Source of the DNA: Minisyncoccota bacterium
GTDB lineage: Bacteria > Patescibacteriota > Minisyncoccia > Phycocordibacterales > GWA1-40-21
Reading direction: 5' to 3'
DNA: 64,000 bases
Assembly: GCA_041663045.1 (NCBI GenBank)
Contig: JBAZRH010000002.1
Coordinates: 193,946 to 257,945, forward strand
Numbering within the stretch: position 1 is the stretch's first letter; each line of letters begins with the position of its first letter. The notes below the pieces were generated by a model. The model saw only the letters and a program-made list of their open reading frames with translations, did no database searches and was not told the origin of the DNA. The position numbers and the translations under genes were made by a program. Below are positions 1-64,000 of the stretch, piece after piece.

Positions 1-679
1 AATCAATCGAATCCAAAATAACACCATCTTTCTTAAGTTTGCCAGTAAAATCAACTATTGAGTCAAGATTTTTCTCCCACATATCAATAAAAGTATTCTG
101 GGAAAGAAGATGGTTGTGAATTCCAAGCTTGATTTTATTTTTTTTACGTAAAATATTAAGCTTATCAAAAATTGGCATCACCTCAGAAATATGAAAGCCT
201 AAAAAAGAATCTGAGCTATAAGGTAATTCAGCATTGGAAACTTTAACTCCAGTATTAATACGAACTAAAACTTCAAGAAAGGCACCAATGGCTATATCTT
301 CAAGCAAAATCTCAAGTTGCTGAATAGAATCTACACTAAAACGGCTAACACCAAATTGACGAATCTTTTTATATTGTTCCCTAGTTAAACTTGGTGATTG
401 AAAGATGATTTTATCCTTTTTATAACCTTTCTTGATTGCAACTTTTTCTAGTTCTTCGACTGAAGAAATTAATAAACTACAACCCTCAGCTAAAATCACT
501 TCTAAAATCCCATCCTCGGGATTAGTCTTATGAGAATAGGCGATCTCACCTATAAGTGAGAATTTAACTTCTTTGATCAAATCAATTAAACTGACTTTAT
601 CAACAACAAAACAAGGGGTCTGATTTTGCCATATGTCTTTATTTTTATTTAAGAAACTAATTACAGTATTTTTATCCAT
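1..679 (-). CDS. PLP-dependent decarboxylase, Orn/DAP/Arg decarboxylase family (N-terminal part; gene runs off window start)
   Basis: Absent from the ORF track because it is truncated by the window edge. Minus-strand translation from ATG (complement 677-679) reads MDKNTVISFLNKNKDIWQNQTPCFVVDKVSLIDLIKEVKFSLIGEIAYSHKTNPEDGILEVILAEGCSLLISSVEELEKVAIKKGYKKDKIIFQSPSLTREQ..., resembling the N-terminal TIM-barrel region of fold-III decarboxylases. Confidence 0.5.
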   Translation of the reverse strand, partial: MDKNTVISFLNKNKDIWQNQTPCFVVDKVSLIDLIKEVKFSLIGEIAYSHKTNPEDGILEVILAEGCSLLISSVEELEKVAIKKGYKKDKIIFQSPSLTREQYKKIRQFGVSRFSVDSIQQLEILLEDIAIGAFLEVLVRINTGVKVSNAELPYSSDSFLGFHISEVMPIFDKLNILRKKNKIKLGIHNHLLSQNTFIDMWEKNLDSIVDFTGKLKKDGVILDSID

Positions 680-756
680 TTGTTAAGTATTCAAAACCCT
701 TTATAAAACGCCCTGATATTGTATCATATTACGCCGTAAAAGCAAGTAAAAATGGC

Positions 757-1668
757 CTAAATACCAATAAAATAGGTTCCTATAATAATCAGCCCGATGC
801 CAATGATCTTTTGTAGTATATTCTTCTTTGAAATAGATTCTTGGCTTATATTGGGGAAAAATATTGTAAGGGCAACTCCAATAACAAAGACAAAAAGTGG
901 TTGGAATGAGCTAACTAAAAGAACGAGAACTAATGGGGCCAGTAAAATTGCATATTGGGTAACAGATTCCGCAACGATAAATAGTGTTTCACTTAATGAA
1001 TTCAGACCAAGGACAGCTATCTTATTTTCTTTAATCATTTCCATAAATTGGAAACGATACGATTTTATAAATACAAAGAAAATCACCCCTAATATTATTT
1101 TACCTATTAATGACCAAAATGTGGATAACCAGAAACCATTATCCAGAGCAATCAATTTGAAGATAGCCCCATTGACGGCAAAAAGAATAGACGCCGTTAT
1201 CATAAGTAAGACTACTTCTTTTTTGAATCTTATCTTTTCTCCTCCTATTTCAAAAGATAGGATAGTTGCTCCAAAAATAATAACTAAAGAAGCTATTATT
1301 TGAATAGTTGATATTGTTTCTCCTAGAATGAAATAACCTAGGATAAAACCAAAAATTGGTATCGTTTGGTAAAAAGGCACAACGTAGGAGGCCTCATCTT
1401 TTTGCAGAGCATAGAAATAACAAAGGATAGCCAAGACAACAAGCATGCCATTTATAGCCAAAACTATTCCGTGAATAAGACTGACATTAAATACACTCGG
1501 ATGAAAAAATAGAACAATGGGTAAAGCAACAACACTAAATATAGAAGAAAAGATAATAAGTGAACCAACAGCCCCACCTTTTAAGTATTTTGTAATAAGA
1601 TACTTATCGGTGTGATTAGCTACTGCATTTAATATGGGGCCTATTAGTGCTATAAGAAACCAGTTCAT
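757..1668 (-). CDS. DMT-superfamily (EamA-like) membrane transporter
   Basis: 303 aa, about 10 predicted TM helices, duplicated 5-TM architecture. Confidence 0.6.
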   Translation of the reverse strand: MNWFLIALIGPILNAVANHTDKYLITKYLKGGAVGSLIIFSSIFSVVALPIVLFFHPSVFNVSLIHGIVLAINGMLVVLAILCYFYALQKDEASYVVPFYQTIPIFGFILGYFILGETISTIQIIASLVIIFGATILSFEIGGEKIRFKKEVVLLMITASILFAVNGAIFKLIALDNGFWLSTFWSLIGKIILGVIFFVFIKSYRFQFMEMIKENKIAVLGLNSLSETLFIVAESVTQYAILLAPLVLVLLVSSFQPLFVFVIGVALTIFFPNISQESISKKNILQKIIGIGLIIIGTYFIGI

Positions 1669-1680
1669 TATTTTTTAAAT

Positions 1681-2688
1681 TTAATCATTTTTATAAAAGT
1701 TTCTCTCCCAGGAATGTTTTTTTAGTTCTTTCATAAGAGATTTTGATAATTTTCTGCCATCCGAAACAGACATATTTGCTTCCACATTTTTTACTTTTCT
1801 CATACCAGGGATAACAGATGACACTTGATCAAATGATAATATATATCGTAGAGATAACTCGGCAAGTGTTTTTGCTTCATCCCCCATTATTTCCTTAAGT
1901 GAGTCTGTTCTTTTAATAAGATCACGTAACCTTTGCCAAGAAAAATAACCGTGGCGGAGGTCACCTTTTTCAAATACAGTATCTTTAGTAAAATTACCAG
2001 CTAAACCCCCCTCATCTAACGGGACTCTGGCAATCAGCCCAATATTATGTTTTTTAGCATAAGCAAAAAGTTCTTCGGTTGGCTTTTGATGAAAAATATT
2101 AAAAATAAACTGAACGCTTGAAATAAGTCCAGTGTCTAAAGTCTTTAAACAATTGCTAGGTTCATAATCATTAACAGATATACCCCAATGCTTTACTTTT
2201 CCTTCCTTTGTTAATTTCTTAATAGTATTTTTCCAGCCTTCCTCTTTGGCAAAATCATCTTGCCAGACATGAAATTGGACAAGGTCGAGTGTCTTAACCC
2301 CTAAGCTTTTTAGGGAATCATCTACACATTTTTCTATATGATCATTGGGAAAGACCTCAGAAATAGGTGCGCCTTTTTGGGCTGGCCATTTCATATTTTT
2401 GGGAGGTATTTTTGTGGCAATAATAACTTGATCACGCTTCCCTGATTCTCTAAGAAACTTACCTAACAATTCTTCAGATGGATGTTTGTCGGGAAATTCC
2501 TCTGAATATCCATATATCCAGGCAGTATCAATAAAATTACCACCAAGTTCTATAAATCTGTACAAACTTTTTAGACTTTCTTCGGGATTTGCACCAACCC
2601 AAAAATGTGGATCATTAGCAAGTTGCCATGTTCCACAACCGATCTCTGATACTTTTAAATTAGTTTTACCTAATGTTCTGTATTTCAT
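1681..2688 (-). CDS. aldo/keto reductase family oxidoreductase
   Basis: N-terminus MKYRTLGKTNLKVSEIGCGTWQL..IDTAWIYG matches AKR family conserved motifs. Confidence 0.8.
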   Translation of the reverse strand: MKYRTLGKTNLKVSEIGCGTWQLANDPHFWVGANPEESLKSLYRFIELGGNFIDTAWIYGYSEEFPDKHPSEELLGKFLRESGKRDQVIIATKIPPKNMKWPAQKGAPISEVFPNDHIEKCVDDSLKSLGVKTLDLVQFHVWQDDFAKEEGWKNTIKKLTKEGKVKHWGISVNDYEPSNCLKTLDTGLISSVQFIFNIFHQKPTEELFAYAKKHNIGLIARVPLDEGGLAGNFTKDTVFEKGDLRHGYFSWQRLRDLIKRTDSLKEIMGDEAKTLAELSLRYILSFDQVSSVIPGMRKVKNVEANMSVSDGRKLSKSLMKELKKHSWERNFYKND

Positions 2689-2765
2689 GATTATTTAAAG
2701 TAATTATAAAGATATTTTAGATTTTTTATTTATAGGAGAAATATAGCTTAAATAATATTAGAAAA

Positions 2766-3545
2766 CTATATCTCTTTTATTTTTTTAGAAACACCCTCTG
2801 CAAATTTTAAATTCGCCTCCCTTGCTTCCTTAAGTGCATTTGGATAAGTCGGTACATTTTTAATGTCCTTAATATCAAAATTATTAGCAACTATTAAAGG
2901 ATGACGAAACCCAAAAAATTTAGTAGAAAAGGGTTGCATCACAATTACTCTTCTCTTTAATAATGTCGCCCAATAAGCCCCATGATAACTATTAGTAATA
3001 ACTAATTCAGCACTTCCAAGAAAACTTATTATCTCTTCAAAAGAATCGCCATTCTTCATTTTAGGAAAGTCCATGTCCAAATTCCTCATTGGAAAATTTT
3101 TGTGTTCATAGATCACAACCTTATTTTTGATTTCGAATTCTTTATCAAATATGCTGTGCATACAACTTGGGCAAGGAACCCACTCGAGATAATTTGTGCT
3201 ATCTCTTACCCCAAGCAAATCGAACTCATTAGAATTTTTATATTCGTCGTATAATATATCACATCCGCCATGAACATTATGACCAAGTGCCCACCCTATA
3301 AGTAATTTGGTCTTAGCTCCAAGTAGTGCTTTCATATAATCTTTGAAATAATCCTGGGCGATAAAACCACCTCCGCCAAATATAATAATCTTACCTTCAA
3401 TTTCTTTGACAAATTTGTCTATAGGCAACTCAGTAATATCTAAAGTTTTAACATCTTTCAAAAAATCAAAGTATTTTGTAGGTGTGCCAAATTTATCACC
3501 TGTATTAGATGTGTTTTTACGATAGATGTTTACTATTTTTTCCAT
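2766..3545 (-). CDS. polysaccharide pyruvyl transferase-like protein
   Basis: The track ORF 2766..3632 probably starts at the internal Met (MEKIVNIY, complement 3543-3545). It has an N..GD N-terminal motif, a GGGG segment and a C-terminal SYHGAYWATLL segment like the CsaB/WcaK family. Confidence 0.4.
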   Translation of the reverse strand: MEKIVNIYRKNTSNTGDKFGTPTKYFDFLKDVKTLDITELPIDKFVKEIEGKIIIFGGGGFIAQDYFKDYMKALLGAKTKLLIGWALGHNVHGGCDILYDEYKNSNEFDLLGVRDSTNYLEWVPCPSCMHSIFDKEFEIKNKVVIYEHKNFPMRNLDMDFPKMKNGDSFEEIISFLGSAELVITNSYHGAYWATLLKRRVIVMQPFSTKFFGFRHPLIVANNFDIKDIKNVPTYPNALKEAREANLKFAEGVSKKIKEI

Positions 3546-3624
3546 GTATGTATAATAGTAGATAAGTACTCGAAAAACAAGTACGGGCGAGAAAATACAT
3601 TTATTAAATTTAATATAATTTTTT

Positions 3625-4161
3625 ATGGACACAAAACAAACACAGGCAGATAATAATAAAATTGAATTAGCAAAAAAATATGCTTCAGAAAAATTTGCAG
3701 AAACTGGGAAAAAGAATCATTATCTTGATGTTTTTGCAATACTACAAAACGAATTTAATGTGCCTGAACAAGATGTTTTGATTGCGGGACTCCTTCATGA
3801 CACTCTGGAGGACACTTCGGCCACATATAAAGAAATAGAAGAAACTTTTTCAAAACAGATTGCAGATTTAGTACAAGAAGTATCTCATCCAAAGAATTAT
3901 ACTCAGGAACAGAAAATAAAATACTATGAAGATATAAAGAAAATATCAGATGGGGCCAAACTAATCAAAATGGCCGATTTTACATCACACCTCAGAAATT
4001 TTGCTAAGGTATATGAAAGAGGAGAACAGCATCTCCATCCTAAATTCGTTAATAATGATAAATATATTGCAAGCATACGAGATTTTTTGGCTAGTTGTAA
4101 GGAATCAACCGGAAAAAATGTGGTTTATGATTTAACGAACAAACTGGAGGCTTTACTATAG
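3625..4161 (+). CDS. HD-domain hydrolase, RelA/SpoT-type HD (small alarmone hydrolase-like)
   Basis: GLLHDTLEDT motif typical of the (p)ppGpp-hydrolase HD domain; 178 aa stand-alone protein. Confidence 0.65.
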   Translation: MDTKQTQADNNKIELAKKYASEKFAETGKKNHYLDVFAILQNEFNVPEQDVLIAGLLHDTLEDTSATYKEIEETFSKQIADLVQEVSHPKNYTQEQKIKYYEDIKKISDGAKLIKMADFTSHLRNFAKVYERGEQHLHPKFVNNDKYIASIRDFLASCKESTGKNVVYDLTNKLEALL

Positions 4162-4248
4162 ACGAAGGGGGTATTTTTAAACTGGCTCATCTTGATTTGA
4201 CACAATACCATTTTTAGTATATACTGTAACTAGAAAGGAGGAAAGCTC

Positions 4249-4800
4249 ATGAGAAATGAAAAGGTACCGAAGTTCATTGTTTTGGAAGGTATTTCTGGAA
4301 GTGGTAAAACGGAGCTTGGTGTAAAATTGTCTCAGCAGATTTCTGCTCAATATTACACTACTCCCCCGGCTCTGTATCGTAAGATCAGAGAGGAAGTTGA
4401 TAAGACTTTGTGTCTAGAATCAAGATTTTTGTTTTATCTCTCGTCTGTTGTGCAGGCGTCGTGGGAGATCAGCAAGATTCTTGAAACACAAAGTGTCGTG
4501 TGCGACAAATACATTTGGTCCACCATCTGTTATCACACAGTGTATGGACTTGATGTAAAAATACCACCATCAACAACCTACCGCCAACCGGATTACACCT
4601 TCCTAGTTGTCTGTGAGGAAGAAAAAAGACTCGAGCGTCTGAGCCATCGTGGAGTTGTCAAAGACAAAGAGAAGTATGATCTGAGACAAGAAATGGAACG
4701 GAGATGCTTAGTCGAGTTTCGAAAGCATATACAACTGGAAATCGACAACAGGATTGATGGCTCACAAAATGCTATCGATCAAATTCTCGCAGTTATCTAA
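4249..4800 (+). CDS. P-loop nucleoside/nucleotide kinase, thymidylate-kinase-like fold
   Basis: Walker A GISGSGKT and Tmk-like DKYIWSTICYH (DRY..S..AYQ-like) segment; AGGAGG Shine-Dalgarno sequence upstream. Confidence 0.6.
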   Translation: MRNEKVPKFIVLEGISGSGKTELGVKLSQQISAQYYTTPPALYRKIREEVDKTLCLESRFLFYLSSVVQASWEISKILETQSVVCDKYIWSTICYHTVYGLDVKIPPSTTYRQPDYTFLVVCEEEKRLERLSHRGVVKDKEKYDLRQEMERRCLVEFRKHIQLEIDNRIDGSQNAIDQILAVI

Positions 4801-4816
4801 GAGAGGCAGACAAGTT

Positions 4817-5737
4817 CTACCTCTCTTTTTTCTTTATATATATAAAGGCGTATTTATAACCGAATAATCTAATAAATCTACAGAAAGCCTCAAAAAAATT
4901 CAGTTTGGTAATGGCTTGAGTCAATTCTTTAAAAAAATAAATCGTAAGATAAACCTCTTTTTTATCATAAAAATTCTCTAAACCTCTTTTTTTTACCATA
5001 ATATAATCAGATATCCCTTGCCAAAATAATCTGCGAGTCATAAATATTCTTGTTAGTCTCTTCTCTTTAATTTTCGACCAGACCTCTGCTTGTGGCTCAT
5101 ACCAAACCATACTTTGCGGAATTCTAATCAAAAATTCTGTGTCACCATTAGACAATAGATTACCACCCTTTCTATCTAAGTCTGGATCAAACATACCAAA
5201 TCTTTTAAATGTCTCTCTTTTAAATGACATATTTGCACCTATTATAAAATAAGGTGCATAAAGATGTCCTGCTTGTCTGGGGAAATTAGGAGGTAAAAGG
5301 AATCGAAGAAAGTAATTTGAAAACCAAACAGGCCATTTTTTTGTCTCTTTATCTTTAACAAAAACTGGACCGCCAACACAAAGTATATCCTGTTCACTAT
5401 AACCACACACAATGTTTTTAGCCCAATGTTCAGACACAATGACATCATCGTCTAGGAACGAAATTATATCTGCCACCGCTTCAGTAATTCCCGTATTCCT
5501 GGCATAATTCAAACCAACCCTTTTTTCTTCTATTATTTTGACCTTATTATAGTTTCTAAGTTTTAAAGTGCCTGAATCCACAGAAAGAGAATTTCCATTA
5601 TCTACTATAATGATTTCCCTAATATATTTTATGTTAGAAGTCGTTGATAAAGAACACACTAAATCTACGAGATCGGTTAATCTTTCTTCATGCTTATATG
5701 TAGGAATGATTACAGTTATTAAATTTTCTTGTTGCAT
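4817..5737 (-). CDS. glycosyltransferase family 2
   Basis: ITVIIPTYKHEERL...IIVDNGNS...DDD motifs of the GT-A fold. Confidence 0.8.
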   Translation of the reverse strand: MQQENLITVIIPTYKHEERLTDLVDLVCSLSTTSNIKYIREIIIVDNGNSLSVDSGTLKLRNYNKVKIIEEKRVGLNYARNTGITEAVADIISFLDDDVIVSEHWAKNIVCGYSEQDILCVGGPVFVKDKETKKWPVWFSNYFLRFLLPPNFPRQAGHLYAPYFIIGANMSFKRETFKRFGMFDPDLDRKGGNLLSNGDTEFLIRIPQSMVWYEPQAEVWSKIKEKRLTRIFMTRRLFWQGISDYIMVKKRGLENFYDKKEVYLTIYFFKELTQAITKLNFFEAFCRFIRLFGYKYAFIYIKKKER

Positions 5738-7572
5738 ATTATTTCCTTAATTTTCATCTTTACTTCCCTCATCTTTAAATCGGTAGTATCAATATAAGAA
5801 ATTTTTATAGGTAAAAACTTTTTAAGTTCATTTTTATAAAATTCCTTAAAATAACCTAAAAATGTTGGATCAAACCAGTTCTTATATTTAATATTTTTAG
5901 AGTAAATTTCTCTTCTTTTCAGACTCTCTTCAATCGAAACATCTAAATATATCAGATGGGTCGGAAAAGTAATTGTATGTTTTACTTTTTCATAAACTTC
6001 GAGCAATGATTTGTATTCATTTGGAGTATTATTTACTTTTGATCTTGCATAGCAATAAGCCAATGTTGTAATAAAAGTCCTATCCAAAATAACTTCCGAA
6101 TATTTTCTATCAATATTATTAATAAAATCGGTTTTATTCTTTTCTATAATTAAAAATTGTCTTGATGTTTCAAGATTATCCTTATTCAATATCTTCTCAT
6201 CTTCTATTTGGAGTTGGGGGATGAATAATTTTTTTTCATCGCTTACATAATTCTTTATGAAAGTCGTCTTTCCCGCACCGGGCATCCCCTCTAGAGCTAT
6301 TATTTTTTCTAAATTATACGTCTCAACTGTATTTCGATTCAAGATAGAGAAAGAAAAATCTTTTGGTAATTCATCTGAAGATATCTCTTTAAAACGACGC
6401 TTTTCAATAGCTTCTTGAAGCCAAACAGGCTCTTTATTTGCCATCGCCTCATTATCTTTACTTGGCCTTTTGACATTAGGAGTATTTAAAACTTTTTCGT
6501 ATGTCCTAATTGTTTGTTTAGCAATTATATTCCAATCATAGTATTTTTTTATTGCAGAATATCCCTTTTTAGATATACGAGTAAGTTTCTTTTTGTCCTT
6601 TAATAGATCAATTATCTTTGTCGTATACTTAGAATAGTCATCCTCGATCAAAAAATAATCTTTTCTATTAAACCCAGCGGTAGCTATACTAGTTGTTAAG
6701 ATTGGAATACCCGCGGCTAAATAATTCAGTAGCTTTATTCGCATGCCCGTTCCTTCATTAATAGGAGCTAGAGCAAAAGTAGCATCTTTAAAGAGTTGAT
6801 TTAAATCAGGGATGGTCCCTATAAAAGAAAAACTGGGTGCAGTACATTCTTTTTTAAGATTTGGAGGGCAATCACCGGCGATTGTAAATCTAAATCCATG
6901 CTTTTGTAGCTCTGGATATATTTGATTCCTTATCACACGCACAGCATCTTCATTTGGTTTAAAATATAAATTACCGAGGAAAACTATATTTTTCGCAGTG
7001 AAATTTGGTTTATTATACTTTAACTCCTTACAATCAACACCGCTCGGAATCACAGATATCAATTCTGGTCTAATTTTCATATACTCCATAAGAGATGGTT
7101 TATCTTGGTCACTTAAACAGATTAGATGATCTATGGATCTACCGACTTCTTTCTCAATATTCTTAATCTCATTTAGCCTAGACATGTTCGCACCAAGTTT
7201 TTTGGCAAGATTTCTTATTACATAATGCATCTCGCTGATTAATTTTGTTCCAGTTAATTGTGCTAAACGTACACCTTGAAGTAAAATTGGTTCCAAATTA
7301 TCAAATTGAATGATGTCGATAGACTCTTTTCTAAGAATGGAAGCGATCAATTCCAAATTATTATAATAGTTTTTTATTGGGAAAATGTAAGTCTTGAAAG
7401 GTTCTTTTTTTATTAAAGATATATCAGACCACTTTCGATACCCATGAAAAATAACAACATTTACATCGTTTAACGCTAAATGTCGTGATAAATAATGAAA
7501 GCGATTTGAAGCACCATCATAAGAAGGAATAAAATCCCCGTCTACAAATATTGCAATATTAATTTTTTTCAT
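5719..7572 (-). CDS. fusion protein: N-terminal GT4 (GT-B) glycosyltransferase plus C-terminal Tmk-like P-loop kinase domain
   Basis: N-terminal GT4 features ending in the E..G..EG motif (PINEGTGMRIKLLNYLAAGIPIL). The C-terminal ~230 aa carry Walker A GMPGAGKTT and the LDRTFITTLAYCYA motif, and are paralogous to 4249..4800. Confidence 0.7.
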   Translation of the reverse strand: MKKINIAIFVDGDFIPSYDGASNRFHYLSRHLALNDVNVVIFHGYRKWSDISLIKKEPFKTYIFPIKNYYNNLELIASILRKESIDIIQFDNLEPILLQGVRLAQLTGTKLISEMHYVIRNLAKKLGANMSRLNEIKNIEKEVGRSIDHLICLSDQDKPSLMEYMKIRPELISVIPSGVDCKELKYNKPNFTAKNIVFLGNLYFKPNEDAVRVIRNQIYPELQKHGFRFTIAGDCPPNLKKECTAPSFSFIGTIPDLNQLFKDATFALAPINEGTGMRIKLLNYLAAGIPILTTSIATAGFNRKDYFLIEDDYSKYTTKIIDLLKDKKKLTRISKKGYSAIKKYYDWNIIAKQTIRTYEKVLNTPNVKRPSKDNEAMANKEPVWLQEAIEKRRFKEISSDELPKDFSFSILNRNTVETYNLEKIIALEGMPGAGKTTFIKNYVSDEKKLFIPQLQIEDEKILNKDNLETSRQFLIIEKNKTDFINNIDRKYSEVILDRTFITTLAYCYARSKVNNTPNEYKSLLEVYEKVKHTITFPTHLIYLDVSIEESLKRREIYSKNIKYKNWFDPTFLGYFKEFYKNELKKFLPIKISYIDTTDLKMREVKMKIKEIICNKKI

Positions 7573-8644
7573 GATAAATTTGATTAACTTTTTCTAAAAC
7601 CTCCTCAATATTTATATCATCTTTTTCAAATAAGATAGAATCGCATTTCTTTTTACCATTCATGCACATACCAAAAAATGGGTAAAAATTCTTGCAAGAA
7701 AGCATGTGTTTGCTACTTACATAATTAAATTTATTTGAAGATCCTCCCCACATCAATGGAGATGTAGTTACATAAATTCCGAGCGATTTTATACCCATGG
7801 AATCACAGAGATGTATTAATCCAGAATCCACAGAGATTAATAAAAATATGTCTCGTAGTGATTCTTCCAATTCATATAGGTTCGTTGGTTTTAATATTTT
7901 TATTTTATTTTTGGTAAAGCTTGGTAAATCCGATATAACTTTATTAGTATATAATTTTTCATTTTCACTAAACCCCTCATATATTTCTACCTTCCTATCA
8001 GATAAAACAAGAGAAGAAATAAGTTTTGCCCATTTTGTAACTTCCCATAATTTAAAAACGCCACCGGAATGCATATTAATCAAGATACTTTCTGGATCAT
8101 TAATTATAGGAAAAAATAACTCAAAGATAGAAGTATCATAAATGAGTTTTTGATTTGTTCCCTTTTGAAGGATTTTTAAAATTATATCTCTAATATTAGT
8201 ATTAGTTTTTTCATCGGCGGTCAATGTTTCGTCATCATAAAAGTTAATCTCACTATTTTGAGTAACAAACCAATCTTTAAAATCATAATAACCTTTCTCG
8301 AAACGACGACCGACAGTACGTAAATTCATAACGACTTTAATATCGTTTTGCTCAAGAAACACACTAATTTCTTTCCAATAATTCCTAGGAAACTTTCTAA
8401 AATTATTGTCTATAATTTTGAAATTGGATGGGGCCTGTATATTTCCTTGGGTAAGATTGCCAGAAAAAAAAAGATTCGTAGTATAAAAAAACAATGATTC
8501 TGGCATTTTCTCTCCAATTTCTTTAAAAATTGGATAATATATCACTCCGTCGCCTAAACCATCAAAAGTTGTAATCAAGTAATTCATAAGGGTGTCATTA
8601 TTATTGACATTAACTAATATATCATGTAGCATACTTAATTGCAA
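7559..8644 (-). CDS. glycosyltransferase family 9 (heptosyltransferase-like)
   Basis: VDSGLIHLCDSMGIKSLGIY resembles the GT9 signature NDSGLMHLAAALG..V.LFG. Confidence 0.6.
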   Translation of the reverse strand: MQLSMLHDILVNVNNNDTLMNYLITTFDGLGDGVIYYPIFKEIGEKMPESLFFYTTNLFFSGNLTQGNIQAPSNFKIIDNNFRKFPRNYWKEISVFLEQNDIKVVMNLRTVGRRFEKGYYDFKDWFVTQNSEINFYDDETLTADEKTNTNIRDIILKILQKGTNQKLIYDTSIFELFFPIINDPESILINMHSGGVFKLWEVTKWAKLISSLVLSDRKVEIYEGFSENEKLYTNKVISDLPSFTKNKIKILKPTNLYELEESLRDIFLLISVDSGLIHLCDSMGIKSLGIYVTTSPLMWGGSSNKFNYVSSKHMLSCKNFYPFFGMCMNGKKKCDSILFEKDDINIEEVLEKVNQIYHEKN

Positions 8645-8660
8645 TTAATGTATATTTCAT

Positions 8661-9419
8661 ATGCCTAAATTAAAAAAAGAGACTGTTCTAACAGACAAAG
8701 AAAGTAGAAAATATCGAGGTGTAGTTTTTGATTTTCACTTTACGATTGCCCATTTTTATCCATCAAGGGAAAAAGTGTATGAAAAAATTTTTAATAAATA
8801 CGGGTTTACTAATTCACCAAAAGATATTGCCAGAGCTTTTTCTAGGGCATGGTTAAAATATACAGACAAAGAACTTATCGAGGCTTTCAGCCAGCAAATT
8901 GATATACCCTCTATGGAAAATTGGTGGCTTGAATTTCATTCTGGAGTTTTTATGACATTGGGAATAGAAGATAAGAAAATATTGGAATTGATAAATAAGG
9001 ATATTTCTGACCTTGTGTATAAAGATTCTTCTATCTATCGTTTATATCCGGATGTCTTAGAAACGCTCTCTTTCCTAAAGAAAAAAAAGGTTAAGATTGG
9101 AATGATAACTAATGCTCACGGTACAATCCGAGAAATTATTAATGAATTGGGCATAACAGAATATTTTGATTATATAACGATCTCTTGTGAAGTCGGGCTT
9201 AGCAAACCTGATCCTAAAATCTTTGAATATACATTTGAAAAAATGGGATTGCATAATAAAGATGTGTTATTTGTAGGAGACAGTTATCATACTGATGTTG
9301 TTGGCTCTGAAATCGCTGGATGTGCCATCGCCATCATTGATAGAAAAGATAAGGATGGGAAGAAACTGAATAAATACCTACACCTTAATAATTTAACTCA
9401 GATTAAAAATCTGATCTAA
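8661..9419 (+). CDS. HAD-superfamily hydrolase
   Basis: N-terminal VVFDFHFT (motif I variant) and C-terminal FVGDSYHTDVVG (motif IV). Confidence 0.55.
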   Translation: MPKLKKETVLTDKESRKYRGVVFDFHFTIAHFYPSREKVYEKIFNKYGFTNSPKDIARAFSRAWLKYTDKELIEAFSQQIDIPSMENWWLEFHSGVFMTLGIEDKKILELINKDISDLVYKDSSIYRLYPDVLETLSFLKKKKVKIGMITNAHGTIREIINELGITEYFDYITISCEVGLSKPDPKIFEYTFEKMGLHNKDVLFVGDSYHTDVVGSEIAGCAIAIIDRKDKDGKKLNKYLHLNNLTQIKNLI

Positions 9420-9455
9420 TTGGGGATCTACCGCCTTTTTTAGATCTCAAACTTT

Positions 9456-9986
9456 TTATTTTCCTGCTTCTTTTTTGGCTAAAATTAAAACTCCATTAAC
9501 AAACTCACTCTTCCCACTAATGTACGAATCTTTTCCTGTTGGATTATTCTTTAATAACTTTTTCTTTAATTTTTGGTATTCATCTCTCAAATCAGAATGT
9601 TTTCTCAAGTAATCTCTAAATAATATCTGTCTTTCCCAAAAGCCTCCTTTGTCAGTATAGGCAATAGAAAGATGAAATTCTGTAGGATTACCTTTCCTAA
9701 ACAAGTGCCTTTCCGCACTGGAATTTAGCTTATCATAGGAATATCTGAATCCCTCAAGTGGTTTGATAAAAGCATCAGCATCTTTTTGATTCTCTATCAT
9801 TACTGCAATATCAATAATTGGTTTTGAAGCTAACCCTTCAATAGATGTACTGCCAATATGTTCAATAGCGATTACTTTATCACCAAATATTTCTTTCAAT
9901 TTACTTTTTTCTGTCTCAAATCTGTCTTTCCAAGATGATTGATAAGATATTAAGATTGCATGTGATGAATCGTTCATAAAATACAT
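9456..9986 (-). CDS. grpB: GrpB-family protein (UPF0157, nucleotidyltransferase fold)
   Basis: IEHIGSTSIEGLASKPIIDIAVMIE signature. Confidence 0.8.
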   Translation of the reverse strand: MYFMNDSSHAILISYQSSWKDRFETEKSKLKEIFGDKVIAIEHIGSTSIEGLASKPIIDIAVMIENQKDADAFIKPLEGFRYSYDKLNSSAERHLFRKGNPTEFHLSIAYTDKGGFWERQILFRDYLRKHSDLRDEYQKLKKKLLKNNPTGKDSYISGKSEFVNGVLILAKKEAGK

Positions 9987-10436
9987 TTAAAGATCAGTAA
10001 AAATTTCTTTTATTTTTTCCTGAGTATCTTTTAATTGCCCATCAAAAAACAGATAATCCTTCAATTGCTCAAAAGGTATCCACTTATAAAATCTAACCTC
10101 TCCTTTTTTTGGTTGTATTTCATTATTAGTTCCAATAAATCTAAATCCAAAAAAATACCGTACTGACCCTTCATATTCAATCCCATCGCGATTCAACTTA
10201 ATTACTTTGAATTTGAACCTGACGGGGATATTGCTTTGGCCTACAATCTTAAGATGTTCTTCTTTAATTCCCAACTCTTCATTTAACTCTCGGTACACCG
10301 CATCCTTTAGTGTTTCGCCCTGCTCAACCCCTCCACCAGGAATTGCAAAATACTTGTCTTCAAAAGACTCTAAATTGACTAAAAGAAACTCGTTCTTTTT
10401 ATTGATGATAATTGCTGAAACTCCTTTTCTAAACAT
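9987..10436 (-). CDS. NUDIX hydrolase
   Basis: Nudix box GGGVEQGETLKDAVYRELNEELGI. Confidence 0.85.
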   Translation of the reverse strand: MFRKGVSAIIINKKNEFLLVNLESFEDKYFAIPGGGVEQGETLKDAVYRELNEELGIKEEHLKIVGQSNIPVRFKFKVIKLNRDGIEYEGSVRYFFGFRFIGTNNEIQPKKGEVRFYKWIPFEQLKDYLFFDGQLKDTQEKIKEIFTDL

Positions 10437-10520
10437 GGATTAATTAAAAATTATTTATAAATCATAAAGGTTGCTTTTCCTCATACCATCTGGTATGTAT
10501 CTAAAGAAGATGATAACACA

Positions 10521-11174
10521 TTACTCCCGCTCTTGTATCGCATAATCAATTCTGGTTTTTGCTCCACCTAGTATTGGATCGTCTAGTGAACAGAGTGGCC
10601 TCAGACCTTTACTTGAATATTCTAGCGTTTTGAATAAATATCCAAGAAATGAACCCGTATAACGATAACGAAGGATACATCCTTCAATTTTCTCCTCTAT
10701 GGGGTCAGAATAACCTCTCCAACGCCAAATTTGAGGGTATTTATCAATCCAATCATCAACTATGTATCTAATCCAAGAAATCAGTTCTCTTTGGGCTAGT
10801 GCATTTCCTTTCTGGGAAATTCTCACAAGGGCAACAATAATACGATCACGAATATGCCGGTCTTTCTCGTGTTGAGGCGACATGAATGTATAAAGTTTAT
10901 CCTTATATTTATTCAGTATCCTATCAACCTCATCTTGATTATCATATGGTTTGGCTTGCTTCCGACGATATCGTATCCAACGCTTTTGTAGATATCTGTG
11001 TAAATGACTTGTAACTCTGTCCCAATCTATAGAATTATTTTCCGTTCTGACATTTTTCTGAATATGACGGTAAACATTAGGAGTGCTAGCTAGTATCCAA
11101 GAGGGACTAAATTCTTTTGGTTGTTTTTCTTTAAGTGATTGACTAAGAATTTTAATCGCTGTATGAAAATGCAT
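10521..11174 (-). CDS. hypothetical protein (basic, Trp/Arg-rich)
   Basis: 217-aa ORF with no recognisable motif; lies directly downstream of tRNA-Lys and its terminator. Confidence 0.4.
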   Translation of the reverse strand: MHFHTAIKILSQSLKEKQPKEFSPSWILASTPNVYRHIQKNVRTENNSIDWDRVTSHLHRYLQKRWIRYRRKQAKPYDNQDEVDRILNKYKDKLYTFMSPQHEKDRHIRDRIIVALVRISQKGNALAQRELISWIRYIVDDWIDKYPQIWRWRGYSDPIEEKIEGCILRYRYTGSFLGYLFKTLEYSSKGLRPLCSLDDPILGGAKTRIDYAIQERE

Positions 11175-11201
11175 TTATTCTATTTTATCATTCAAGTAAA
11201 A

Positions 11202-11221
11202 CCCCGCTAGGAATAGCGGGG
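11202..11221 (-). terminator. intrinsic terminator hairpin after tRNA-Lys
   Basis: CCCCGCT-AGGAATA-AGCGGGG followed by a T-run on the minus strand. The hairpin 3' arm resembles the tRNA-Lys 3' end (ATTCCTAGCGGGG versus ATTCCTACTGGGGG). Confidence 0.55.
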
Positions 11222-11283
11222 GTTAACTTGACGACACGAAAGAAATGCTCTGTTGAGCCACCTCGGTCGGTCTCACTACGATG

Positions 11284-11356
11284 TGCCCCCAGTAGGAATC
11301 GAACCTACGACCATCTCCTTAAAAGGGAGCTGCTCTACCAACTGAGCTATGAGGGC
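11284..11356 (-). tRNA. tRNA-Lys (anticodon UUU)
   Basis: Cloverleaf with D-arm GCTCAGTTGGTAGAGC, anticodon loop CTTTTAA, T-arm GGTTCGATTCC and acceptor GCCCTCA/TGGGGGC; no CCA encoded. Confidence 0.85.
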
Positions 11357-11406
11357 ATATTTTCCGATACCGCAAAAATATAACAAGAAATTGAACAAAA
11401 GTCCAC

Positions 11407-12153
11407 TTACAGTTCCAAAATAAACTTTTCCAAAGCCACATAAAAATCCGTATTTCCTCTGTGCGCTTCGTGATACATAAAGACAAGTTTCTCGGCGATA
11501 GTTTCTAGCTCACCGTCTTTAGAAAAATTTCTCCCATATTCACGAGCTTTTTGAAATGGATACGGTTTCATATTTGCTTCGGCTGGAGTTTTGCACTTTT
11601 TTGCCAAGAGCATGCTTTTGATTTGCCAGAAAAATATCCCATGCACTTCCTCGGCTGGTACTTGCTCGGCGAGAGCATCTTGATATAGCACCCAAAGCCC
11701 CCTTTTATCTCTCTTTCCTAGTGCATCGGCGAATTCAAAGAAATCTATTTTTTCGCCTTTCAGCGCCAGTGCTTGCTTTTTTGTCAGAGTTTTTTCTGGC
11801 TTGATAAATTCTTCCACTTTTTCGGCATTTTTTTCTATTTTCGCCAGACTTGTCTTGTCCATCTTGCCTTCAGCAAATATAAAAATATTTTCAGACTTCG
11901 CAATATCTTTTATATCTTTCAAAATCAATTCTTTATTCTCTTTATTATCAAAAGTTTTATGGAGATAGATTAAATATTTATTATAGAAAAGTGCTTGCGT
12001 ACCGATAAGTTCATCTATTCTTCCTTGTGAAAGTGGCTCATCACCGATTTTTATAAGTGTTGCCCCCTCGTGCTTTTTCAGCGAAGAATCCACCGTAATA
12101 TTGGCTTTTCGGCTCGCCTTTTCTGTGTCTGTCCCGTAATAAAAGTAAATCAT
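11407..12153 (-). CDS. holA: DNA polymerase III delta subunit
   Basis: MIYFYYGTD N-terminus and a C-terminal delta-subunit-like helical region. Confidence 0.55.
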   Translation of the reverse strand: MIYFYYGTDTEKASRKANITVDSSLKKHEGATLIKIGDEPLSQGRIDELIGTQALFYNKYLIYLHKTFDNKENKELILKDIKDIAKSENIFIFAEGKMDKTSLAKIEKNAEKVEEFIKPEKTLTKKQALALKGEKIDFFEFADALGKRDKRGLWVLYQDALAEQVPAEEVHGIFFWQIKSMLLAKKCKTPAEANMKPYPFQKAREYGRNFSKDGELETIAEKLVFMYHEAHRGNTDFYVALEKFILEL

Positions 12154-12872
12154 AGTAGTATTTTTACGGCTATAGCTATAGCTGCGGTTTCTGCGCGGAG
12201 AACTGGCTCACCGAGTGAAATCGCTTCAATCTTTTTTTCTTTAAAAAATTCCCGTTCCTTTTCTGTCCAACCGCCTTCTGGGCCGATCAATACACCGATT
12301 TTATTGCCGGAAATTTTTGTCGCCGAAAGTGGTTTGTCCGAGAAATCCAGTGTAAAAAGTGTCCCGTCAAAATCCTCAATCGCCACAGCAAGCTCTGCCG
12401 GCACAAAAATTTCTGGCACTCTTCCCTTGCCCGACTGCTCGCTCGCCTCTTTTGCTATTTTTTGTAATCTCTCAATATTCAAATCTTTTTTCTCGCTCCT
12501 TTCCGAAATTATTGGGTGAAAAGATGCTGCACCTATTTCTGTGCATTTTTGGACTATAAGTTCAAAATTATCTTTTTTAATTATCGATTGGAAAATGTGT
12601 AGGGCGATTTTCGGCTCGGCGACTGTTTTTTTCTCCCCCACTTTCAAAATCGCTTCCTTTTTTGTAAGCAATTCAAATTCTGTTTCATATTCAAAACCTG
12701 TACCATCAAAAATAATTATTTTGCTTGCCCCGTCAAATTGATTTTTATTTGGCTTGGGGTCCCCAGCTTTTAAGCGAAAAACTTTTCCCCATTGGTTTAA
12801 AAGCTCAGAATCGTCAATTCTCAATTTATCCCCCTGTATTCTTTGATTGATATAAAATCTGTGTAATCGCAT
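12150..12872 (-). CDS. rsmE: 16S rRNA (uracil1498-N3)-methyltransferase RsmE
   Basis: MRLHRFYI N-terminus, GPEGGWTEKE, and C-terminal LGEPVLRAETAAIAI (SPOUT knot). Confidence 0.8.
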   Translation of the reverse strand: MRLHRFYINQRIQGDKLRIDDSELLNQWGKVFRLKAGDPKPNKNQFDGASKIIIFDGTGFEYETEFELLTKKEAILKVGEKKTVAEPKIALHIFQSIIKKDNFELIVQKCTEIGAASFHPIISERSEKKDLNIERLQKIAKEASEQSGKGRVPEIFVPAELAVAIEDFDGTLFTLDFSDKPLSATKISGNKIGVLIGPEGGWTEKEREFFKEKKIEAISLGEPVLRAETAAIAIAVKILL

Positions 12873-13005
12873 AACAGAAGTGTAGAACGAAAAACGAAAA
12901 AATCAAAATCTCTTTTGTCTTGACTTATGGAATACTGATGCTAATCTGGTTTTAGACAATGTTTGTGAGATCATTGTGATTTCACTCAAAAGCAAGGAGA
13001 TCGCT

Positions 13006-13401
13006 ATGAGTTCAAGTTATAAGTTTGATGGGCGACGAGTGGACCTTAAGGTTATGTCAGATGTCGCAGGCATCTCGACGAAGGATATTTACCTCGCAAT
13101 GGAAAGGTGGACGAAGGGAGAACAAGACAAGCGCGAGGAAATCGAAGAAGAAGATCAACACCTGCACGATCAGCTCAATAAGGCCAAAACTATCGAAGAG
13201 ATTGATCAAGTTATTGATGCCTGCCCAATGAGGGCTGGTGAATTGCTGATTGAGGCGAAGTATAAAAGGCATGCTTTGTGGCTTCAAATGCTACGGCATG
13301 CCAAGAGCAAGAAGGTAGTGATTGACTTGTTTATCCGTGCCAATGACAGGCAGGATCAATATTACGCCATTCAAAAGCTCTCGGAGTTCTTTCAGGTTTG
13401 A
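13006..13401 (+). CDS. hypothetical protein (G+C visibly above flanks)
   Basis: Probable start at MSSSYKF preceded by AAGGAG; followed by terminator hairpin CGGGTCGTGC-AAAGTAG-CACGACCCG-TTTT at ~13421..13450. Confidence 0.45.
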   Translation: MSSSYKFDGRRVDLKVMSDVAGISTKDIYLAMERWTKGEQDKREEIEEEDQHLHDQLNKAKTIEEIDQVIDACPMRAGELLIEAKYKRHALWLQMLRHAKSKKVVIDLFIRANDRQDQYYAIQKLSEFFQV

Positions 13402-13551
13402 TTTGTGTGGTCAACACAACGGGTCGTGCAAAGTAGCACGACCCGTTTTCTTGTCAAACTTCCTTTTTTGATGTATCTTTGAATTGGTTGTTTATTCGTA
13501 GCCATTCGTTGTATTAGTACCATTCGTATATTAGTATTTTAATTTAAAAAT

Positions 13552-14127
13552 ATGTCATACTTAATCCCAACAGTAATTGAGAAAAGCCAGTTTGGCGAAA
13601 GAGCTTTTGATATTTATTCAAGATTGCTCAAAGAAAATATCGTTTTCCTTGGTGGGCCGATAGATGATGAAACGGCCAATATCGTCATTGCCCAACTTCT
13701 CTTTTTACAATTTGAAAATCCAAAGAAAGATATTCAGCTTTATATCAACTCCCCTGGAGGTTCTGTTTCTGCGGCTCTTGCCATCTTGGACACGATGAAT
13801 CATGTGAAGAATGATATTTCGACAGTCTGTGTGGGACTTGCGGCTTCAGCAGCAGCTCTCTTGCTCTCTTCAGGAAAGAAAGGAAAGAGATTTGCCTTAC
13901 CAAATTCTGAAATAATGATTCATCAGCCGATGGGTGGTGCGCAAGGGCAAGCTTCTGATATTGAAATCACGGCGAGGCAGATTTTGAAATTGAAAGGTAA
14001 ACTAACGAAGATAATCGCTGAAAATACAGGTAAAACAGTTGCGCAAATAGAAAAAGATTCTGACAGAGACTACTACATGTCAGCAGATGAGGCGAAGAAG
14101 TATGGGGTGGTGGATAGGGTGTTGTAG
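13552..14127 (+). CDS. clpP: ATP-dependent Clp protease proteolytic subunit
   Basis: [41 protein letters not shown] plus the catalytic-region segments MIHQPMGG (His) and [11 protein letters not shown] (Ser, GxSxG-type). Confidence 0.9.
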
Positions 14128-14175
14128 AAGATAGATTCACGATTCAAGATTCAGGAATTAAGAATAAATACAAAA

Positions 14176-14200
14176 GGCGGGCGCGCTTCGCGCGCCCGCC
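14176..14200. terminator. bidirectional intrinsic terminator (clpP and the convergent thrH-like gene)
   Basis: GGCGGGCGCGC-TTCG-GCGCGCCCGCC with an A-run upstream and TTTTGTGTTGTGTTTT downstream. Confidence 0.8.
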
Positions 14201-14214
14201 TTTTGTGTTGTGTT

Positions 14215-14820
14215 TTAGAGTATTTTGGAAATTATTTTTTTCAAATCGATGTAAGTCTGTGCTACTTCAATATTCTTCTCTTGTTTTAGGAGTTTGGGTG
14301 ATGGCCTGAAGAGTATTCCTTTTTCAGCGCCTTTTAGCATTTTCAAATCGTTGAAGCTGTCCCCTATTGCAATCGTGAAATATCCGGCTTTTTGAAATCT
14401 CTGTATCATTTCTATTTTCCCGTCCTTTTCTCGGAGTTTGTATCCGACAACATTCCCCTTTCTATCCACCTCAAGAGTATTTGCAAAAGTAAGCGGATGG
14501 CCGAGCTTTGCGATGAGTGGCATTATGTAATCATAAAAGCTTCCGGTAAGTATGAGAGGCTGTGCCACACCGGTATCTCTGATCCACTTTACAAATTCTC
14601 TCGCGCCGAGAAATGGTTTCATTTTCGCTACAACTTTTTTTATTTTTTCAATATTATATTTATTTTTTTTCAAAATCTTAATCCTCATTTGCATGAGTTT
14701 GTCATAATCCGGAATATCTCTCGTGGTCAAAGCAAGCTCTTTTATGCCTGTGACGATAGCAAATTCTTCCCAGAATTCTGGTATAAGCACACCTTCAAGA
14801 TCCATGCATATTAATTTCAT
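14215..14820 (-). CDS. thrH: ThrH-like HAD phosphoserine phosphatase
   Basis: Near-collinear similarity to Pseudomonas ThrH: MKLICMDLEGVLIPE, TTRDIPDYD, GDSFND and GILF. Confidence 0.75.
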   Translation of the reverse strand: MKLICMDLEGVLIPEFWEEFAIVTGIKELALTTRDIPDYDKLMQMRIKILKKNKYNIEKIKKVVAKMKPFLGAREFVKWIRDTGVAQPLILTGSFYDYIMPLIAKLGHPLTFANTLEVDRKGNVVGYKLREKDGKIEMIQRFQKAGYFTIAIGDSFNDLKMLKGAEKGILFRPSPKLLKQEKNIEVAQTYIDLKKIISKIL

Positions 14821-15122
14821 ACTGTAATATATAACACAAAATGGCGGTTTTGGCTTGTCCGCCTAGGGCGTGACGAAGCGAAACCGCCATTTTGTGTTGT
14901 TTTCCATGACTTTTCTACTGGTAGGGACGGCAAGCCCGACTCGGCTGATTTTCCTAGACATTTCCCTCAAAATGCGATACTATTATCCTGTTAGCAATTT
15001 AATTTTAAAGATTCCGTTTTTTCAGATTTTAAGCAAGCAGTATGTTGTTAAAAATGAAATTAGTTAGTGAAAACATAAAGCAGGTGAAAAAACTCTAAAG
15101 GGGCGAAATCTTTTTCGCAATT

Positions 15123-16652
15123 ATGTCATTAAAAATAGTAATTCTTCTCGCAGGCCTTGCAGGTCTTTTCGGCATTGCGATAGGTTACTTCTTGCGACTT
15201 ATCATCTCTCTCGGTAAGAAGGGATCAATGGAACTTGAGATCCGACAGATGATGCTAAGCGCCGAGGAGAAAGCCAAGAAGATAATTATCGACGCGGAGA
15301 CGAAGTCCGTCGAGGTAATGAAAGAGATCAAAGAAGAAACACGTCAGAGGGAAGAAAAATTTAAACAAACAGAAGACCGTCTTATAAAGAAAGAGGGACT
15401 TTTGGATGGAAGACAACAGGATATAGACAAAGAAGTAGAGAGTCTGAAGCAAAAAGTCGTTGAAATCAAGGAAATTCGCGATAGAGCCGACAAACTTGAG
15501 ACACAGAAACTTGGAGATTTGCAATCTATTGCAAAGATGACTGAAGAAGATGCAAAGACTTCTCTGCTTGGAGCGATGGAGAGAAAATATGAAGAAGATT
15601 TGCTTGGGAGAATGAAAAAGCTTGAAGAGAATGGTGCAGAGAAAATGGAACACAGAGCTCGCGAGATTCTCGTCACATCGATTCAGAGACTTTCTACATC
15701 TGTTGCACCGGACATTATGTCTACGATGCTCAGTATTCCATCCGATGAAATGAAAGGAAAGATTATCGGTAAAGAGGGTAAGAATATTAAAGCCTTTGAA
15801 AGAGCTACTGGTGTTGAGGTTATAGTAGATGACACTCCTGGTGTCATCACCATCTCCTCTTTTGATCCGATCAGAAGACAAATAGCTAGAGTTGCTCTTG
15901 AAAACTTGCTCATGGACGGCAGAATACAACCAGCGAAGATTGAAAAGATAGTTGAAAAAGCTCAGCAAGATATAAACAAGATAATCAAAGAAAAAGGCGA
16001 ACAAGCTGTATATGAATGCGGAATTTTGAATCTTGACCCTAGGGTTATACAGATTCTCGGTAGACTACACTTTAGAACAAGTTATGGGCAAAATGTTTTG
16101 CAACACTCCATAGAAATGTCCCATATTGCAGGTATGATAGCTGAAGAAGTTGGTGCAAATGTGCAGGTAGCAAAAGCCGGTGCGCTTGTGCATGATATCG
16201 GAAAAGCACTCGATCATGAAGTTGCAGGGACACATGTCGAAATCGGTAGAAGGATTTTACAGAAATTCGGTGTGAGCGAGGAGATCATAAAAGCCATGCA
16301 GTCTCACCATGAAGAATATCCAGCTGAAAATCTTGAAGCTGTGATAGTCACTGTGGCGGATGCGATATCTGGTGGAAGGCCGGGCGCAAGAAGCGATAGT
16401 ATTGAGAATTATATAAAGAGATTGCAGGAGCTTGAGGCTTTGGCAAATTCATTCCAAGGGGTTGAGAAATCCTACGCTTTGCAGGCAGGGCGAGAAATAA
16501 GGATTTTTGTCACTCCGGAGCAGATTACGGATATTGAAGCCAAGAAAATGGCTAGAGATATAGCGGATAAAATAGAGAGTGATCTCAAATACCCTGGAGA
16601 AATCAAGGTTACGGTGATAAGAGAGTCAAGAGTAATAGAATACGCGAGATAA
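15123..16652 (+). CDS. rny: ribonuclease Y
   Basis: N-terminal TM helix, coiled-coil, KH domain (IGKEGKNIKAFE) and HD domain (HDIGKA). Confidence 0.9.
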   Translation: MSLKIVILLAGLAGLFGIAIGYFLRLIISLGKKGSMELEIRQMMLSAEEKAKKIIIDAETKSVEVMKEIKEETRQREEKFKQTEDRLIKKEGLLDGRQQDIDKEVESLKQKVVEIKEIRDRADKLETQKLGDLQSIAKMTEEDAKTSLLGAMERKYEEDLLGRMKKLEENGAEKMEHRAREILVTSIQRLSTSVAPDIMSTMLSIPSDEMKGKIIGKEGKNIKAFERATGVEVIVDDTPGVITISSFDPIRRQIARVALENLLMDGRIQPAKIEKIVEKAQQDINKIIKEKGEQAVYECGILNLDPRVIQILGRLHFRTSYGQNVLQHSIEMSHIAGMIAEEVGANVQVAKAGALVHDIGKALDHEVAGTHVEIGRRILQKFGVSEEIIKAMQSHHEEYPAENLEAVIVTVADAISGGRPGARSDSIENYIKRLQELEALANSFQGVEKSYALQAGREIRIFVTPEQITDIEAKKMARDIADKIESDLKYPGEIKVTVIRESRVIEYAR

Positions 16653-16674
16653 TTTGTCAACCTTTTCTCCCCTA

Positions 16675-16702
16675 TTGCACTTAATTCGCAACGTATTATA
16701 AT
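16675..16702 (+). promoter_or_regulatory. sigma-70-type promoter for hup (TTGCAC, 16 nt spacer, TATAAT)
   Basis: TTGCAC at 16675-16680 and TATAAT at 16697-16702; about 155 nt untranslated leader before hup. Confidence 0.5.
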
Positions 16703-16858
16703 ACCCACAGGTCTCTAAACCCTTTGTGAGTACTTATTTAGGAAGTGAGAAACCAGAATAAGCACAAGGAAAGCACATAAGGGGTCGTATATTATAAGCT
16801 TCGTGTGTCCCTGACCTGATACGCGAATAATTAAAAGAATCGCAAGATTCATAACATT

Positions 16859-17131
16859 ATGAATAAAGCAGCAATTGTAGATGCAGTACACGGCGTTCTA
16901 AATGGTACAAAGGTACAAGCAGAACAAGTCGTTGATACAGTATTTGATTCAATCGTCGCTTCTTTGAAGAAAGGCGAAGAAGTATCAGTAGCAGGTCTCG
17001 GAATCTTCTCAGTCAAGGCAAGAGCAGCCAGACAAGCAAGAAACCCAAGAACAGGCGAAACCATTCAGGTTAAGGCCATGAAGGTTCCAAAATTCAGAGC
17101 AGCAAAGGCTTTGAAGGATGCAGTTAAGTAA
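16859..17131 (+). CDS. hup: DNA-binding protein HU
   Basis: MNKAAIVDAV...GEEVSVAGLGIFSVKARAARQARNPRTGETIQV, the canonical HU fold. Confidence 0.9.
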   Translation: MNKAAIVDAVHGVLNGTKVQAEQVVDTVFDSIVASLKKGEEVSVAGLGIFSVKARAARQARNPRTGETIQVKAMKVPKFRAAKALKDAVK

Positions 17132-17225
17132 TTCTTAATAAAAAAACACCCCCAACGGGGTGTTTTTTTATTTTTGAATTACTAAATTAATGAAAAAAGC
17201 GCCACTCGGCGCTTTTTTGATTTGT

Positions 17226-17435
17226 TTAAATCTGATCTTTCCTACGTAATTCCTTCCATGCGTTTGTATTTCTAAACCAAGGGCAAGCTATCATACCAGC
17301 GTATGAGAGCACAAGGAGAATCAGAGCACTCCAATATAAGTTTACCTCGTTTTTTATAACAAAAAGGAAATAATAGACGGCGATATACCATATTACGGCT
17401 TCTGCAATTCCCCAAGACCAATTTTTTGCTGACAT
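17226..17435 (-). CDS. small hypothetical membrane protein
   Basis: 69 aa with two hydrophobic helices, flanked by terminators. Confidence 0.35.
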   Translation of the reverse strand: MSAKNWSWGIAEAVIWYIAVYYFLFVIKNEVNLYWSALILLVLSYAGMIACPWFRNTNAWKELRRKDQI

Positions 17436-17588
17436 AATAATTTGTGAATTATTTTTTAATAAATGCGACTTTTATTTTATATAATTATAACAAATAATAG
17501 AGATGGTATTGGTATACGCTGATGTTGACATTCTTTCTGTAGGTGTTAGATTCTGTATGGAACTGAACAAAAAACATAAGGAGAGAAG

Positions 17589-17903
17589 ATGAATATTCAG
17601 GAACAGAGTCGTAGTGTTTACCGATACATGATAACCGTATCGACGGTGCTGTGGCTGGCGGGGCTTGGCTTGATGGTTGCCTCTTTCGCTCGGTTGATTT
17701 TTATCTTCAACAACGGTCAGTGGTCATTGCGCGCCTGTGTCATATCCGCAATGATTCTGACGGCCTTCGTGAGCTATGTCGTACGTAATGTGCCATCAGT
17801 ATACATTCGTCCGATTGGAAATGGCGGATGGGAGCTACACTCAAGCCGGCATATCACCTACCCCGTTATCTTTCTCGCAATGGTCCTACTCTTCACATCT
17901 TAG
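17589..17903 (+). CDS. hypothetical membrane protein (G+C above flanks)
   Basis: Shine-Dalgarno sequence AAGGAGAG upstream, three hydrophobic segments, terminator hairpin at ~17928..17955. Confidence 0.45.
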   Translation: MNIQEQSRSVYRYMITVSTVLWLAGLGLMVASFARLIFIFNNGQWSLRACVISAMILTAFVSYVVRNVPSVYIRPIGNGGWELHSSRHITYPVIFLAMVLLFTS

Positions 17904-18011
17904 TCTGTGATCGAGTGAGGACTAAAGCCACCTCATCTCTGAGGTGGTTTTTATTTTGTATAAAAAAAGAGGGCTAGATTTTATCTAGCCCCCAAAACAA
18001 CCGATTGTTGT

Positions 18012-18338
18012 CTATGATTCGGGGAAACGATCATTGAAATATTCCAGGTTATTGTTAATTCGTTTGATATCTGAGGGAATCGAGCCCGGCAGTTCTCCCA
18101 CCTGTGTTCTCGATAATTTTCCCAGGACTCTGCTCATATTTACAATCAATTTCCTTTTGAGTATTTCTACGGCATTCTTTCTTGAAATCCCTTTGCATCT
18201 AACAACTCCCTTACCTTTACATGCCGTACATCTTTGGTAACTATAGCCCGTAGGACCTGTTCCTGTGTTTTCTATCAGTTCGCCACGGCCATAACAACGT
18301 GGACATATTTTCGAACTGCTTTTCTGTTTCGTTGACAT
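18012..18338 (-). CDS. small DnaJ-type zinc-finger (CXXCXGXG x2) protein
   Basis: CPRCYGRG...CTACKGKG. Confidence 0.5.
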   Translation of the reverse strand: MSTKQKSSSKICPRCYGRGELIENTGTGPTGYSYQRCTACKGKGVVRCKGISRKNAVEILKRKLIVNMSRVLGKLSRTQVGELPGSIPSDIKRINNNLEYFNDRFPES

Positions 18339-18523
18339 GTTATCCTTTTTTTCTTACCAATTTCAAACGTTTAACACGATATTCGCAGAAAGCAGAACCA
18401 ACTTGGTCTTGGCAATGATCTGCAAACCGCCTCGCCTCCCTTCCATCCTCGAAAGCTTTGCCATAAACACTTGTTCGCCTACCAGTTTCGCCAATTATTA
18501 TACAGATACTTTTCATTCTCATG

Positions 18524-18823
18524 TTATCCTTTCTTTTTCCTCTTGTAAGAACACTTTTCATACCTGAACCATTCAAGAACCTCTATAATTTCGCCAATAA
18601 GATGAAACTCCTCGAGTTGCCGTTGTGTGATTTTGTTAATGGCGTTTTCTTTTACGATCTCTGTGAATTCTAACAACCTTTTTAAGAGTTCTTCTTTTAG
18701 TAATGGTGAATCAGCGTTCTGTTTGAGCATCCCTTTCCAATCATATATTCTACTTGCTCTTTCCCTGTCTGGAATTACACAATGATCTTCCTCGTCTTCC
18801 CCGTTTGAATACCACATACCCAT
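18524..18823 (-). CDS. hypothetical acidic protein
   Basis: 99-aa ORF within a tight co-directional 4-gene cluster. Confidence 0.4.
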   Translation of the reverse strand: MGMWYSNGEDEEDHCVIPDRERASRIYDWKGMLKQNADSPLLKEELLKRLLEFTEIVKENAINKITQRQLEEFHLIGEIIEVLEWFRYEKCSYKRKKKG

Positions 18824-18852
18824 AATTCATCCCTTCCAGTAGTTCGTCCTTT

Positions 18853-19161
18853 TTACTTACATTTCGACACTACAATCATAAGCGTCTTCTTAACGAGTTT
18901 GATTTCTCGTTTAAGGCGCGGAATTTCTTCTGAACGATACTGTTTTAATTCATCTTGTTTCTCGCGTAGTGTGTTCCTGATTTCTGATATATCTTTTCTC
19001 CTAACTTCATCGATCAGGATAACACCTTTCCCTGCGCACCTTCGACAGTCGTTATAACTGCTTACCAGGGTATTATCAGCGTGCCAACTTCCCGAGTAAC
19101 TTGTCGTGTAGCCACGCCCGTCACATTCTGGACACGGAATTGATTTGACCTTTTTTGACAT
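18853..19161 (-). CDS. small DnaJ-type zinc-finger (CXXCXGXG x2) protein, paralog of 18012..18338
   Basis: CPECDGRG...CRRCAGKG. Confidence 0.5.
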   Translation of the reverse strand: MSKKVKSIPCPECDGRGYTTSYSGSWHADNTLVSSYNDCRRCAGKGVILIDEVRRKDISEIRNTLREKQDELKQYRSEEIPRLKREIKLVKKTLMIVVSKCK

Positions 19162-19255
19162 ATTTCTCTCCTTTCAAATAACCAATATCCAGGCTCAAAT
19201 TAGCATAAACTAAAATAAACTTGCAAAAAGTGTATAAAAGATATACACTTGTATT

Positions 19256-20014
19256 ATGCAGAAATTGGATAAAATAATAGAAAAAGCTTCATTTAGTAAG
19301 CGAGAAGCCGAGATTATATCGGTTATTTATAAAAACGGACATGCAAATATCCTCTCCTTATCAAAAGATATAGGTCTAGCTCGCCCAAGTATTTATTCAG
19401 CAGTAAAAGATTTGACGGCAAGAAGAGTTTTGTCGAAAAAGAAGAAAGGCAAGAGAATTGTTTTTGTAATAAATAAAGATTTTGATATTCGCTCTCTATA
19501 CCAAGAGACTTCTAAACAGATATCTGAATCGCTTAATCTTCCAGTAAAGAAAAACTCTGATAGTGGCCTAATGCCCTATTTCAAAGATTTGAATGGATTT
19601 TTGGATTTGGCTCTTAAATTAAAGAGAGGAGAAGTGATTTATTCTATCGAAACGCCCGAAGATATAGATGTTCTACTTAAGAATACAGAGAAAGAGTGGT
19701 TGAAACATTGGCAAGAAACCGTAGCCAGGAAAGGCATTGTGTTAAAAGGTATAAGTAGTCCGACGGGTCTAGATATTTTTAAGAAAAGCCTTGGAAATCT
19801 TTCAGAAATACTCAAAAAGAGAAGTGGAAGTGCTAGATTTATCTCTGATATTAAAATACAGACAAGCATTGTGTCATTTAAGGATTATATTTGTTTCTTT
19901 AATAGGCGAAATAAGAAATTTGTTGTTATAAAAGATGAAACTATAGCGACGACGATGCAATCGATAATAGATTTTATCTATAATATTTCAGAGTATAAAA
20001 ACTTATTCCCTTAA
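19256..20014 (+). CDS. TrmB-like transcriptional regulator (winged HTH)
   Basis: N-terminal HTH ILSLSKDIGLARPSIYSAVKDLTARRVL; paralogous to 26495..27265 and 37505..38269. Confidence 0.55.
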   Translation: MQKLDKIIEKASFSKREAEIISVIYKNGHANILSLSKDIGLARPSIYSAVKDLTARRVLSKKKKGKRIVFVINKDFDIRSLYQETSKQISESLNLPVKKNSDSGLMPYFKDLNGFLDLALKLKRGEVIYSIETPEDIDVLLKNTEKEWLKHWQETVARKGIVLKGISSPTGLDIFKKSLGNLSEILKKRSGSARFISDIKIQTSIVSFKDYICFFNRRNKKFVVIKDETIATTMQSIIDFIYNISEYKNLFP

Positions 20015-20421
20015 TTATTGTTAGAGAATCTCTTGATATATTCTCTAACAATACTCTCACAATTAAAAGCGAATCTTAACCCTTCCAACTTCCCCACTGA
20101 GAAGAATTCCCCGCACTGCCCTTCTTTGACCTTTAGATTTCTTAATTTTATTTGATTATCTACTTTTCTAAACATATGTATGTCGTAACCGTCAAAAGGG
20201 AAAACGCCTAAATATTCTGGATCTAAAAGCGTGTAACCTAATTCTTCTTTTATCTCTCTGATTATCGCTTCTTTCGGGGTTTCTCCTTTCTCGATTTGTC
20301 CACCGAAAGTTCCCCAAGTATTTGGATAAGGTATTGCACTTTTATTATCTCTTAACTGTAAGAGAATCTCTCCTTTAGTATTTTCTAATATAAGTCCACA
20401 TTGTGGTCTGTCTTTAGACAT
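20011..20421 (-). CDS. NUDIX hydrolase
   Basis: Nudix box GGQIEKGETPKEAIIREIKEELGY; start codon 5 nt from the tRNA-Gly 3' end. Confidence 0.8.
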   Translation of the reverse strand: MSKDRPQCGLILENTKGEILLQLRDNKSAIPYPNTWGTFGGQIEKGETPKEAIIREIKEELGYTLLDPEYLGVFPFDGYDIHMFRKVDNQIKLRNLKVKEGQCGEFFSVGKLEGLRFAFNCESIVREYIKRFSNNN

Positions 20422-20425
20422 TTTG

Positions 20426-20496
20426 TGCGGGCGCCGAGAATCGAACTCGGATCAACACATTGGAAGTGTGTCATTCTACCATTAAACCACGCCCGC
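20426..20496 (-). tRNA. tRNA-Gly (anticodon UCC)
   Basis: Acceptor GCGGGCG/CGCCCGC, anticodon stem ACACA/TGTGT with loop CTTCCAA, T-arm CCGAGTTCGATTCTCGG. Confidence 0.85.
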
Positions 20497-21174
20497 ATTT
20501 TGATGAACCTTGTCTATAAGCGACATTATTCTTCTAAAGAAGAAATTGTTTCCCGCACCTTTTATGGAGATGTGTGCCGTCCCAAAAGGTAATTTACCAT
20601 GATTTTTCTTCTTTTTGTTTGTTCTAGTATCAACAACGCAATTTAAAAAAGAATCTTTTGATAAACCAGTCTCTTTTGACCAAAAACTTATAGCTTTACC
20701 CTGATTCGTATCAGGATATAAATGGATTCTAATAGAAAAATTACTATTTTGCAAATGAAAACACTTTTTAAACCAAGATATAGTAGTTTTGATTATCTTT
20801 GGATCGGAGTTTACAACTCTTACAATATGACTAGTTTTTGCACCTTCCCCGATATAAATACCGATTCCGAGCATAAATAAATCTCTTTTCGTGAATTTTC
20901 CGATATCTTTTGTTGCTAATTTCTCTGCATCTTCAATAGATTTTCTCTTTTTTGCTCTCTGGGCTTCATTCGCCATTAATCTAGCCCTGACTATCTTATC
21001 GGCAGTTTCTTTATTCGGTTTATATGGTATATCAGAAAGCCACTCACTTAAAGTGCTCTTTGAAACTCCAGTTTGTTTTTGAATATAGGAATAAGAATAG
21101 CCAGCTTTTCTAAATTTTATTGCATCAGTACGTAGATAAGCTTTTGTCATAACGAACTCTATTATATAGTACAC
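20482..21174 (-). CDS. LAGLIDADG-type homing-endonuclease-like protein with N-terminal HTH
   Basis: LGIGIYIGEGAKT resembles the I-SceI-type LAGLIDADG motif (GIGLILGDAY); N-terminal HTH SYIQKQTGVSKSTLSEW; the stop codon lies inside the 5' end of tRNA-Gly. Confidence 0.4.
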   Translation of the reverse strand: MYYIIEFVMTKAYLRTDAIKFRKAGYSYSYIQKQTGVSKSTLSEWLSDIPYKPNKETADKIVRARLMANEAQRAKKRKSIEDAEKLATKDIGKFTKRDLFMLGIGIYIGEGAKTSHIVRVVNSDPKIIKTTISWFKKCFHLQNSNFSIRIHLYPDTNQGKAISFWSKETGLSKDSFLNCVVDTRTNKKKKNHGKLPFGTAHISIKGAGNNFFFRRIMSLIDKVHQNAGVV

Positions 21175-21204
21175 TAGATACTAATACAAGGTTCGAATAG
21201 TGAA

Positions 21205-21519
21205 TTAAGCCTGAGATTTTTTGCTTACTCTCACCACTTCATCAAAATTATCCTCTTTTTCTATTTTCTTTCTCCTTTCAAAACCACATTTTACGCATTT
21301 ATGTGTAATCACAAATTCCCCTTTTTCAGTCTCTATCTTTATAGGGCACATCATCCCTGCACAAGCCTCCGCCCTATCCCCTGGGTTTACGTCCACATGT
21401 TTACTCCAAAGGCATTTCGAACAATGGTTTGTGTAGCCAGTGCCTTTTACGGTATTTCCGCATTTTTCACAAACAAAGTCCTCCACTTTTTTCTGAAATT
21501 TCTTTGGCTGATTTGTCAT
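21205..21519 (-). CDS. RNHCP-domain zinc-ribbon protein
   Basis: CEKCG...YTNHCSKCLWSKHVD...C..C arrangement. Confidence 0.4.
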   Translation of the reverse strand: MTNQPKKFQKKVEDFVCEKCGNTVKGTGYTNHCSKCLWSKHVDVNPGDRAEACAGMMCPIKIETEKGEFVITHKCVKCGFERRKKIEKEDNFDEVVRVSKKSQA

Positions 21520-21520
21520 A

Positions 21521-22228
21521 TTAAATAATCTTCACTATTTTTGCTTTTTCCGCTGATTTTTTAATAATTATCTCATCTCCTGGATTCAAAGGTATCTCTT
21601 CAGCGTGATTGTCCGCATAAGCCATCGCTGGTCCGCGCATTATTTTCACTTTTATTTCTGAATCATCCCTTATCACCATATGGTCAGATTGCTCCGTACT
21701 GTTATTGAAAGCGATTCCAATACCGACTTCAAAGAAGCTGTCTGTGATAGCACGATAGTAGCCCGTAGAACCAAACGGCGTCGATATTGCCACCCCATCT
21801 CCTATTATTTCATGCCCGATTTGCTTACCATTTACAAAGATTTCATATCTTATGGCTTGTCTTGGGTCGCTATTATGGACGATAATTTCATTTAGCCCAA
21901 CAATTCGCCTGTCTTTTGTATTTCCCTCAATTTTTATTTCTTCTTCGGTTCTATATTCCCCTTTCGCGACCTTCTCTAATATCTCTTCATTTGGCAAATG
22001 ATGACCCTTTTTTGTCGTATGGCTTTTCTTCAAAATAAATTTCGGAATTCCAGGAAAGTCTTTCTCACATTTCATAAATGTGCCATCACCCCCGTAGCTT
22101 GCCACGAGATCGATAGATTTTTCGTGGCTTGCGATTATTTCTGTCCCACTTTCAACCACATCAAGACCCACCTTTTCAGCAAGTTTTTCAATTTCTTTTG
22201 TATTCTCGCCGTAGATTAGAATCTTCAT
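21521..22228 (-). CDS. nadK: NAD kinase
   Basis: GGDGT motif and DGVAISTPFGSTGY (the NadK NE/D...TGSTAY region). Confidence 0.85.
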   Translation of the reverse strand: MKILIYGENTKEIEKLAEKVGLDVVESGTEIIASHEKSIDLVASYGGDGTFMKCEKDFPGIPKFILKKSHTTKKGHHLPNEEILEKVAKGEYRTEEEIKIEGNTKDRRIVGLNEIIVHNSDPRQAIRYEIFVNGKQIGHEIIGDGVAISTPFGSTGYYRAITDSFFEVGIGIAFNNSTEQSDHMVIRDDSEIKVKIMRGPAMAYADNHAEEIPLNPGDEIIIKKSAEKAKIVKII

Positions 22229-22231
22229 TTG

Positions 22232-22297
22232 TCGGGGCGCAGGGATTTGAACCCTGACTATCCGCCTCAGGCGGAGATATTACCTATAATCACACCG
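22232..22297 (-). pseudogene. degenerate tRNA-like copy; its 3' 30 nt are identical to the tRNA-Pro 3' part
   Basis: 66 nt. T-arm and acceptor 3' strand (TAGTCAGGGTTCAAATCCCTGCGCCCCGA) are identical to tRNA-Pro. The 5' acceptor strand CGGTGTG still pairs, but the anticodon arm is a 6-bp stem with a 3-nt loop (TCCGCC-TGA-GGCGGA). Confidence 0.55.
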
Positions 22298-22318
22298 ATA
22301 CCTTTTCTATCTTTATGG

Positions 22319-22389
22319 TCGGGGCGCAGGGATTTGAACCCTGACTACATGCTCCCAAAGCATGGATGCTACCGTTACACCACGCCCCG
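22319..22389 (-). tRNA. tRNA-Pro (anticodon UGG)
   Basis: Acceptor CGGGGCG/CGCCCCG, D-stem GTGT/GCAT, anticodon stem CATGC/GCATG with loop TTTGGGA, T-arm CAGGGTTCAAATCCCTG. Confidence 0.85.
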
Positions 22390-22592
22390 ATATTAAAAGA
22401 TATTAGCATAAAAGTTGTAACGAAGCGAGGGATAAAAATTTTTGTTAGGGGTGGCGAGCCTGCCCCTTTTGAAATGCCTTGGGAGCGCGACGGCGCGAGC
22501 ACGAGGAATTTTTTAGCAAGAAAATATCCGTGCATTTCAAAAGGGGCAGGTCGACAGGACCCCGTGAAAATTTTTATCCAGACAAGCCTCTC

Positions 22593-24131
22593 TCACTGTA
22601 CCCAATGCTTCCCTCTTATCTTTTTCACCTCCTTTTCATTTTCTATTTCCTTTTTTTCTTTCCCTTCCTCGCCGATTTTCTTCAATTCTTTTATTGGCAA
22701 CTTCATAAGTTCTTTCGCACGATTTTCCAAATATTCTTCAGTATTGAGTTTTGGATCTTCAAGTACATCTTCGAGAAGTGCATGCAAAACAAAGCCAACT
22801 TTTGGCCCCGGAGCTTCTTTTGTGACTTCCATAAGTCTTCCCCCATCTATTTTCAGCATTCCCACAGAAATCGGGTCTCTAGTCGCCTCTTCTATCATGG
22901 CATGATATTTTCTTAAGCGATACGGATCGGCTTTTGGTCTGCCCATACCTATCCTATCGGCGATTCGCACATTCATCAAATCCCAAATATTATCTTTGCC
23001 TACTTGAGCGATAATCCTTCTCACAGCCGACAAACTTATCTGCTCAGTATCAGAGAAAAACATATGCCATCTGACAAGCTTAACCACTTTTTCAATAACT
23101 TTTTTCGGATATTTTAAATCGGTGAGAATTTTTTCTGTCATTCTCGCGCCGATCACTTCATGCCCATAGAAAGTCCATTTTTCCTTGCCCGCCTCTTTGG
23201 AGGGGCCCTCGGCCCCTGCCCTGCGAGATTTAGGCTTGCCGATATCGTGAAGCAATGCAGATAATCTTATATCCAAAGGCCACTTTTTATCCGCCGTCTC
23301 CTGAAGCGCCCTCAAAGAATGTTCCCAAACATCATAAATATGGGCACCCTTTTGTTCTATGCTGATAGTCTTTTCCAAATCAGGAATAATATATTTCAAA
23401 ATTCCAAATTTTTGGCAGGATTTTATGCCTTCCATTGGCGTATCCGACATTATTATTTTTGTAAATTCATCGCGTATTCTTTCTTTAGAGATTTTTGCAA
23501 GAAGCCCCGATTCTACAAGCAAAGCTTTCTCCGTGGCTTTATCAATTTCAAAACCGACAAAATTTGCAATCCTTACTGCACGCAAAATCCTCAAACCATC
23601 TTCTTGAAATCTTTCATGTGGGTCGCCGACAGTCCTCAAGACTTTTTTCTTCAAATCATCTTGCCCGCCATAATAGTCCTCAATATTTCCTTTATAAAAT
23701 CCTTCCTTACTCCCCTCTTCTGTGATATTCAATGCAATTGCATTTATGGTGAAATCTCTTCTGTGAAGATCATCGTCTAGCTTTTCACTAAAAATAACTG
23801 CATCGGGTCTCCTATTATCTGAATATTCTGCTTCAAGTCTGTATGGAGTGACTTCTATCACCTTCACTGCTTCGTCTACGGTATTTTCATTTACAACACC
23901 AACAGTACCAAAAGTATTTTCATAAAAAGTCTTTGGAAAAGTGGCAATAATCTGTTCCGGCTTTGCATTTGTCGTAATGTCCCAATCTTTTGGAATAATG
24001 CCGAGCAAAATATCTCTCACACATCCGCCTATGAGATACGCCTCAAAACCCGCCTTTTTCAAAGTCTGCGACGCCTCCCAAACCTCCTTTGGTATCGGCC
24101 CGAATTCTGTTTTATTTGAAGTTTTCTTCAT
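22593..24131 (-). CDS. cca: CCA-adding tRNA nucleotidyltransferase with C-terminal HD domain
   Basis: LIGGCVRDILLG...DWDITT head domain and HD motif HDIGKP, plus a K/E-rich tail. The likely start is MKKTSNK; the track start at 24221 adds an improbable 30-aa extension. Confidence 0.85.
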   Translation of the reverse strand: MKKTSNKTEFGPIPKEVWEASQTLKKAGFEAYLIGGCVRDILLGIIPKDWDITTNAKPEQIIATFPKTFYENTFGTVGVVNENTVDEAVKVIEVTPYRLEAEYSDNRRPDAVIFSEKLDDDLHRRDFTINAIALNITEEGSKEGFYKGNIEDYYGGQDDLKKKVLRTVGDPHERFQEDGLRILRAVRIANFVGFEIDKATEKALLVESGLLAKISKERIRDEFTKIIMSDTPMEGIKSCQKFGILKYIIPDLEKTISIEQKGAHIYDVWEHSLRALQETADKKWPLDIRLSALLHDIGKPKSRRAGAEGPSKEAGKEKWTFYGHEVIGARMTEKILTDLKYPKKVIEKVVKLVRWHMFFSDTEQISLSAVRRIIAQVGKDNIWDLMNVRIADRIGMGRPKADPYRLRKYHAMIEEATRDPISVGMLKIDGGRLMEVTKEAPGPKVGFVLHALLEDVLEDPKLNTEEYLENRAKELMKLPIKELKKIGEEGKEKKEIENEKEVKKIRGKHWVQ

Positions 24132-24523
24132 TAGATGAATTTTAGCAGATATTTTGATAAAAAGAAAAGCGCACTTCCCGGAGGTCATGCGCGATTGGAG
24201 AATGAAACACATCAGAGGCACTTCAGTGTGTTAGGAAGTGAAGGATTGCAATCCCCACAATAAACAGAAACACAATCGAAAATGCTTTGACGTTGTCTCG
24301 GTTGGTCAGGAAGAGATATATTCTCGACTTAAAGAACTCTTCTTCTGCGTGATGCTGTTCGTTCTGTACGTGCGTAAACGGAGGTGTCGGAGGCATTTTG
24401 TCCAGTCCTTTCTTAATGTGCTTTTTTCACAGTGTGATTACTGTAAAAATCATCAACTTTGATAACTAATTAATAATATCAGCCTTTAGACAATATGTCA
24501 AACTAACTCATATTTTTATTTTG

Positions 24524-24595
24524 TGCGCTCGGCAGGACTCGAACCCGCAACAACAGTTCCGAAGACTGTTGTGATATCCATTTCACCACGAGCGC
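24524..24595 (-). tRNA. tRNA-Arg (anticodon UCG)
   Basis: Acceptor GCGCTCG/CGAGCGC, D-stem GTGA/TCAC, anticodon stem ACAGT/ACTGT with loop CTTCGGA, T-arm GCGGGTTCGAGTCCTGC. Confidence 0.85.
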
Positions 24596-24756
24596 AATAT
24601 TAAACTCCCCCATTAGGATTCGGTCACGACTTTTGCTCGGCCGTCGCCATCGCAAAGTCTCGACCCCGACTCGCTTCCAATCCTGCTGGCTTAGGGCCCG
24701 CTCCGTCCTTTAAATCTTTCGCAAGTAAAGACTTTTACTTGCTTTCTAAGATTTAA
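24596..24756 (-). repeat. GC-rich tRNA-associated structured element (family member)
   Basis: In tRNA orientation it contains GGAAGCGAGTCGGGGTCGAGAC, a stem-loop CTTTTGC-GATGGCGACGGCCGAG-CAAAAG, and ends GTGACCGAATCCTAATGGGGGAG; G+C far above flanks. Confidence 0.6.
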
Positions 24757-24809
24757 ACCCACAACAACAGTTCCGAAGACTGTTGTGATATCCATTTCAC
24801 CATGGGAGC
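24757..24809 (-). pseudogene. partial tRNA copy: D-arm and anticodon arm identical to tRNA-Arg(UCG), with a different 5' acceptor strand and no T-arm
   Basis: 41 nt identical to the tRNA-Arg body; acceptor 5' strand GCTCCCA. The element's terminal AATGGGGGAG could pair with it. Confidence 0.55.
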
Positions 24810-24896
24810 ATTTCATCATAATACGCTAAATTGGCTAAAAATCAAAAAACAATTTTGTTTTTTTATAAAATTGTGTATAATACAAAAAGTAAATTT

Positions 24897-24967
24897 GCGG
24901 GCGTAGTTTAATGGTAGAACTAGTCCTTGCCAAGGATTGGGTTCGGGTCCGATTCCCGACGCCCGCA
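24897..24967 (+). tRNA. tRNA-Gly (anticodon GCC)
   Basis: Acceptor GCGGGCG/CGCCCGC, anticodon stem AGTCC/GGATT with loop TTGCCAA, T-arm TCGGGTCCGATTCCCGA; TATAAT at 24876-24881 upstream. Confidence 0.85.
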
Positions 24968-25017
24968 CACATAGCAAAAAAGCGCGTAACTGCGCTTTTT
25001 TGCTATGTGTGCGGGCG
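24960..25017 (+). terminator. 26-bp perfect inverted repeat incorporating the tRNA-Gly acceptor 3' strand
   Basis: CGCCCGCACACATAGCAAAAAAGCGC-GTAACT-GCGCTTTTTTGCTATGTGTGCGGGCG. Confidence 0.6.
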
Positions 25018-25548
25018 CAATGATTTTTATAACATTCACACTAAATCCTTTCACATGAAACACGACTTTCTCTCAAAGACACACCTCCCTACTTCAAAGA
25101 CACATAATGACATGAAAAGCAGATATGAAAATAAGTGGATAATTTATAGCTTTTAATATAAGGGTATTTTCACATGAAACTGTGGATAACTATGTGAATA
25201 TGTGTATAAAAGACGACCAATAGAATCTGGCAAATTCGAGCCTTTTAGATGTCTTTTATTAAAAATACGGCTAACTGTGAGGGTAGGACATAAAATACAT
25301 TGTCTGAAATACAATCTGTCCTATATCAAAAACGTTTCTTAGAAACGTTTTAATTTGTCTCGTGTGAAAAGATTAGAATGTGTTAAAGAGACCAAAAACA
25401 CACAAAAATCAATAAAAAATTCAAAAATCTATAATAAACAAGTAAAAATACGTGAAAATCTTGAGTAATTATAAGAATATAATGATTTTTACACGAAATG
25501 AATGTTTTTTTGTGATATTTTGATTAATTATGATATAATTTACTCATA

Positions 25549-26004
25549 TTGAAAGACAAGACAAAAAACAATGAAATAGGGAAATTAGGTGAGGATTTGG
25601 CGTGTAGGTTTCTGGTGAAACACGGTTTTAAGATAATTGATCGAAATTATTGGAAAAAATGGGGGGAAATTGACATAATTTCCCAAAAAGTCAATAAATT
25701 GCATTTTGTAGAGGTAAAAAGTGTTTCCCGTGAAAGTTTACATGGTGTTTCATGTGAAAAGGGTGGCTTTAGACCTAAATCAAATGAATTTGATCGGTCG
25801 AACACCCAATCTGATGGGTGTTTTAGACCGGAAGACAATATGCATCCCTGGAAGCTACAAAGACTATCTAGGACAATTCAAACCTATTTGCTGGAGAAAG
25901 ATGTTTCAGATGAAACAGAGTGGCAATTTAATGTAATTACTGTCTATATTGATATGAAAAGGCGAGTATCAAGGGTTTTTCTGCTGGAAGATGTGATACT
26001 TTAG
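25549..26004 (+). CDS. YraN-family (UPF0102) endonuclease-like protein with an internal insertion
   Basis: GKLGEDLACRFLVKHGFKIIDRNYW..GEIDIIS....LHFVEVKS core; TTG start; TATAAT at 25534-25539. Confidence 0.6.
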   Translation: MKDKTKNNEIGKLGEDLACRFLVKHGFKIIDRNYWKKWGEIDIISQKVNKLHFVEVKSVSRESLHGVSCEKGGFRPKSNEFDRSNTQSDGCFRPEDNMHPWKLQRLSRTIQTYLLEKDVSDETEWQFNVITVYIDMKRRVSRVFLLEDVIL

Positions 26005-26494
26005 ACATGTTTCACGTGAAAAAACCCAATAAATCAGCCATAATTTGGCTTTTTAAGTATTAAAAAACCGCCCCTCTATATACAAGTTCTGAGCGAAATT
26101 GTTTTTGAGATGAGCGGTTGTCGAAAGAGAATTCCCAGTGTTACTACATTCTCGACTCCTAGTCGTCTTTTTTGAGAAAAGATCAAGACAGGTTTTTCGA
26201 GAGGAAAGCTAATGATGTATCACCAAGTAAGCCTTTCTATTGCGGAGTTAGCTAGACTCCCTTAAAGAACGAAGTTAATGCCGGTGGAGAAAGCTTTTGA
26301 GTTGCATTTCTAAAAACTTTTTCCGACGAATAACTTATTTCACCCCTCACATATTTTAATCCCTCTTAAAGGACATGTAAAGGACATACCTGTGGATAAC
26401 TCAAAACAAAAATGTCCTTTATAAAAGAGAGGAGCCGTGGCTAATAATAAGAGTATTATTAATTTATGAAAGTTATTGATGATTACAGACTTGG

Positions 26495-27265
26495 TTATTT
26501 TTCTTTTGCAGGTGTAGAAATTTTCCAAATATTTTCAAATTGTAATTTCATCAGGTCGGAAAAATCTTTTGAATGGACGACAAAACCAAATCCTTCTTTT
26601 TCGGAAGAAAGAAAAGCGACTTTGTCTTCATACAGCCAATAACCCATATTCCATGTCATACCAACCGGTGCAAAGCGCAAGTCGCGCAGAGTATCCTCGC
26701 CACTTTTCAAATATGGATATTGCTCGGTATCCAAGACTTTATCACTCGGCCATATCGCACGCAAAAAAATATTTCTTTTTACTCTCTTTTCATTTAAATC
26801 TCTTAAATATTCCGGTCCAAGCACTTTCATCATTTCACTCATTGGCCAAAATAGGACTGTTTCTATATCTCTATTTAGCATTATTGTGTTCAAGACTTGT
26901 CTCATACCCTCCTTTCCTGAATAAAACTTAATCTGTGGCTCTACAAAAGCCACTTTTTGCAATAAAGAGGGAAGCGAGAGCTCAAATTGCTTTTTCTCAT
27001 TCTCCAAAGATTTGATTTTGTCGGCTAGCATTTCCTGAATATTCCGCACATTATCAATCTGAAATACTTTCTTATACTCCTCCTTTCTTTCTGTTACCAA
27101 GCCGTGTTTTATCAATATTTTAAGATGATCATACACAGATGGGCGGGGAATACCCACTCTATCTGCCAATTTACTAGCAGGCGTCGCTCCATTTGCCACC
27201 AAGTCATTGAAGACTTTTTGTGTGATTTCAGACAAACCAAGTTCTTGAAATACTTTTGTAAACAT
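26495..27265 (-). CDS. TrmB-like transcriptional regulator
   Basis: N-terminal wHTH ASKLADRVGIPRPSVYDHLKILIKHGLVTE. Confidence 0.55.
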   Translation of the reverse strand: MFTKVFQELGLSEITQKVFNDLVANGATPASKLADRVGIPRPSVYDHLKILIKHGLVTERKEEYKKVFQIDNVRNIQEMLADKIKSLENEKKQFELSLPSLLQKVAFVEPQIKFYSGKEGMRQVLNTIMLNRDIETVLFWPMSEMMKVLGPEYLRDLNEKRVKRNIFLRAIWPSDKVLDTEQYPYLKSGEDTLRDLRFAPVGMTWNMGYWLYEDKVAFLSSEKEGFGFVVHSKDFSDLMKLQFENIWKISTPAKEK

Positions 27266-27428
27266 TTCTTTAACTTTATTATATGTCTAATTATATACCT
27301 CTATTTATCTTTGTCGAGATTCGACGACAGCTTTACATTACTAGACAAAGGTGCTATATTGTTGTCAGATGATTAAGGTAGTAGGAATTCAAACGAATTT
27401 CGCCTTGATTATAGGTCTTTGAAAGGAA

Positions 27429-27863
27429 GTGAGTATGAATTATGGAATGATCGCGATCATACTGTTCGTCATTCTGTGCCCGTGCATTAGCTACATTATT
27501 ATAAAGAATAAGATGCATATCTGGGACGGCGGATTGATGCTGGTTATAAAAGATGGTGAAGACAAACAGACTATAGTCCCATTGAATTGTAATAAATTCA
27601 ATGAAGTGGACTTGAAGAAAGAGACGGTGGTATTGGGTTTGTTTATTCCAGGTGGAGATAGCCACTACATTCCGAGTGTACTGTTTCGTGACATTAAAGT
27701 CACATTTGAACTGAACGATGGACTATTCTGTTATTCAGTTGAGAACACAGACGCCGGATTATATCTCATGCTTCATAAGCCAATGGATCATAGATATCGA
27801 ACAGTAGCTCTTGATGTGTGGCGGATGGATTATTCGGTTACCATTCTGTTCAATCGGAGATAG
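27429..27863 (+). CDS. hypothetical protein with N-terminal TM helix
   Basis: 144 aa; hydrophobic N-terminus, then a soluble domain. Confidence 0.4.
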   Translation: MSMNYGMIAIILFVILCPCISYIIIKNKMHIWDGGLMLVIKDGEDKQTIVPLNCNKFNEVDLKKETVVLGLFIPGGDSHYIPSVLFRDIKVTFELNDGLFCYSVENTDAGLYLMLHKPMDHRYRTVALDVWRMDYSVTILFNRR

Positions 27864-27895
27864 GGCGAAACTCTTGGGGAAAGACTTCAAATTTC

Positions 27896-27990
27896 CCCTT
27901 CTTATCAAACTCATCACTAAAACAAAAAGTGGTAAGTTTGTAGGAAGATATAGGGTCTTCTTAAACAGGTTCTTTGAGAAAGGGAAAAAC
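27896..27990 (+). promoter_or_regulatory. conserved structured 5' leader, copy 1 of 3 (Shine-Dalgarno-sequestering hairpin)
   Basis: ~95 nt aligned with the copies at 28221..28316 and 36451..36548: CTCATCAC/GTGGTAAG stem, GGAAG/CTTC stem, and TTCTTT/AAAGGG covering the Shine-Dalgarno sequence; preceded by a terminator-like hairpin at 27876..27898. Confidence 0.5.
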
Positions 27991-28170
27991 ATGAATATGT
28001 ATTTTGTTTTACCTGGTTTGGTTACCTTCATTCCCGGGCTTCTCATTTCTGTGGGCGCTTTGGGCGATCCTTCGAATAAGAAAATAGGTTTGGTCGGAAT
28101 TGTTCTAGTTCTGGTTGGGGTATCACTTGCCTCAATTGGCTCTGCATCATCTACAATGATATTAAAGTAG
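27991..28170 (+). CDS. small membrane protein (two TM helices)
   Basis: The internal ATG of track ORF 27811..28170 sits right after leader copy 1: MNMYFVLPGLVTFIPGLLISVGALGD... Confidence 0.4.
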   Translation: MNMYFVLPGLVTFIPGLLISVGALGDPSNKKIGLVGIVLVLVGVSLASIGSASSTMILK

Positions 28171-28220
28171 TTGACTGCAGTACTTCGGGCAACCGCTTCG
28201 CCCCACAAGCGAAACGGTTG

Positions 28221-28316
28221 CCCTTCTTATCAAATTCATCACTAACAAAAATGTGGTGAGTTTGTAGGAAGGCAAAACGCTTTTCTAAACGAGTTCTTTG
28301 AGAAAAGGAGAAAGTT
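28221..28316 (+). promoter_or_regulatory. conserved structured 5' leader, copy 2 of 3
   Basis: CCCTTCTTATCAAATTCATCACTAACAAAAATGTGGTGAGTTTGTAGGAAGG...TTCTTTGAGAAAAGGAGAAAGTT-ATG; preceded by a hairpin at 28187..28223. Confidence 0.5.
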
Positions 28317-28787
28317 ATGTGGCAATTCATATCCGCAGTGTTGTTCGTGGTGGCGACCTCGATGATCAGTCACTATCTGGTCAAAAAAAGCCTGACCCCG
28401 TGGAATGGTGAGATGTTTTTGATTTCGAATTACCATGAGCAAAAGCTAGGAATAGTCAGTCGGTTGACTGAAGAACATGGAGGAAAAATATTTAGTGACA
28501 AAGTTGTCACTCCTACGGGTTTTCACAGAGATATCTGTCTACCCGAAGCGACCATTATTAACTCTCTTATGTTTAGTGAGTCTACCTGTGAAAAGATGCC
28601 TTTTATTCGTATAGCTTTAAAGAAAGGGTCTGTAATCACTTCTGTGGGTTGGCGCATTGCGGTCAGTATTGACGAAGTGGACATGTGTTTTGAAGAGCCT
28701 GTTGATGGAAGTAAGTTTGATTGCCTCTGTGTGATTATGGAATCTCAACTAAACAAAAGGGTTTACACAATTAATTTCAACGCATAA
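28317..28787 (+). CDS. hypothetical protein with N-terminal TM helix
   Basis: 156 aa; architecture resembles 27429..27863. Confidence 0.4.
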   Translation: MWQFISAVLFVVATSMISHYLVKKSLTPWNGEMFLISNYHEQKLGIVSRLTEEHGGKIFSDKVVTPTGFHRDICLPEATIINSLMFSESTCEKMPFIRIALKKGSVITSVGWRIAVSIDEVDMCFEEPVDGSKFDCLCVIMESQLNKRVYTINFNA

Positions 28788-28956
28788 CCTATTCCTTGCA
28801 ATATGTGTTTATAGATGTTGATACTCAATAAATCGGGCGGGGTTTGCGAAGCAAACCCCGCCTTTTCTTTTGTATTTCCAACATCTTTCTGGTATTTGCA
28901 TCCTATATTATCATATGATAATATAGGATATGTTAGTAATTTAATATATATAAAAT

Positions 28957-29178
28957 ATGAGTACAATATCTGTTCCACTTCCTGCAAAATTGGAAGAAAA
29001 ACTGAATAATCTTGTGAAGTCTGGATATGGTTCAAACAAAGCCGACGCTGTTCGCCGAGCTATTTTAAGTGCATCGGAAGAAGAGGCGATACAGGATGTC
29101 TTGCAAGCGCAGCATGAAATAGCTATGGGCAAAGGGTTGCACGGAGATTTAAGAGAATTAGCAAAAAGATTCAAATAA
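28957..29178 (+). CDS. type II antitoxin, ParD/RHH family
   Basis: 73 aa; N-terminal beta-strand then ..KADAVRRAIL, typical of ribbon-helix-helix antitoxins; a toxin gene follows 1 nt downstream. Confidence 0.55.
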   Translation: MSTISVPLPAKLEEKLNNLVKSGYGSNKADAVRRAILSASEEEAIQDVLQAQHEIAMGKGLHGDLRELAKRFK

Positions 29179-29179
29179 A

Positions 29180-29440
29180 ATGCTAAATCTTATTTATGCA
29201 CCGATTTTTGTAAAGAAATTTAATAAACTAGAGGAGAATTTACAGGATGAGGTGATTGAGAAAATAGAATTATTTAAAGATGCTCGAAATCACAAAATAC
29301 TGAAAGTCCATAAATTACACGGGCAATTCAAAAATTGTTATAGTTTTTCTGTAAATTATGAATTTCGAATCATTTTTTCCTATGCTTCTAAAAAAGATGT
29401 CGATATTTTGGCTATTGGAGGACACGATATATACAAATAA
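29180..29440 (+). CDS. type II toxin, RelE/ParE family
   Basis: 86 aa; YEFRIIFSYASKKDVDILAIGGHDIY matches the RelE/StbE C-terminal signature. Confidence 0.6.
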   Translation: MLNLIYAPIFVKKFNKLEENLQDEVIEKIELFKDARNHKILKVHKLHGQFKNCYSFSVNYEFRIIFSYASKKDVDILAIGGHDIYK

Positions 29441-29441
29441 T

Positions 29442-30245
29442 TTATTTCAATTCAAGCAGTACCGGGCAATGGTCGCTTCCAAACATATTATTTAAGATTT
29501 CGGCGCGGGAGATTTTTGATTTCAAATCTTGTGAGGTGAAAAAGTAGTCCAGACGCCAGCCGACATTTCTTTCTCGAGCAAAAGTTTTCATATCCCACCA
29601 GCTATATTTTATTTCTTTTGGATGAAGTGTGCGGAAAGTGTCTATCCAGCCATGGGCGACGAGTTTGTCCATCCAAGCGCGTTCTATCGGTAAAAATCCG
29701 GTATGCTCGGCATTTTCTTTTGCTCTTGCAAGGTCGATTTCATTGTGTGCGGTGTTTACATCTCCGCAGAAAATCACGCTTTTTCCGGCTTTTTCCAATT
29801 TTTTTATAAATTTCAGAAATTCATCATAATATTCAAGCTTGTATTCAAGTCTGTCTTGCCCACCTCCGCCATTTGGGAAATAGCAAGTTATGATGACAGT
29901 ATCTCCGAGATGCAATGCGAGAAATCTACCTTCCTGGTCTAATTTTTCCACTCCAAGTCCATATTCTACTTTTGGGGACTGGGTTCCGTTCTTCAACGGA
30001 ATGACAGAGGAGAGAAGTTTTTCTTTTATATAAATTGCTACGCCAGAATATCCCTTCTTCACTTTTGAATGATCAAAAAAGGCGTGATAACCTGCGGGGG
30101 AGCGCACTTCTTCGGGAAGCTGTTCTGGATGAGCTTTCGTCTCTTGCAGGCAGAAAATATCCGGATCAACCTCAAAAATGCTGTCAAAAGCCCCCTTTTT
30201 GTGGAAAGCTCGCAGGCCGTTTACATTCCAGGAAATGATTTTCAT
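29442..30245 (-). CDS. xth: exodeoxyribonuclease III
   Basis: MKIISWNVNGLRA start (the track ORF extends 44 aa further upstream); DHCPV near the C-terminus. Confidence 0.85.
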   Translation of the reverse strand: MKIISWNVNGLRAFHKKGAFDSIFEVDPDIFCLQETKAHPEQLPEEVRSPAGYHAFFDHSKVKKGYSGVAIYIKEKLLSSVIPLKNGTQSPKVEYGLGVEKLDQEGRFLALHLGDTVIITCYFPNGGGGQDRLEYKLEYYDEFLKFIKKLEKAGKSVIFCGDVNTAHNEIDLARAKENAEHTGFLPIERAWMDKLVAHGWIDTFRTLHPKEIKYSWWDMKTFARERNVGWRLDYFFTSQDLKSKISRAEILNNMFGSDHCPVLLELK

Positions 30246-30264
30246 AAGACAATAATAACACAAA

Positions 30265-30313
30265 AATACCGAGGCGGAACCTTTCTGTGGATTTAAGGTT
30301 CCGCCTCGGTATT
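30265..30313. terminator. 17-bp perfect-stem bidirectional terminator
   Basis: AATACCGAGGCGGAACC-(15 nt)-GGTTCCGCCTCGGTATT, flanked by an A-run and a T-run. Confidence 0.75.
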
Positions 30314-30315
30314 TT

Positions 30316-30558
30316 TTAGAAATCTCTATAGGTTTTTTCTGATCGATATTCGACGGAGACAATATTATTGTAGCCACTATCTCTTTTATAGATTATCCTG
30401 ATTTTTCCTTTTCTTAGGCGGAAACAATTTTCTTGGTCTTGTAGTTTCTTAATGTCTAGACCCCTTAGGTCGTCTGTCTTTATCTTATAGAGTAATTCGA
30501 GAATAATATCCCTTTTCCGACTCTCAATTTTAGAGAGAAACTTTTCTATTTTGTTCAT
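30316..30558 (-). CDS. type II toxin, RelE/ParE family
   Basis: 80 aa; CFRLRKGKIRIIYKRD...IVSVEYRSE. Confidence 0.55.
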   Translation of the reverse strand: MNKIEKFLSKIESRKRDIILELLYKIKTDDLRGLDIKKLQDQENCFRLRKGKIRIIYKRDSGYNNIVSVEYRSEKTYRDF

Positions 30559-30808
30559 TCTTCTTAAATTTTTCCATTATAGAAATGAGTTTCTCGACCC
30601 TAATCCCTTCTTTTTTACCTCCCTCTGTAAAATCAATCAAAGTCTCCCATTTTTCACCCACTGGTTCCAGACGAAAGATTGCTTTTGACCTTTTGACTAC
30701 CACAAAAGACATACCTTTTTCCAAGGCCCTGATATATTTGTCGGCATTTACGCGGAAATCCTTAAAAGGAATAATATTATTTATGTGGTTTTTTACCAAT
30801 GTATTCAT
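30530..30808 (-). CDS. type II antitoxin, Phd/YefM-like
   Basis: 92 aa; IPFKDFRVNADKYIRALEKGMSFVVVKRSKAIFRLEP; overlaps the downstream toxin by 29 nt. Confidence 0.45.
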   Translation of the reverse strand: MNTLVKNHINNIIPFKDFRVNADKYIRALEKGMSFVVVKRSKAIFRLEPVGEKWETLIDFTEGGKKEGIRVEKLISIMEKFKKNEQNRKVSL

Positions 30809-31040
30809 ATAGACAAGTTTATCTTAAGTTAAACTTAAAGTCAAATCATTTAATATAAAAAAACCCACCGCCGAAGCAAGTGGGTCTGGGTCGAGGCTGT
30901 ATCCCAGGTAGCCTCCGAGAGGTTAGGTTCTTGTTCTCTTGGGTTTGTGTAAGGCGGATCGGCCGAAGCAGATCAGCTAATGACAAACCGGAATTACCCT
31001 TTTATTGGAAGCTATGCTTCCAAACCTTGTCGGTTTATGG

Positions 31041-31301
31041 TCATTTTTCGTCGATCATAGAGTCGAGTTCCGCAACAACTTTTTGATAAGTAGTTGCAAG
31101 AAACATCTTTGCAAGCTCGGCCATTTCCGAAGGAAGGATGCCGAGTTTCTTTGCCCCGTTGGTGAGTTCTCGCCTGATTTCCTTTGGATTCAGACGGATT
31201 CCACCATCTCTCTCCATTTTGTCTTGGAGAACCAACACTGCGATTTCACCAGCCCGCTCTTTACTCAGTGTCATATGACACTCCTTTTCTTGAACGAACA
31301 T
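31041..31301 (-). CDS. hypothetical protein (G+C above flanks)
   Basis: 77-86 aa; followed downstream by a ~155 nt GC-rich structured untranslated segment and a terminator at 30864..30885. Confidence 0.35.
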   Translation of the reverse strand: MFVQEKECHMTLSKERAGEIAVLVLQDKMERDGGIRLNPKEIRRELTNGAKKLGILPSEMAELAKMFLATTYQKVVAELDSMIDEK

Positions 31302-31423
31302 TGCAGTTGCGGACTGCTAGCCGACCGGTTACTATCATTTCACCAGTACTACGAGTATATCATACTTGAATATAAAAGTCAAATCGTAAGAACGTAGTAT
31401 TTTTATGATATAATTTCACCACT

Positions 31424-31786
31424 ATGAACGAAGAACAGAAGATAATAAATCCATTGGAGAATAACGGCGGGGCGGGGAGTGGGCAGATTGATAATGAAAA
31501 ACTTTGGGCGGTTCTCGGATATTTTATATTTTTTCTGCCTATGATTTTTGTGAAGAATAGAACACAGTTTTTGAATTTTCATATTAATCAGGGGATTATT
31601 CTTTTTATTGTATCGATGGCAGGATATTTTGGCTTTGGGATTTTGCCTTTCGGAATAGGAATGATTTTCTCTTGGATTTGGCAGATAGCTGTGATTGCTT
31701 TACTCGTCGCGGGCGTGATGAATGTGATGAAAAAAGAGACGAAGCCCTTGCCGGTGGTGGGAAGATTATTTAATTTTTTGAAATAA
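31424..31786 (+). CDS. hypothetical membrane protein (DUF4870-like)
   Basis: 120 aa, 3 TM helices. Confidence 0.45.
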   Translation: MNEEQKIINPLENNGGAGSGQIDNEKLWAVLGYFIFFLPMIFVKNRTQFLNFHINQGIILFIVSMAGYFGFGILPFGIGMIFSWIWQIAVIALLVAGVMNVMKKETKPLPVVGRLFNFLK

Positions 31787-31791
31787 AATAT

Positions 31792-32271
31792 ATGGATACA
31801 AATAGGAAAAACATCTTTGAGACAAATGCTGCAAAAGCATCAAATAAACTCACAATAAATTCTTTTATGATGGGCAGTCTCCTTTTTATCTTTACCTTGA
31901 TTTGGACATTAAGTCCAGATAGATTTGATTTGAATTTAATATCTCAGATAACTCTCGCTTTCCCACTCCTATTTGTCTCTAGTTTGGCGTACTCTAAAAT
32001 AGCGTACTGGCATGAGACAAAACTCTGGGACACTTTTGGATGGTTCACAAACAACTTAGCAAATATTCTTATATTAAACTCAATCGGCTTGATGGTGGCT
32101 TCAATTAATAAAACGCTTTCAATTAGTTATTTTAGTCTTTTACTAATTGCCATGTTTATCTATTCAGTAATAAATGTTATTTATACACCAAGTGCTTTAT
32201 CTGAAAAGATTTTTAAATATCTATTTTTGGTAACGGGGATAATATTGGGTGGGGTATTGATGATTTTGTAA
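31792..32271 (+). CDS. hypothetical membrane protein
   Basis: 159 aa, 4 TM helices; terminator at 32292..32333. Confidence 0.45.
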   Translation: MDTNRKNIFETNAAKASNKLTINSFMMGSLLFIFTLIWTLSPDRFDLNLISQITLAFPLLFVSSLAYSKIAYWHETKLWDTFGWFTNNLANILILNSIGLMVASINKTLSISYFSLLLIAMFIYSVINVIYTPSALSEKIFKYLFLVTGIILGGVLMIL

Positions 32272-32335
32272 ACTGGACTTGTTTAAAATACAAAATGCGG
32301 GGTTTTGGCGAAGCCAAAACCCCGCATTTTGTATT

Positions 32336-33304
32336 TTATGATTTATTATGGAATTTTTTGTGAACATCCCGCAAGTGTTTATCCGTAACATGTGTGTAAA
32401 TTTGCGTCGTCGCGATATTTGAGTGGCCGAGCATAGCCTGGACAGAGCGAAGGTCGGCACCGTTTGAAAGCAAGTCCGTGGCAAAGCAATGGCGTATGAC
32501 ATGAGGCGTGACTTTCTTTGTTATTCCAGCTATTGTGGCGTATCTTTTTACAATTCTTTCAATTGTCCTACTAGTAAGACCACCATCCGGATCAGCTGCT
32601 GGTTTGCCTTTTATCTTTTCTTCAGCGACTTTTACAAATAAAGCATCAGACATGTCCTTGCGTAGAGCGAGATATTCTTTAATAGCGGATTTGGCTCCGT
32701 CTGATAAGAATACTACGCGTACTTTACCTCCTTTTCCGCGAATAGAAAATTCGTCCATCTTTATATCCAGATCATTTTTTAGTGAGCACAATTCAGAAAC
32801 ACGAAGGCCGGTGGAAAATAATAATTCTAAAATCGCATGTCCCCTTGCTTTTTTCTCCGGATTTTCTTCCTTATCTGGTGCGGTGAGTAAACGTTTTAAT
32901 TCAGTTTGAGAGATTACGTCTATTGATCTTTCGCCGACTTTAGCCAACTCAATATTATCTGCTGACAAGGAAGTGATACCGCGTCTAGTTAGGAATCTTA
33001 AGAATATGCGCAAAGCAATCAGATAATAATTCTGCGTTTTCTTGGTCATATTATCACTGACAAAAGTCTGATTGGAATTTCTTAGTGTCCCTCGAGTTTT
33101 TGCTCCAGGTCGGCGATTCAACCAAATACGAAATTCACGCACTTTTTCATTAGTAATATCTTTCGGATTTGTAACCTTACTTTGTTTGAAGAAGAGCGTT
33201 AGGTAACGATCATAGTTTTTTATAGTCTTCAACGCCCGTCCTCTTTCGATCTCAATATATTCAAGGAATTGAGTTTTTAGTTCTTGTAAATTCATGTCGC
33301 ACAA
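32336..33304 (-). CDS. tyrosine site-specific recombinase, XerC/XerD-like
   Basis: N-terminal SAM-like domain; catalytic-region R..HxxR..Y signatures RHCFATDLL, LGHSNIATTQIYTHV. Confidence 0.8.
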   Translation of the reverse strand: MCDMNLQELKTQFLEYIEIERGRALKTIKNYDRYLTLFFKQSKVTNPKDITNEKVREFRIWLNRRPGAKTRGTLRNSNQTFVSDNMTKKTQNYYLIALRIFLRFLTRRGITSLSADNIELAKVGERSIDVISQTELKRLLTAPDKEENPEKKARGHAILELLFSTGLRVSELCSLKNDLDIKMDEFSIRGKGGKVRVVFLSDGAKSAIKEYLALRKDMSDALFVKVAEEKIKGKPAADPDGGLTSRTIERIVKRYATIAGITKKVTPHVIRHCFATDLLSNGADLRSVQAMLGHSNIATTQIYTHVTDKHLRDVHKKFHNKS

Positions 33305-33385
33305 TAATTATAGCATTTAAAAGAGAGAATAAAAAAGCGGCGTTTTCTTGGGGGTGAATACCCCCAAGAAAACGCCGCCCCAACA

Positions 33386-34015
33386 TCACTCCACCAAAAG
33401 AACATGATCCCGCACTTCAAAGGGTAAGTTTACAAATCGCCCCATAAGCACAGGCTCATCTCCTTGGCGGAAGTTTATCTCCGTTACCATCTCAAGGCCA
33501 GGCTTACCGAAAGGTGTGTGAGGAAAAATGAAGCATTCCCCACGCATGATAGCTTTCCGGTGGCCTTCATTCGCCCAGAAGGCGAGTGCATCTCCGATGG
33601 TCGGCAAATACTTTTTCACGCGATTCCGCCTGACATCGGAAACATTTTTCCATCGTGGATCCATACCAAGGGTCAAGCGAATTTTGCCTTCCGTGGTCGA
33701 GAAGATCCGTTTGCGTCCGACAAGCCCTTCCCGAATTCTCTGATCCACGCCGGAGCTACCCAATATTTCAAGTAGCTTTCGCCTCGTTTCCAAATCTTTA
33801 CTACGAATGATTTGGAATCTTGAGAAAGAACGATCCGTGCCGGAGCGTATCAGCGAAAGCAAATTGCGGTATGTGATTCCGGGTGGATTAAACCCAGGAG
33901 ACATAATCACCCCCAGTAATGTCTGGACACGATAGTCTTTGCCATGATCTTCTGTCATCCTCGCTCTGTGTGCCAAGTCTGACAATATTCCTACTGCACT
34001 GTGCATTTCTTTCAT
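33386..34015 (-). CDS. hypothetical protein of foreign (high) G+C
   Basis: 209 aa; GFNPPG segment weakly reminiscent of the RES-domain GRFNPPG motif; 18-bp-stem terminator at 33326..33367. Confidence 0.45.
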   Translation of the reverse strand: MKEMHSAVGILSDLAHRARMTEDHGKDYRVQTLLGVIMSPGFNPPGITYRNLLSLIRSGTDRSFSRFQIIRSKDLETRRKLLEILGSSGVDQRIREGLVGRKRIFSTTEGKIRLTLGMDPRWKNVSDVRRNRVKKYLPTIGDALAFWANEGHRKAIMRGECFIFPHTPFGKPGLEMVTEINFRQGDEPVLMGRFVNLPFEVRDHVLLVE

Positions 34016-34159
34016 CTTCTCTACCTTTCCTTGTTTTTGTTGTGCTATCTATTAGTTAAATTACTTAAATTTAGTAAATAAGTCAAATCTTTATTAATAG
34101 TGTTTCTATCAAAAATATTATACAATTACTATATTAATTATTTTTAATAAAACAAAAAT

Positions 34160-34945
34160 ATGAATTTTGAAATGCCACCAAAAGAGACCTTGGAAAAAGA
34201 TATGCTTGCGAAAGTGAAGGATAGTATTCCTACTGGCCAAGAATGGCGTGTCGGGCAACTTTTGAAATGTGAAATAATTGTGAAGGCGGGGGCCAAGCTT
34301 ACTGTTACAGAAATGGCCGCAAAAAATAAAATCATTGTCGAGGAGGGGGGCGAGCTTGAAATTACAGGACAAGATTTGGTCAATGAAATAACGAGGGGTG
34401 GGCAAGTTGAAACAGCATCTGCGCAGGAAGAGAAAACCGAAACACCCATGCAACCGCAAAATAATGAGGTGCAAAAAGATTCGGTGGCTATACCGGAGAA
34501 TATGTCTGAACATGATAGGAGAATGCTTGATATTAGCAGAAAAGAGGTGGAGACAATACTAGGGATGACCCCCGAAGGACTCACCAAGATGGAGAAAGTC
34601 GCTGATATGATTAAGAAAATGCCATTAATTCAGAATGCAATGGTTATTGAAGGCCTTACAAGTTCTGGAGCTATCGATAAAAAGATTGGGGCAGATTTCA
34701 TTATTGCAGAATATAATCTAAGAGTTGATTTGGCATTGAAGATTTTACAATGGCCAGACTCCGCTAGGGAGACAGTAGAGACTTTATTAGGGGCTGATGG
34801 TAAGGATCCTAATAAACGTGCAATAGAAACGTACGTGAGTGATAAGAAAAAGATGGATGATTTTCTTAAAACCGGTGTAAATAATGGATTGGATCAGTAC
34901 CAAGTAATGGCATTAAATGAGATCAGAAAGGAAAAGGGGCTTTAA
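34160..34945 (+). CDS. hypothetical protein
   Basis: 261 aa, acidic, no clear motif. Confidence 0.45.
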   Translation: MNFEMPPKETLEKDMLAKVKDSIPTGQEWRVGQLLKCEIIVKAGAKLTVTEMAAKNKIIVEEGGELEITGQDLVNEITRGGQVETASAQEEKTETPMQPQNNEVQKDSVAIPENMSEHDRRMLDISRKEVETILGMTPEGLTKMEKVADMIKKMPLIQNAMVIEGLTSSGAIDKKIGADFIIAEYNLRVDLALKILQWPDSARETVETLLGADGKDPNKRAIETYVSDKKKMDDFLKTGVNNGLDQYQVMALNEIRKEKGL

Positions 34946-34953
34946 ATGAGGGG

Positions 34954-34982
34954 TTGCAAATATTGGGCAGATATGCTACAAT
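34954..34982 (+). promoter_or_regulatory. promoter of rpsO with extended -10; near-leaderless
   Basis: TTGCAA (34954-34959), 17 nt spacer, TGcTACAAT ending at 34982, 9 nt before the ATG. Confidence 0.45.
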
Positions 34983-34991
34983 CTCCCCACA

Positions 34992-35255
34992 ATGCTTACA
35001 AAGATAAAGAAACAAAAAGTCATCGCCGAACACGCTATGCACGATACAGACACAGGTTCTCCTGAGGTCCAGATAGCTATGCTTACGAAGAAAATCGAGG
35101 AATTGACCAAACATTTGAAGAAAAATGCCAAGGACAATCACTCAAGAAGAGGTCTTCTAGGTATGGTGGCAGACAGACAGAAACATATGAAATATTTGGC
35201 AAAGAACTATCCAAAAAGGCATTCAGCGATAGCAAAGAAGACGGGACTAAAGTAA
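34992..35255 (+). CDS. rpsO: 30S ribosomal protein S15
   Basis: HDTDTGSPEVQIAMLTKKI...DNHSRRGLLGMV. Confidence 0.9.
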   Translation: MLTKIKKQKVIAEHAMHDTDTGSPEVQIAMLTKKIEELTKHLKKNAKDNHSRRGLLGMVADRQKHMKYLAKNYPKRHSAIAKKTGLK

Positions 35256-35367
35256 TTTAAACAAAAATCCGCCTCGAGCGGATTTTTGTTTATTTTATCG
35301 TGTTATAATGTAAGTAGGTCGGTATTATTAATTTTATAATAAAGAGCGGGGTAGTTGTATCGATTTA

Positions 35368-35464
35368 CCCCAGTGAAGTATCCGCCTATGGCGGAGAAAT
35401 CTTAAAAGATTTCACTTCACGGGGTGATGATTTTTATATTCACTTCGCTCATTAAAAATCAATC
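35368..35464 (+). promoter_or_regulatory. duplicated structured upstream module (copy 1), abutting the NYN gene start
   Basis: CCCCAGTGAAG...CTTCACGGGG stem, then TGATGATTTTTATATTCACTTCGCTCATTAAAAATCAATC-ATG; the 3' 47 nt are identical to 43829..43875 apart from two a/g swaps. Confidence 0.5.
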
Positions 35465-35989
35465 ATGTCAGTAATAAAACACAAAAATCAGAGAGTTGGG
35501 ATTTTTATAGATACACAAAATTTATATCATTCAGCTAAGAATCTGTATGGAGCCAAGGTCAACTTCGGCCAAGTCGTCAAAGACGCATTGGATGGAAGAG
35601 TTTTGATCAGAGCGACAGCATATGTCATCACCACAGAATCTGGAGACGAGAAAAGCTTTTTCGAAGCTCTTGGTAAGGTTGGTATCACGACAAAGACAAA
35701 AAATCTACAGATTTTCCCCGGTGGAGCCAAGAAAGCAGACTGGGATGTCGGTATGGCGATAGATGCTATATCACTTTCAGCAAAAGTGGATGCAGTGGTC
35801 TTGATCACAGGCGACGGAGACTTTATTCCGCTTGTAGAATATTTGAAAATCAAACAAGGATGCCAAGTGGAAGTAGTTTCCTTTGGTAAATCAACATCAG
35901 CCAAGCTCATAGAAGCCGTAGATGGCTTTATGGATTTGGATGTAAATCCGAGAAAATATTTGCTAGGGACGGGAGGGGGGAAGAGGTAG
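35465..35989 (+). CDS. NYN-domain (LabA-like, PIN-fold) protein
   Basis: RVGIFIDTQNLY...VVLITGDGDF. Confidence 0.75.
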   Translation: MSVIKHKNQRVGIFIDTQNLYHSAKNLYGAKVNFGQVVKDALDGRVLIRATAYVITTESGDEKSFFEALGKVGITTKTKNLQIFPGGAKKADWDVGMAIDAISLSAKVDAVVLITGDGDFIPLVEYLKIKQGCQVEVVSFGKSTSAKLIEAVDGFMDLDVNPRKYLLGTGGGKR

Positions 35990-36057
35990 GCACAGATTCA
36001 AGATTCAAGAATAAAAAAACAGCCGAAGTTCACCATGGTGCACTTCGGCTGATTGGT

Positions 36058-36450
36058 TTATGGAGTATTTGTTCCCCTTATAATTTTTTGTGGTACTATC
36101 AAAACCATACTTACTCCTCTTGGACCTGGAAATCTAGGATTACACACGAACCAAAATCTCTTGTGAAAGGTCATCTCCTCATCACAATGACTATAGATAC
36201 CTTTTGGTAGATTTCTATTGCCGAACAGTATTATGTATTTACCACTGCCAATCAAACCAATAGTAGCAAATGATCTCTTGGTGCCGAATGCCGATGAATT
36301 TCGACGGATTATCGAGAGATAACTACCGCTACATGGATCGAGATTTATACTAATGAGTTTTTGCCTGACCTCTTTGACTCCATGCATAATCTTCTCAAAA
36401 TTAACAAGATAAAATACTTTTCTGCCAAATCGATATTTTATTTTTTTCAT
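36058..36450 (-). CDS. hypothetical protein
   Basis: 130 aa, immediately downstream of leader copy 3. Confidence 0.4.
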   Translation of the reverse strand: MKKIKYRFGRKVFYLVNFEKIMHGVKEVRQKLISINLDPCSGSYLSIIRRNSSAFGTKRSFATIGLIGSGKYIILFGNRNLPKGIYSHCDEEMTFHKRFWFVCNPRFPGPRGVSMVLIVPQKIIRGTNTP

Positions 36451-36548
36451 TTTTTCTCCTTTTGTTAAAGAACATTTAGAAAAGTCCTATACTTTCCTAC
36501 AAACTCACCACTTTTTTGTTTTAGTGATGAGTTTGATGAGAAGGGGAA
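36451..36548 (-). promoter_or_regulatory. conserved structured 5' leader, copy 3 of 3 (minus strand)
   Basis: Reverse complement CCCCTTCTCATCAAACTCATCACTAAAACAAAAAAGTGGTGAGTTTGTAGGAAAG...TTCTTTAACAAAAGGAGAAAAA-ATG; preceded by a hairpin at 36543..36563. Confidence 0.5.
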
Positions 36549-36585
36549 CCACAGGCGTTCCCCGAAGTGAAACTCGGCTGATGTG

Positions 36586-37143
36586 TTATCCACGGAAGTA
36601 GTGCCTTTCAAGCTCCTTCCCATACTTCCATACTTTGCATAGAACATCCAAAGCGCATTTAAACTCTAATCCAGATATCGTCTCGGTGTCAACCTTATGA
36701 CTGGCCCATCCTGCAATTCTGCTCAACTTTTTGCCTTCTCCTATTTTAATCTCCATGATCTGCGCCCATCTGGAGGCAAAGCGAAGCATTCCCATCATCT
36801 CTCTTTTATTTGTTTCGACGATTTCTGCCCAAAGATTCTTGTTACGAACTTTGAATGGTACAATGCCTTGTGCAATGGCTTTCCTCTTGAGCCTTAAGTA
36901 TTTTCTGTCCTCAGCTTTTTCCTTGAGGATTTCTGCTCTCCCTTCCGGAGATCTTCCCCATTCTTTTTCATAGTTTCTCACTATGGATTTAACACTACTA
37001 CCTTTTGGGTGAGCAGTAACAATGATTCCATTGAACCTTATACAGACAGAGTTATTGAGCTTTTTTGCCCTCCCAATCATCTTTCTTGCTAGAGAATATA
37101 GATTGTCTCCATAATCGCAGAAACCCCTCTTGAGATGTCTCAT
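36586..37143 (-). CDS. hypothetical protein
   Basis: 185 aa; translationally coupled (ATGA overlap) to the upstream small Cys-rich ORF. Confidence 0.45.
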   Translation of the reverse strand: MRHLKRGFCDYGDNLYSLARKMIGRAKKLNNSVCIRFNGIIVTAHPKGSSVKSIVRNYEKEWGRSPEGRAEILKEKAEDRKYLRLKRKAIAQGIVPFKVRNKNLWAEIVETNKREMMGMLRFASRWAQIMEIKIGEGKKLSRIAGWASHKVDTETISGLEFKCALDVLCKVWKYGKELERHYFRG

Positions 37144-37319
37144 AACCTTCCTCCTTTTTTCATTTCTTTCATTAAGTGGCGAATTTCTTTCAGTTCACGT
37201 TTCCTTGCACAGCCCGGACAGGCACATGTGCAATGTCTATCACAATGTGTGCCTGATTCCATGCAAAAGTGAAAAGTCTTGCGTTTGCATTTCTTAGGAC
37301 AGTTTTCCTTGCCCTTCAT
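37140..37319 (-). CDS. small Cys-rich protein (59 aa), not in the ORF track
   Basis: MKGKENCPKKCKRKTFHFCMESGTHCDRHCTCACPGCARKRELKEIRHLMKEMKKGGRL; AAGGAGG Shine-Dalgarno sequence for the downstream gene lies in its 3' end. Confidence 0.35.
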   Translation of the reverse strand: MKGKENCPKKCKRKTFHFCMESGTHCDRHCTCACPGCARKRELKEIRHLMKEMKKGGRL

Positions 37320-37504
37320 AATATACTCCTTACCTATTTTGCTTTATTAACGAACGCTTTTTTGACTAAGCACCTTGCTTAATCTTTCTGTATATAGTGT
37401 AGTTTGCTTTTATAAAATAGTCCAAAATGTCGTCAATATACATAAACCTTGCATAAATATGCCTATTATGATAGTATTTATGTTGTCGACTGTATCGACA
37501 GAAT

Positions 37505-38269
37505 ATGGAAAATAATCATTACATTGAGATATTGAAGGAAATCGGGCTATCAGAGCATGAAAGTGCAGTGTATTTTACTATGGTTTCCCTTGGTCCTTCA
37601 CCAGTGCTTAAGATCGCCAGAACTTCAGATGTAAAAAGGACTACAATCTATTCGGTTATTGATTCATTGAAAGAGAAGGGTCTTGTCAGGGTAGAACTGA
37701 AAGGTTTCAAAAGTCTTTTTGTTGCCGAAAGTCCGGAAAAGCTGGAGGGAATACTTGAACAGAGAAAAAATAAATTCAAAAAGCATTTGCTCGACTTTAT
37801 GCAGATTTATAATAAAGGTGGTGGCGAGTCTCTTATCAAAATCTATGAAGGACTTGAAGCGGTGAAGGGGGTATACGAGAGTTTGATAAATGATATAAAA
37901 AATGGAGAAGATTATCTGATTGTATCCGATGCAGAGAAATGGTTTGCACTTGATAGAGATTATTTTATGGATTTTACCGAAAGGAGATCTAAATTACCGA
38001 TAAAGATAAGAATGCTTATTCAAGATAATGAAGATGCTCAATATTTAAAAAAATATCAGAAAAATTTTAACTATACGACGAGGATTTTGCCAAAAGAGAC
38101 AAAACTCACGACGAATTTGATCGTAACTCCGCAAAAAGCCGTGGTGCACCAGCTCGTTCCGCCGATAATGGCTATTGTGATTGAAAATAAAAATATTATC
38201 AAAATGCATCAAGAGATGTTTGAGGTGATGTGGAAGTCGCTCGAAGATAAGGAAAGTGTGGGGGATTAG
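37505..38269 (+). CDS. TrmB-like transcriptional regulator
   Basis: wHTH ILKEIGLSEHESAVYFTMVSLGPSPVLKIARTSDVKRTTIYSVIDSLKEKGLV. Confidence 0.55.
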   Translation: MENNHYIEILKEIGLSEHESAVYFTMVSLGPSPVLKIARTSDVKRTTIYSVIDSLKEKGLVRVELKGFKSLFVAESPEKLEGILEQRKNKFKKHLLDFMQIYNKGGGESLIKIYEGLEAVKGVYESLINDIKNGEDYLIVSDAEKWFALDRDYFMDFTERRSKLPIKIRMLIQDNEDAQYLKKYQKNFNYTTRILPKETKLTTNLIVTPQKAVVHQLVPPIMAIVIENKNIIKMHQEMFEVMWKSLEDKESVGD

Positions 38270-38397
38270 TATGGGGAAATACAAAGAGGGGTTTTTGCTT
38301 CGCAAAAACCCCTTTGTATTTTGTCCACATCTTATGTATTGACAATGTAATGACATTGTATATACTTATATTGTTATTGAGATAATTAATAAATAAT

Positions 38398-38667
38398 ATG
38401 ACTACAACAGTTCAAATAAGAATAGATGACAAAATAAAAAAGGAAATTCACAAACTTTATAAAAGTCTTGGTTTAGATATTTCTTCTGCTACGAAGATGT
38501 TTTATAGTCAGTCTTTGATGATGAAGGGTATTCCTTTTCAACCAAGAACCGCGAATGGTTTTACTCCTGAATATGAGGCTAGGATTATAAAGGAAACTGA
38601 ATGGGCAGAAAAACATGGTAAAAGATACAAAACTGTTGAGGAAATGTTTAAAGCATTAAATAAATAA
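38398..38667 (+). CDS. dinJ: type II antitoxin, RelB/DinJ family
   Basis: 89 aa; VQIRIDDKIKKEIHKLYKSLGLDISSATKMF. Confidence 0.6.
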   Translation: MTTTVQIRIDDKIKKEIHKLYKSLGLDISSATKMFYSQSLMMKGIPFQPRTANGFTPEYEARIIKETEWAEKHGKRYKTVEEMFKALNK

Positions 38668-38668
38668 T

Positions 38669-38947
38669 ATGCTCGAACTAGTATTTTCTAGACAGTATAA
38701 AAAGGCTTTCAAGAAAGTTATGAGATCAGGGAATTTCGACAAAGATAAATTAATGATATTAGTGGGGATATTAATGAAAGAGGAAAAATTAGATGAAAAA
38801 TACAAAGATCATGCACTAAATGGACCGCTTTCGGAGTACAGGGATTGTCATGTCTGTAATGATTTAATCTTAATATACAAAGTTAATAAAACTCTGGGGA
38901 CACTAACCCTTTCAAATATCGGCAGTCATTCGGATTTGTTTGAATAG
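38669..38947 (+). CDS. yafQ: type II toxin, YafQ family (RelE-like mRNA interferase)
   Basis: 92 aa; YKDHALNGPLSEYRDCHV..DLILIY collinear with YafQ; gene 1 nt after the dinJ stop. Confidence 0.65.
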   Translation: MLELVFSRQYKKAFKKVMRSGNFDKDKLMILVGILMKEEKLDEKYKDHALNGPLSEYRDCHVCNDLILIYKVNKTLGTLTLSNIGSHSDLFE

Positions 38948-38999
38948 GCGAGAGCATAAGAAAAAAACAACCGAAGTTCGCCATGGCGAACCTCGGTTG

Positions 39000-39392
39000 T
39001 TATGTTGTCTGTTTGGGCCATTTTGGACTTTTCACCGCCCATTCTATCTCATACATTGCATGTATATGAGACCAATATCTTCCTCCACATGCGGTACATC
39101 GCCATACAAAGGCTCCAAGATCCCAACAGATGTCTGCTCTCCATGGGGGATCGGTTGTGTAACCCACAACTCTTTCCATGAAATCTCTTGACCCACTATC
39201 TTGGTGACAATGTGGACATTGGTTCGGTCCGTGATCCTCTTTTCCAGTACAGCCTTCTCCCCAAGTGTTCAGCTGAGCTAAAAGCTCGGGATCGACTTCC
39301 TGTCTTGTTTCTAATGTCATAAAAAGACCTCCTTTTTCTAAATTGATACTACTACGACAATATCTAATTGTCAAATTTATAAAAATAAACAA
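39000..39392 (-). CDS. hypothetical Cys/His-rich protein (G+C above flanks)
   Basis: CPHCH...CTAC putative zinc site; probable start MTLETRQ. Confidence 0.4.
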   Translation of the reverse strand: MFIFINLTIRYCRSSINLEKGGLFMTLETRQEVDPELLAQLNTWGEGCTGKEDHGPNQCPHCHQDSGSRDFMERVVGYTTDPPWRADICWDLGAFVWRCTACGGRYWSHIHAMYEIEWAVKSPKWPKQTT

Positions 39393-39630
39393 TCGTGCTA
39401 ATATAAAGGCGGAAAATTGCTATCGGCCGAACAAATTCTTATTTGTTTTAGGCCACAATTTTCCGCCTTTTAGTAGTGTGTTTGGTCTCTAAATAAGCAG
39501 GTTTTATCCGCCTTAGGTGGATTGATCTGAAATTTGGAGAGCAAACTATAATTTTCTGGATTCCAGCCTCCCCAGTGAAATAACAAATCAAATTTCACGG
39601 GGCAAGTCACCGGAATGACAGAGTAAAAAT

Positions 39631-41769
39631 ATGATAAAAAAAGAATTCTCAATGGAGCTCAACGGCAAGAAATTGTCGGCGGAGTTCAATGACCTTGTGG
39701 AGAATGCACATGGGTCTGTTTTGCTTAGATACGGAAATACAGTTATCCTCGCGACAGCTGTTATTTCAAAGGAGCCAAAAATGGGGGGCGATTATCTTCC
39801 GCTCACGGTAGATTATGAAGAAAAGTTTTATGCCTCAGGACAGATTCTTGGTAGCCGATTTATGAAGAGAGAAGGTAAACCTTCTGACGAAGCTATTTTG
39901 TCTGGTCGCGTGGTAGATAGGACTATCCGCCCGCTTTTTGACCAATGGATTCGAAATGAAATACAAGTGGTGGTCACGATTCTCTCCATTGAGGAGGATG
40001 ATCCAGATGTACTTGGAGTTGTCGCCGCGTCTCTTGCTCTTGGAGTTTCAAAGATTCCATTCCACGGGCCAGTTTCAGCTGTCAGAATCGGCAAACACAA
40101 AGCAGATGGTTTCCAAGTAAACCCAACATATACAGAAAGAGAAAATGAAAATTATGAAATTGACCTTATCGCCTGCGGAAAAGACGGAAATATAAATATG
40201 ATAGAGCTTGGCGGAGATGAAGCCCAGGAAAATGTGATCGTGGATGCCATGGAAAAAGCATCTGAAGAAATTGAAAAAATAAATGAATGGCAGAAGTCCG
40301 TCATAAAAGAAATCGGTGTTCAAAAACTTTCTATTCCAGCTCCGGTGATGCCAGAAGAAGTGAAAAAACTTTTTGCAACAGAAATTGAACCAAAACTCGA
40401 AAGCTATGTAATGAGTGGTATTCCTGGCGGGTCAAAAATAGGAGAAATAATGGATATTTGGATGAAACTTGCAGAAGAAAAGCTTCCTGAAGTTGATTCG
40501 CATTTTGCCGAATCTTTATTTGAAGGAAAAGTGGACGAAATGATACACGAGCAGGCTTTGAAAAATAATAAAAGAGCAGATGGAAGGGGAATAGATGAGC
40601 TCCGACCTCTTTTTGCACAAGCTGGCGGGATTTCGCCGATACTTCATGGCTCTGGAATATTTTACAGAGGAGGAACACATATTCTTACCGCACTAACACT
40701 TGGTGGGCCAAGCGATGCACAGATAATAAACGGTATGGAAGAGAGTAATGATGCAAAAAGATTTATGCACCATTACAATTTCCCTCCATATTCAACAGGT
40801 GAAACAGGTAGAATGGGTGGAACAAATAGAAGAATGATCGGTCATGGAGCCCTCGCAGAAAAAGCCCTTGAGCCAATGATTCCAAAACAAGATAAATTCC
40901 CTTATACGATAAGGCTTGTTTCTGAAGCGATGTCTTCAAACGGCTCGACTTCGATGGGATCTGTTTGTGCTTCCACAATCGCTCTTATGGATGGAGGAGT
41001 GCCGATAAAAGCACCTGTTGCTGGTATTGCATCAGGTCTTATGATGGATGATAAAGGGAATTATAAAGTGCTTACGGATATTCAAGGCCCAGAGGATCAT
41101 TATGGAGATATGGATTTTAAAGTTGCGGGGACAAAGAGCGGTGTCACAGCGATACAAATGGATGTGAAAGTTTCTGGTGTACCTATTCCAGCTCTTGCCG
41201 AAGCATTTGAAAAAGCAAAGGCAGCGAGATTAAAAATATTGGATGTCATCTTGAAAGCAATCCCTGAATCAAGGAAAGATATTGCTTCGAGTGCGCCAAA
41301 GATTTTGGTTATAAAGATTAAACAAGAACAAATCGGTGGAATAATCGGTAGCGGTGGAAAGACGATTAAAGAAATAAAAGAAAAAACTGGTGCAGATATT
41401 GATATTGAAGATGACGGCACTGTGTATTGTACTGGAAAAGACGGCTCTGCAGAAAAAGCAAAGAAAATTATTGAGGGGATGACCCATGAATACAAAGCGG
41501 GGGAGAGATATGAGGGAGAGGTTGTGAAGATCACTGAATTCGGAGCTTTCGTGAAGATTGGGTATAACACCGAAGGTCTTGTGCATATTTCTGAAATTGC
41601 GCCTTTCAGAGTGGACAGAGTTGAGAAATATCTGAGAGTTGGGCAGAAGGTGCCGATCATGGTGAAGGGTATAGATGAAAGAGAGAGGGTAAGTCTTTCT
41701 ATCAAAATGGCGGATCCGAAATTGTTTAGTGCGCCAGCTGCGGCTACGCCGATACCGCCAGCGAAATAA
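39631..41769 (+). CDS. pnp: polyribonucleotide nucleotidyltransferase
   Basis: Two RNase PH domains, KH (IGGIIGSGGKTIKEI) and S1 domains; 712 aa. Confidence 0.95.
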   Translation: MIKKEFSMELNGKKLSAEFNDLVENAHGSVLLRYGNTVILATAVISKEPKMGGDYLPLTVDYEEKFYASGQILGSRFMKREGKPSDEAILSGRVVDRTIRPLFDQWIRNEIQVVVTILSIEEDDPDVLGVVAASLALGVSKIPFHGPVSAVRIGKHKADGFQVNPTYTERENENYEIDLIACGKDGNINMIELGGDEAQENVIVDAMEKASEEIEKINEWQKSVIKEIGVQKLSIPAPVMPEEVKKLFATEIEPKLESYVMSGIPGGSKIGEIMDIWMKLAEEKLPEVDSHFAESLFEGKVDEMIHEQALKNNKRADGRGIDELRPLFAQAGGISPILHGSGIFYRGGTHILTALTLGGPSDAQIINGMEESNDAKRFMHHYNFPPYSTGETGRMGGTNRRMIGHGALAEKALEPMIPKQDKFPYTIRLVSEAMSSNGSTSMGSVCASTIALMDGGVPIKAPVAGIASGLMMDDKGNYKVLTDIQGPEDHYGDMDFKVAGTKSGVTAIQMDVKVSGVPIPALAEAFEKAKAARLKILDVILKAIPESRKDIASSAPKILVIKIKQEQIGGIIGSGGKTIKEIKEKTGADIDIEDDGTVYCTGKDGSAEKAKKIIEGMTHEYKAGERYEGEVVKITEFGAFVKIGYNTEGLVHISEIAPFRVDRVEKYLRVGQKVPIMVKGIDERERVSLSIKMADPKLFSAPAAATPIPPAK

Positions 41770-41779
41770 ACACTCACTC

Positions 41780-41874
41780 AATACCGCCCTTTTTGGAACA
41801 CGCATAATTTTCTGCTGAAAATTTGCTCCCTCTCATGCCGTCGCATTCCGAGAGTTTCCAAAAAGGGCGGTATT
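41780..41874. repeat. 19-bp perfect inverted repeat with 57-nt spacer downstream of pnp
   Basis: AATACCGCCCTTTTTGGAA ... TTCCAAAAAGGGCGGTATT, followed by a second terminator hairpin at 41891..41925 and TATAAT at 41931-41936. Confidence 0.6.
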
Positions 41875-41953
41875 TCGTTCATTAACTAAATTCAGGCGGG
41901 TTTGGCTTCGCCAAACCCGCCTGAATTTAGTATAATATAGTTGATAAACTACC

Positions 41954-43006
41954 ATGAATCCAGAAGATCAAAAAGTTGAAGAAAATAATGTATCTCCGGA
42001 AGTCAAAAGTGCTGTCTCCAGCGAACTTTCTTCTTATATGAACCCTCATCTAAGTACAGACATACCTACAGCTTCTCAATCAACACCAATAGGATCCATA
42101 AATACCAACGCGCCATTTATTGAGCAACAAGGTATAAAGTCTAAACCCATGATCAGGACTTTTAAAAGTGATGTAGAAGAGACAATACAGTCCCAACATC
42201 TCTCTTCTATAAATATTGCTCTTGCTGAAAACAAAAAGATGATGGAAAGAATACAAAATGCCGAGTTTGAACAAAAAACAGCAAAGAAGAATTATACTAT
42301 TTTAATAATCAGTACAATATTTATTGTGGGTGGCATCTTGGCATTTGCTGTACCATACTTTTTGGTAAATAGACAAAACACAGCTCCGGTTGTGCAGGTA
42401 AAATCAACAATGATAATAACTCCAGATCTTGATGAAAAGATAAATGTGGATGGATTAAATTTAGATAGAATCGCCTCTACTTTGTCTGAAAGAGTAGAAC
42501 AATCGTCAATACGACTTGGAGGTATTAAAAATCTTTATCTTACCGAAGGTCAAGCTGTAAATGAAAAGACTATAGATACTACAAAATTCTTATATCTTAT
42601 AAAATCACACACTCCCCCTGAAATACTGAGGACATTAAAACCTGAATATATGTTTGGAATGCATAATTTTAATGGAAATCAGAGATTTCTGATATTAAAA
42701 GTAGGTTCCTACGAAAATTCTTTCTCTGGGATGCTTGCTTGGGAGACAAATCTTTGGTCAGATTTTAAGACCTTATTTGCATTACCCACGATTATACAAA
42801 GCGGTCAGATAAAAGGTATTGAAATAGCGACATTTCAAGATGCGATATATAGTAATAAAGATAGCCGTGTAGTAAAAAATTCTTCCGGAAACATTATGTT
42901 CCTATATTCGATAATAGATAAAGATACTATTGTTATTACTACGAATACAAAAACTTTGAATGAAATAATTTCAAGAAGCTTGAAAGCACAGACGGTTACA
43001 CAGTAG
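41954..43006 (+). CDS. hypothetical single-pass membrane protein
   Basis: 350 aa; one TM helix at ~115-140. Confidence 0.5.
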   Translation: MNPEDQKVEENNVSPEVKSAVSSELSSYMNPHLSTDIPTASQSTPIGSINTNAPFIEQQGIKSKPMIRTFKSDVEETIQSQHLSSINIALAENKKMMERIQNAEFEQKTAKKNYTILIISTIFIVGGILAFAVPYFLVNRQNTAPVVQVKSTMIITPDLDEKINVDGLNLDRIASTLSERVEQSSIRLGGIKNLYLTEGQAVNEKTIDTTKFLYLIKSHTPPEILRTLKPEYMFGMHNFNGNQRFLILKVGSYENSFSGMLAWETNLWSDFKTLFALPTIIQSGQIKGIEIATFQDAIYSNKDSRVVKNSSGNIMFLYSIIDKDTIVITTNTKTLNEIISRSLKAQTVTQ

Positions 43007-43041
43007 TTGCTCGTATTATTTAATCTGATACAATTTCTTAT

Positions 43042-43401
43042 ATGAATATAGATACAAAAAGATATAAATTACAGTTGGAAAAAGAGTTTAAACTTGTAGA
43101 AGGTGAACTTAGAGCGATAGGGAGAAAGAATCCTTCAAACCCAGCCGACTGGGAAGCGGTTGAGACAGAAATAGATTCTGATCATGCAGATGTAAATGAT
43201 GTGGCAGACAATATTGAAAGTTACGAGGAGAATCGTGCCGTATTGTCTAAACTAGAGAATCAGTACAATGATATCAAAGATGCGCTGAAGAGAGTTGCTG
43301 ACGGTACTTACGGCAAGTGTAGTGTTTGCGGGGAAGAAATTCCAGAGGCAAGACTAGAAGCGAATCCGAGCGCGAAGAATTGTATAAAGCATACGAAATA
43401 A
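43042..43401 (+). CDS. DksA/TraR-family C4 zinc-finger protein
   Basis: CSVCGEEIPEARLEANPSAKNCIKH. Confidence 0.7.
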   Translation: MNIDTKRYKLQLEKEFKLVEGELRAIGRKNPSNPADWEAVETEIDSDHADVNDVADNIESYEENRAVLSKLENQYNDIKDALKRVADGTYGKCSVCGEEIPEARLEANPSAKNCIKHTK

Positions 43402-43452
43402 TATTTAAAATACAATGGGGGGCGCGAAGCGCCCCCCCATTGTATTTTTCTT

Positions 43453-43767
43453 TTACATTGGAAAATCATCCAACATTCCATCCCCAACCATTTGTCTTTC
43501 CAGATTATCTTTTGCCTTTTTAGCCGATTCAATATTAGCCTTAATCGTTGATGTATCTTTTTTATCTCTTATCGCTTTTAATAAAGCCATTTCTAAATCA
43601 ATAATCTCTCTATTTACAGTAATAAGAGATTTCTCTATTCTCTCTCTTTCTTCAGCATCTGGCAATTTTGTCCCGACTTCTTCATTCATAATACAACTAT
43701 AATAACTCTTATATAAAATATAGGCAAATCCACTTTTATATATGATATAATATTTCTTGTTATTCAA
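43453..43767 (-). CDS. hypothetical coiled-coil protein
   Basis: ORF, ~80-104 aa. Confidence 0.35.
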   Translation of the reverse strand: MNNKKYYIIYKSGFAYILYKSYYSCIMNEEVGTKLPDAEERERIEKSLITVNREIIDLEMALLKAIRDKKDTSTIKANIESAKKAKDNLERQMVGDGMLDDFPM

Positions 43768-43795
43768 TTTAATTGAAGCGGATTTATCCGATCAA

Positions 43796-43875
43796 CCCCA
43801 GTGAAATATGCCATCTACGTCGGCATTTCACGGGGTGATGATTTTTATATTCGCTTCACTCATTAAAAATCAATC
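43796..43875 (+). promoter_or_regulatory. duplicated structured upstream module (copy 2), abutting the comM/yifB start
   Basis: CCCCA-GTGAAAT-AT-GCC...GGC-ATTTCAC-GGGG hairpin then TGATGATTTTTATATTCGCTTCACTCATTAAAAATCAATC-ATG. Confidence 0.5.
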
Positions 43876-45477
43876 ATGTCCTTTGCAAAAACTTTTAGCG
43901 CACAGACCGTCGGTTTGGGTGCAGAAATTATTGATGTAGAAGTTGATTTATCAAAAGGTTTACACTCCTTCTCTATTGTGGGCCTCGGAGATAAAGCAGT
44001 AGAAGAGTCACGTGATAGAGTTTCGGCTTCTATTAAAAATTGCGGTTACAAATCTCCTAAAAATAAGAATCAGAAAGTTGTTGTTTCACTAGCTCCAGCA
44101 GATGTTCGCAAAGAAGGTCCGGCTTTTGACGTAGCCATATCACTTGCATACCTTTTGGCGGATGGGGAGATCAAATTTGATTCAAAGAAGAAACTTTTTC
44201 TTGGCGAGCTTTCTCTTGATGGCAAACTTAGGAAAATAAATGGCGTTTTGCCGATTGTGGCAGAGGCAAAAAGGCGAGGTTTTGAGGAGGTCTTTTTGCC
44301 AAAAGAGAATACAAAAGAAGCAGCGCTAGTCTCTGATATAAATATTTATGGTGCAGAAAATCTGGGGCAGATAATCGGCCACTTGGATGAAGGCGATGCT
44401 CCAAGAAAAGGGAAGTCAAGAGAAATTGACCCAGAGACTTTTGAAGCAGAAGATGAATTTATTTCGCAGAAAATAAATCCAGAACCGCAGACAGAGATTC
44501 TCGTAGAAGAAGACGAAGCTATAATAGATTTTAGTGAAATCAAAGGTCAGGAAACTGCCAAAAGAGGGCTTGAAATAGCCGCCGCTGGCGGACACAATAT
44601 CGCTATGTATGGGCCACCGGGGACAGGCAAGACAATGCTTGCAAAAGCATTTAGTCATATTCTTCCACCACTTTCTTTCGATGAAATACTGGAGATAACA
44701 GCCATACATTCTGTGTCTGGAAATCTGAAAAAAGATATTATTTCGAAACCTCCCGTCCGCGCACCACATCATACCTCTTCTTATGTTTCACTTGTCGGTG
44801 GAGGCACAGTGCCAAAGCCTGGGGAGGTGACACTTGCTCATGGCGGAGTGCTTTTCTTGGATGAATTTCCAGAATTTGATAGGAAAGTTATTGAAGCACT
44901 CCGTGAACCACTTGAAGAAGGGGAGATCACTATCTCTCGTGCCCGAGGTTCACATGCTTTCCCTGCCAATTTTATTCTCATCGCCGCCATGAATCCGTGC
45001 CCTTGTGGAAACTTTGGCTCAAAGACAAAAGAGTGTATTTGTAAGCCGACAGATTTGCTTCGATATCAGAGGAAAATCTCTGGGCCGATAGTGGACAGAA
45101 TAGATATGTGGGTGGAAGTCTCGCAGATAAATTATGAAAAGCTCGGTGAGAAAGAAAATATTAAAAAAGAGACGGCCGATATAAAAAAGAGGGTGACAAA
45201 AGCGAGAGAAATCCAAAAAGAGAGATTTACTGCTGGAAAGAGAAAAATTCGCACAAATAGCGAAATGGAAGCCAAAGATATTTTGAAACTTGCCGACTTG
45301 GAAGACAAAGCTAAAGGTATTTTAATTTCTTCCGCAAGAAAGCTAGATCTTTCTGCTCGTGCATATCACAGGGTTATAAAACTCGCGAGAACCATTGCTG
45401 ATCTTGAAGGGAGTGAAAGTATAAAGACAAATCATATCTTGGAGGCGTTGCAGTATAGGCCGAAGAGGAATCAATAA
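43876..45477 (+). CDS. comM: Mg-chelatase-like AAA+ ATPase YifB/ComM
   Basis: N-terminal Lon-like domain, Walker A GPPGTGKTML, C-terminal Mg-chelatase region. Confidence 0.85.
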   Translation: MSFAKTFSAQTVGLGAEIIDVEVDLSKGLHSFSIVGLGDKAVEESRDRVSASIKNCGYKSPKNKNQKVVVSLAPADVRKEGPAFDVAISLAYLLADGEIKFDSKKKLFLGELSLDGKLRKINGVLPIVAEAKRRGFEEVFLPKENTKEAALVSDINIYGAENLGQIIGHLDEGDAPRKGKSREIDPETFEAEDEFISQKINPEPQTEILVEEDEAIIDFSEIKGQETAKRGLEIAAAGGHNIAMYGPPGTGKTMLAKAFSHILPPLSFDEILEITAIHSVSGNLKKDIISKPPVRAPHHTSSYVSLVGGGTVPKPGEVTLAHGGVLFLDEFPEFDRKVIEALREPLEEGEITISRARGSHAFPANFILIAAMNPCPCGNFGSKTKECICKPTDLLRYQRKISGPIVDRIDMWVEVSQINYEKLGEKENIKKETADIKKRVTKAREIQKERFTAGKRKIRTNSEMEAKDILKLADLEDKAKGILISSARKLDLSARAYHRVIKLARTIADLEGSESIKTNHILEALQYRPKRNQ

Positions 45478-46058
45478 GAACTCCCTCGCATCACCACTTT
45501 TCTGTGCGGAGAATTTCCCAGCGGAAATTCTCCTAATCCTCGGCGGTTTCCGTCGTGGTATACTTTTGTTTCAAGACATACTTTCAACAAAATTACACCA
45601 CGCCGTACCGGCAAACTCGCCTGCGGACACAGAAAAGTGGTGATACTCGGTCGTAGACTTGCAGATACTGAGAAGTGTTCTGATTTTACTTGGGGTTCTC
45701 GGCAATGATGAAAAATGGTGATATTCGCTCGCTTACAGAATTTGGAGGTCTCTCCTCTCTGGTAATTTTGCCTGCCCCGTAGTGAGCTTGCTCTACTACT
45801 TGGGGAGGTGAGACCTCCGAATTGCCACCCCTAACAAAAATATTTTCAATGCAAATCCTCGCTCGCTTATGGAGGGGCAAATCCCTTGACGCACTGTCAT
45901 AATATGATATGCTTTTATATAGATTTATAGCTCCTTGAAAGATAGTGAGATTAGATTTTTGTGACCAAAATATTGGTTATAAAAATCTAATCTCATTAAA
46001 AAAGAGACAAGACGCTAACGTCAGAGCGAAATCTGGCATAACGCAGAAGAAAGAAAGG

Positions 46059-46991
46059 ATGGCTCCGATGTCAACAAAAACATTGGCTCCGTCAGTAGTG
46101 ACCGATCGGGATCCGAAGGGTATGAAGTTCATGGCGATCTGTGCTGCGGCCTACAACAGGGCGGGCCTTAGCCAAGAAGAAGCCCAGCGTGTAAATGAAA
46201 CACCCGGTCTATCAGGCTTGGTGGATCGCTATATCGCGGAGAATCGTGTCCCGAACGAGTTCAAGGGAGAAGAAGTGCCGTCGAAATACGGCTACCTCTC
46301 GGGTTACAAGAAGCCAGACGAAGTGTATATTCAGTGCAAGTTACTTCATGTGTTTTTCCCAGATCTGGGTTCAGCTCCGGCTGGAACAGAAGACTCGCGA
46401 ATCGTCCATCAGTTTGGTCTCGGCAATATTGCCGGTATACCTCTCGCTGAAGGATGGTTTGCCATTCCGAATTGGATGAAGAATCCGCAAATCTTTGGCA
46501 AAACCTATGCCGAAGCCGTGCAGAAGGTGCTCGACATGATCAAGGAAGCTCGCGGGCGGTTGTACAACTACCGCGAAGGTTCGATCGATGAAGCGCATCT
46601 GCGCCAGTCGGCTCGATCCCTCGAGGCATGGAAGAATATCGCCGAAGAGCAAGGCAATCCGGATATTCTGATTGTCGCCGGCCAGTTTGGTCTGCGTCAT
46701 CGGGGACGTTCGGTTCGTCGGGCGCTCGCAGTCATGCCGAAGCAAGGCGAGTTCGGTTTTGGAGCCTTCGCTGTCGGTTGCATGTTTTTGGTGCATCCGA
46801 ATCGCCTGCAGAATTACGACGATCTCTGGATCGATTGCAGTGGCGACGAGTGGAGTCCGGATGGCGATGGTAAGTTCTCGCTCGCGCCCTACTTCGGCTT
46901 CCGCGACGACGGGGTGGAGTTCGACGCGTGTGGTGTCAGCAATGCGGGCGGCTACTGCGGTTCCGCCTCTGGGTTCTTCCCGCAAAGCTGA
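46059..46991 (+). CDS. hypothetical protein of strongly foreign (high) G+C
   Basis: Start at MAPMSTK (AAAGAAAGGA upstream); the track's extra 38 N-terminal residues cover a non-coding inverted repeat. The opposite-strand ORF 46371..46985 is a GC-bias artefact. Confidence 0.5.
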   Translation: MAPMSTKTLAPSVVTDRDPKGMKFMAICAAAYNRAGLSQEEAQRVNETPGLSGLVDRYIAENRVPNEFKGEEVPSKYGYLSGYKKPDEVYIQCKLLHVFFPDLGSAPAGTEDSRIVHQFGLGNIAGIPLAEGWFAIPNWMKNPQIFGKTYAEAVQKVLDMIKEARGRLYNYREGSIDEAHLRQSARSLEAWKNIAEEQGNPDILIVAGQFGLRHRGRSVRRALAVMPKQGEFGFGAFAVGCMFLVHPNRLQNYDDLWIDCSGDEWSPDGDGKFSLAPYFGFRDDGVEFDACGVSNAGGYCGSASGFFPQS

Positions 46992-47071
46992 AACTTGTCT
47001 CTTGAATTCCTTTCGCTGTAAGGTGAAAGAAAGCTACGAGGGCTATTTACATTTCCAGTGTAGGTAGCCTT

Positions 47072-47473
47072 TTATTTTATATTTATCAAGGCTTCTATAA
47101 TTTTCTCTTTATTCCCCTTAAAATCCTTTTTATCCCCCCTTGTCGTCTTTGGATCAGGAATCACCCAGATGTGCGCGTGGGGGACTTCTTCACCGACGAT
47201 TTGGCAACGGACCATATCAATATTGAAAACTTTTTTCTGTGCCAGAGCGATTTTCCTCACAACTTCAAAATATTCTCCGATATTTGGGGACACTTGTCTG
47301 CCTGCGGGCAGATCCCAAACCCATCTATAATGCTCCTTCGGTATTACAAGGGCGTGGCCAGGAGAAAGCGGTCTTATATCCATAAAAGCCAGAAAGCCGG
47401 CATCTTCATAGACTTTTTCCGCCGGTATTTCTCCAGCCACTATTTTACAAAAAATGCAATTTGGGTCTTTCAT
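47072..47473 (-). CDS. HIT-family (histidine triad) nucleotide hydrolase
   Basis: CIFCKI N-terminus and HxHxH motif (HAHIW). Confidence 0.8.
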   Translation of the reverse strand: MKDPNCIFCKIVAGEIPAEKVYEDAGFLAFMDIRPLSPGHALVIPKEHYRWVWDLPAGRQVSPNIGEYFEVVRKIALAQKKVFNIDMVRCQIVGEEVPHAHIWVIPDPKTTRGDKKDFKGNKEKIIEALINIK

Positions 47474-47477
47474 TTCA

Positions 47478-47912
47478 TTAGTATTTTAATATTTCCTTAG
47501 CTTCCTCTCTCATAAACTCTTCTATTAGTATAGGCTTATGTTCTGATTTTTCAATAATATCCTTTGCTGGGATTATAATCATTTGTTTCCACTTTTCGTT
47601 TCTATCATCTTGGCTTGCTGCGTAAACCACACCTCTCATCCTAGCCCAGCAAATTGCCGACATACACATCGGGCAAGGTTCATAAGTAGAATATATCCAA
47701 CAATCACTAAGCCTATTAGTACCCAGTTTTTTACAAGCCTTTCTTATCGCTACAATTTCAGAATGTCCTGTTGCATCATGTGAATCAGAGTATATTGTTC
47801 CACCTGTCTTTATAATTATCTTTTCTCCCTCGGTAATTATTACTCCGACAGTAGAATTTTTTAGGCCGAAATCTATCGCCTCTTGCATTATTTTTTTATC
47901 TGGATGATTCAT
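47478..47912 (-). CDS. tadA: tRNA-specific adenosine deaminase
   Basis: HAEIVAIRKAC...PCPMCMSAI zinc-binding deaminase motifs. Confidence 0.8.
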   Translation of the reverse strand: MNHPDKKIMQEAIDFGLKNSTVGVIITEGEKIIIKTGGTIYSDSHDATGHSEIVAIRKACKKLGTNRLSDCWIYSTYEPCPMCMSAICWARMRGVVYAASQDDRNEKWKQMIIIPAKDIIEKSEHKPILIEEFMREEAKEILKY

Positions 47913-47974
47913 ACCGAAAATTATAACATTTTTCTGTTATTCCCGTGTAGGCGGGAATCAAGTATAATGAAACT

Positions 47975-49714
47975 ATGAAGAATTCTTCGGTAAGAGAGGA
48001 AATAGAGGAGAAATATAGTAAAAATCTGGCGGAATATCCGGAGCTTTTGCGCAAGTTGCTTTTTTATAGAGGTATAAAGACGGCCGAGGAAGCTAGGGAA
48101 TTTTTGAACCCCGACTTTTCTGGGAATCATAATCCATTTTTGATGAAAGATATGGACAAAGCAGTGGAGAGAGTTTTTTCCGCCATCGAGAAAAAAGAAA
48201 AAATAGTGATTTATAGCGATTATGATGCAGACGGTATCCCTGGAGCAGTGGTTTTACACGATTTATTCAAAAAAATATCGGATAATCTCTCCGCCCAAGG
48301 CGGACCAACTTTCAGTTGGAAAAGTTATATTCCTCACAGAGTGCTTGAAGGTTTTGGTTTAAATGATGAAGCTGTGGACCAATTTGCGAAAGAAAAAGTT
48401 GATTTGATAATTACAATAGATTGCGGTATTGCTGATATTGAAGAAGCGAAGAAAATAAAAAAGCTTGGAATAGGTTTGATAATTACAGATCATCATTTGC
48501 CGAAGGAAGAGCTTCCTGAAGCGGTGGCAGTGCTTGACCCGAAGCGTGCAGATTGTAAATATCCAGACAAAAATATTTGCGGGGCAGGCGTTATTTTTAA
48601 ATTTGTGCAGGCATTTTTGCAAAAATACGGTGAGAGATATGGTGTTAAGCTCGGCTGGGAGAAATGGCTTCTCGATATGGTGGGTATTGCGACAGTTTCA
48701 GATATGGTGCCACTTGTGGGAGAAAATCGTCTTTTTGCATATTATGGTTTGAAAGTTTTGAGAAAATCGCCGAGGCCGGGAATTCAAAAACTTCTCTCTA
48801 TTTTGAAAATCGATCAGAAAAATATCACCGAGGACGATATCGGCTTTATGATTTCTCCTCGTATCAATGCCGCATCAAGGATGGGTGAGCCAGAAGATGC
48901 TTTTATCTTACTTTCAACAAAAGATGAAGTGGAAGCAGACAAGATGGCACGGCATTTGGATAAGATAAATAGCGAGAGGAAGGGAATCGTGGCGCAAATG
49001 GTAAAAGAAATCAGGAAACATTGGAATGAAAAAGATCCGGAGAAGAAACGCCGTGTGCTTGTCGCCGGAAATCCGGATTGGAAGCCGTCGCTCCTCGGGC
49101 TTGTGGCGAATTCGCTTTTAGACGATCATAACGGGCCAGTTTTTCTTTGGGGTAGGGAGGAGGGTAGGACTTTGAAGGGCTCTTGCAGGTCGGACGGATG
49201 CGTGGATATAGTAGAGATGATGAAAGATACCGCGCACCTTTTTGATGAATACGGCGGGCATTCGGCGTCGGGCGGATTTTCTGTCGCATTTGAGAAAATA
49301 GATTTGCTTGCGGACGGTCTCGAGCTTGCTTATGAAAAACTAAGTATAAAAAGTGATTCTCTAAAAGAAATAATCGCCGATCTCGTGCTTGATATTGATA
49401 ATGTCAATTATGATTTGGAAAAAGAATTAGCGAGACTCGCACCTTTTGGTATGAATAATACAAAACCGATTTTTGCATTTCAAAAAGTGGAAATATTTGG
49501 TGTAAGAATTTTCGGGAAAAATAATGAGCATTTGGAATTACTTTTTAAAAATAAAAAAGGTGGCAAGGTATCGGCGATTGGCTTTTTTACAAAGCCAGAA
49601 GACTTTGGCACCAAAATAGCTGTCGGTGAAAAAGTAGATTTACTCGCAAATATAGAAAAAAGCACTTTCCGTGGTAGGGCAGAGATACGGCTTAGGATTG
49701 TAGATATTTTCTAA
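47975..49714 (+). CDS. recJ: single-stranded-DNA-specific exonuclease RecJ
   Basis: DHH motifs (IYSDYDADGI, ITDHH) and a DHHA1 region. Confidence 0.85.
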   Translation: MKNSSVREEIEEKYSKNLAEYPELLRKLLFYRGIKTAEEAREFLNPDFSGNHNPFLMKDMDKAVERVFSAIEKKEKIVIYSDYDADGIPGAVVLHDLFKKISDNLSAQGGPTFSWKSYIPHRVLEGFGLNDEAVDQFAKEKVDLIITIDCGIADIEEAKKIKKLGIGLIITDHHLPKEELPEAVAVLDPKRADCKYPDKNICGAGVIFKFVQAFLQKYGERYGVKLGWEKWLLDMVGIATVSDMVPLVGENRLFAYYGLKVLRKSPRPGIQKLLSILKIDQKNITEDDIGFMISPRINAASRMGEPEDAFILLSTKDEVEADKMARHLDKINSERKGIVAQMVKEIRKHWNEKDPEKKRRVLVAGNPDWKPSLLGLVANSLLDDHNGPVFLWGREEGRTLKGSCRSDGCVDIVEMMKDTAHLFDEYGGHSASGGFSVAFEKIDLLADGLELAYEKLSIKSDSLKEIIADLVLDIDNVNYDLEKELARLAPFGMNNTKPIFAFQKVEIFGVRIFGKNNEHLELLFKNKKGGKVSAIGFFTKPEDFGTKIAVGEKVDLLANIEKSTFRGRAEIRLRIVDIF

Positions 49715-49833
49715 TTTACGGCTAATATACTAAGTTCATTTCACTATTGACTTTTATACGCAAGTCTGCTATCCTTTTAGGACACAAAATACAACATAGT
49801 GTTGCGTTTTAAATTTAGGGAAGGCGGTGTTCT

Positions 49834-50382
49834 TTGAAAGAAATCATTGGGATAGCTGGAGGTATCATCTCTGGTGCAAATCTTGTCTTTTTTGCTTGGC
49901 AGATCTTGGTCAAGAAAGTGGAAGCGCCAAGCATAGCAAGTTGGGTTCTCTGGACCGTGCTTGATGTGATGTTGCTCATCACGACCGTTATCTCTGGTAA
50001 GCCTATGTGGTTACCGTTGAGTTACACGATTGGGGCGACTGCAGTCACCGCATTATGTCTCGTGCGTGGCAAATGGTCATGGTCTTACAAGGAGACTGTG
50101 TGTGCTGTGGCTACGGTTATCGCGGCATATTTCTGGCAAACTCAGGGTGCATCTGTTGGGGTACTTGCTGGAGTTGTCGCCATGACGGTTGCTGGCACAC
50201 CTCTCTACATAGATATGATCCGAGAACCAATTCGTGGTACATTCTATGTCTGGGCTGTAACGGCTCTGGCGTGTGTGCTGACGTTGTTGGCCTCTGATTG
50301 GAGTTTCATTGGTACGATACTTGCATGGGGTGGCCTGGTATTTAATGGCTCACTAGCGCTTATAGTGTTACGAGGAAAATGA
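49834..50382 (+). CDS. hypothetical 6-TM membrane protein of foreign (higher) G+C
   Basis: 182 aa, TTG start; composition contrasts with neighbouring genes. Confidence 0.45.
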   Translation: MKEIIGIAGGIISGANLVFFAWQILVKKVEAPSIASWVLWTVLDVMLLITTVISGKPMWLPLSYTIGATAVTALCLVRGKWSWSYKETVCAVATVIAAYFWQTQGASVGVLAGVVAMTVAGTPLYIDMIREPIRGTFYVWAVTALACVLTLLASDWSFIGTILAWGGLVFNGSLALIVLRGK

Positions 50383-50476
50383 GATCAAATAGCGACAAAT
50401 CCTATGGAGGGTTTGTCGCTATTATTTTTATTCTGCTTGCGAATTTTGAAAAATTAAGTTAGATTATTGAAGTCAG

Positions 50477-50563
50477 GGAAGAGTGGCTGAGTGGTTTAAA
50501 GCACCGGTCTTGAAAACCGGAGGGCTCGCAAGGGTCCCGTGAGTTCGAATCTCACCTCTTCCG
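50477..50563 (+). tRNA. tRNA-Ser (anticodon UGA), long variable arm
   Basis: Acceptor GGAAGAG/CTCTTCC, anticodon stem CCGGT/ACCGG with loop CTTGAAA, variable arm GGGCTCGCAAGGGTCCC, T-arm GTGAGTTCGAATCTCAC. Confidence 0.85.
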
Positions 50564-50584
50564 CATTAACAAAAAATGCCGATA

Positions 50585-50777
50585 ATAAATATCGGTATTT
50601 TTTGTTAACTATGCGAAAGCTTGCCGAGATTCGAACGGCGGAGCACACGGAGCGAAGCGGAGTCTGTCGCGAGCACGCGACAGGCACGAGCCGGTGCCCA
50701 ACCCGAATCCGAGCGACGGCGAGGATGAGAGGTGCGGGCGAATCTCACCTCTTCCGCATTAACAAAAAATGCCGATA
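50585..50777 (+). repeat. GC-rich tRNA-trailing element ending in an exact 38-nt copy of the tRNA-Ser 3' end plus terminator
   Basis: Direct repeat GAATCTCACCTCTTCCGCATTAACAAAAAATGCCGATA at 50547..50584 and 50740..50777. Interior contains antisense GAGATTCGAAC, hairpins CTGTCGCG-AGCA-CGCGACAG and GGCAC-GAGCCG-GTGCC, and ATCC-GAGCGACGGCGAG-GGAT. Confidence 0.65.
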
Positions 50778-50802
50778 TTTATTATCGGTGTTTTTTGTTT
50801 TG

Positions 50803-51036
50803 TTAAATATTCTGAGTTTGTTTTTTCTCTTTTATATAAAGATATGCGAGATATACTATCTCTGCGATACCTATTGTGTTTAGAAAAGCCAAAATGATAA
50901 AAATCACGAGATGATCATTTTTGGATGCCTTCCACAAAGCGATAAGTTTCCAAATGATGGACCAAATTATTATTAAGACTATCCACGGGTGCGCTGTAAA
51001 ATATGCCGACAGCGCTGCGTTTAATTGTGTATCCAT
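50803..51036 (-). CDS. small hypothetical membrane protein
   Basis: 77 aa, two TM helices. Confidence 0.4.
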   Translation of the reverse strand: MDTQLNAALSAYFTAHPWIVLIIIWSIIWKLIALWKASKNDHLVIFIILAFLNTIGIAEIVYLAYLYIKEKKQTQNI

Positions 51037-51083
51037 AATGTAGAATTATATCACTTTTTTAAAAAATAGTGTAGAATGATTTC

Positions 51084-51836
51084 ATGAAATATTTAGGAAT
51101 TGATTATGGAGAGAAAAGGGTAGGGATAGCCATATCTGACAATGATGGAAAGGTAGCCTTTCCCAAGATTGTCTTTGAGAATAACACTGACCTTTTTAAA
51201 AGAATATCTGAATTTTGTATAGAAAACAAAGTGGAGGCTATCGTCGTGGGAGAATCGAAAAATTACAAAGGTGAAGAAAACAAAATAAATCCCAAGATAA
51301 TTTCTTTCAAGAGAGAACTATCTGGTCTTATTAAACTACCAATTTCACTTGAACCAGAATTTATGTCTTCGATGCAGGTAGAGAAAACTTTTGGTAAGAC
51401 AGAAATGCTCGATGCTTCTGCCGCTTCGATAATTTTGCAGACATTCTTAGATAAAGAAAAAAATAGACAGGAGAAAAAAAAGCAAGCCGAGGCGACAATT
51501 GCCGACAAAAAAATAACTTATGACGATTTCAAAAAAGTCGAGATGAAAATAGGGAAAATACTTTCTGTCGAGCCGGTTGCCGGTTCTGATAAGCTTTTGA
51601 AACTCTCTGTCGATTTCGCAGAAGGCACACCAAGGCAGATTCTTTCTGGGATCGCCAAGTATTTTTCTGATTATCAGACACTTGTCGGAAAGAAAGTCGC
51701 TTTCGTCACCAACCTTGAGTCTAGGGAAATGATGGGACTTCAGAGTAACGGTATGATTCTTGCTGCACATACTGGTGATAGTCTCGCTATCATGGAAGTT
51801 CCGGATTTTATAAAAGAGGGGACAGAACTAAGTTAA
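51084..51836 (+). CDS. ruvX: fusion of RuvX/YqgF-like pre-16S rRNA nuclease with a C-terminal tRNA-binding (Myf/Trbp111/CsaA-like) domain
   Basis: N-terminal MKYLGIDYGEKRVGIAISD; C-terminal KVEMKIGKILSVEPVAGSDKLLKLSVDFAEG...ILSGIAK...GMILAA. Confidence 0.7.
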   Translation: MKYLGIDYGEKRVGIAISDNDGKVAFPKIVFENNTDLFKRISEFCIENKVEAIVVGESKNYKGEENKINPKIISFKRELSGLIKLPISLEPEFMSSMQVEKTFGKTEMLDASAASIILQTFLDKEKNRQEKKKQAEATIADKKITYDDFKKVEMKIGKILSVEPVAGSDKLLKLSVDFAEGTPRQILSGIAKYFSDYQTLVGKKVAFVTNLESREMMGLQSNGMILAAHTGDSLAIMEVPDFIKEGTELS

Positions 51837-51837
51837 A

Positions 51838-52452
51838 ATGATACAAGACATTTTTAATATTATTGATCCAATCACGATAATAAAAGCTCTCGGACTCATT
51901 GGGGTTCTATCTATTGTATTTGCCGAGTCCGGGCTTTTTTTCGGTTTCTTTTTTCCTGGCGATTCTCTTCTCTTCACCGCTGGACTCTTTGCTTCGCAAG
52001 GTTTCCTAAACATTTATATACTTTTATTCGGATCTTTTCTTATGGCAATTCTCGGCGATAGTTTTGGATACTGGTTTGGTAAAAAAGTTGGTCCAAAAAT
52101 TTTTACAAAAGAAGATTCCATTTTCTTCCATAAGAAACACGTTGAAAGGGCACAAATATTTTATGCAAAATATGGCAATAAAACAATAATATTAGCCAGA
52201 TTTATGCCGATTATTCGTACCTTTGCACCAATATTGGCTGGTGTCGGCCTCATGAAATATAGGAATTTTATCACTTATAATATAGTGGGTGGATTTTTGT
52301 GGTCATTTCTTATGGTTTTGGGTGGTTTCATACTAGGAAATGTTGTACCGAACGTAGATAGATATATTTTACCGATAGTATCTTTGATAATAATTATTTC
52401 AATAATTCCAATTTTTGTTGAAGCGTACAAGTCGTCTAGAAAGCTAAAGTAG
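51838..52452 (+). CDS. DedA-family membrane protein
   Basis: ESGLFFGFFFPGDSLLFTAGLFA. Confidence 0.75.
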   Translation: MIQDIFNIIDPITIIKALGLIGVLSIVFAESGLFFGFFFPGDSLLFTAGLFASQGFLNIYILLFGSFLMAILGDSFGYWFGKKVGPKIFTKEDSIFFHKKHVERAQIFYAKYGNKTIILARFMPIIRTFAPILAGVGLMKYRNFITYNIVGGFLWSFLMVLGGFILGNVVPNVDRYILPIVSLIIIISIIPIFVEAYKSSRKLK

Positions 52453-52498
52453 TACATTTCCATTTTTTCTTAAAAAAGATATAATTATACAAGCTTTT

Positions 52499-53584
52499 AT
52501 GAAGTTTGATTTTTTAAAAAGAATTTGTTGCCCTCCGGAATACCTTGCAATGTCATCTGCTGGTATTGAGATTGGGAATAAATTTATAAGATTTGTAGAA
52601 TTTGGAAACGAAGGAGGTAGAACAATCCTTTCCAATTTTGGCGAGGTCTCTCTTGGGCAGGATACTGTTAAGGACGGACAGATTTTAAATAGGGACGCGT
52701 TAGTTCAGGCATTGAAAGTGGTTAAAGAAAAGATTTCTAGCGATTTTGTTAGGGTCTCTATACCGGAAGAGGGGACTTATATCTTTAATACAGTGATACC
52801 TAGGCTTAATAAAAACGAGATAAGGTCAGCACTAGAATTTAAGCTTGAAGAAAATGTTCCGTTGAAAGTAGATGAGGCTGTCTTTGAGTATGAAATCGTA
52901 AATGGTAAAGAAGACGGTAATGATGATATGTTTTTGGGTGTTTCTGTGATTTCAAGACAGATGATAAACAACTATCTTGAGGTATTCGAGCTAGCCGATT
53001 TAAAGATAGTGTCTTTTGAACTTGAGTCGAAAATGGCTGCAAAAGCAATCGTTCCAAGTAATTATAATGTCACAGTATTAGTGGTTGATATTAAACGAGA
53101 TTCTACTATTTTATCTGTTGTTATTGGTGGAAGAGTTCGCTTCTCATCTGTTGTCTCTGTGGGTGAGTCCAGTATGATTAGCTGTCTAAAGAGAATAAAT
53201 AAAGATAATTCAGTTTCAGATAAAATACCACTTTCGTTTCTAGATTTAAATGATAATCTTGGCGTTGAAGCATTTGATTCTCTTTTAAATATATACTCTA
53301 TACTTAAGGATGAAATAGAGAAATTCAATACATACTGGTTAACTCAAACAGCAAATACAGAGACCTCTAGGTCTGATAAACCTCGTAAAATAGTTTTCTG
53401 CGGCAGAAGCGCTGCCTTGCCAGGATTTCTAAATCATATTAGTCAAAGTCTTGGAATAGAGACTATTCTAGCTAATGTCTGGGTAAATGCTATAGACACA
53501 GATAAATTTCTGCCAACACTCGGATTTGTCGATTCACTAGATTATGCTACTGCAATAGGTCTCGCCATGCCTTGTAAAGAATAA
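52499..53584 (+). CDS. pilM: type IV pilus assembly ATPase-like protein PilM (probable start at 52547)
   Basis: Actin-like fold N-terminus GIEIGNKFIRFVEF; followed by two single-TM genes in a pilMNO-like arrangement. Confidence 0.5.
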   Translation: MKFDFLKRICCPPEYLAMSSAGIEIGNKFIRFVEFGNEGGRTILSNFGEVSLGQDTVKDGQILNRDALVQALKVVKEKISSDFVRVSIPEEGTYIFNTVIPRLNKNEIRSALEFKLEENVPLKVDEAVFEYEIVNGKEDGNDDMFLGVSVISRQMINNYLEVFELADLKIVSFELESKMAAKAIVPSNYNVTVLVVDIKRDSTILSVVIGGRVRFSSVVSVGESSMISCLKRINKDNSVSDKIPLSFLDLNDNLGVEAFDSLLNIYSILKDEIEKFNTYWLTQTANTETSRSDKPRKIVFCGRSAALPGFLNHISQSLGIETILANVWVNAIDTDKFLPTLGFVDSLDYATAIGLAMPCKE

Positions 53585-53587
53585 TTT

Positions 53588-54127
53588 ATGACAAAATTTT
53601 TACCAGGACAATTAAAGGATGAAGTTAAGAAAGAATATCTATCTAGATTATTTATAGTCTTTTTGTTTTTGCTTCTAGTCGTAATGATTATTTCAATTTG
53701 TTTCTTATTACCATCAAGCTTTCTATCTAAGGTCAGAGGCTCGGTTGTAGATCAACAGCTTTCTAGTATAAAGACTGTAACCATTAAAGGAGACTCTTCT
53801 TTTGCAGAGGATATTAAAAAGATTAATGAGACGATCAGCGCCTTATCTCTTAGTATAGATAATAAAGACCAGCTCAATTCTTTATTGAAGAAAATGCTTG
53901 CTGTTAAGAATGGTGATATAAGAATCTCCGCAATATCTCTTTCGATTGATCCAAATAGGATGAAGGTACTCTCTGTTAGGGGTATTTCTGCTGCGAGGGA
54001 TAGTTTGATAATGTTTGTAAAGGACATTAAAAGCCTTGGGATTTTTAATTCTGTAGATTTTCCTGTTTCTAATCTTATAAAAAATTCCAATGTTGATTTT
54101 ACAATCGGTTTAATATTAAATAAATAA
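53588..54127 (+). CDS. pilN: PilN-like pilus assembly protein (single N-terminal TM)
   Basis: 179 aa, TM at ~20-45, operon position. Confidence 0.4.
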   Translation: MTKFLPGQLKDEVKKEYLSRLFIVFLFLLLVVMIISICFLLPSSFLSKVRGSVVDQQLSSIKTVTIKGDSSFAEDIKKINETISALSLSIDNKDQLNSLLKKMLAVKNGDIRISAISLSIDPNRMKVLSVRGISAARDSLIMFVKDIKSLGIFNSVDFPVSNLIKNSNVDFTIGLILNK

Positions 54128-54128
54128 G

Positions 54129-54689
54129 ATGATATTATCAGAGACGAAGAATAAACTCATAATGATTTTAATAGCCGATATTATTGCTGTCTCTATTTTT
54201 GTATTTATTTTATGGGATATTAATTCCATTAATAATAAGTTTACTCTAAAGGCATTTGAGATAAAATCTGAAGCTGATAAACAAGATACTTTTTTCTCTA
54301 CTAAAAGAGATTGGGGAGAGAATAATGTAAAAATTAACAATCTTGATAGTTACGTGATGTCTTCAGATGGTGTAGCGAACTTTATAGAAAGACTTGGGAG
54401 TTTGACACTGAATAATGGTCTAAAGTCAGAAGTAAAATCAATTTCATTCGGCACAGTTTCTGGTAGAAACTATCGAAATATCGAATTGGTTGATATAAAG
54501 ATAGACGTGATAGGAGAGTGGAGAAATGTGGAATATTTTCTAGAGATCTTAGAGAACTATCCATTAGCAATCGATATAAAGAGTTTTAATATGAGTAAGT
54601 TCTCAGATTATGAGAAAAATAATAAAAAAATATCTCAATGGCTCGGAAGCTTTGAATTTACGGTAGTTAAGCTTAAAGAGAAAAAATAG
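54129..54689 (+). CDS. pilO: PilO-like pilus assembly protein (single N-terminal TM)
   Basis: 186 aa, TM at ~10-30, operon position. Confidence 0.4.
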   Translation: MILSETKNKLIMILIADIIAVSIFVFILWDINSINNKFTLKAFEIKSEADKQDTFFSTKRDWGENNVKINNLDSYVMSSDGVANFIERLGSLTLNNGLKSEVKSISFGTVSGRNYRNIELVDIKIDVIGEWRNVEYFLEILENYPLAIDIKSFNMSKFSDYEKNNKKISQWLGSFEFTVVKLKEKK

Positions 54690-54690
54690 T

Positions 54691-55011
54691 ATGAAAGATT
54701 TTAAAGAAAAGATAAAAAGTCTTTGGAGGGAAGAGAAAACATTTACTTCCCTTGATATTTTTAGACCACACAGAGATTGGAAGACGCTTATTGTCCTGTC
54801 TTTCCTTGTTCTTATAGCTTTATTAACTTTTGACTATTTGGTTTACAGAGATATAAATAATGAGAAGATGTTTGTAGAGGGGAACAATTTGTCAGGAAGC
54901 ATAGAAAGATTAAAAACAGAAGATATGGATAAAGTAAATATTTATTTTAATGGTAAAAAAGAAGCGATTTCTAGTTTAGAGAAAAAACCTCTTCTTGACC
55001 CGTCACTGTAA
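54691..55011 (+). CDS. hypothetical single-TM protein (pilus operon)
   Basis: 106 aa, TM at ~30-50. Confidence 0.35.
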   Translation: MKDFKEKIKSLWREEKTFTSLDIFRPHRDWKTLIVLSFLVLIALLTFDYLVYRDINNEKMFVEGNNLSGSIERLKTEDMDKVNIYFNGKKEAISSLEKKPLLDPSL

Positions 55012-55108
55012 AAATGTTAAATTGCCTATTGTCTGGTATTGATTTGCCCTAAAATATCTTTATTACAAAAATATTCGGGCGAACATCTTATCAGAATTAA
55101 ATGTTTCA

Positions 55109-55180
55109 GCCGCCATAGTTCAATGGATAGAACAGAGCTCTTCTAAGGCTTTGATGTAGGTTCGATTCCTACTGGCGGCA
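55109..55180 (+). tRNA. tRNA-Arg (anticodon UCU)
   Basis: Acceptor GCCGCCA/TGGCGGC, D-arm GTTCAATGGATAGAAC, anticodon loop CTTCTAA, T-arm GTAGGTTCGATTCCTAC. Confidence 0.8.
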
Positions 55181-55480
55181 CAAAATGAAAAAGGTGGAAA
55201 TCAATCCGCCTTTTTCATTTTGTGTCGCCAAGCAAGCAAACTGCTTTGCTTGCGGGTAGGAATCGAACAGCGGAACTATGTTTTTTCAGCAGAAAAAACT
55301 AGTGAGCTGGTGCCCAGACTTTTTCGAGCGACGGCGAGAAAAAAGTCGAGGGAGATAAGCGAAGTGGTCCTGCTGGAATCGAAGCCCCATTGAGCGTTTT
55401 TTGTAATTTCTGAATGAACAAAAAATCCAATGGGGGGGGTACTGACCCTGTAAGGGTCGATATCCTGCTGGCGGCTTTTT
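55181..55480 (+). repeat. composite GC-rich tRNA-trailing element(s) with two degenerate copies of the tRNA-Arg 3' end
   Basis: Terminator at 55180..55224; antisense GTAGGAATCGAAC (55256..55268); hairpin GACTTTTTC-GAGCGACGGCGAG-AAAAAAGTC (55317..55347); 3'-end-like GGAATCGAAGCCCC and GGGTCGATATCCTGCTGGCGGC-TTTTT (55454..55480). Confidence 0.6.
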
Positions 55481-55516
55481 GTAAAATCTCTCTCTTTGTG
55501 TTATAAATGTCTGGTT

Positions 55517-55589
55517 GGGCGATTAGCTCAGTTGGTAGAGCGCTTCATTTACACTGAAGATGTCACAGGTTCGAGTCCTGTATCGCCCA
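55517..55589 (+). tRNA. tRNA-Val (anticodon UAC)
   Basis: Acceptor GGGCGAT/ATCGCCC, D-arm GCTCAGTTGGTAGAGC, anticodon stem CTTCA/TGAAG with loop TTTACAC, T-arm ACAGGTTCGAGTCCTGT. Confidence 0.85.
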
Positions 55590-55742
55590 CAGGCAAAAAG
55601 AGGGCAAATGCGAAAACTTGAAGTATTTGTTCTCTTTTTGGCTAATGATACAGGATTCGAAAGACGGAACACGACGGTGTGAGTCGGGGTCGCAGGATTT
55701 TCTAGCAGGAAAATACCTGTGACCGAGTCCTGTATCGCCCAC
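55590..55742 (+). repeat. GC-rich tRNA-trailing element ending in a 19-nt exact copy of the tRNA-Val 3' end
   Basis: Antisense GATACAGGATTCG (55647..55659); GGTGTGAGTCGGGGTCGCAGG; junction CTGTGACCGAGTCCTGTATCGCCCAC (55717..55742) then TTTTTT-ATG of rluA. Confidence 0.65.
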
Positions 55743-55748
55743 TTTTTT

Positions 55749-56492
55749 ATGAAAAAATCCCCAGAAATAGAAATACTATATGAAGATAAAGACGCATTGG
55801 TTATAAACAAACCTGCTGGGCTTATTGTGCATCCCGACGGGCATACAGAAGAACCGACCCTCGTGGACTGGATTTTGAAGAAGTATCCGAGAATGAAAAA
55901 AGTTGGCGAACCACTTGTACTTTCGGATGGCACGGAAATCTTCCGCCCAGGGATTGTCCATAGAATAGACCGCGATACTTCTGGTGCACTTATTATTGCC
56001 AAGAATCAGAAAGCCTACGAATTCTTGAAAGGTCAATTTAAAGCGAGAAAGGTTCATAAAATCTATCATGCATTTATTTATGGGAATTTAAAAGAAGACA
56101 GAGGAATGATAGACCGCCCGATAGGTAGAAGTCCGAACGATTTCAGAAAATGGTCTGCACAGAGAGGGGCAAGAGGTGAACTTCGTCCGGCAACCACATA
56201 TTTTAGAGTGCTCGCAAGAAAAGACGGCATTACTTTCATTGAAGCAATACCAAAAACCGGTAGAACGCATCAAATCCGCACACATTTTAAAGCTATAAAC
56301 TATCCTGTGGTGCAAGATCATCTTTATGCCACCAGGAATCTTTTGGATCAAAAGAATCAAGCAGGATTCAAAAGGCTCGCCCTTCATGCCAAAGAGCTTG
56401 AGATTAAGATTTCACCGGAGAAGACTATAAATATTAAAGCCCCGTACCCGAGAGATTTCGATAAAGCAGTGAAAGAAATAAATAAAGTTTAG
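55749..56492 (+). CDS. rluA: RluA-family pseudouridine synthase
   Basis: [16 protein letters not shown] catalytic motif. Start taken at ATG 55749; the track's GTG start at 55719 translates the tRNA-3'-end copy (MTESCIAHFF). Confidence 0.8.
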
Positions 56493-56493
56493 C

Positions 56494-56991
56494 TTGCTAA
56501 TTGAGGCTGATTATGTTAAATTACTCATCACTATGGAATTAAAGAATATCAAAGTGGCACCGATAGATGTTGAAGCAAGAAAGAATGTAGACATAAGACC
56601 AGGAGATACCGTTCGTGTCTGGCAGAAAATTCAGGAAGGCGAAAAATCAAGACTTCAAGCTTTTGAAGGTGTTGTCCTTGCTAAAAAACACGGCAAAGAA
56701 AATGGCGGAACATTTACCGTAAGAAAAGTTATAGACAGTGTTGGAGTAGAGAGAATCTTTCCGTTATACTCACCAATTATAGATGAAATCGAAGTTTTGA
56801 AGAGAGCAAAAGTCAGAAGATCAAAACTTTACTTTATCAGAGAAAAAGCCGCAAAAGATATAAGAAAGAGAATGAAGAGCGAACTTTTAGAGGCAAGAAA
56901 AGAATCAAATACAGATACTTCCGAAGCCAAGAAAGTAAAAGAAGAAGTAAAAAAGGCAGAAGTGGAAGCAAAAGCAGAAGAGAAGAAATAA
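56494..56991 (+). CDS. rplS: 50S ribosomal protein L19 with N- and C-terminal extensions
   Basis: [27 protein letters not shown]...[34 protein letters not shown]. Confidence 0.85.
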
Positions 56992-57078
56992 AAAAAGAAA
57001 AGCCGCGCCCTTCGGGCGCGGCTTTTTATAAGAGATTGAAAATAAGGGTAAATCTGCTATTATGAGAAAGTTCGAAAT

Positions 57079-57162
57079 GCACGGGTGGCGAAACTGGTAG
57101 ACGCACTACCTTGAGGTGGTAGCGCCCGTAAGGGCGTGGAGGTTCGAGTCCTCTCCCGTGCA
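57079..57162 (+). tRNA. tRNA-Leu (anticodon GAG), long variable arm
   Basis: Acceptor GCACGGG/CCCGTGC, anticodon stem CTACC/GGTAG with loop TTGAGGT, variable arm CGCCCGTAAGGGCG, T-arm GGAGGTTCGAGTCCTCT. Confidence 0.8.
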
Positions 57163-57311
57163 CAAAATAAGCAAATTTATTTGCTTATGTAATTGGGGAC
57201 GAGAAAACCGGAGCGATGCCGAGCCAGCAGGCGAGGCCGTGAGGCGGGGTCGAGAGTTTTTGTGAGCGACGGCGAACAAAAAACTTGTGACCGAGTCCTC
57301 TCCCGTGCACA
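57163..57311 (+). repeat. GC-rich tRNA-trailing element ending in a 20-nt exact copy of the tRNA-Leu 3' end
   Basis: Terminator-like hairpin at 57165..57188; CCGTGAGGCGGGGTCGAGAG; hairpin AGTTTTTGT-GAGCGACGGCGA-ACAAAAACT (57255..57284); junction TTGTGACCGAGTCCTCTCCCGTGCACA then ATT-ATG of the pduO-type gene. Confidence 0.65.
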
Positions 57312-57313
57312 TT

Positions 57314-57865
57314 ATGTTATTCACTAGAAAAGGCGACGATGGTAAAACCACAATATTTGGCTGTGATCAGAGGCTTTCAAAGAGTTCTGATATTGCTGAA
57401 GCACTTGGAACACTTGATGAGGCGAATTCTTTCCTTGGAATCTGTAAGGCGAAGATGAGAGAATCGAAAACCAAGATTCTTAATTTAAAGATTGAAGAAA
57501 TTCTACATGCCATCCAAGAAAACTTATTTATAATACAAGCACAAGTCGCTGGTGGTGACAAAAGAATCGATAAAGAAAAAATTTCTGAAATGGAAAGTCT
57601 GATAGGAGGGATAGAAAGCGAATTGCCACCCATAAAATCATTTATGATTTCTGGCAGTACCGAAATATCCGCACTTTTCGATTTCGCTCGCACACTTTGC
57701 CGACGTGCTGAAAGGAGAGTGGTAGCAGTAAGTGAAGAAAACCTTGCGAAGATAGATGAAGAAACCCTCGCATATCTCAACCGCCTCTCAAGCTTAATCT
57801 ATGCTCTGGCTAGATATTTCTCCAAAGAAGCCGGTATAAAGGAAGAATCTCCAGAATATAAATAA
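57314..57865 (+). CDS. PduO-type ATP:cob(I)alamin adenosyltransferase family protein (MMAB-like)
   Basis: FTRKGDDGKTT N-terminal motif. Start taken at ATG 57314; the track GTG start at 57287 translates the tRNA-Leu 3'-end copy. Confidence 0.7.
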   Translation: MLFTRKGDDGKTTIFGCDQRLSKSSDIAEALGTLDEANSFLGICKAKMRESKTKILNLKIEEILHAIQENLFIIQAQVAGGDKRIDKEKISEMESLIGGIESELPPIKSFMISGSTEISALFDFARTLCRRAERRVVAVSEENLAKIDEETLAYLNRLSSLIYALARYFSKEAGIKEESPEYK

Positions 57866-57911
57866 GACAAAAACTAGATTTTAATCAAAAAATCTGTTAT
57901 AAATACCCCAT

Positions 57912-57985
57912 GGTGCTCATAGTGTAGCGGCTCTGCACGATTCCCTGTGGAGGAATAAGTTCCGGTTCGACACCGGATGGGCACC
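57912..57985 (+). tRNA. tRNA-His (anticodon GUG) with encoded G-1
   Basis: G-1 pairs with discriminator C73; acceptor GTGCTCA/TGGGCAC; anticodon stem ATTCC/GGAAT with loop CTGTGGA; T-arm TCCGGTTCGACACCGGA. Confidence 0.8.
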
Positions 57986-58011
57986 CATTTAATTATGTTA
58001 TACTTTCTCCC

Positions 58012-58746
58012 ATGCTTATTTTAATTGCCATTGGAGCCTTTGTAGCGACCATTTTGGGTGGATTATTTGCTATTCGTTTTAGAGATAAACTTCATCTAAT
58101 ACTTGGTTTTAGTGCTGGAGCGGTGCTCGGAGTCGCTTTTTTTGACCTTTTACCCGAGGCAATAAGTTTGGGAAATAAATTTTATGAGATATCTTATGTC
58201 ATGGGCTTTGTCGCTCTTGGCTTTATCTTTTATCTCATTTTAGACAGACTAACTCTTCTACATTGCCACGATGAAGGTTGTGATCATGGACACTCCGAAG
58301 AAAGCAAACAAAATAAGGGTGTTTTTGGAGCAATAAGTCTTTCGGTTCACAGTTTCTTAGATGGTGTGGCTGTAGGAATCGGTTTTCAGGTTTCAGTTGC
58401 TGTGGGTGTTGTGATAGCCGTCGCTGTGCTTGTCCACGACTTTTCAGATGGCTTAAATACTGCTAGCTTGATATTGAGAGGCGGGGGAGAGAAGAAAAAG
58501 GCTTTCAGATTTTTGATTATTGATGCCTTAGCTCCAGTCTTAGGTATATTCTCGACATTTCTTTTTATCCTGCCAGAGAAATCTTTCAGTATAATCCTCG
58601 CTCTATTTGCCGGTTTTTTCTTATACATAGGCGCAAGTGATCTCTTGCCAGAAAGCCACCACGCACATCCAAAAATCTTTACTACTATCATGACCCTTTT
58701 GGGTATGGGGCTTTTATATCTTGTTATAAGTCTGACTAGTTTTTAG
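58012..58746 (+). CDS. ZIP-family divalent metal transporter (ZupT-like)
   Basis: HSFLDGVAVGIGF and LVHDFSDGL metal-binding TM motifs. Confidence 0.75.
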   Translation: MLILIAIGAFVATILGGLFAIRFRDKLHLILGFSAGAVLGVAFFDLLPEAISLGNKFYEISYVMGFVALGFIFYLILDRLTLLHCHDEGCDHGHSEESKQNKGVFGAISLSVHSFLDGVAVGIGFQVSVAVGVVIAVAVLVHDFSDGLNTASLILRGGGEKKKAFRFLIIDALAPVLGIFSTFLFILPEKSFSIILALFAGFFLYIGASDLLPESHHAHPKIFTTIMTLLGMGLLYLVISLTSF

Positions 58747-58775
58747 TTATCAACAGGTCTGATAAACCCTAGCCG

Positions 58776-58803
58776 TTGACAATACCCCTAGGGGGTATAT
58801 ACT
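58776..58803 (+). promoter_or_regulatory. csoR-copA promoter with embedded 17-bp palindromic CsoR-type operator
   Basis: TTGACA (58776-58781), spacer ATACCCCTAGGGGGTAT (perfect palindrome, 58782-58798), TATACT (58798-58803); closely resembles the B. subtilis copZA operator TACCCTACGGGGGTA. Confidence 0.65.
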
Positions 58804-58812
58804 TGTCTATAT

Positions 58813-59076
58813 ATGAATATACAGAGAAAAAGACTTGTCCGTAGATTAAAGATTATTGAAGGGCAGATAAGAGGCCTCCAAGAAATGCTTTTGAAAGATA
58901 AATACTGTATTGATGTCATCACTCAAACATCGGCAGTAAAGCAGGCGCTCTCCGGAGTAGAGGACGCACTTATGGAGAATCATCTTGGTACATGTCTTAT
59001 AGCCCAGATTAAAAAGGGTAAAGAGAAAAAAGCTACCGACGAAATACTGAAAGTCTATAGGCTTAAAAGGAAATAA
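58813..59076 (+). CDS. csoR: CsoR/RcnR-family copper-sensing repressor
   Basis: RLKIIEGQIRGLQEMLLKDKYCIDVITQTSAVKQAL...HLGTC. Confidence 0.85.
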   Translation: MNIQRKRLVRRLKIIEGQIRGLQEMLLKDKYCIDVITQTSAVKQALSGVEDALMENHLGTCLIAQIKKGKEKKATDEILKVYRLKRK

Positions 59077-59079
59077 AAT

Positions 59080-61347
59080 ATGAGCTACATGAAAGCTTTT
59101 AAAATAAAAGGGATGCATTGCGCATCATGTGCCGGTATCATTGAGAAGACACTTAAGAAAAGTGTCGGAGTTTCTTTTGTAGAAGTGAATTATGGTACCG
59201 AGACGGCAAAAGTTGGATTTGATGAAACAAAAACAGATATAAATGGTTTATCCAGCAAAATAAATCCCCTCGGCTACTATTTTTTAACAGAAGAAGATCA
59301 CTCAAATCATGCTGGCATAAATCATTCAAAAGCAGATAAAATGGTTGAACTTAAAGACATGAAAAACAAAGTTATTTCTGCTATACCACTTGCAGTGATC
59401 AGTATCTTTATAATGGGATGGGATATTTTTTCTCAGTTTAACTTTGCGCCAGATATGCCTTATGTTTGGAAAGAGTTTTCCCATCATCTGCTTCCAGTAA
59501 TGGCCACTTATATGTTATTTGTCGTAGGCAAGCCATACCTTCTAGGCGTTTATCGTTTCCTGCGTTTCGGCAAGGCAAATATGGATACCCTTATAGGTAT
59601 AGGAACATCTGTTGCTTTTCTTTACAGTTTCATCGTCGGTGCTTTTGAAGAAAGTCTGAAGTTTTTTATAAATGTTGAAAATACTTATTTCGATGTGGTC
59701 ATCGTCGTCGTAGCGTTTATCACTCTTGGTAAATATCTTGAAGCCAGATCAAAACTAAAAACAGGTGATGCCATAGAAAAACTTTTAAATCTTCAGGCGA
59801 AGACCGCGCTGGTCGTAAGGAGCGGAAGTGAAATCGAGATACCGATAGGCGAAGTCATACATGGAGATTTGATCATTATAAAACCAGCTGGAAAAATACC
59901 AGTGGACGGTATACTTACTGAAGGGCACTCTTTTGTAGACGAAGCGATGATTTCCGGTGAACCAATACCGGTAGAGAAAAGCATAGGAGACACTGTCGTC
60001 GCAGGGACGATCAATACGACAGGTACTTTTATCTTCAAGGCGATAAAAGTTGGCTCTGAAACTATGCTTGCTAATATTATAAAGATGGTTGAGGAGGCAC
60101 AGGGGAGTAAAGCGCCGATCCAGGCTCTCGCAGACAAAATATCAAGTATTTTTGTGCCAATTGTTTTAGTCATAGCGTTTCTCGCTTTGATTTTATGGCT
60201 TGCTATCGGCACATATTTTCTCGGTTTTTCACAAGCTCTTTCTGCCGGACTCGTTTCGTTTGTGGGGATTCTCGTAATCGCTTGCCCTTGCGCTTTGGGG
60301 CTTGCTACTCCGACAGCTATAATCGTCGGTGTTGGTAAAGGTGCTCACGCAGGTATCCTTGTCAAAGATGCAGGGACACTCCAGAAACTTCATAAGGTAA
60401 ATGTGGTTGTGGTTGATAAGACAGGGACGATAACAAAGGGAAAGCCAGAACTTGTATCAATACAGAATCTCTCTGACGAAGAAGACTCTAAGATAATCTC
60501 GATACTTGCTACGCTTGAAAATAAATCCGAACACCCGATAGCGCAAGCGATCATCTCTTATGCAAACTCAAATAAAATTAAACTTTTGACCGTAGACAAA
60601 TTTGAGGCGGTGAAAGGGAAGGGGTTGAAAGGTGTCATCAATGGAGTTGAATATTTTGCCGGCAATACAAAGATGATGCAAGAACTCGGACTCCCTCTTG
60701 ACTTAAAAGCTTTGGAAAAAGAGACGAGCGAAGGGAAGACACCTGTAATCCTTGCGATTTCAAATAAAATTCTTGGTGTTATAATGGTTGCAGATACGAT
60801 AAAGAAAGAGGCGATATCGGCTGTCTCAGATCTTCACAAGCTTGGCATAAAGACAGTGATGCTTACTGGTGATGATAAGAATACAGCTAGGTTTATCGCC
60901 AGTCTTGTCGGCATAGACGAGGTCGTGGCGGAAGTGATGCCGGAGGACAAGCTCAATGTGATTAGGAAGCTTCAATCGGAGGGGAATATAGTAGCGATGG
61001 CCGGTGATGGAGTAAATGATTCCCCAGCTCTTGCACAGGCAGATGTAGGTATAGCCATGGCGACAGGAACAGATGTGGCGATTGAGAGTGCTGGCATCAC
61101 ACTTCTTCACGGAGATATTTCAAAGCTTGTAAAAGCGATCAGACTTTCAAAGATGACAATGCTTGGTATAAAGCAGAACCTTTTCTGGGCATTCTTCTAC
61201 AATATTGTCGGGATACCTCTTGCTGGAGGATTATTTTATCCGATTTTTGGTTGGCTACTTTCACCAGTATTTGCAGGTCTTGCTATGGCATTCTCAAGTG
61301 TGTCTGTGGTAGGCAATTCACTCCGTATTAAAGTTAAAAAGTTATAA
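59080..61347 (+). CDS. copA: copper-translocating P1B-type ATPase
   Basis: N-terminal HMA GMHCASCAG, TM CPC motif (ACPCALG), DKTGTIT, GDGVNDSPAL. Confidence 0.95.
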   Translation: MSYMKAFKIKGMHCASCAGIIEKTLKKSVGVSFVEVNYGTETAKVGFDETKTDINGLSSKINPLGYYFLTEEDHSNHAGINHSKADKMVELKDMKNKVISAIPLAVISIFIMGWDIFSQFNFAPDMPYVWKEFSHHLLPVMATYMLFVVGKPYLLGVYRFLRFGKANMDTLIGIGTSVAFLYSFIVGAFEESLKFFINVENTYFDVVIVVVAFITLGKYLEARSKLKTGDAIEKLLNLQAKTALVVRSGSEIEIPIGEVIHGDLIIIKPAGKIPVDGILTEGHSFVDEAMISGEPIPVEKSIGDTVVAGTINTTGTFIFKAIKVGSETMLANIIKMVEEAQGSKAPIQALADKISSIFVPIVLVIAFLALILWLAIGTYFLGFSQALSAGLVSFVGILVIACPCALGLATPTAIIVGVGKGAHAGILVKDAGTLQKLHKVNVVVVDKTGTITKGKPELVSIQNLSDEEDSKIISILATLENKSEHPIAQAIISYANSNKIKLLTVDKFEAVKGKGLKGVINGVEYFAGNTKMMQELGLPLDLKALEKETSEGKTPVILAISNKILGVIMVADTIKKEAISAVSDLHKLGIKTVMLTGDDKNTARFIASLVGIDEVVAEVMPEDKLNVIRKLQSEGNIVAMAGDGVNDSPALAQADVGIAMATGTDVAIESAGITLLHGDISKLVKAIRLSKMTMLGIKQNLFWAFFYNIVGIPLAGGLFYPIFGWLLSPVFAGLAMAFSSVSVVGNSLRIKVKKL

Positions 61348-61405
61348 TAGAAATACTTGTCCCGTTAGAAATTCATTTAGATAAAATTATAAATATAAAA
61401 ATATT

Positions 61406-62485
61406 ATGGAAGATAATCAAAAAATTATAGAAGACAATATTAGTAAAATTTCTATTGGGATGCAAAAGACATTTACATTTCACATAAGTGGTATGCACTG
61501 CAAATCTTGCGAGCTTTTATCTGAGAGTGAACTCTCAGAACTTCCGGAGATTATTTCCGTGAAGGCCAATATGAAAACATCAAAAATAGAGGTTATTGGA
61601 GGTTTCCAAGACGAAAATCAAGAGAGCATCGCGATGAGATTGACAGAAGTCTTGAAAAAGCACGGCTACACAATATCTTTGGAACCTATCGGGCGGATAG
61701 AGAATATTTGGTCTGATTTTAAAATTGCTTTACCGATAGCTTTTGTAATAATCGCCAGCTTTTTCCTCTTACAAAAGATGGGTCTTGTGAATCTCATTTA
61801 TTCAGGAAGCACTTCTTATGGGACGATTTTCGTGGTGGGCATCGTAGCTTCTCTTTCAAGCTGTATGGCTGTCGTGGGAGGACTTGTACTTTCAATGTCA
61901 GCGACTTTTGCTAGCTCTGGTAACAAAATGATTCCTCAAACTTTATTTCATGTCGGCAGGTTGATCTCATTCTTTATTCTTGGTGGGCTCCTTGGCGCTA
62001 TAGGCTCGACTCTGGCGATAAATAGCACAGTTTCACTTATCCTTGGTTTTGTTGTTGGTATTGTGATGTTTATTTTAGGATTAAATTTACTTGGGATTTT
62101 CCAATGGACCAAATATATCACTCCATCAATGCCAAGATTTATCTCAAAGCATGCTATTGGAGTTTCAAAGCTTAATCATTCGCTTACCCCGCTTTTCGTC
62201 GGTATTGTGACTTTCTTTCTGCCTTGTGGCTTTACTCAATCAATGCAGATAATCGCTCTTTCGACAGGATCATTTTTCTCCGGTGCGCTGACCATGCTTG
62301 TATTTGCGCTTGGGACGCTTCCTGTCCTTGCTCTTATAAGCTTTAGCTCGGTTGGATTTAAAGATAAAAACAAATCTAGAATCTTTTTGAAAACTGCCGG
62401 ACTTATCGTAATAGCATTTGCCATCCTGAATTTATTAAATGCTCTTGTAGCTTCTGGTTTTATAAGACCAATATTTAATTTCTAA
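61406..62485 (+). CDS. HMA-domain protein fused to a multi-TM permease (CcdA/DsbD-like or TauE/SafE-like)
   Basis: N-terminal GMHCKSCE heavy-metal-associated domain; 6-8 TM helices with intramembrane Cys (LSSCMAV, LPCGFTQ). Confidence 0.55.
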   Translation: MEDNQKIIEDNISKISIGMQKTFTFHISGMHCKSCELLSESELSELPEIISVKANMKTSKIEVIGGFQDENQESIAMRLTEVLKKHGYTISLEPIGRIENIWSDFKIALPIAFVIIASFFLLQKMGLVNLIYSGSTSYGTIFVVGIVASLSSCMAVVGGLVLSMSATFASSGNKMIPQTLFHVGRLISFFILGGLLGAIGSTLAINSTVSLILGFVVGIVMFILGLNLLGIFQWTKYITPSMPRFISKHAIGVSKLNHSLTPLFVGIVTFFLPCGFTQSMQIIALSTGSFFSGALTMLVFALGTLPVLALISFSSVGFKDKNKSRIFLKTAGLIVIAFAILNLLNALVASGFIRPIFNF

Positions 62486-62489
62486 AAGT

Positions 62490-62900
62490 ATGGAAAATAA
62501 AAACATAATTATTTCGATCTTGATTACCGCAATGTTAGTCGGCGGAGCCATATTTTTCGTAGGTAGAGAAAATAATTCTGATATGAATGTGAATCAAGGG
62601 GTTTTAATTTCTGGTGATAATATTTTGATAGAAAATGGCAGGCAGATTATAGACATAGATGTTAAGGGCGGATATTGGCCTAGGAAGACAGTGGCGAAAG
62701 CTGGAATTCCTACTATAATAAGATTTAAGACGAGTAGTACATTTGACTGTTCACTTTCTGTCAGACTTCCAAGTGAGGGTATTAGGAAAATACTTCCGCA
62801 GACCGGAAGCTCAGATATAGATATCGGCACTTCCACAGCTGGCCAATTCTTCGGAACATGTGGAATGGGAATGTATTCGTTTGAAATCGACTTCAATTAA
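62490..62900 (+). CDS. secreted/anchored putative copper-binding protein (cupredoxin-like?)
   Basis: N-terminal TM/signal anchor; C-terminal GTCGMGMY; position within the copper operon. Confidence 0.3.
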   Translation: MENKNIIISILITAMLVGGAIFFVGRENNSDMNVNQGVLISGDNILIENGRQIIDIDVKGGYWPRKTVAKAGIPTIIRFKTSSTFDCSLSVRLPSEGIRKILPQTGSSDIDIGTSTAGQFFGTCGMGMYSFEIDFN

Positions 62901-62903
62901 TTT

Positions 62904-63344
62904 ATGAAAATAATTTTCCTAACGGTTGGTAAGAAGGGGGGCATCACAGACGATGCTGTTTCAGAATATGTAAAAAGATTGCAAAAATATATTTCTGTCG
63001 AAAGGGTGATTTTGCCGAATTCAAATAAGAAGAAAGAAAATGAAACGATTGCGAAACACCTTTCAGATGAAGATTTTGTCGTTGCCCTAGACGAGAAGGG
63101 AAAGGGACTCTCAACCCTTGAACTTGCCAAGTTTTTAGAAGGGAAGATGATCTCTGGTGAGAAAAAGATTATTTTTGTGATCGGTGGGGCGTATGGATTA
63201 GACGAATCTATTATAAAAAGAGCAGATATGATATGGTCTCTTTCAAAGCTCACTTTTCCACATGAGATAGCGTGGATTGTCTTAGCCGAATCTGTATACC
63301 GAGCTTTTACTGTTATAAAAGGAGAGTCATATCATCATGCGTAG
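62904..63344 (+). CDS. rlmH: 23S rRNA (pseudouridine1915-N3)-methyltransferase RlmH
   Basis: SPOUT fold; FVIGGAYGLDE...SLSKLTFPHEIAWIVLAESVYRAF. Confidence 0.8.
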   Translation: MKIIFLTVGKKGGITDDAVSEYVKRLQKYISVERVILPNSNKKKENETIAKHLSDEDFVVALDEKGKGLSTLELAKFLEGKMISGEKKIIFVIGGAYGLDESIIKRADMIWSLSKLTFPHEIAWIVLAESVYRAFTVIKGESYHHA

Positions 63345-63353
63345 TCTATTTAT

Positions 63354-63953
63354 ATGGAAAGATATGTGAACATCATAAAAGATGGAGGAATAGGTGTCAT
63401 ACCGACAGATACTATTTATGGCATAGTTGCCAGTGCCTTTTCCATAGAGGGAGTTGAAAAGGTTTATAAAATAAAAGGGCGCGATTCGAAAAAACCGCCA
63501 GTGATTTTGATAAGCTCCGTGAAAGACTTGAATCTTTTTGGAGCAAGGCTGACAGAAAAGGCCAAAATTTTTATGAAAAAATTTTGGCCGGGCAGGATAA
63601 GTGTTGCTCTTTCTGTAGATAAAGTTGGATTAGACCATCTGGATCGGCTGGATGGAACTCTTGCCTTCAGATTACCGGACAAAAAAGACTTAATTGAATT
63701 TTTGAAAAAAACCGGCCCTATAATAGCACCAAGTGCCAATCCGGAGGGTATGCCACCGGCGAGAAATATTGAAGAAGCTAGGAAATATTTTGGCCTGCCC
63801 GGCCAGGGAGACAAAGTAGATTTTTATGTAGACGAAGGAGAGATTTCAGGTTTATCATCAACTCTCGTAAAAATAGTAGATAACGAGGTATCAATATTAC
63901 GCGAGGGTGCAATTAAAAGTGATGATATAATAAAAGTATGGAAAGAAATATAA
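63354..63953 (+). CDS. tsaC: threonylcarbamoyl-AMP synthase (YrdC/Sua5 domain)
   Basis: GGIGVIPTDTIYGIVASAF. Confidence 0.8.
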   Translation: MERYVNIIKDGGIGVIPTDTIYGIVASAFSIEGVEKVYKIKGRDSKKPPVILISSVKDLNLFGARLTEKAKIFMKKFWPGRISVALSVDKVGLDHLDRLDGTLAFRLPDKKDLIEFLKKTGPIIAPSANPEGMPPARNIEEARKYFGLPGQGDKVDFYVDEGEISGLSSTLVKIVDNEVSILREGAIKSDDIIKVWKEI

Positions 63954-64000
63954 TAATTTTTTCGGATGGTTCATCGAGAGGAAATCCTGGTCCTGGTGGC
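63938..64000 (+). CDS. rnhA: ribonuclease HI (N-terminal 21 codons; continues beyond window)
   Basis: MERNIIIFSDGSSRGNPGPGG matches the RNase HI DGS..GNPGPGG start; overlaps the tsaC 3' end. Confidence 0.55.
   Translation, partial: MERNIIIFSDGSSRGNPGPGG

Follow-up and report, generated by a model that had tools for sequence, protein, structure and literature searches.

The chromosome of a Candidatus Paceibacterota MAG contains, within the stretch of 64,000 nucleotides analysed here (the window), three similar sequences that precede genes for unrelated small proteins, and the question raised by this locus is what is conserved in them: an RNA, a promoter or a mobile DNA repeat. A reading made from the sequence alone had proposed a structured leader of about 95 nt that sequesters the Shine-Dalgarno (SD) sequence, either as a cis-regulatory RNA or as a mobile promoter cassette. 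A phage origin of the window was discarded, because it carries genes for PNPase, RNase Y, CCA-adding enzyme, RecJ, ComM and CopA and gave no phage match. Exact-protein look-ups carried out with the PNPase and with the 59-aa peptide encoded downstream of the first copy retrieved no match.

Copies of the element and their genomic setting

A search of the window with the covariance model R1 has revealed exactly three copies, A (27876-27993, plus strand, 110.5 bits), B (28187-28317, plus strand, 109.7 bits) and C (36449-36563, minus strand, 110.8 bits), at the places proposed from the sequence, and the next match in the 64 kb, obtained with the filters off, scored 15 bits (E = 0.36). Repeat finding and a 38-mer search with 100 shuffles gave a chance expectation of zero, and the three repeats are genuine copies of a folded RNA module of about 115-130 nt. 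Its parts are ordered as P0, the pyrimidine block B1 (CCCUUCUUAUCAA), P1, the purine block B2 (UUUGUAGGAA), P2, GUUCUUUGA, the SD and the AUG, both blocks being invariant in the element. The 5'-most part, P0, is a GC-rich terminator-like hairpin; a GC hairpin ending in CCCC had been noticed before each copy and regarded as external to the unit, and it turned out to be a conserved and covarying part of it. P1 is a hairpin of 12 bp (CAAACTCATCAC/GTGGTGAGTTTG) instead of the 8 bp initially drawn, and P2, which had also been recognized, is a hairpin of 9 bp (UAGGAAGNN/NNCUUUUCUA).

The limits of the three copies were set from the sequence, the R1 match and the folds. Copy A (27876..27993, plus strand) consists of P0 (27876-27898), B1 (UUCUUAU, 27899-27905), P1 (27906-27917 / 27929-27940, with the loop at 27918-27928), B2, which is also the 5' strand of P2 (27941-27949), the P2 3' strand (27955-27963), the block B3 (GUUCUUUGAG, 27969-27978) and the SD AAGGG (27980-27984), followed by the ATG at 27991. 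Copy B (28187..28319, plus strand) includes P0 (28187-28223), B1 (28224-28230), P1 (28231-28242 / 28253-28264), B2 as P2 5' strand (28265-28273), the P2 3' strand (28279-28287), B3 (28293-28302), the SD AGGAG (28306-28310) and the ATG at 28317. Copy C is located on the minus strand (36448..36563), with P0 at 36563-36543, B1 (UUCUCAU) at 36542-36536, P1 at 36535-36524 / 36511-36500, B2 as P2 5' strand at 36499-36491, the P2 3' strand at 36485-36477, B3 at 36473-36464, the SD AGGAG at 36460-36456 and the ATG at 36450-36448. A fourth partial copy considered at 27384-27438, in the 5' UTR of the 144-aa gene described below, scored 9.5 bits and was rejected as noise; it is not conserved in the related locus L013.

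About 20 further distinct copies were found in related metagenomic contigs, and the clade that carries the element is a small group of Paceibacteria (CPR bacteria). The Logan contigs L006 and L007 belong to the same organism and added no diversity. Early DNA patterns were unproductive because they were too strict, and the working search pattern was redesigned around blocks invariant in 7 copies. The pattern GTGGTRAGTTTGTAGGAA gave only four chance matches in viral contigs, the pattern TCATCACN{8,14}GTGGTRAGTTTGTAGG gave one chance match in genome_contigs, in a Burkholderiales MAG, and a similar pattern gave no match in metagenome_contigs. No similarity to the element was found in plasmid and phage records.

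Copies A and B are located in one operon, whose sigma-70-like promoter (TTTACA-N17-TATATT with TG, 27332..27360, plus strand) is conserved in L013 and lies in the divergent region between a TrmB-like gene and gene 1. This TrmB-like regulator 1 (26495..27265, minus strand; Pfam PF01978, 7e-13) has orthologues with 77-90% identity. Gene 1 (27429..27863, plus strand; probable ATG start at 27435) encodes a protein of 144 aa with an N-terminal TM segment, a weak paralogue of the 156-aa protein, and its stop codon is 12 nt before P0 of copy A. The gene for the 59-aa two-TM peptide follows copy A (27991..28170, plus strand) and stops 16 nt before P0 of copy B, which precedes the 156-aa gene (WC631_03285, 28317..28787, plus strand) and, after it, a canonical intrinsic terminator with a U tract (28835-28863). 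Upstream of copy C (36586..37319, minus strand), a 59-aa ORF (37319-37140) overlaps the gene of a 185-aa protein with a Tad4-like domain (37143-36586), and downstream there is a 130-aa gene (36058..36450, minus strand) followed by a terminator hairpin (about 36050-36021) with a U7 tract. This operon is divergent from the TrmB-like regulator 2 (37505..38269, plus strand), which is 23% identical to regulator 1. Copies A and B are on the opposite strand to copy C, on the same side of the probable replication origin, and all three are sense to the genes.

The same arrangement was found in all of the approximately 20 contexts, where the element is single and sense and separates two genes that run in the same direction. 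These are usually gene 1 and gene 2 of an operon with a TrmB-like regulator encoded divergently beside it; a TrmB-like gene is nearby at every well-resolved locus. The upstream stop codon is mostly 9-16 nt ahead of P0, and the ATG is about 70-120 nt past the CCC that closes P0 (88-96 nt in 12 typical copies). The element is therefore not a leader at the transcript start, as had been supposed, because it stands behind a terminator-like hairpin with the operon promoter upstream of gene 1. Canonical terminators with long U tracts are found only at operon ends, where P0-type hairpins serve as true terminators. The P0 tail UUCUUAUC is an interrupted tract with 5 U in 8 nt, versus U6-U7 at operon-end terminators of the same genomes. 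The proteins encoded downstream of copies A, B and C (59, 156 and 130 aa) have no detectable mutual homology, as previously noted, and among all loci the downstream genes are functionally unrelated and for the most part of unknown function, including those for small TM peptides, a radical SAM enzyme, a BtpA-family protein and unknowns.

Covarying helices and the search for a promoter

Single-sequence folds of the copies were more stable than those of shuffled sequences (z = -3.6 to -4.7). P0, P1 and P2 all covary, with 96-97% of the alignment cells able to pair in comparison with about 50% in controls with slid partners. In the structure-blind MAFFT alignment A2, 96.9% of the cells were paired (46-57% with slid partners) and 8 pairs showed double changes (0-1 with slid partners), and the model-guided alignment A3 gave 95.7% paired cells and double changes in 17 of 27 pairs, distributed as 4/6 in P0, 9/12 in P1 and 4/9 in P2, where the top three pairs covary. 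In copy G of L013 (position 8751) and in L020 the inner P1 stem has been wholly replaced with pairing kept. The P0 hairpin, also with covariation, has predicted energies from -7 to -26 kcal/mol. Compensatory changes, by which the earlier proposal could be judged, are thus abundant in P1 and P2.

The mismatches indicate the strand on which the element folds. G·U mismatches far outnumber A·C mismatches in both P1 (45 versus 6) and P2 (26 versus 3), which places the fold on the sense strand. B1, B2, B3 and the SD are nearly invariant across typical copies. The close relatedness of the copies and their concerted evolution inflate the apparent conservation of the element. These results support a cis-acting structured RNA, and not the conservation of a gene family.

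The sequence-only reading had assigned the conservation to RNA and promoter together, and only its RNA part has been sustained by the covariation. A sigma-70 consensus scan detected no site inside copies A and B, and in copy C only a 9/12 site that overlaps the start codon. The best shared promoter candidate, TTGTAG-N17-CTAAAY, matches the consensus at 3/6 + 3/6 positions and its critical last base varies. The spacing between conserved blocks ranges from 23 to 35 nt and more and changes with hairpin length, and it is therefore incompatible with a -35/-10 geometry. Since no promoter at a fixed spacing was found, the element is considered an intercistronic RNA and not a promoter cassette or a 5' leader. 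The diverged copy at L028 902-1021 contains a perfect TTGACA-N17-TATGAT inside its P1-like hairpin, and some relatives may therefore have promoter activity. An ECF-like promoter (GGAAC…TCAAA) in P0/B1 was rejected because its spacing is inconsistent across P0 classes.

These data bear on a quite unlikely explanation at the DNA level, a terminator-plus-promoter cassette in which P0 would end gene 1, the P1 repeat (TCATCAC-N10-GTGGTGA) would be a TrmB operator and an internal promoter would drive gene 2. The terminator-like appearance of P0, the proximity of a TrmB-like gene at every well-resolved locus and the perfect promoter of the diverged L028 copy are in its favor. Archaeal TrmBL1 sites are TATCAC-N5-GTGATA, which the P1 half-sites resemble. 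However, neither the position nor the spacing of any -35/-10 pair is conserved, and P1 varies in sequence with pairing kept and with G·U instead of A·C mismatches, which is the wrong pattern for a palindromic protein site. In addition, the same P1 sequence is found beside TrmB paralogues only 23% identical, and P2, which would be downstream of any such promoter, covaries too.

Other RNA features were also considered. Scanning the window with Rfam 15 at gathering thresholds retrieved only tRNAs and so no known family for the element, and E-value scans (E <= 10) of the element and five related loci retrieved generic miRNA-hairpin models at 12-24 bits, versus thresholds of 50-180. A tRNA-like structure was rejected, as ARAGORN and Rfam found none at the element sites, and so was a small upstream ORF starting at AAAUG after P2, whose ATG is absent in copies A and B. 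The search for a CsrA-type double GGA site gave only matches to GGA, placed in helices rather than loops.

Proposed control of ribosome binding site access

The purine block B2 is complementary both to the upstream pyrimidine block B1 and to the P2 3' strand. When B1 pairs with B2, P1 is extended to a helix of 18-19 bp that has a single bulged U and two U·G pairs, both of them conserved (24/26 and 24/25), and diverged copies show double changes in this extension, such as UC/GA to CU/AG in L028:1324. In each of the 12 typical copies the energy difference between the two alternative folds is within -2.9 to +3.5 kcal/mol, and the predicted minimum-energy fold flips between copies; given the common ancestry of the copies, these similar energies do not count as independent observations. 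Since the blocks are nearly invariant, the 1:2 and 3:4 pairings of the segments defined below depend on a few diverged copies, model-fitted alignments and predicted thermodynamics.

Occlusion of the SD, a central claim of the earlier reading, is predicted in nearly all copies. That reading attributed it to P3 (UUCUUU with AAAGGA), which is predicted in several copies and is very weak, with both strands invariant, and which competes with other anti-SD strands; sequestration by P3 specifically was not statistically distinctive when compared with other window genes. The SD had predicted unpaired probabilities of 0.04 and 0.30 in two compared copies, versus a window median of 0.5, values still within the range of other window genes in a crude control set, and low SD accessibility relative to these genes is suggestive.

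From these features we propose, with roughly even confidence, that the element is a leaky terminator or 3' stabilizer followed by a bistable switch on SD access, inside polycistronic mRNAs of this Paceibacteria clade, and that it probably sets the output of the downstream gene. Transcription would start at the TrmB-adjacent operon promoter and pass through gene 1, after which P0 and its interrupted U tract would act as a leaky intrinsic terminator and/or a 3'-end stabilizer of the upstream cistron. The observation that points to read-through of P0, and the only one, is that P1 and P2 downstream of it covary. Polymerases that read through would produce a switch RNA of four segments: B1 (1, CUUCUUA), B2 (2, UAGGAAG), the P2 3' strand (3, CUUUUCUA) and the SD region (4). 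Pairing 1:2 would lengthen P1 to the hairpin with the bulged U, leaving segment 3 free to pair with the SD and decreasing translation, whereas pairing 2:3 would form P2, so that the SD is held only by the weak U-rich B3 and translation increases. As there are three pyrimidine blocks and two purine blocks, some SD pairing is predicted in both states, and the ON state is predicted to be only relatively open. The most economical guesses for the trigger would be endonucleolytic processing, by RNase III in the long P1 helix or by cleavage at B1, or a protein recognizing the extended helix, which is invariant and contains the bulged U and both conserved U·G pairs.

The same hairpins would also serve a passive intercistronic stabilizer and processing site, such as the REP in malE-malF or the RNase III sites of phage T7, with no switching and only incidental alternative pairings. 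P0 could block a 3' exonuclease, the long P1 helix is a possible RNase III substrate, P2 could remain as the 5' hairpin of the downstream fragment, and the genes for PNPase and RNase Y are in the same window. A passive site, however, needs no strict invariance of B1, B2, B3, the two U·G pairs and the bulged U, and both mutually exclusive helices show signs of selection; we consider this explanation doubtful.

A metabolite-sensing riboswitch or an RNA thermometer governing the downstream SD is very unlikely. The bistable pairings recall an expression platform, conserved joining strands are present between variable stems, and the pairing of U-rich strands with the SD is reminiscent of fourU thermometers. 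Nevertheless, the element is located between cistrons and its P3 hairpin is very weak, its conserved nucleotides form complementary pyrimidine/purine tracts with no junction pocket, and Rfam at E <= 10 gave nothing except generic hairpin models. A classical riboswitch, one of the possibilities named from the sequence, loses most of its appeal because the downstream genes share no function.

The bistable switch, with its leaky terminator or stabilizer, thus describes a compact, strongly covarying and apparently bistable mRNA element that is common to unrelated accessory genes. If the switch is real, these genes would form a post-transcriptional regulon, which implies a trans-acting factor or a processing step in very small genomes. 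Post-transcriptional control in the Candidate Phyla Radiation is, to our knowledge, almost unexplored.

Gene exchange at the element and comparison with known systems

Gene content differs between orthologous TrmB loci while the element is kept, and the breakpoints coincide with its edges. Comparison of the window with L022 gave 82% identity for the element and 70% for the neighboring TrmB gene; between L018 and L023 the element is 98% identical over 124 nt, with unrelated flanking genes. Copies are 87-89% identical within a genome, versus 72-76% to positional orthologues. Arrays were found in the window (144aa-[A]-59aa-[B]-156aa), in L013 (89aa-[F]-220aa-[G]-88aa) and in L028, which has an array of four. 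The canonical element is absent from the distant TrmB1 orthologue loci L012, L016 and L032-L034 (71-86% protein identity), and L012 contains a single diverged match of 33 bits. According to these sequence comparisons, the element marks points where genes were swapped between strains, and it coincides with gene-replacement breakpoints at hypervariable loci beside TrmB regulators. If this recombination aspect is real, it would help to explain how episymbionts shuffle small membrane and accessory genes, and the covariance model is ready for annotating such junctions in metagenomes.

Persistence of the element while flanking genes are replaced, together with homogenization of the copies within one genome, could indicate a mobile or recombinogenic DNA repeat, REP/MITE-like or attC-like, that forms a hairpin in ssDNA, is recognized by a transposase or recombinase and causes the gene swapping. 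The invariant ends B1 and B2 are imperfect inverted repeats of each other, and the paired core that they enclose is variable and has an extrahelical base; a Xer-type tyrosine recombinase (32336-33304) is located about 4 kb away with conserved synteny. Against this explanation, which is unlikely, all copies are sense to the flanking genes, only three are present in 64 kb, and the conserved unit exceeds the palindrome (P0, P2, B3 and SD), with P2 covarying independently. No target-site duplications, no GTAG 5' of the hairpin on either strand and no RYYYAAC/GTTRRRY cores were found. The recombinase looks like XerC/D (227-228 bits on XerD-type models) and scored 122 bits on the integron-integrase model TIGR02249, below the cutoff of 265. 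Homologous recombination between 100-nt repeats at 80-98% identity suffices for the mosaics.

Integron attC sites are resembled by the element in being a structured repeat between unrelated, co-oriented, promoterless small genes that are exchanged at the repeat, with content that varies between strains as in cassette arrays. Both also have conserved, mutually pairing ends, a variable paired core, an extrahelical base and strand-specific folding. Unlike attC, the element has no IntI, as judged from the nearby recombinase, and its arrays comprise 1-4 units beside a TrmB regulator. The attC cores (R'' RYYYAAC, R' GTTRRRY) are absent at the helix base on both strands, the ends being CUUCUUAUCAA and UUUGUAGGAAG, and the repeat holds an RBS and a terminator-like hairpin. 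It is highly improbable that CPR bacteria possess an integron-like system of gene-cassette exchange, hitherto unknown, with the element as its junction site. In such a system the strand-specific ssDNA hairpin, with invariant ends, bulged base and variable paired core, would be recognized by the Xer-type recombinase encoded in conserved synteny, and the element would also supply the terminator and RBS to incoming cassettes.

The REPs of enterobacteria, such as those of malE-malF and hisJ-hisQ, are short imperfect GC-containing hairpins that are repeated in the genome and transcribed between cistrons within operons; they influence differential expression and the stability of the upstream mRNA, and recombination has been associated with them (PMC3184786, PMC3479197). 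In REPs a GTAG precedes the hairpin on its 5' side, both orientations and BIME pairs are found, copies number in the hundreds, and RAYT transposases mobilize them (PMC3479197). Imperfect GC-containing hairpins repeated between cistrons are shared with REP/BIME sequences. Unlike these, the approximately 20 distinct copies are all single and sense, the element has a second and a third hairpin and an RBS, and its copy number in the window is low (3 in 64 kb). It also lacks a 5' GTAG: its 5' flank is CUUCUUAU in sense and UUCCUAC in antisense, and GUAGG sits 3' of the hairpin.

Correia elements (CREE/NEMIS) of Neisseria are intergenic sequences of 100-150 nt, co-transcribed, with long hairpins that can be bound or cleaved by RNase III, and they alter the expression of neighboring genes (PMC2649163). 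Like CREE/NEMIS and ERIC, the element is an intergenic, co-transcribed repeat of similar size with a long hairpin. CREE belong to the MITEs, carry terminal inverted repeats flanked by TA duplications, insert in either orientation and can create promoters, whereas the element shows no duplications, orientation variation or promoter. No direct repeats flank the unit, its upstream flanks differ (…CUCUU|GGGG, …UUC|GGGG) and its orientation is fixed; the match to an IS/MITE terminal sequence that would have spoken against an RNA element was not found, nor any such signature, including by inspection of the flanks.

RNase III sites of the T7 early region, and those of RNase III-activated translation in E. 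coli adhE and lambda N, are bulged intercistronic hairpins of about 20 bp; once cleaved, they leave the upstream RNA with a 3' hairpin, and the downstream RBS can be opened. The element likewise has an intercistronic hairpin near 20 bp (18-19 bp with one bulged U); unlike those sites, to which it has no sequence relation, its cleavage is hypothetical. No description of such an element was found in the searchable literature. Unlike attenuators and riboswitches, it has no leader peptide, aptamer-like pocket or shared downstream function, and it is placed between cistrons. It resembles attenuators and expression platforms (1:2/2:3/3:4, ermC) in that mutually exclusive helices would decide whether an anti-SD strand occludes the SD, and fourU thermometers in that U-rich strands are predicted to pair with AGGA.

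Copies of the element in the window and their setting

Three copies of the element have been located in the window with the covariance model R1, which was built from 12 copies and applied to the window with filters off: copy A (27876-27993, plus strand, 110.5 bits), copy B (28187-28317, plus strand, 109.7 bits) and copy C (36449-36563, minus strand, 110.8 bits). The three copies proposed by the sequence-only reading were thus borne out by sequence reading, repeat finding, pattern searches and R1. No further copy was found by repeat finding or pattern searches, the next best R1 match in the window reaching only 15 bits. Each copy is sense to its own genes and folds more stably than shuffled sequences (z = -3.6 to -4.7). 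The proteins encoded downstream of A, B and C (59, 156 and 130 aa) were found to be mutually unrelated, as had been claimed. The 156-aa protein, annotated by NCBI as a hypothetical protein (locus tag WC631_03285, on a 295-kb contig of a Candidatus Paceibacterota MAG), has a weak paralogue in the 144-aa product of the gene upstream of copy A.

On the sense strand, from 5' to 3', the element opens with a short pyrimidine-rich stretch, followed by P0, a GC-rich hairpin of 19-40 nt with the base GGGNAA/UUNCCC, of which several sequence classes recur across different genomes. Then come the invariant block B1 (CCCUUCUUAUCAA), the hairpin P1 (10-14 bp with an A-rich loop) and the invariant block B2 (UUUGUAGGAA), which is itself the 5' strand of the 9-bp helix P2. 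P2 is missing or replaced in some copies, and in the related locus L020 it carries a 35-nt insertion. UAAAY stands between P2 and the block B3 (GUUCUUUGA or GUUCUUUAA), and the Shine-Dalgarno sequence (SD) and AUG follow, the distance from CCC to AUG being 88-96 nt in 12 typical copies; among atypical copies it ranges over 71-118 nt. P0-class hairpins (GGGCAAGAA…UUCUUGCCC) also act as operon-end terminators in the related contigs L018 (6413-6360) and L023 (597-550 and 4775-4740), with long U tracts in L018 and at L023 597-550 and a weaker UUGUUAAC tail at L023 4775-4740, which relates P0 to ordinary terminators.

The window comes from a bacterial chromosome, with genes for PNPase, RNase Y, the CCA-adding enzyme, RecJ, ComM, a copper ATPase and 11 tRNAs. 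A phage origin was rejected on the presence of such genes and the lack of any phage match. The orientation of genes and tRNAs switches at about 24.85 kb, from minus to plus between tRNA-Arg (24739-24810, minus) and tRNA-Gly (24897-24968, plus), and the cumulative GC skew has its minimum at about 24-34 kb. The replication origin probably lies around 24.8 kb (and 24-34 kb), so that A and B on one strand and C on the other lie on the same side of it.

Several other features were observed in this DNA. The 3' end of tRNA-Ser(TGA) with a terminator-like palindrome (50539-50606) is duplicated 193 nt downstream (50732-50799) with 90% identity, and could be the scar of an integration or excision event. 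The tRNA-Pro end has a 30-nt exact duplicate 87 nt from the gene (22231-22260 and 22318-22347), and two tRNA-Arg(TCG) genes are in tandem (24523-24595 and 24739-24810). Two type II toxin-antitoxin pairs flank variable operons, a 73-aa ORF with a RelE/HigB-like toxin (28957-29440) and RelB with a YafQ-like protein (38398-38947). A 185-aa protein encoded upstream of copy C (36586-37143, minus strand) has a C-terminal match to Pfam Tad4 (PF25186, 5.4e-16), a Thoeris inhibitor unexpected in a CPR chromosome. A second repeated upstream region, unrelated to the element, is found at 35363-35469 and 43790-43880, before unrelated genes encoding an NYN-domain protein (35465-35989) and a ComM/Mg-chelatase-like protein (43876-45477); it holds the inverted repeat ACCCCAGTGAA…TTCACGGGGT, and over the final 57 nt, with the ATG counted in, its two copies share 95% identity.

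Covariation and mutually exclusive helices

When the 12 typical copies were aligned with MAFFT without structural information, 96.9% of the cells were paired, compared with 46-57% when partners were slid by 1-3 columns, and double-sided changes were found in 8 pairs versus 0-1 in the slid controls. When 24 distinct copies were aligned with guidance from the model, 95.7% of the cells were paired and double changes affected 17 of the 27 pairs (P0 4/6, P1 9/12, P2 4/9), and none of 500 shuffles attained these values. The inner P1 stem has a different sequence (UAAUUAUC/GAUAGUUG) in L020 and in copy G of the relative L013, and its pairing is kept. G·U outnumbered A·C mismatches by 45 to 6 in P1 and by 26 to 3 in P2, so the sense strand is the one on which the helices are read. 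This asymmetry, combined with the constant sense orientation, points to RNA, and strictly the non-template DNA strand would fit too.

B1 (CUUCUUA) is complementary to B2 (UAGGAAG), and their pairing gives an extended P1 of 18-19 bp that contains two conserved U·G pairs (24/26 and 24/25 sequences) and a bulged U. This pairing excludes P2, because P2 uses the same B2. According to the predicted folds, formation of B1:B2 leaves the 3' strand of P2 (CUUUUCUA) paired with the SD region; with P2 formed, only B3 or a long-range interaction with B1 holds the SD. Both folds lie -2.9 to +3.5 kcal/mol apart in all 12 typical copies, the predicted minimum varying by copy. The top three pairs of P2 covary, and the pairing of the P1 extension survives double changes in diverged copies, among them three of the related contig L028: L028:1324, where UC/GA has become CU/AG, and L028:566 and L028:902, where the sequences are quite different. 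These comparisons give some support to both exclusive helices, with the caveat that the blocks are nearly invariant in typical copies and that the model-guided alignment leans towards structure. The predicted unpaired probability of the SD (0.04-0.43) is under the window median of 0.5, yet not exceptional.

Intercistronic position, relatives and recombination

For the 156-aa protein a single homologue was found (63% identity), on ENA contigs where the element lies both 5' and 3' of its gene. The neighbouring TrmB-like regulator has many orthologues, one of which (89% identity) pointed to contigs where two further copies occupy the same place in the operon. A search with the pattern CCCTTCTYATCAAR-N18-34-TTTGTAGGAA, made from the blocks invariant in 7 copies, recovered 15 JGI metagenome loci, and the covariance models R1 and R2 gave 28-29 matches (24-27 distinct sequences). 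The canonical element was not found at more distant TrmB orthologue loci, where only one diverged match of 33 bits was present (L012), and the family is therefore limited to a subclade. Rfam gave no match at gathering thresholds and generic hairpin models only at permissive E-values; plasmid and phage records gave no match to the element.

In every case the element is placed between two co-directional ORFs, mostly with the upstream stop codon 9-16 nt 5' of P0. At no fewer than seven loci, at least, it separates genes 1 and 2 of an operon divergent from a TrmB-like regulator gene, these regulators belonging to three different orthologue groups, and at some loci a second copy separates genes 2 and 3. 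The operon promoter (TTTACA-N17-TATATT, 27332-27360) lies upstream of gene 1 and is kept in L013, and canonical terminators with U6-U7 tracts occur after the last gene only. Since P0, P1 and P2 all covary, they must share one transcript, and transcription would then come in from gene 1. The element is intercistronic, and its description as a 5' leader is not supported. A promoter cassette, also suggested by the sequence-only reading, does not fit: no -35/-10 pair was found at a conserved place inside the element, and the distances between conserved blocks shift with hairpin length. The association with TrmB may be incidental, because these genes are so dense in these genomes (up to six per 16 kb). 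TrmB-like regulators are greatly expanded in the relatives L016 and L032 and in a contig of ERZ1426827, each divergently paired with a periplasmic-binding-protein gene (Peripla_BP_6), with up to 6-8 pairs in 16-20 kb. In L028 (566-1613, minus strand), four modules, two of them diverged, separate very small ORFs (23-99 aa) within about 1 kb, and in one a canonical terminator precedes a perfect TTGACA-N17-TATGAT promoter, which lies within its P1-like hairpin.

Alignment of orthologous loci is limited to the regulator gene and its promoter, the element, and a conserved gene downstream, the ORFs on either side of the element being unrelated. Identities between the window and L013 were 80% for the TrmB gene and promoter region, 81% for the element and 67% for the downstream conserved gene; with L022, they were 82% for the element and 70% for the TrmB gene. 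L018 and L023 share an island of 124 nt with 98% identity, flanked by unrelated genes. Within the window genome the copies have 87-89% identity to one another, against only 72-76% to their positional orthologues, which indicates concerted evolution. As judged from these alignments, the element marks recombination breakpoints, for which homologous recombination between repeats of such length and identity would be a sufficient explanation. The nearby tyrosine recombinase is Xer-like rather than an integron integrase, and attC cores, GTAG heads and target duplications are all absent from the element.

Proposed function and known systems

The data are best read as a new family of structured mRNA elements located between cistrons, in which P0 would act as a leaky terminator or 3' stabiliser and a bistable switch 3' of P0 would gate the downstream SD. 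The leading candidates for its trigger are processing of the long helix by an RNase III-type enzyme, a cut within B1, or a protein that recognises the invariant helix with its bulge. In function the element is most like the REP elements found between cistrons, the Correia and ERIC repeats and the RNase III sites of phage T7 (PMC3184786, PMC2649163, PMC3479197); it lacks defining features of the REP, Correia and ERIC families and of attC sites, and it has no sequence relation to the T7 sites. The proposed switch follows the 1:2 / 2:3 / 3:4 logic known from attenuators, SD access being its output.

Follow-up and report, generated by a model that had tools for sequence, protein, structure and literature searches.

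The two repeated modules that precede the NYN-domain gene and comM in the window (the whole 64-kb stretch of DNA that was analysed) are best explained, with a probability of about 60%, as members of a mobile family associated with GIY-YIG genes. Both would be ORF-less, left-truncated and independently inserted copies that are co-transcribed with their host genes and supply a start region without a Shine-Dalgarno sequence.

An earlier note had described a repeated structured module at these positions, and both copies were located. A covariance model of the element family matched the 64-kb window at two places only, 35333-35476 (copy 1, 87.5 bits) and 43763-43887 (copy 2, 78.7 bits), and both copies stop exactly at an ATG (Table 1). 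They are direct repeats about 8.4 kb apart, as had been stated; the repeat search gave 57 ungapped nt of 95% identity at a spacing of 8411 nt. The window contains exactly two instances each of the 24-mer CACGGGGTGATGATTTTTATATTC and the 20-mer CTCATTAAAAATCAATCATG, compared with 0.00 to 0.02 expected from shuffles. From CACGGGG to the base before the ATG, 45 of 47 nt are identical, which corrects the earlier count of 47 of 49.

The hairpin closed by CCCC/GGGG and the compensatory change from G-C to A-U in its inner stem are real and were read in both copies (CCCC-A-GUGAAG.../...CUUCAC-GGGG in copy 1 and CCCC-A-GUGAAA.../...UUUCAC-GGGG in copy 2), but the outer helix had been overlooked. This helix pairs GAGCGGGGU with ACUUCGCUC in copy 1 and UGAAGCGGAU (43774-43783) with AUUCGCUUCA (43849-43858) in copy 2. 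The two copies differ on the 3' side by A/G at 35442/43853 and G/A at 35447/43858, each opposite a complementary base, indicating, together with the outer helix, that each copy forms one long irregular hairpin. The MFE fold of copy 1 is one long hairpin (-50.1 kcal/mol, z -7.0), and that of copy 2 is a long hairpin at 43768-43867 (-37.1 kcal/mol, z -4.6). The A-rich tails are unpaired in the full predicted folds of the window copies, and the 14-nt tail of copy 1 is identical before comM and before unrelated genes of other genomes.

Table 1. Element copies, their parts, and the neighbouring promoters and host genes in the window.
Feature	Position	Strand	Description
Extended -10 box TGTTATAAT	35301..35309	+	Likely native NYN promoter; 5' of copy 1, outside the element
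Element copy 1	35344..35464	+	121 nt, between native 5'UTR and NYN start codon
Copy 1 outer 5' arm GAGCGGGGU	35344..35352	+	P0-apex/P1 strand remnant; MFE pairing with 35442-35450; family consensus GAGCGAAGCGA
Copy 1 P2	35368..35424	+	CCCC-A-GUGAAGU...ACUUCAC-GGGG, branched interior; P2 covaries family-wide
Copy 1 P3 module	35425..35465	+	5' strand UGAUGAUUUU 35425-35434; conserved core/loop 35435-35454
Copy 1 P3 3' strand AAAAUCAAUCA	35455..35465	+	Last base is the A of the ATG
Copy 1 tail ATTAAAAATCAATC	35451..35464	+	A-rich, without Shine-Dalgarno sequence, element-borne; adjoins ATG at 35465
NYN-domain gene	35465..35989	+	Host of copy 1; Pfam PF01936, E = 1.3e-33
Extended -10 box TGATATAAT	43743..43751	+	Likely native comM promoter; 5' of copy 2
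Element copy 2	43768..43875	+	About 102-108 nt; left edge uncertain, 43768 to 43774
Copy 2 P2	43796..43835	+	CCCC-A-GUGAAAU...AUUUCAC-GGGG
Copy 2 P3 module and tail	43836..43876	+	3' strand runs to the A of the comM ATG (43876)
comM/yifB, Mg-chelatase-like AAA ATPase	43876..45477	+	Host of copy 2; Pfam PF01078, E = 5.8e-91

The window ComM is 100% identical to a protein of a Candidatus Paceibacterota MAG. Four relatives whose ComM is 83-88% identical to it (L135, L136, L137 and L139) lack the element at both the NYN and the comM site, and the covariance-model search of these four gave no copy. The NYN gene follows rpsO in all relatives examined, and the order rpsO-NYN-...-pnp-ORF-dksA-comM is kept in the element-less relatives. 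The promoters upstream of the host genes are of the TGnTATAAT type; the NYN -10 box, followed by gtaag(t/c)aggtcg, is kept in all four relatives, and the comM -10 box is kept in L136. The retained synteny and promoters and the missing element indicate that both window copies are lineage-specific insertions.

These empty sites also bear on the interpretation in the earlier note, which is partly supported. There the modules were taken as a native promoter and leader with a terminator-attenuator and a -10 box, duplicated as a recombination junction of an accessory block. The leader role holds: in both genes the 5' leader ends with this duplicated, structured module on the transcribed strand, and compensating differences maintain its stem pairing. 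As a whole, this explanation is very improbable and largely refuted already. The likely promoters precede the module and persist in relatives without it. Only in copy 1 does the internal TATATT, together with a -35, give a weak promoter match (9 of 12), and the family has no conserved -35. The stable GC-closed hairpin does have a U-run 6 nt past its stem, but that run is inside the long hairpin, and the terminator scan made no call there. The element is also found inside essential operons (rplN-rplX, rplW-rplB, rpsK-rpsD and pheS-pheT), where termination would be harmful. The two direct repeats 8.4 kb apart could suggest recombination junctions, but gene order across this interval is kept without them; variable genes are confined to the NYN-pnp interval, and in L139 rpsO, NYN and pnp are contiguous. 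The earlier note had pictured a case against itself in which relatives lack both copies and the copies match the ends of a mobile element. The relatives do lack both, but each window copy is a complete, small element inserted independently and not one end of a shared element. A Shine-Dalgarno sequence is absent at both ATGs, as had been noted, but this is the rule in the genome, since only 15 of the 74 window ORFs have one and 59 do not. The native upstream regions in the host are A/T-rich and resemble the element tail.

Further copies, for which the earlier note had proposed a search, were found outside the window. An exact 21-mer of the core is present at 14 loci in about 10 MAGs of Patescibacteria. 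More than 100 metagenome contigs also have exact cores, and a 25-nt degenerate core was located at no fewer than 120 metagenome loci. A private promoter/terminator module was rejected on this distribution, with cores located before unrelated genes. A real ORF of matching orientation directly follows the core in 60 of 63 unique class-1 copies. The ATG is located 5 nt past the core in 49 of the 63 and at 0-8 nt in 62. The downstream genes include dnaK, rplB, rplX, rpsD, rpsL, pheT, serS and pilB, and the occupied operon junctions differ by genome (rplN-rplX, rplX-rplE, rplW-rplB, rpsK-rpsD and pheS-pheT). One MAG has two junctions with identical P2 sequences, both coinciding with contig ends. 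The core also occurs in related 54-nt and tRNA-linked units, which have no ATG, and some of these are antisense to neighbouring genes.

The full family fold consists of the covarying hairpins P0, P2 and P3 followed by the A-rich tail; the window copies lack P0. The 5' strand of P0 often contains the stop codon of the upstream gene, and the 3' strand of P3, an A-U-rich helix, reaches the A of the host AUG. P3 is 97.4% paired across 46 copies, with compensatory changes at 4 pairs. Such changes were detected at 11 of 12 pairs in P2, the length of which varies from 26 to 282 nt, and at 10 of 12 in P0, where one pair occurs as GC, CG, UA and AU. An extended helix between the P0 and P3 apices, P1, is the predicted thermodynamic optimum and is 82.7% paired, compared with 35-48% in slid controls, but its covariation support is below that of P0 and P3.

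These alternative pairings, both above slid controls, might reflect a cis-regulatory RNA leader that hosts recruited, for example as an RNA thermometer or a translational switch, and for which mobility would be secondary. The exclusive folds, P0 plus P3 or extended P1, would then control access to the start codon, with temperature, a factor or upstream-gene translation as the signal. The inclusion of the A of the AUG in P3 is consistent with this, as are the mostly highly expressed housekeeping genes downstream and the many copies before dnaK; between orthologous dnaK loci, identity is 71-94% in the element and 46-68% at third codon positions. This explanation is nevertheless unlikely. The hosts are functionally unrelated (NYN, comM, GIY-YIG, pilus, ribosomal protein and aminoacyl-tRNA synthetase genes), and the element is sporadic among close relatives and at operon junctions. 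The key positions covary inside P0 and P3 and not across P1, no junction resembling a ligand pocket is conserved, P2 is highly variable in length, and comparison with Rfam gave no matching family.

The content of P2 points to a mobile element. Long P2 inserts of 241-282 nt (L001/L019/L096, L024 and L102) hold a UPF0213-type GIY-YIG ORF, indicating inserted DNA rather than a native promoter or terminator. The 5' strand of P3 begins with the stop codon of this ORF (UGA or UAA), which faces the host AUG across the base of P3. At four other loci (L012, L004, L067 and L002) a GIY-YIG gene adjoins an element copy, and free-standing GIY-YIG genes are flanked by 22-24-nt CCCCC/GGGGG inverted repeats. 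The element-associated ORFs match Pfam GIY-YIG, and their closest solved structures are the UPF0213 proteins BH0048 (PDB 1ZG2) and EF2693 (1YWL), a family that they match with E = 5e-6 and 3e-4. Counted from the conserved ATG, the nuclease has 72-95 aa, which comprise the catalytic domain without a DNA-binding domain. To our knowledge, UPF0213 proteins consist of the catalytic domain only, the family has no assigned function, and transposase or homing activity is not known for its members. The tie of UPF0213 to a specific inverted-repeat cassette, seen here, was not found in the literature searched.

Whether the hairpins act as RNA or only as DNA was also considered. In P2, P3 and the mini-hairpin, the gene strand has 15 G.U pairs and 45 A.C mismatches; G.U pairs are thus not the more numerous, indicating no RNA-specific signature in the helices. 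The P3 apex is predicted to fold better on the opposite strand. The element could be a DNA-only repeat without an mRNA role, like REP/REPIN or IS200/IS605-type hairpins, in which a nuclease or transposase recognises single-stranded or cruciform DNA and start-codon abutment is a target preference only. The overall sequence is palindromic, and its apex is GCGAAGC, a motif that forms very stable ssDNA mini-hairpins. The P3 apex complements the P0 apex, which places the same hairpin at both ends on opposite strands, and the core units without an ATG would also fit. This alternative appears quite improbable, however, since class-1 orientation follows the downstream gene with fixed ATG spacing, the P0 and P3 stems have opposite A-run/U-run polarity unlike a simple inverted repeat, the GIY-YIG stop and host start codons are opposed at the P3 base, and none of the copies was seen to adjoin a Y1/RAYT gene.

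The closest known systems include the Neisseria Correia elements (CREE) and further bacterial MITEs that are co-transcribed. These are short, non-coding, multicopy intergenic inverted repeats, often located just 5' of genes and co-transcribed with them as long hairpins that affect or preserve expression, and their orthologous sites can be filled or empty. The present element would share these traits but belongs to another phylum and shows no sequence similarity. Correia elements duplicate a TA target and lie at variable distances from genes, whereas here no clear target-site duplication was found and start-codon spacing is fixed. The coding relatives of the present element carry a GIY-YIG gene instead of a DDE transposase.

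In group I introns a peripheral loop can encode a GIY-YIG homing endonuclease, and the seg genes are free-standing GIY-YIG genes between phage T4 genes. Similarly, the terminal loop of a conserved structured element here contains the GIY-YIG ORF, ORF-less forms keep the structure, and insertion occurs between essential genes, presumably with expression retained. However, an Rfam Intron_gpI search of the window gave no match, and the element lacks a group I catalytic core and can be as short as about 100 nt. Its presence at many non-homologous sites resembles transposition more than homing. REP/REPIN sequences (with RAYT transposases) and IS200/IS605-derived palindromes, which are thought to move as single-stranded DNA, likewise form hairpins and are repeated between genes and within operons. 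They follow no orientation or start-codon rule. The present element is larger, with three hairpins, and none of the copies examined has an associated HUH/Y1 transposase gene. In the split ribosome-binding site of phage T4 gene 38 and the cauliflower mosaic virus ribosome shunt, a stable hairpin joins distant mRNA sites, much as a helix base here brings the stop codon of the upstream or GIY-YIG ORF close to the start codon that follows. Those are single, non-mobile loci, and shunting or reinitiation at the present element is hypothetical.

We propose that each window copy entered between an existing promoter/5'UTR and the start codon of NYN or comM. The complete element comprises, from 5' to 3', P0, P2 of variable length (CCCC.../...GGGG), P3, which extends to the A of the host AUG, and the A-rich tail. 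The P2 arms form the termini of a UPF0213-type GIY-YIG nuclease gene nested in the element, and short P2 forms, as in the window, most plausibly arose from this gene by deletion, as MITEs do from autonomous elements. At the DNA level the element spreads, possibly through the GIY-YIG protein, which may mobilise it, and through hairpin or cruciform ends. At the RNA level it would be transcribed with the host gene into a compact fold, and its tail may serve as a ready-made translation-initiation region without a Shine-Dalgarno sequence. In operons the hairpins would keep the upstream stop and downstream start codons close, perhaps allowing bridged coupling, so that host-gene expression could survive the insertion. 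This coupling does not apply to the window copies, since they lack P0.

The literature search found no paper on the element, which is apparently a widespread, so far undescribed mobile palindromic element of Patescibacteria. At dnaK, its long conservation is as compatible with a regulatory leader that benefits the host as with a tolerated parasite.

Both copies of the duplicated module in the window end directly at an ATG, that of the NYN-domain gene at 35465 (copy 1) and that of comM/yifB at 43876 (copy 2). A diagnostic 24-mer and a diagnostic 20-mer each occurred twice in the window against 0.00 to 0.02 expected, and the ungapped repeat between the copies is 57 nt long with 95% identity. The near-identity of the 3' ends described in the earlier note was confirmed, but its extent is 45 of 47 nt, from CACGGGG to the base before the ATG, rather than 47 of 49 nt. 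The G-C to A-U difference in the inner stem was also recovered. An outer helix had been overlooked, in which GAGCGGGGU (35344-35352) pairs with ACUUCGCUC (35442-35450) in copy 1 and UGAAGCGGAU (43774-43783) pairs with AUUCGCUUCA (43849-43858) in copy 2, and a complementary base lies opposite each of the two substitutions that separate the 3' halves of the copies. The outer helix and the compensating substitutions indicate that each copy is one long irregular hairpin. The predicted folding energies are -50.1 kcal/mol (z -7.0) for copy 1 and -37.1 kcal/mol (z -4.6) for copy 2, with only the last 11 to 14 nt and the AUG single-stranded in the full predicted fold.

No Shine-Dalgarno sequence precedes either ATG, as had been reported, but this is not special to the two genes, since the motif was found in just 15 of the 74 ORFs in the window. 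These Shine-Dalgarno-like motifs are mostly on apparently accessory genes. Many window ORFs, including many core genes, have a TGnTATAAT box 6 to 10 nt before the ATG, a sequence pattern that suggests widespread leaderless or very short-leader mRNAs in this genome.

The module had been interpreted as a native promoter/leader with an intrinsic terminator. When an intrinsic terminator was defined as a GC-rich stem-loop with a U-tract within 0 to 2 nt, a scan of 34900-45600 called no site at 35368-35436 or 43796-43847. The UUUUU starts 6 nt past the GGGG and, in the full fold, is either base-paired or enclosed by the hairpin, and in other genomes the element also lies between the cistrons of essential operons, which argues against termination. 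A sigma-70 promoter, taken as -35 and -10 hexamers 16 to 18 nt apart that are conserved where the function is conserved, was not supported either. Only copy 1 has a match (9 of 12 positions), its -35 position falls within the variable arm of the CCCC...GGGG hairpin (P2), which differs across the family, and stronger TGnTATAAT boxes lie upstream and are retained in relatives without the element.

Four related loci (L135, L136, L137 and L139, whose ComM is 88, 84, 83 and 84% identical, respectively, to that of the window) share the gene order xerC-like, rpsO, NYN, a further stretch, pnp, an ORF, a dksA-type zinc finger gene and comM. The NYN promoter box TGTTATAAT plus gtaagNaggtcg is kept in all four and the comM box TGATATAAT in L136, and the element is absent from both sites in all four. 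In L136 the NYN leader ends with aattaattttaataaatt and is followed directly by the ATG; in the window the 121-nt element stands between the same native sequence, attaattttataataaa, and the ATG. Both window sites are therefore polymorphic for an insertion. The last 14 nt are identical before NYN and comM, whereas the native leader ends of the two genes differ in the relatives, indicating that this tail belongs to the element. On this ground, the reading of the tail as native host sequence chosen by guide pairing was rejected for the window. We estimate a probability of about 0.85 that both window copies are inserted members of a mobile family.

The copies had further been proposed to be recombination junctions around an accessory block. 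Comparison of the rpsO-pnp interval in the relatives did not bear this out: rpsO-NYN-pnp is contiguous in L139, and the accessory genes (Tad4-like, TrmB, RelB/YafQ and others) are confined to the NYN-pnp interval. Since the variable genes occur only between NYN and pnp, the two copies do not delimit the variable block. One ORF of this block matched Pfam Tad4 with E = 5e-16; a match to this type I Thoeris inhibitor is unusual for a cellular Patescibacteria genome. The Tad4/TrmB/RelB-YafQ block is missing from L139.

That the module is duplicated was confirmed, and the search for further copies revealed its family in other genomes. The exact 21-mer GGGGTGATGATTTTTATATTC was found at 14 loci in about 10 Patescibacteria MAGs (labeled Paceibacterota, Saccharibacteria and others). 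In all 14 loci it is preceded by a CCCC...GGGG hairpin that differs in sequence and length, and between it and the ATG of the downstream gene stands RCTNNNYTCATTAAAAATCWATC; these genes differ (pheT, serS, rplB, rplX, rpsD, GIY-YIG and others). A second, independent pattern from the 3' part matched at least 120 metagenome loci. After de-duplication, 63 unique copies abutting a start codon (class 1) were obtained. The spacing from core to ATG is 5 nt in 49 of them and 0 to 8 nt in 62, and a real ORF in the same orientation lies downstream of 60; dnaK, rpsL and pilB/pilC-like genes recur there. With a covariance model built from 46 copies, the two copies of the window scored 87.5 and 78.7 bits, and no third copy was detected in the 64 kb. 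This model alone detected diverged copies in three loci, one of them lying past infA, in the operon region that also includes the rpsK|rpsD copy; because the exact patterns missed these, pattern-based copy numbers are underestimates.

Loci L003 and L013 differ in the presence of the element at rplN|rplX, and which junctions of a given ribosomal-protein operon carry it varies from genome to genome, with short A/T-rich spacers lacking the element at the neighboring junctions. One MAG has two copies with identical P2 (rplW|rplB and after rplX) and three contig ends inside them. The contig of the closest ComM relative, P0002 (89% identical), has its start 112 nt upstream of comM, possibly because the assembly broke at the repeat. 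A phage origin was rejected, as the core matched a single IMG/VR contig and nothing in the reference phage database.

The family has three hairpins, P0, P2 and P3 from 5' to 3', and then an A-rich tail. The 5' end of P2 is invariably CCC(C) and its 3' end (G)GGG, around an interior of 26 to 282 nt. Double-sided changes occur in 11 of the 12 basal P2 pairs, although P2 served to select the copies. P3, which had no role in choosing copies, is formed by UGAUGAUUUU and AAAAUCAAUCA with one bulged A, and its last pair takes the A of the AUG. It is 97.4% paired, with compensatory changes at four pairs (e.g., UA 24, AU 9, CG 8), and its apex is a mini-hairpin, R-C-UUC-G-Y, whose R and Y covary (AU 26, GC 14). 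On the left side of the element, P0 pairs AGAAAAAUA with UAUUUUUCU around the apex GA-GC-GAA-GC-GA. Compensatory changes were found at 10 of its 12 pairs, one of which occurs as GC, CG, UA and AU. The window copies retain P2, P3, the tail and a remnant of a P1 strand and lack P0.

The P0 apex is complementary to the P3 apex, so that the thermodynamic optimum of the consensus element is an extended P1-P2 hairpin (-46.9 kcal/mol, z -10). The P1 pairing is maintained at 82.7%, compared with 35 to 48% in slid controls. The variable positions covary inside P0 and inside P3 and not across P1, indicating that evolution best favors the three-hairpin fold, and P1 is possibly an alternative conformer. 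A regulatory switch between P0/P3 and P1, recruited by hosts and with a fourU-like P3 before dnaK, is likewise possible. At orthologous dnaK loci the element is 71 to 94% identical, compared with 46 to 68% at third codon positions, indicating that the placed element is constrained or is homogenized between copies.

Three other readings of the conserved parts were rejected. A leader peptide (ATG ATT TTT ... from GUGAUGAUU) shows substitutions without synonymous bias and stop positions that differ between copies, and the covariation of this stretch follows the P3 helix. In a hammerhead-like CUGAUGA core, UGAUGA is variable and part of P3. A split Shine-Dalgarno sequence (AAGGAG, P0 apex) is not a general feature, as this position varies among G, C, U and A, in covariation with its partner in P0.

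When every ORF of the collected loci was searched with a profile, 14 GIY-YIG ORFs were identified. Those associated with the element belong to the GIY-YIG superfamily (Pfam PF01541, E = 3e-7 and 8e-9), are of the UPF0213 type with structural matches to PDB 1ZG2 and 1YWL, and have weak similarity to the N terminus of group I intron endonucleases. Such an ORF is carried by relatives only and by neither window copy. It is present in every P2 with a 241- or 282-nt interior (L001/L019/L096, L024 and L102), and the family's own P0, P2 arms, P3 and tail are present in these copies. The nested ORF has its ATG in or just past the P2 5' arm and its C terminus encoded by the 3' arm. The P3 5' strand opens with its stop codon (GGG GTG A in L001, GGG TAA in L102), so that at the foot of P3 the U of the stop is paired to the A of the host AUG. 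Elsewhere the gene adjoins the element (L067 and L002) or stands between an element and a diverged element before the host gene (L012 and L004). Free-standing UPF0213 genes are bracketed by near-identical 22- to 24-nt CCCCC.../...GGGGG inverted repeats (ACCCCCACACCTTTyrTTTTAT...) and have a TATAAT box of their own, internal and about 9 nt upstream of the ATG; they resemble minimal inverted-repeat cassettes in their own right. Given these bracketed genes and the nested ORFs, the short P2 hairpins, including those of the window, are most plausibly what is left of a deleted GIY-YIG cassette, its two ends having been joined.

Locations of the element copies and associated features; L numbers are collected database loci
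Feature	Location	Context
Copy 1	window 35344-35464	before NYN-domain gene
Copy 2	window ~43768-43875	before comM/yifB
Tad4 match	window 36586-37143 (-)	variable block
TrmB regulator	window 37505-38269	variable block with Tad4 ORF
RelB/YafQ toxin-antitoxin pair	window 38398-38947	variable block with Tad4 ORF
tRNA 3'-end fragment pairs	window 50539-50606 / 50732-50799; 22231-22260 / 22318-22347	
tRNA 3'-end fragment sets	window 24542-24596 / 24756-24810; 55558-55593 / 55710-55745 / 57278-57313	
Diverged copies	L009 3949-4093; L012 2917-3099 and 579-700; L102 3521-3663	covariance model alone
Free-standing GIY-YIG genes	L067 1930-2265 and 2665-2985; L102 ~560-940; L002 ~6260-6600	
Class 2 units	L090 6887-6940; L134 ~810-1000; L037 45-69 and 675-699	
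Class 3 units	L054 590-700; L103, L071, L052, L056; L130 300-650	

The family is mobile, multi-copy and palindromic, with three covarying hairpins, a fixed abutment to the start codon in gene orientation and a nested or adjacent UPF0213 gene. It has most features of a MITE, save a demonstrable target duplication and a proven transposase. Copies are short and noncoding (about 100 to 190 nt) and numerous (2 in the window, 63 unique collected, at least 2 in several other loci or MAGs). The outer inverted repeat GAGCGAAGCGAcTATA / TATATTCGCTTCGCTC (82.7% paired) lies near the ends with the conserved tail outside it, the P2 arms are likewise inverted, and presence or absence differs at orthologous sites. 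No consistent direct repeat surrounds the copies, and A/T-rich flanks obscure any short duplication.

Under the tests that define these classes, the element did not qualify as a terminator, a sigma-70 promoter, an Rfam family, a group I intron or a REP/RAYT system. Only tRNAs in the window reached the Rfam gathering threshold, nothing matched the element even at E = 10, and the best subthreshold matches were unrelated and below half of the gathering score; the window and related loci together gave tRNA and rRNA only at gathering and permissive thresholds. A group I intron is expected to have a catalytic core (P3-P9), but there was no Intron_gpI match at the element, and minimal copies are about 100 nt. 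REP/REPIN-RAYT systems are defined by a Y1 (HUH) RAYT gene flanked by the repeats, whereas the ORFs beside the examined copies are host genes or GIY-YIG, with no RAYT/Y1 gene among them. The sole (weak) Y1_Tnp gene was seen in L135, a locus without a copy. The closest systems in behavior are the Neisseria Correia elements, which are cotranscribed MITEs, and group I introns that host GIY-YIG genes in a loop. A limited literature search found no description of the element, so its novelty is unproven; within it, we found no precedent for the start-codon rule, for the stop/start geometry at the hairpin feet or for the UPF0213 partner.

The element lies either past a promoter and before the ATG or between two genes of an essential operon, which suggests that it is cotranscribed with the host gene. 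Its A-rich tail is similar to the native sequences upstream of genes in these genomes and may serve as the translation initiation region. In about 10 intercistronic copies the upstream stop codon, mostly TAG, lies in the P0 5' strand, 33 to 36 nt before P2, and the start codon is at the 3' foot of P3, so that the hairpins would keep the two codons near each other. A ribosome translating the upstream or GIY-YIG ORF would open the hairpin that follows. We propose this expression and coupling mechanism tentatively. Spread of the element might be mediated by the GIY-YIG nuclease together with hairpin or cruciform ends; that the nuclease is the mobilizing enzyme is conceivable but somewhat short of an even chance. 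A wider interpretation, that UPF0213 nucleases mobilize an unrecognized class of tiny inverted-repeat cassettes that in Patescibacteria target the site directly 5' of start codons, with hairpin-bridged termination-reinitiation, for organisms that translate without Shine-Dalgarno sequences, is unlikely. Under it, ribosomes leaving the upstream ORF would reach the host gene either by way of the nuclease ORF or over the hairpin that remains of it, and the cassettes would bring their own stop-hairpin-start architecture.

A role at the DNA level, or a purely DNA-level reading, is kept alive by three observations. G.U pairs (15) do not exceed A.C mismatches (45) on the gene strand of P2, P3 and the mini-hairpin, which argues at most slightly against an RNA-only reading. 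The P3 apex is complementary to that of P0, and it is therefore the opposite strand on which it forms the more stable hairpin, of the GCGAAGC type. Related units carry the core without any ATG (L090, L134 and tRNA-array units).

Among these units, class 2 is a discrete 54-nt hairpin (mini-P2 plus P3, same core). The L090 unit is inside one copy of a 69-nt repeat whose neighboring copy is empty, those of L134 are in tandem, and those of L037 flank an antisense GIY-YIG gene. A tRNA-intron reading of class 2 was unconvincing on manual inspection. Class 3 units have the same core and occur in GC-richer contigs, where they lie between tRNA genes in antisense orientation, with no Rfam family match. 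In L130, three 149-nt tandem units follow tRNA-Met, and the tRNA 3' end is repeated at the close of each, in the manner of an attachment site. The window also has duplicated tRNA 3'-end fragments (Ser, Pro, Arg and the Val/Leu region), and ORFs at 20421(-), 22228(-), 55749(+) and 57314(+) begin just 4 to 6 nt past such a fragment. The fragments may be integration scars or tRNA-like processing sites yielding leaderless mRNAs.

If the proposed reading holds, it bears on annotation and assembly: MAG contigs break at these repeats, which could also pass for riboswitches, terminators or promoters. On the same reading, the widespread UPF0213 GIY-YIG proteins would have a genomic role, and the mobile element would follow an unusual rule, always abutting a start codon in gene orientation, even in ribosomal-protein operons. 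This rule, if true, would imply a new targeting mechanism or very strong selection for expression neutrality. The element would also be a natural portable module for Shine-Dalgarno-independent initiation and coupling, which may reveal how Patescibacteria and other organisms lacking Shine-Dalgarno sequences start internal cistrons.

Follow-up and report, generated by a model that had tools for sequence, protein, structure and literature searches.

A clade of cellular DGRs (clade 2) is restricted to CPR bacteria, and its targets lack recognisable domains (Roux et al. 2021, PMC8144416). DGR targets that are non-adjacent to or remote from their retroelement have also been documented, and a 'CPR set' has been described (Wu et al. 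2018, PMC5758913). The target of the Bordetella phage DGR contains an IMH together with a downstream hairpin/cruciform (Guo et al. 2011, PMC3240598). Structurally characterised DGR variable proteins, such as TvpA, TaqVP, and Mtd, come from other lineages. Two kinds of structured RNA are also relevant to the locus described here. LOOT (Rfam RF03000) is a structured small RNA that scores 77-84 bits in loci related to this one. Stabilising hairpins close to the 5' end occur in the 5'-UTRs of bacterial mRNAs, for example in the ompA leader.

The window, that is the whole stretch of 64,000 nucleotides analysed here, contains an ORF between comM and HIT that an earlier note had described as foreign in composition and as part of an acquired unit with structured upstream DNA. 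The ORF is best explained as a DGR target gene that sits between comM and HIT as a self-contained cassette without its retroelement, a reading to which we assign a probability of roughly 0.78. The reading builds on several observations, namely the family membership of the ORF, the DGR signature in its relatives, the footprint in its variable region (VR), a covarying leader, a family-wide GC3 excess, and an insertion relative to close relatives. DGR variable proteins of CPR bacteria are already known, and the window gene adds to them. The features of the locus are listed in Table 1.

Table 1. Features between comM and HIT, in window coordinates
Feature	Position	Strand	Description
Distal lineage-specific structured spacer	45478-45885		From the comM stop codon to the target-gene promoter
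Element 1, multi-branched fold	45490-45644		Perfect 17-bp inverted repeat as closing stem
Element 2 hairpin	45739-45823	+	19-nt arms AATTTGGAGGTCTCTCCTC/GAGGTGAGACCTCCGAATT, branched 47-nt interior
Terminator-like tail ATTGCCACCCCTAACAAAAATATTTT	45821-45850	+	Pairs with GGGG..GGCAAT at 45693-45707 in the MFE structure
Sigma-70-type promoter	45886-45913	+	TTGACG-16-TATGCT, TG before the -10; geometry as in the family
Two-hairpin 5' leader RNA conserved in the gene family	45939-46051	+	Covariance model R1
Leader hairpin 1	45943-45998	+	26-nt arms, 45943-45968 with 45973-45998
Leader hairpin 2	46020-46037	+	GTCAG-AGCGAAAT-CTGGC; 5/5 pairs changed on both sides across loci
Shine-Dalgarno AAAGGA	46054-46059	+	Read from the sequence
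DGR-type variable protein gene	46068-46991	+	307 aa; helical N-terminal part, predicted C-type-lectin-fold C-terminal half
Variable region (VR)	46856-46984	+	TR-profile nhmmer match, E = 1.4e-16
Conserved 3' flank (CTTGTCTCTTGAATTC...)	46992-47037	+	Shortened form of the family YCTTGA repeat array
Intrinsic terminator of the target gene	47038-47082	+	16-pair stem, then T-run

The gene probably starts at the ATG at 46068 rather than at 46059, because the Shine-Dalgarno sequence lies 8 nt 5' of this ATG and the NCBI protein comprises 307 residues. The block AAGGATGGCTCCGATG at the Shine-Dalgarno sequence is kept in relatives. The ORF has 1,779 homologues with 45-69% identity, every one of them in Patescibacteria. 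No curated family in Pfam, NCBIfam, or PHROGs covers it, the sole match being a sub-threshold one to DUF4056, and at the sequence level the ORF is indeed devoid of recognisable domains, as the earlier note had it. The description does not extend to the fold, as the product is a DGR variable protein whose C-terminal half is predicted to be a C-type-lectin fold. The predicted fold is of the kind, C-type-lectin (or Ig), that displays a VR. Foldseek searches of the predicted protein against PDB and BFVD returned nothing significant. A phage-borne origin of the family was also considered and rejected, since just two family loci occur in IMG/VR.

The VR of the family is C-terminal and occupies the last ~43-44 codons (~130 nt) of the gene. 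In 37 of 80 related loci, the C-terminal ~44 codons recur as a second copy close by. Mismatches between template repeat (TR) and VR are concentrated at TR adenines, which hold 765 of the 992 mismatches across related loci and account for every mismatch in many of them (23/23 in L020, 23/23 in L021, and 24/24 in L047). Relatives additionally carry Avd, recognised as bAvd by Pfam and as DivGenRetAVD by NCBIfam (85.6 bits, cut-off 80), and an RT (RVT_1) alongside Avd and the target gene. Avd and RT adjoin the target gene in 24-25 of the 42 fully flanked related loci. The pairing, in relatives, with a TR that differs almost only at adenines, together with the Avd and RT neighbours, identifies the ORF as a DGR variable protein and as a member of a family that spans Patescibacteria.

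The closest related cassette lies in locus L085. The window VR differs from the L085 TR at 24 positions, 21 of which are TR adenines, and 91 of the 94 non-A positions (97%) are identical. The footprint is adenine-specific; therefore, the VR has been rewritten by an element with a TR of this kind. The 64-kb window, which reaches 46 kb upstream and 17 kb downstream of the gene, yielded no TR, RT, or Avd to tblastn, blastn, or nhmmer-profile searches, and no second VR copy to tblastn, blastn, or the TR-profile nhmmer search.

In relatives, the TR-Avd-RT cassette lies 0.4-0.7 kb from the target gene. TR RNA is reverse-transcribed with random bases placed opposite adenines, and the mutated cDNA replaces the last ~130 nt of the target gene. 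The overwritten stretch is predicted to encode the ligand-binding face of the C-type-lectin fold. In the window, the self-contained cassette comprises, in order, the promoter, the leader, the Shine-Dalgarno sequence, the coding sequence with the VR, the 3' flank, and the terminator. Its VR has been rewritten by an element with an L085-like TR, which either acted in trans from another part of the genome or did so before the loss of the TR-Avd-RT cassette.

A related but doubtful reading is that the gene is a decayed relic that is no longer diversified, its TR-Avd-RT having been deleted in an upstream rearrangement that left the distal DNA as a scar. The L085 TR-Avd-RT cassette lies upstream of the promoter, exactly where the window has its distal region, and the window has neither RT nor TR. 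TR, RT, and Avd are also all absent within 5 kb in 15 of the 42 fully flanked family loci (36%). However, the reading frame is intact and retains a conserved promoter, leader, and terminator. The 97% identity to the L085 TR at non-adenine VR positions argues for recent rewriting, and remote DGR targets are on record (PMC5758913). The distal DNA is also dissimilar to the L085 TR spacer, with a Smith-Waterman score below the shuffle mean.

On the 3' side of the gene, TR/VR homology stops at most a few nucleotides from the stop codon. The VR is followed by the conserved 3' flank and then by a hairpin. A profile of the post-VR region matches 46926-47101 with an E-value of 2.5e-15. The YCTTGA array is family-wide as judged by eye.

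The gene-proximal part of the upstream region belongs with the gene. A near-consensus promoter is present in 35 of 42 family loci, with the end of the -10 element 27-35 nt before hairpin 1; this distance is 32 nt in the window. The leader downstream scores 78.1 bits with R1 on the + strand (E = 2.5e-15) and 40 bits on the - strand. R1 matches are confined to sites upstream of target genes, where they occur in ~62 of 80 loci, with zero matches in ~70 kb of unrelated comM loci, and the leader precedes two unrelated gene families, both GC-rich. Rfam contains no family for it, either at gathering scores or at E <= 10.

The pairing of the leader is maintained by covariation. Compensatory double changes occur at 16 of 22 pairs of hairpin 1 in a MAFFT alignment, and compensatory changes at 24 of 27 pairs of the leader in a covariance-model alignment. 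Ninety percent of the alignment cells are paired, versus 31-46% in slid controls. Hairpin 1 of the window has TTAGA/TCTAA in place of the usual CGAGC/GCTCG, with three full compensations. The 15-bp inverted repeat reported just before the gene is present, and it forms the core of the longer arms of this hairpin. The loop of hairpin 2 has the consensus GAGCGAAU. A pairing of hairpin 2 with GCUCCG before the start codon was inconsistent when inspected by eye, failing in L010, L011, and L004, and was discarded. The surmise that a structured 5' region accompanies the gene is thus borne out for the gene-proximal hairpin, which is part of a covarying family leader.

The leader most likely acts on the mRNA, through mRNA stabilisation and/or translational control. 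This role is favoured because hairpin 1 starts ~20-25 nt from the predicted 5' end. More tentatively, the leader may represent an undescribed cis-acting RNA class that marks DGR target genes of Patescibacteria and is common to at least two unrelated high-GC3 families. Such an RNA might control expression, or select or license retrohoming targets, and the GC3 excess might then be a consequence of the same biology and not of horizontal transfer. Neither the GC3 excess of the family nor its structured 5' leader is described in the DGR literature searched.

The cassette occupies a variable slot. The window has 1,594 nt between comM and HIT, two genes that flank the target in the annotation, whereas in close relatives the stretch after comM is just 49-120 nt long. 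In one relative, whose comM is 84% identical, nothing but a 57-nt terminator separates comM from HIT. The site is empty in L089 and L090; the closest relative (89%) has a methyltransferase there, and the slot contents of the P0122 contig differ. The 1.6 kb in the window is an insertion relative to these close relatives. The gene and its upstream DNA had been proposed to form one horizontally acquired unit; the lack of synteny with close relatives agrees with the proposal, but GC as a sign of recent transfer and the inclusion of the distal structure are not borne out.

The composition of the gene is anomalous within the window, as the earlier note had stated. Compared with the 37 ORFs in the window that reach 200 aa or more, its GC is 0.55 versus a median of 0.38, and its GC3 is 0.61 versus a median of 0.35 (sd 0.09). 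The GC3 lies ~2.9 sd above the window median and is the highest among real ORFs of that size. The antisense ORF across the gene likewise exists and encodes 204 aa (46371-46985). The remaining high-GC3 ORFs of the window lack a Pfam match and are likely to be spurious. However, in 73 of 77 genomes the family member, with a GC3 of 0.6-0.9, exceeds the genes around it, and the median difference in GC3 is +0.32. The excess is independent of the host, whose GC3 ranges from 0.19 to 0.6. High GC is a trait of the family and no mark of recent foreign origin. It therefore neither dates nor locates a transfer, and the equation of foreign GC with recent transfer fails. Adenine-specific depletion was rejected as a cause of the high GC, as T3 falls too and C3 rises most.

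The distal part of the spacer is strongly structured. The whole 581-nt spacer between comM and the gene folds at -210.6 kcal/mol, versus -144 +/- 6.8 for shuffles (z = -9.7), far beyond chance, and the region merits its description as structured. In element 1, positions 45490-45506 pair with 45628-45644 as a terminal inverted repeat (ATCACCACTTTTCTGTG), one base pair longer than the 16 bp first counted. The interior contains a hairpin at 45508-45533 (GGAGAATTTCC/GGAAATTCTCC), whose stem is 11 bp instead of the reported 10 bp, and a second hairpin at 45551-45605 with ~25-nt arms. For the closed stem (45486-45648), the folding energy is -72.4 kcal/mol (z = -11.4) for the + strand and -86.2 kcal/mol (z = -12.2) for the - strand. 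The arms of element 2 (45739-45757 and 45805-45823) are 89% complementary and enclose the previously noticed pair GGAGGTCTC/GAGACCTCC; this element folds at -44.2 kcal/mol on the + strand (z = -5.7) and at -37.3 kcal/mol on the - strand. The repeated ACTTGGGG and CGCTCGCTTA motifs are also visible and form a direct-repeat family, D1. All the features listed in the earlier note thus occur where it placed them.

No relative of the distal region was detected. Searches with blastn and nhmmer found no similarity in 92 related loci (~0.9 Mb), L085 included, two pattern scans of metagenome contigs gave zero matches, and a phage database gave nothing at the DNA or protein level. Rfam contains no real family for 45400-47150 at gathering scores, and at E <= 10 only chance matches of miRNA and snoRNA models to hairpins. 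The region contains no tRNA or tmRNA. Its six-frame translation shows nothing that would suggest a decayed gene, and it does not resemble the ORF located after comM in L091.

These results bear on the possibility that a high-GC donor recently contributed a foreign gene along with a structured noncoding RNA belonging to it, 6S-like or otherwise regulatory, at 45491-45643. The 1.6-kb insertion, the GC3 of the gene, and the extreme folding of the closed stem would all fit such an event. However, the high GC3 recurs in 73 of 77 hosts, no family in Rfam, 6S included, gives a real match at a cut-off as lax as E <= 10, and the fold is multi-branched, not a rod of the 6S type with its central bubble. 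The closest cassette, that of L085, shares only the promoter-to-terminator part, its homology beginning at ~45886-45899 and extending to 47082. No comparable repeat precedes any other family gene, as the longest inverted repeats upstream of these genes are all shorter than 14 bp in the loci surveyed. Such an acquisition is highly improbable; a known RNA in the closed stem finds no counterpart in Rfam or in the 92 loci, and the distal structure probably falls outside the unit of the gene.

The distal region might instead be an independent, lineage-specific small RNA and a positional analogue of LOOT, which in several relatives is transcribed divergently from the target promoter; in L057, L061, L066, L024, L036, and L078, LOOT is found on the opposite strand, 180-200 nt before hairpin 1. 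Element 1 has z-scores of about -12, and its fold is 14 kcal/mol more stable on the - strand, a difference that points to G-U pairs. But the window matches neither the covariance model nor the sequence profile of LOOT in Rfam and nhmmer searches, and element 2 favours the + strand. Neither element is preceded in the spacer, on one strand or the other, by a promoter-like site; the sole such site there is the target-gene promoter. The region also has no homologues that could show covariation. We regard this alternative as unlikely.

An even less likely alternative casts element 1 as a miniature mobile element with inverted repeats, or as an invertible stretch of DNA, that landed downstream of comM; it would then be a feature of the DNA with no role as RNA. 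Its perfect 17-bp terminal inverted repeats surround 121 bp, for a total of 155 bp, in a variable intergenic slot. The 3' arm and 9 adjoining nt are duplicated 78 nt downstream (direct repeat D3), and a serine recombinase adjoins the L085 cassette. However, element 1 occurs once in the 64-kb window and nowhere in the ~0.9 Mb of related loci or in the metagenome-contig pattern scan, and its ends have no target-site duplication; the multiple copies and target-site duplication of a MITE are thus absent from the window and the related loci. No recombinase is found among the annotated flanking genes (comM, target, HIT). A retron msr-msd was also considered for element 1 and rejected; inverted repeats are present, but the window has no RT gene, and noncoding DNA and the target gene follow.

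The terminator-like tail may be the comM terminator. It has a 21/22-nt match at 22434-22455 on the - strand, upstream of tRNA-Pro, and also matches the comM-ruvA spacer of L081. The stem of element 2 shares TTTGGAGGTC with the bidirectional comM/HIT terminator of L089. We infer that the distal 400 nt could be a comM terminator zone that was expanded by palindromic insertions and lies outside the cassette; this link to a comM terminator rests on a 10-mer common with L089 and a 22-nt motif. The ~400 nt of folded DNA appears unique to the window lineage.

An anonymous 'foreign' ORF can now be recognised as part of a known hypermutation system, one enriched among the ultra-small bacteria of the CPR. 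The locus illustrates that anomalous GC can characterise a whole gene family and does not necessarily reflect recent transfer. It also provides two leads on DGRs in CPR bacteria, a covarying 5' leader of target-type genes and a GC3 excess of 0.3 over host genes. About a third of the target genes have no nearby cassette, which raises the question of diversification in trans in genomes of less than 1 Mb.

LOOT and the distal structured DNA of the window have equivalent positions, as LOOT is located just upstream of the target promoter in at least six related loci. They differ in architecture; LOOT consists of four hairpins with GNRA loops, unlike element 1. The window leader resembles ompA-type leaders in having a long hairpin ~20-25 nt from the predicted start, a small hairpin, and a Shine-Dalgarno sequence. 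It is also strand-specific and kept by compensatory changes. Unlike ompA-type leaders, it matches no Rfam family and precedes two unrelated GC-rich gene families. Like the target of the Bordetella phage DGR, the window VR is followed by a conserved block and a strong hairpin. However, the window hairpin is positioned ~50-90 nt past the stop codon, is preceded by the YCTTGA array, and doubles as an intrinsic terminator, and any role in retrohoming is putative. The closest likeness is to the DGR targets of CPR bacteria. The window gene shares with them a C-terminal VR, relatives with adenine-differing TR/VR pairs and adjacent Avd and RT, a predicted C-type-lectin fold, and the lack of a recognisable sequence domain and a membrane anchor. 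It departs from them in two respects: no TR, Avd, or RT accompanies the window copy over 46 kb on its upstream side and 17 kb on its downstream side, and its family combines a host-independent GC3 excess with a structured 5' leader.

The GC-rich ORF downstream of comM has 1,779 protein homologues, which share 45–69% identity with it and all come from Patescibacteria. The protein has no family in Pfam, NCBIfam or PHROGs. Viral collections nearly lack these sequences: IMG/VR contains two loci, and INPHARED has none. In 37 of 80 species-representative loci, the last ~44 codons are duplicated 0.4–0.7 kb away on either strand. The second copies read as small Asn-rich "ORFs" and have a four-helix-bundle gene and a gene for a reverse transcriptase (RT) as neighbors. 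At the nucleotide level the paired copies are ~130 nt long, and 765 of 992 mismatches, in many loci all of them, fall at adenines of the second copy. Adenine mismatches, together with a template repeat (TR), a variable region (VR), Avd and RT, are the hallmarks that define a diversity-generating retroelement (DGR). Avd in related loci is recognized by Pfam bAvd and, above its cut-off, by NCBIfam DivGenRetAVD, and the RT is recognized by RVT_1. A cellular DGR clade restricted to the CPR, whose targets lack recognizable domains, has been described (PMC8144416; PMC5758913).

The window is part of a 295-kb MAG contig of Candidatus Paceibacterota, and neither TR nor RT nor Avd can be detected in its 64 kb; a weak negative is that none of the best 120 RT matches is a close homologue on a contig of the same length as this source contig. 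A related genome represented by loci L083 and L085 (comM 84% identical) carries RT, Avd and TR directly upstream of its target copy. The L085 TR differs from the window VR at 24 of 129 nt, 21 of them TR adenines; the two agree at 91 of 94 non-adenine positions, while the remainder of the gene is only ~77% identical. The template of the window VR was therefore a TR of the L085 type. Cassette-less copies are common, as TR, RT and Avd are all missing from the 5 kb to either side in 15 of 42 fully flanked loci. The window copy may still be diversified as a remote target, or may have become a relic recently.

The RT genes of L002, L021 and L085 are broken by a frameshift or an in-frame stop. The break in L002 comes after a (Glu-Arg)n run encoded by a (GA)n tract, and the same run is present in L021. 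In the protein database, roughly one in two RT homologues is a half of ~200 aa. The breaks could reflect slippage-controlled RT expression or an assembly artefact. In L085, the neighbors of the DGR and its target are a serine recombinase, a terminase large subunit and a ParB-methyltransferase, in what looks like a prophage-like or integrative element.

Coordinates of features in the window and in related loci of other genomes (L handles); P0122 is a protein whose contig is the closest relative (comM 89%)
Feature	Locus	Position (strand)	Remark
Target ORF	window	46068–46991
VR	window	46856–46984
Antisense ORF	window	46371–46985
Long-range repeat (element 1)	window	45490–45506 with 45628–45644	17 bp, perfect
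Second structure (element 2)	window	45739–45757 with 45805–45823	19-nt arms
Gene-adjacent repeat (hairpin 1)	window	45943–45998	26-nt arms
22-nt motif	window; L081	45824–45845, 22434–22455 (−); 7585–7609
Open comM frame past stop	window	45478–45705	76 codons
Leader/post-stop complement	window	46002–46011; 46994–47003	10 nt, perfect
Post-VR profile match	window	46926–47101
3′ flank	window	46992–47082
Terminator	window	47038–47072	16 pairs
Repeat-array 3′ flank	L003, L004, L006, L007, L024, L028 and many others	0–130 nt past target stop
Second leader-bearing family with motif	L070; L079	6385–7277 (+); 1109–1978 (−)	leader 48–82 bits; genes 6522–7277; 1109–1897
LOOT RNA	L057; L061; L085	4372–4501 (−); 1622–1751 (−); 10894–11020	also L066, L024, L036, L078, L072, L054
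Broken RT genes	L021; L002; L085	6771–7900; 2500–3918 (−); 5855–6951 (−)
Region with DGR and target	L085	4270–16577
tRNA-Arg(tcg), first; second	window	24523–24595; 24739–24810 (−)	144 nt apart
After comM	L081		ruvA
After comM	L083		LysM peptidase
After comM	contig of P0122		methyltransferase, then HIT
After comM	L089/L090		57-nt bidirectional terminator, then HIT

Translation more likely starts at ATG 46068, which is favored by a Shine–Dalgarno sequence (AAAGGA) 8 nt upstream and by the NCBI model of 307 aa. The ORF has a GC of 0.55 and a GC3 of 0.61, compared with a median GC3 of 0.35 (sd 0.09) for long ORFs of the window, bearing out the compositional anomaly reported in the earlier note; the antisense ORF reported with it is also present. 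That note regarded the GC as foreign. However, in 73 of 77 loci the GC3 of the target is more than 0.1 higher than the flanking-ORF median (median excess 0.32; in L011, 0.66 versus 0.19), so high GC is a lasting trait of the family rather than the sign of a recent high-GC donor. Third positions contain A 0.10, C 0.43, G 0.29 and T 0.18 in targets and A 0.27, C 0.22, G 0.21 and T 0.31 in flanks, which rules out an adenine-specific shift as the source of the excess. The excess may stem from selection on codons for high expression, from biased gene conversion or from another gene-specific process.

The 200 nt upstream of the target, aligned across loci, contain in order a near-consensus TTGACA/TATAAT promoter, a GTTCTTTGAAA block, a long hairpin (ATGAGAYGAGC...GCTCRTCTCAT), a GAGACAAGNCG block, a small hairpin with the loop GAGCGAAU, and a Shine–Dalgarno sequence. 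The long hairpin begins 27–35 nt from the end of the −10 element in 35 of 42 loci, and 32 nt from the window promoter, TTGACG-16-TATGCT. RNAalifold identified compensatory double changes in 16 of 22 pairs of the MAFFT alignment. The covariance model derived from it finds the leader on the + strand ahead of the target in ~62 of 80 loci, with 27–92 bits (window leader, 78.1 bits, E = 2.5e-15). The model scores far lower on the reverse strand and has zero matches in unrelated comM loci. The model-fitted alignment is skewed in favor of the model and also takes in reverse-strand shadows; in it, covariation is seen at 24 of 27 pairs, and the share of paired cells is 90%, compared with 31–46% with slid partners. 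Both the abundance of G-U pairs and the asymmetry between strands speak for an RNA element rather than a DNA operator. Rfam has no such family. The most economical reading is that the leader would act in mRNA stabilization or translational control.

A second gene family, unrelated and equally GC-rich, also lies behind the leader in L070 and L079. Its proteins are 251–262 aa long with no Pfam match, and its GC is 0.55–0.58 in hosts of 0.37–0.42. A second, TR-like copy of its C-terminus did not turn up in either locus. In the window, a leader segment (AAGAGACAAG) is complementary to the sequence just past the stop codon (CTTGTCTCTT), and both segments also occur in L002 and L085. Judged by this complementarity, a 5′–3′ interaction between leader and post-stop sequence is possible.

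The 3′ flank of the target family is composed of a YCTTGA array, with 5–8 YCTTGA/CTCGAA repeats at ~10-nt spacing, and a terminator hairpin. The 5′ arm of the hairpin is often a perfect DnaA-box-like TTATCCACA (e.g. GGGTTATCCACAgcgTGGGTAACCC). The post-VR profile also matches the window, where the array is shortened and diverged. Homology to L085 spans ~45886–45899 to 47082, indicating that the transferable unit extends from promoter to terminator. The upstream order PNPase, 350-aa ORF, dksA and comM is kept in relatives with comM identity of 79–89%. Compared with L089, window 45478–47071 (1,594 nt) is an insertion in a variable slot, and the target of L004 has HIT and recJ as its neighbors instead. 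The differing contents after comM and the other location in L004 indicate that the target was not vertically inherited at the comM locus. The proposal of a horizontally acquired unit of gene plus structured 5′ region is thus partly supported, but the shared unit covers only promoter to terminator and the distal part has no detectable relative in the sequences searched.

All features listed in the earlier note are present in the sequence. The long-range repeat encloses one 11-bp hairpin and one hairpin with ~25-nt arms. Measured against shuffles, folding of the 581-nt spacer is better by 9.7 sd, and z for the closed stem by itself is −11.4 (+ strand) or −12.2 (− strand). The better-folding strand is − for element 1 and + for element 2. 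The distal spacer (45478–45885) is single-copy in the window and has no detectable relative in related loci, the L085 TR spacer, metagenome pattern scans or phage records; no comparable upstream repeat is found in other target-family loci. It contains no promoter-like site on either strand and no coding signal. The comM frame stays open past its TAA stop across element 1, probably by chance, since comM homologues end at the same place.

TTTGGAGGTC is common to the element 2 stem and the L089 comM/HIT terminator, and the tail GCCACCCCTAACAAAAAT recurs upstream of tRNA-Pro in the window and in the L081 comM–ruvA spacer. These shared sequences are hints tying the distal spacer to the comM terminator zone. 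Our best guess, held with low confidence, is that the spacer would be a comM 3′ region enlarged by palindromic insertions or duplications. Alternatively, it may be a lineage-specific sRNA that is analogous in position to LOOT RNA, which sits at the same spot in several relatives, 180–200 nt upstream of hairpin 1 and divergently transcribed in six loci, and is absent from the window. In at least 10 loci, the DGR target gene has LOOT RNA (Rfam RF03000, function unknown) as a neighbor. The 22-nt motif reads GCCACCCCTAACAAAAAT(A)TTT, then ATCC(C)TCGCT-CG-TTA, and appears to be the 3′ half, with its tail, of a terminator module that recurs. Elsewhere in the window, ARAGORN predicts a second tRNA-Arg(tcg), which may be a degenerate or unusual copy because the Rfam tRNA model misses it at gathering score.

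The structured region and the GC-rich ORF are a real finding. The covarying leader outside Rfam, the family-wide GC3 excess and the unexplained lineage-specific structured spacer are new at the descriptive level. A known type of system, namely an orphan CPR DGR target gene, explains most of the finding.
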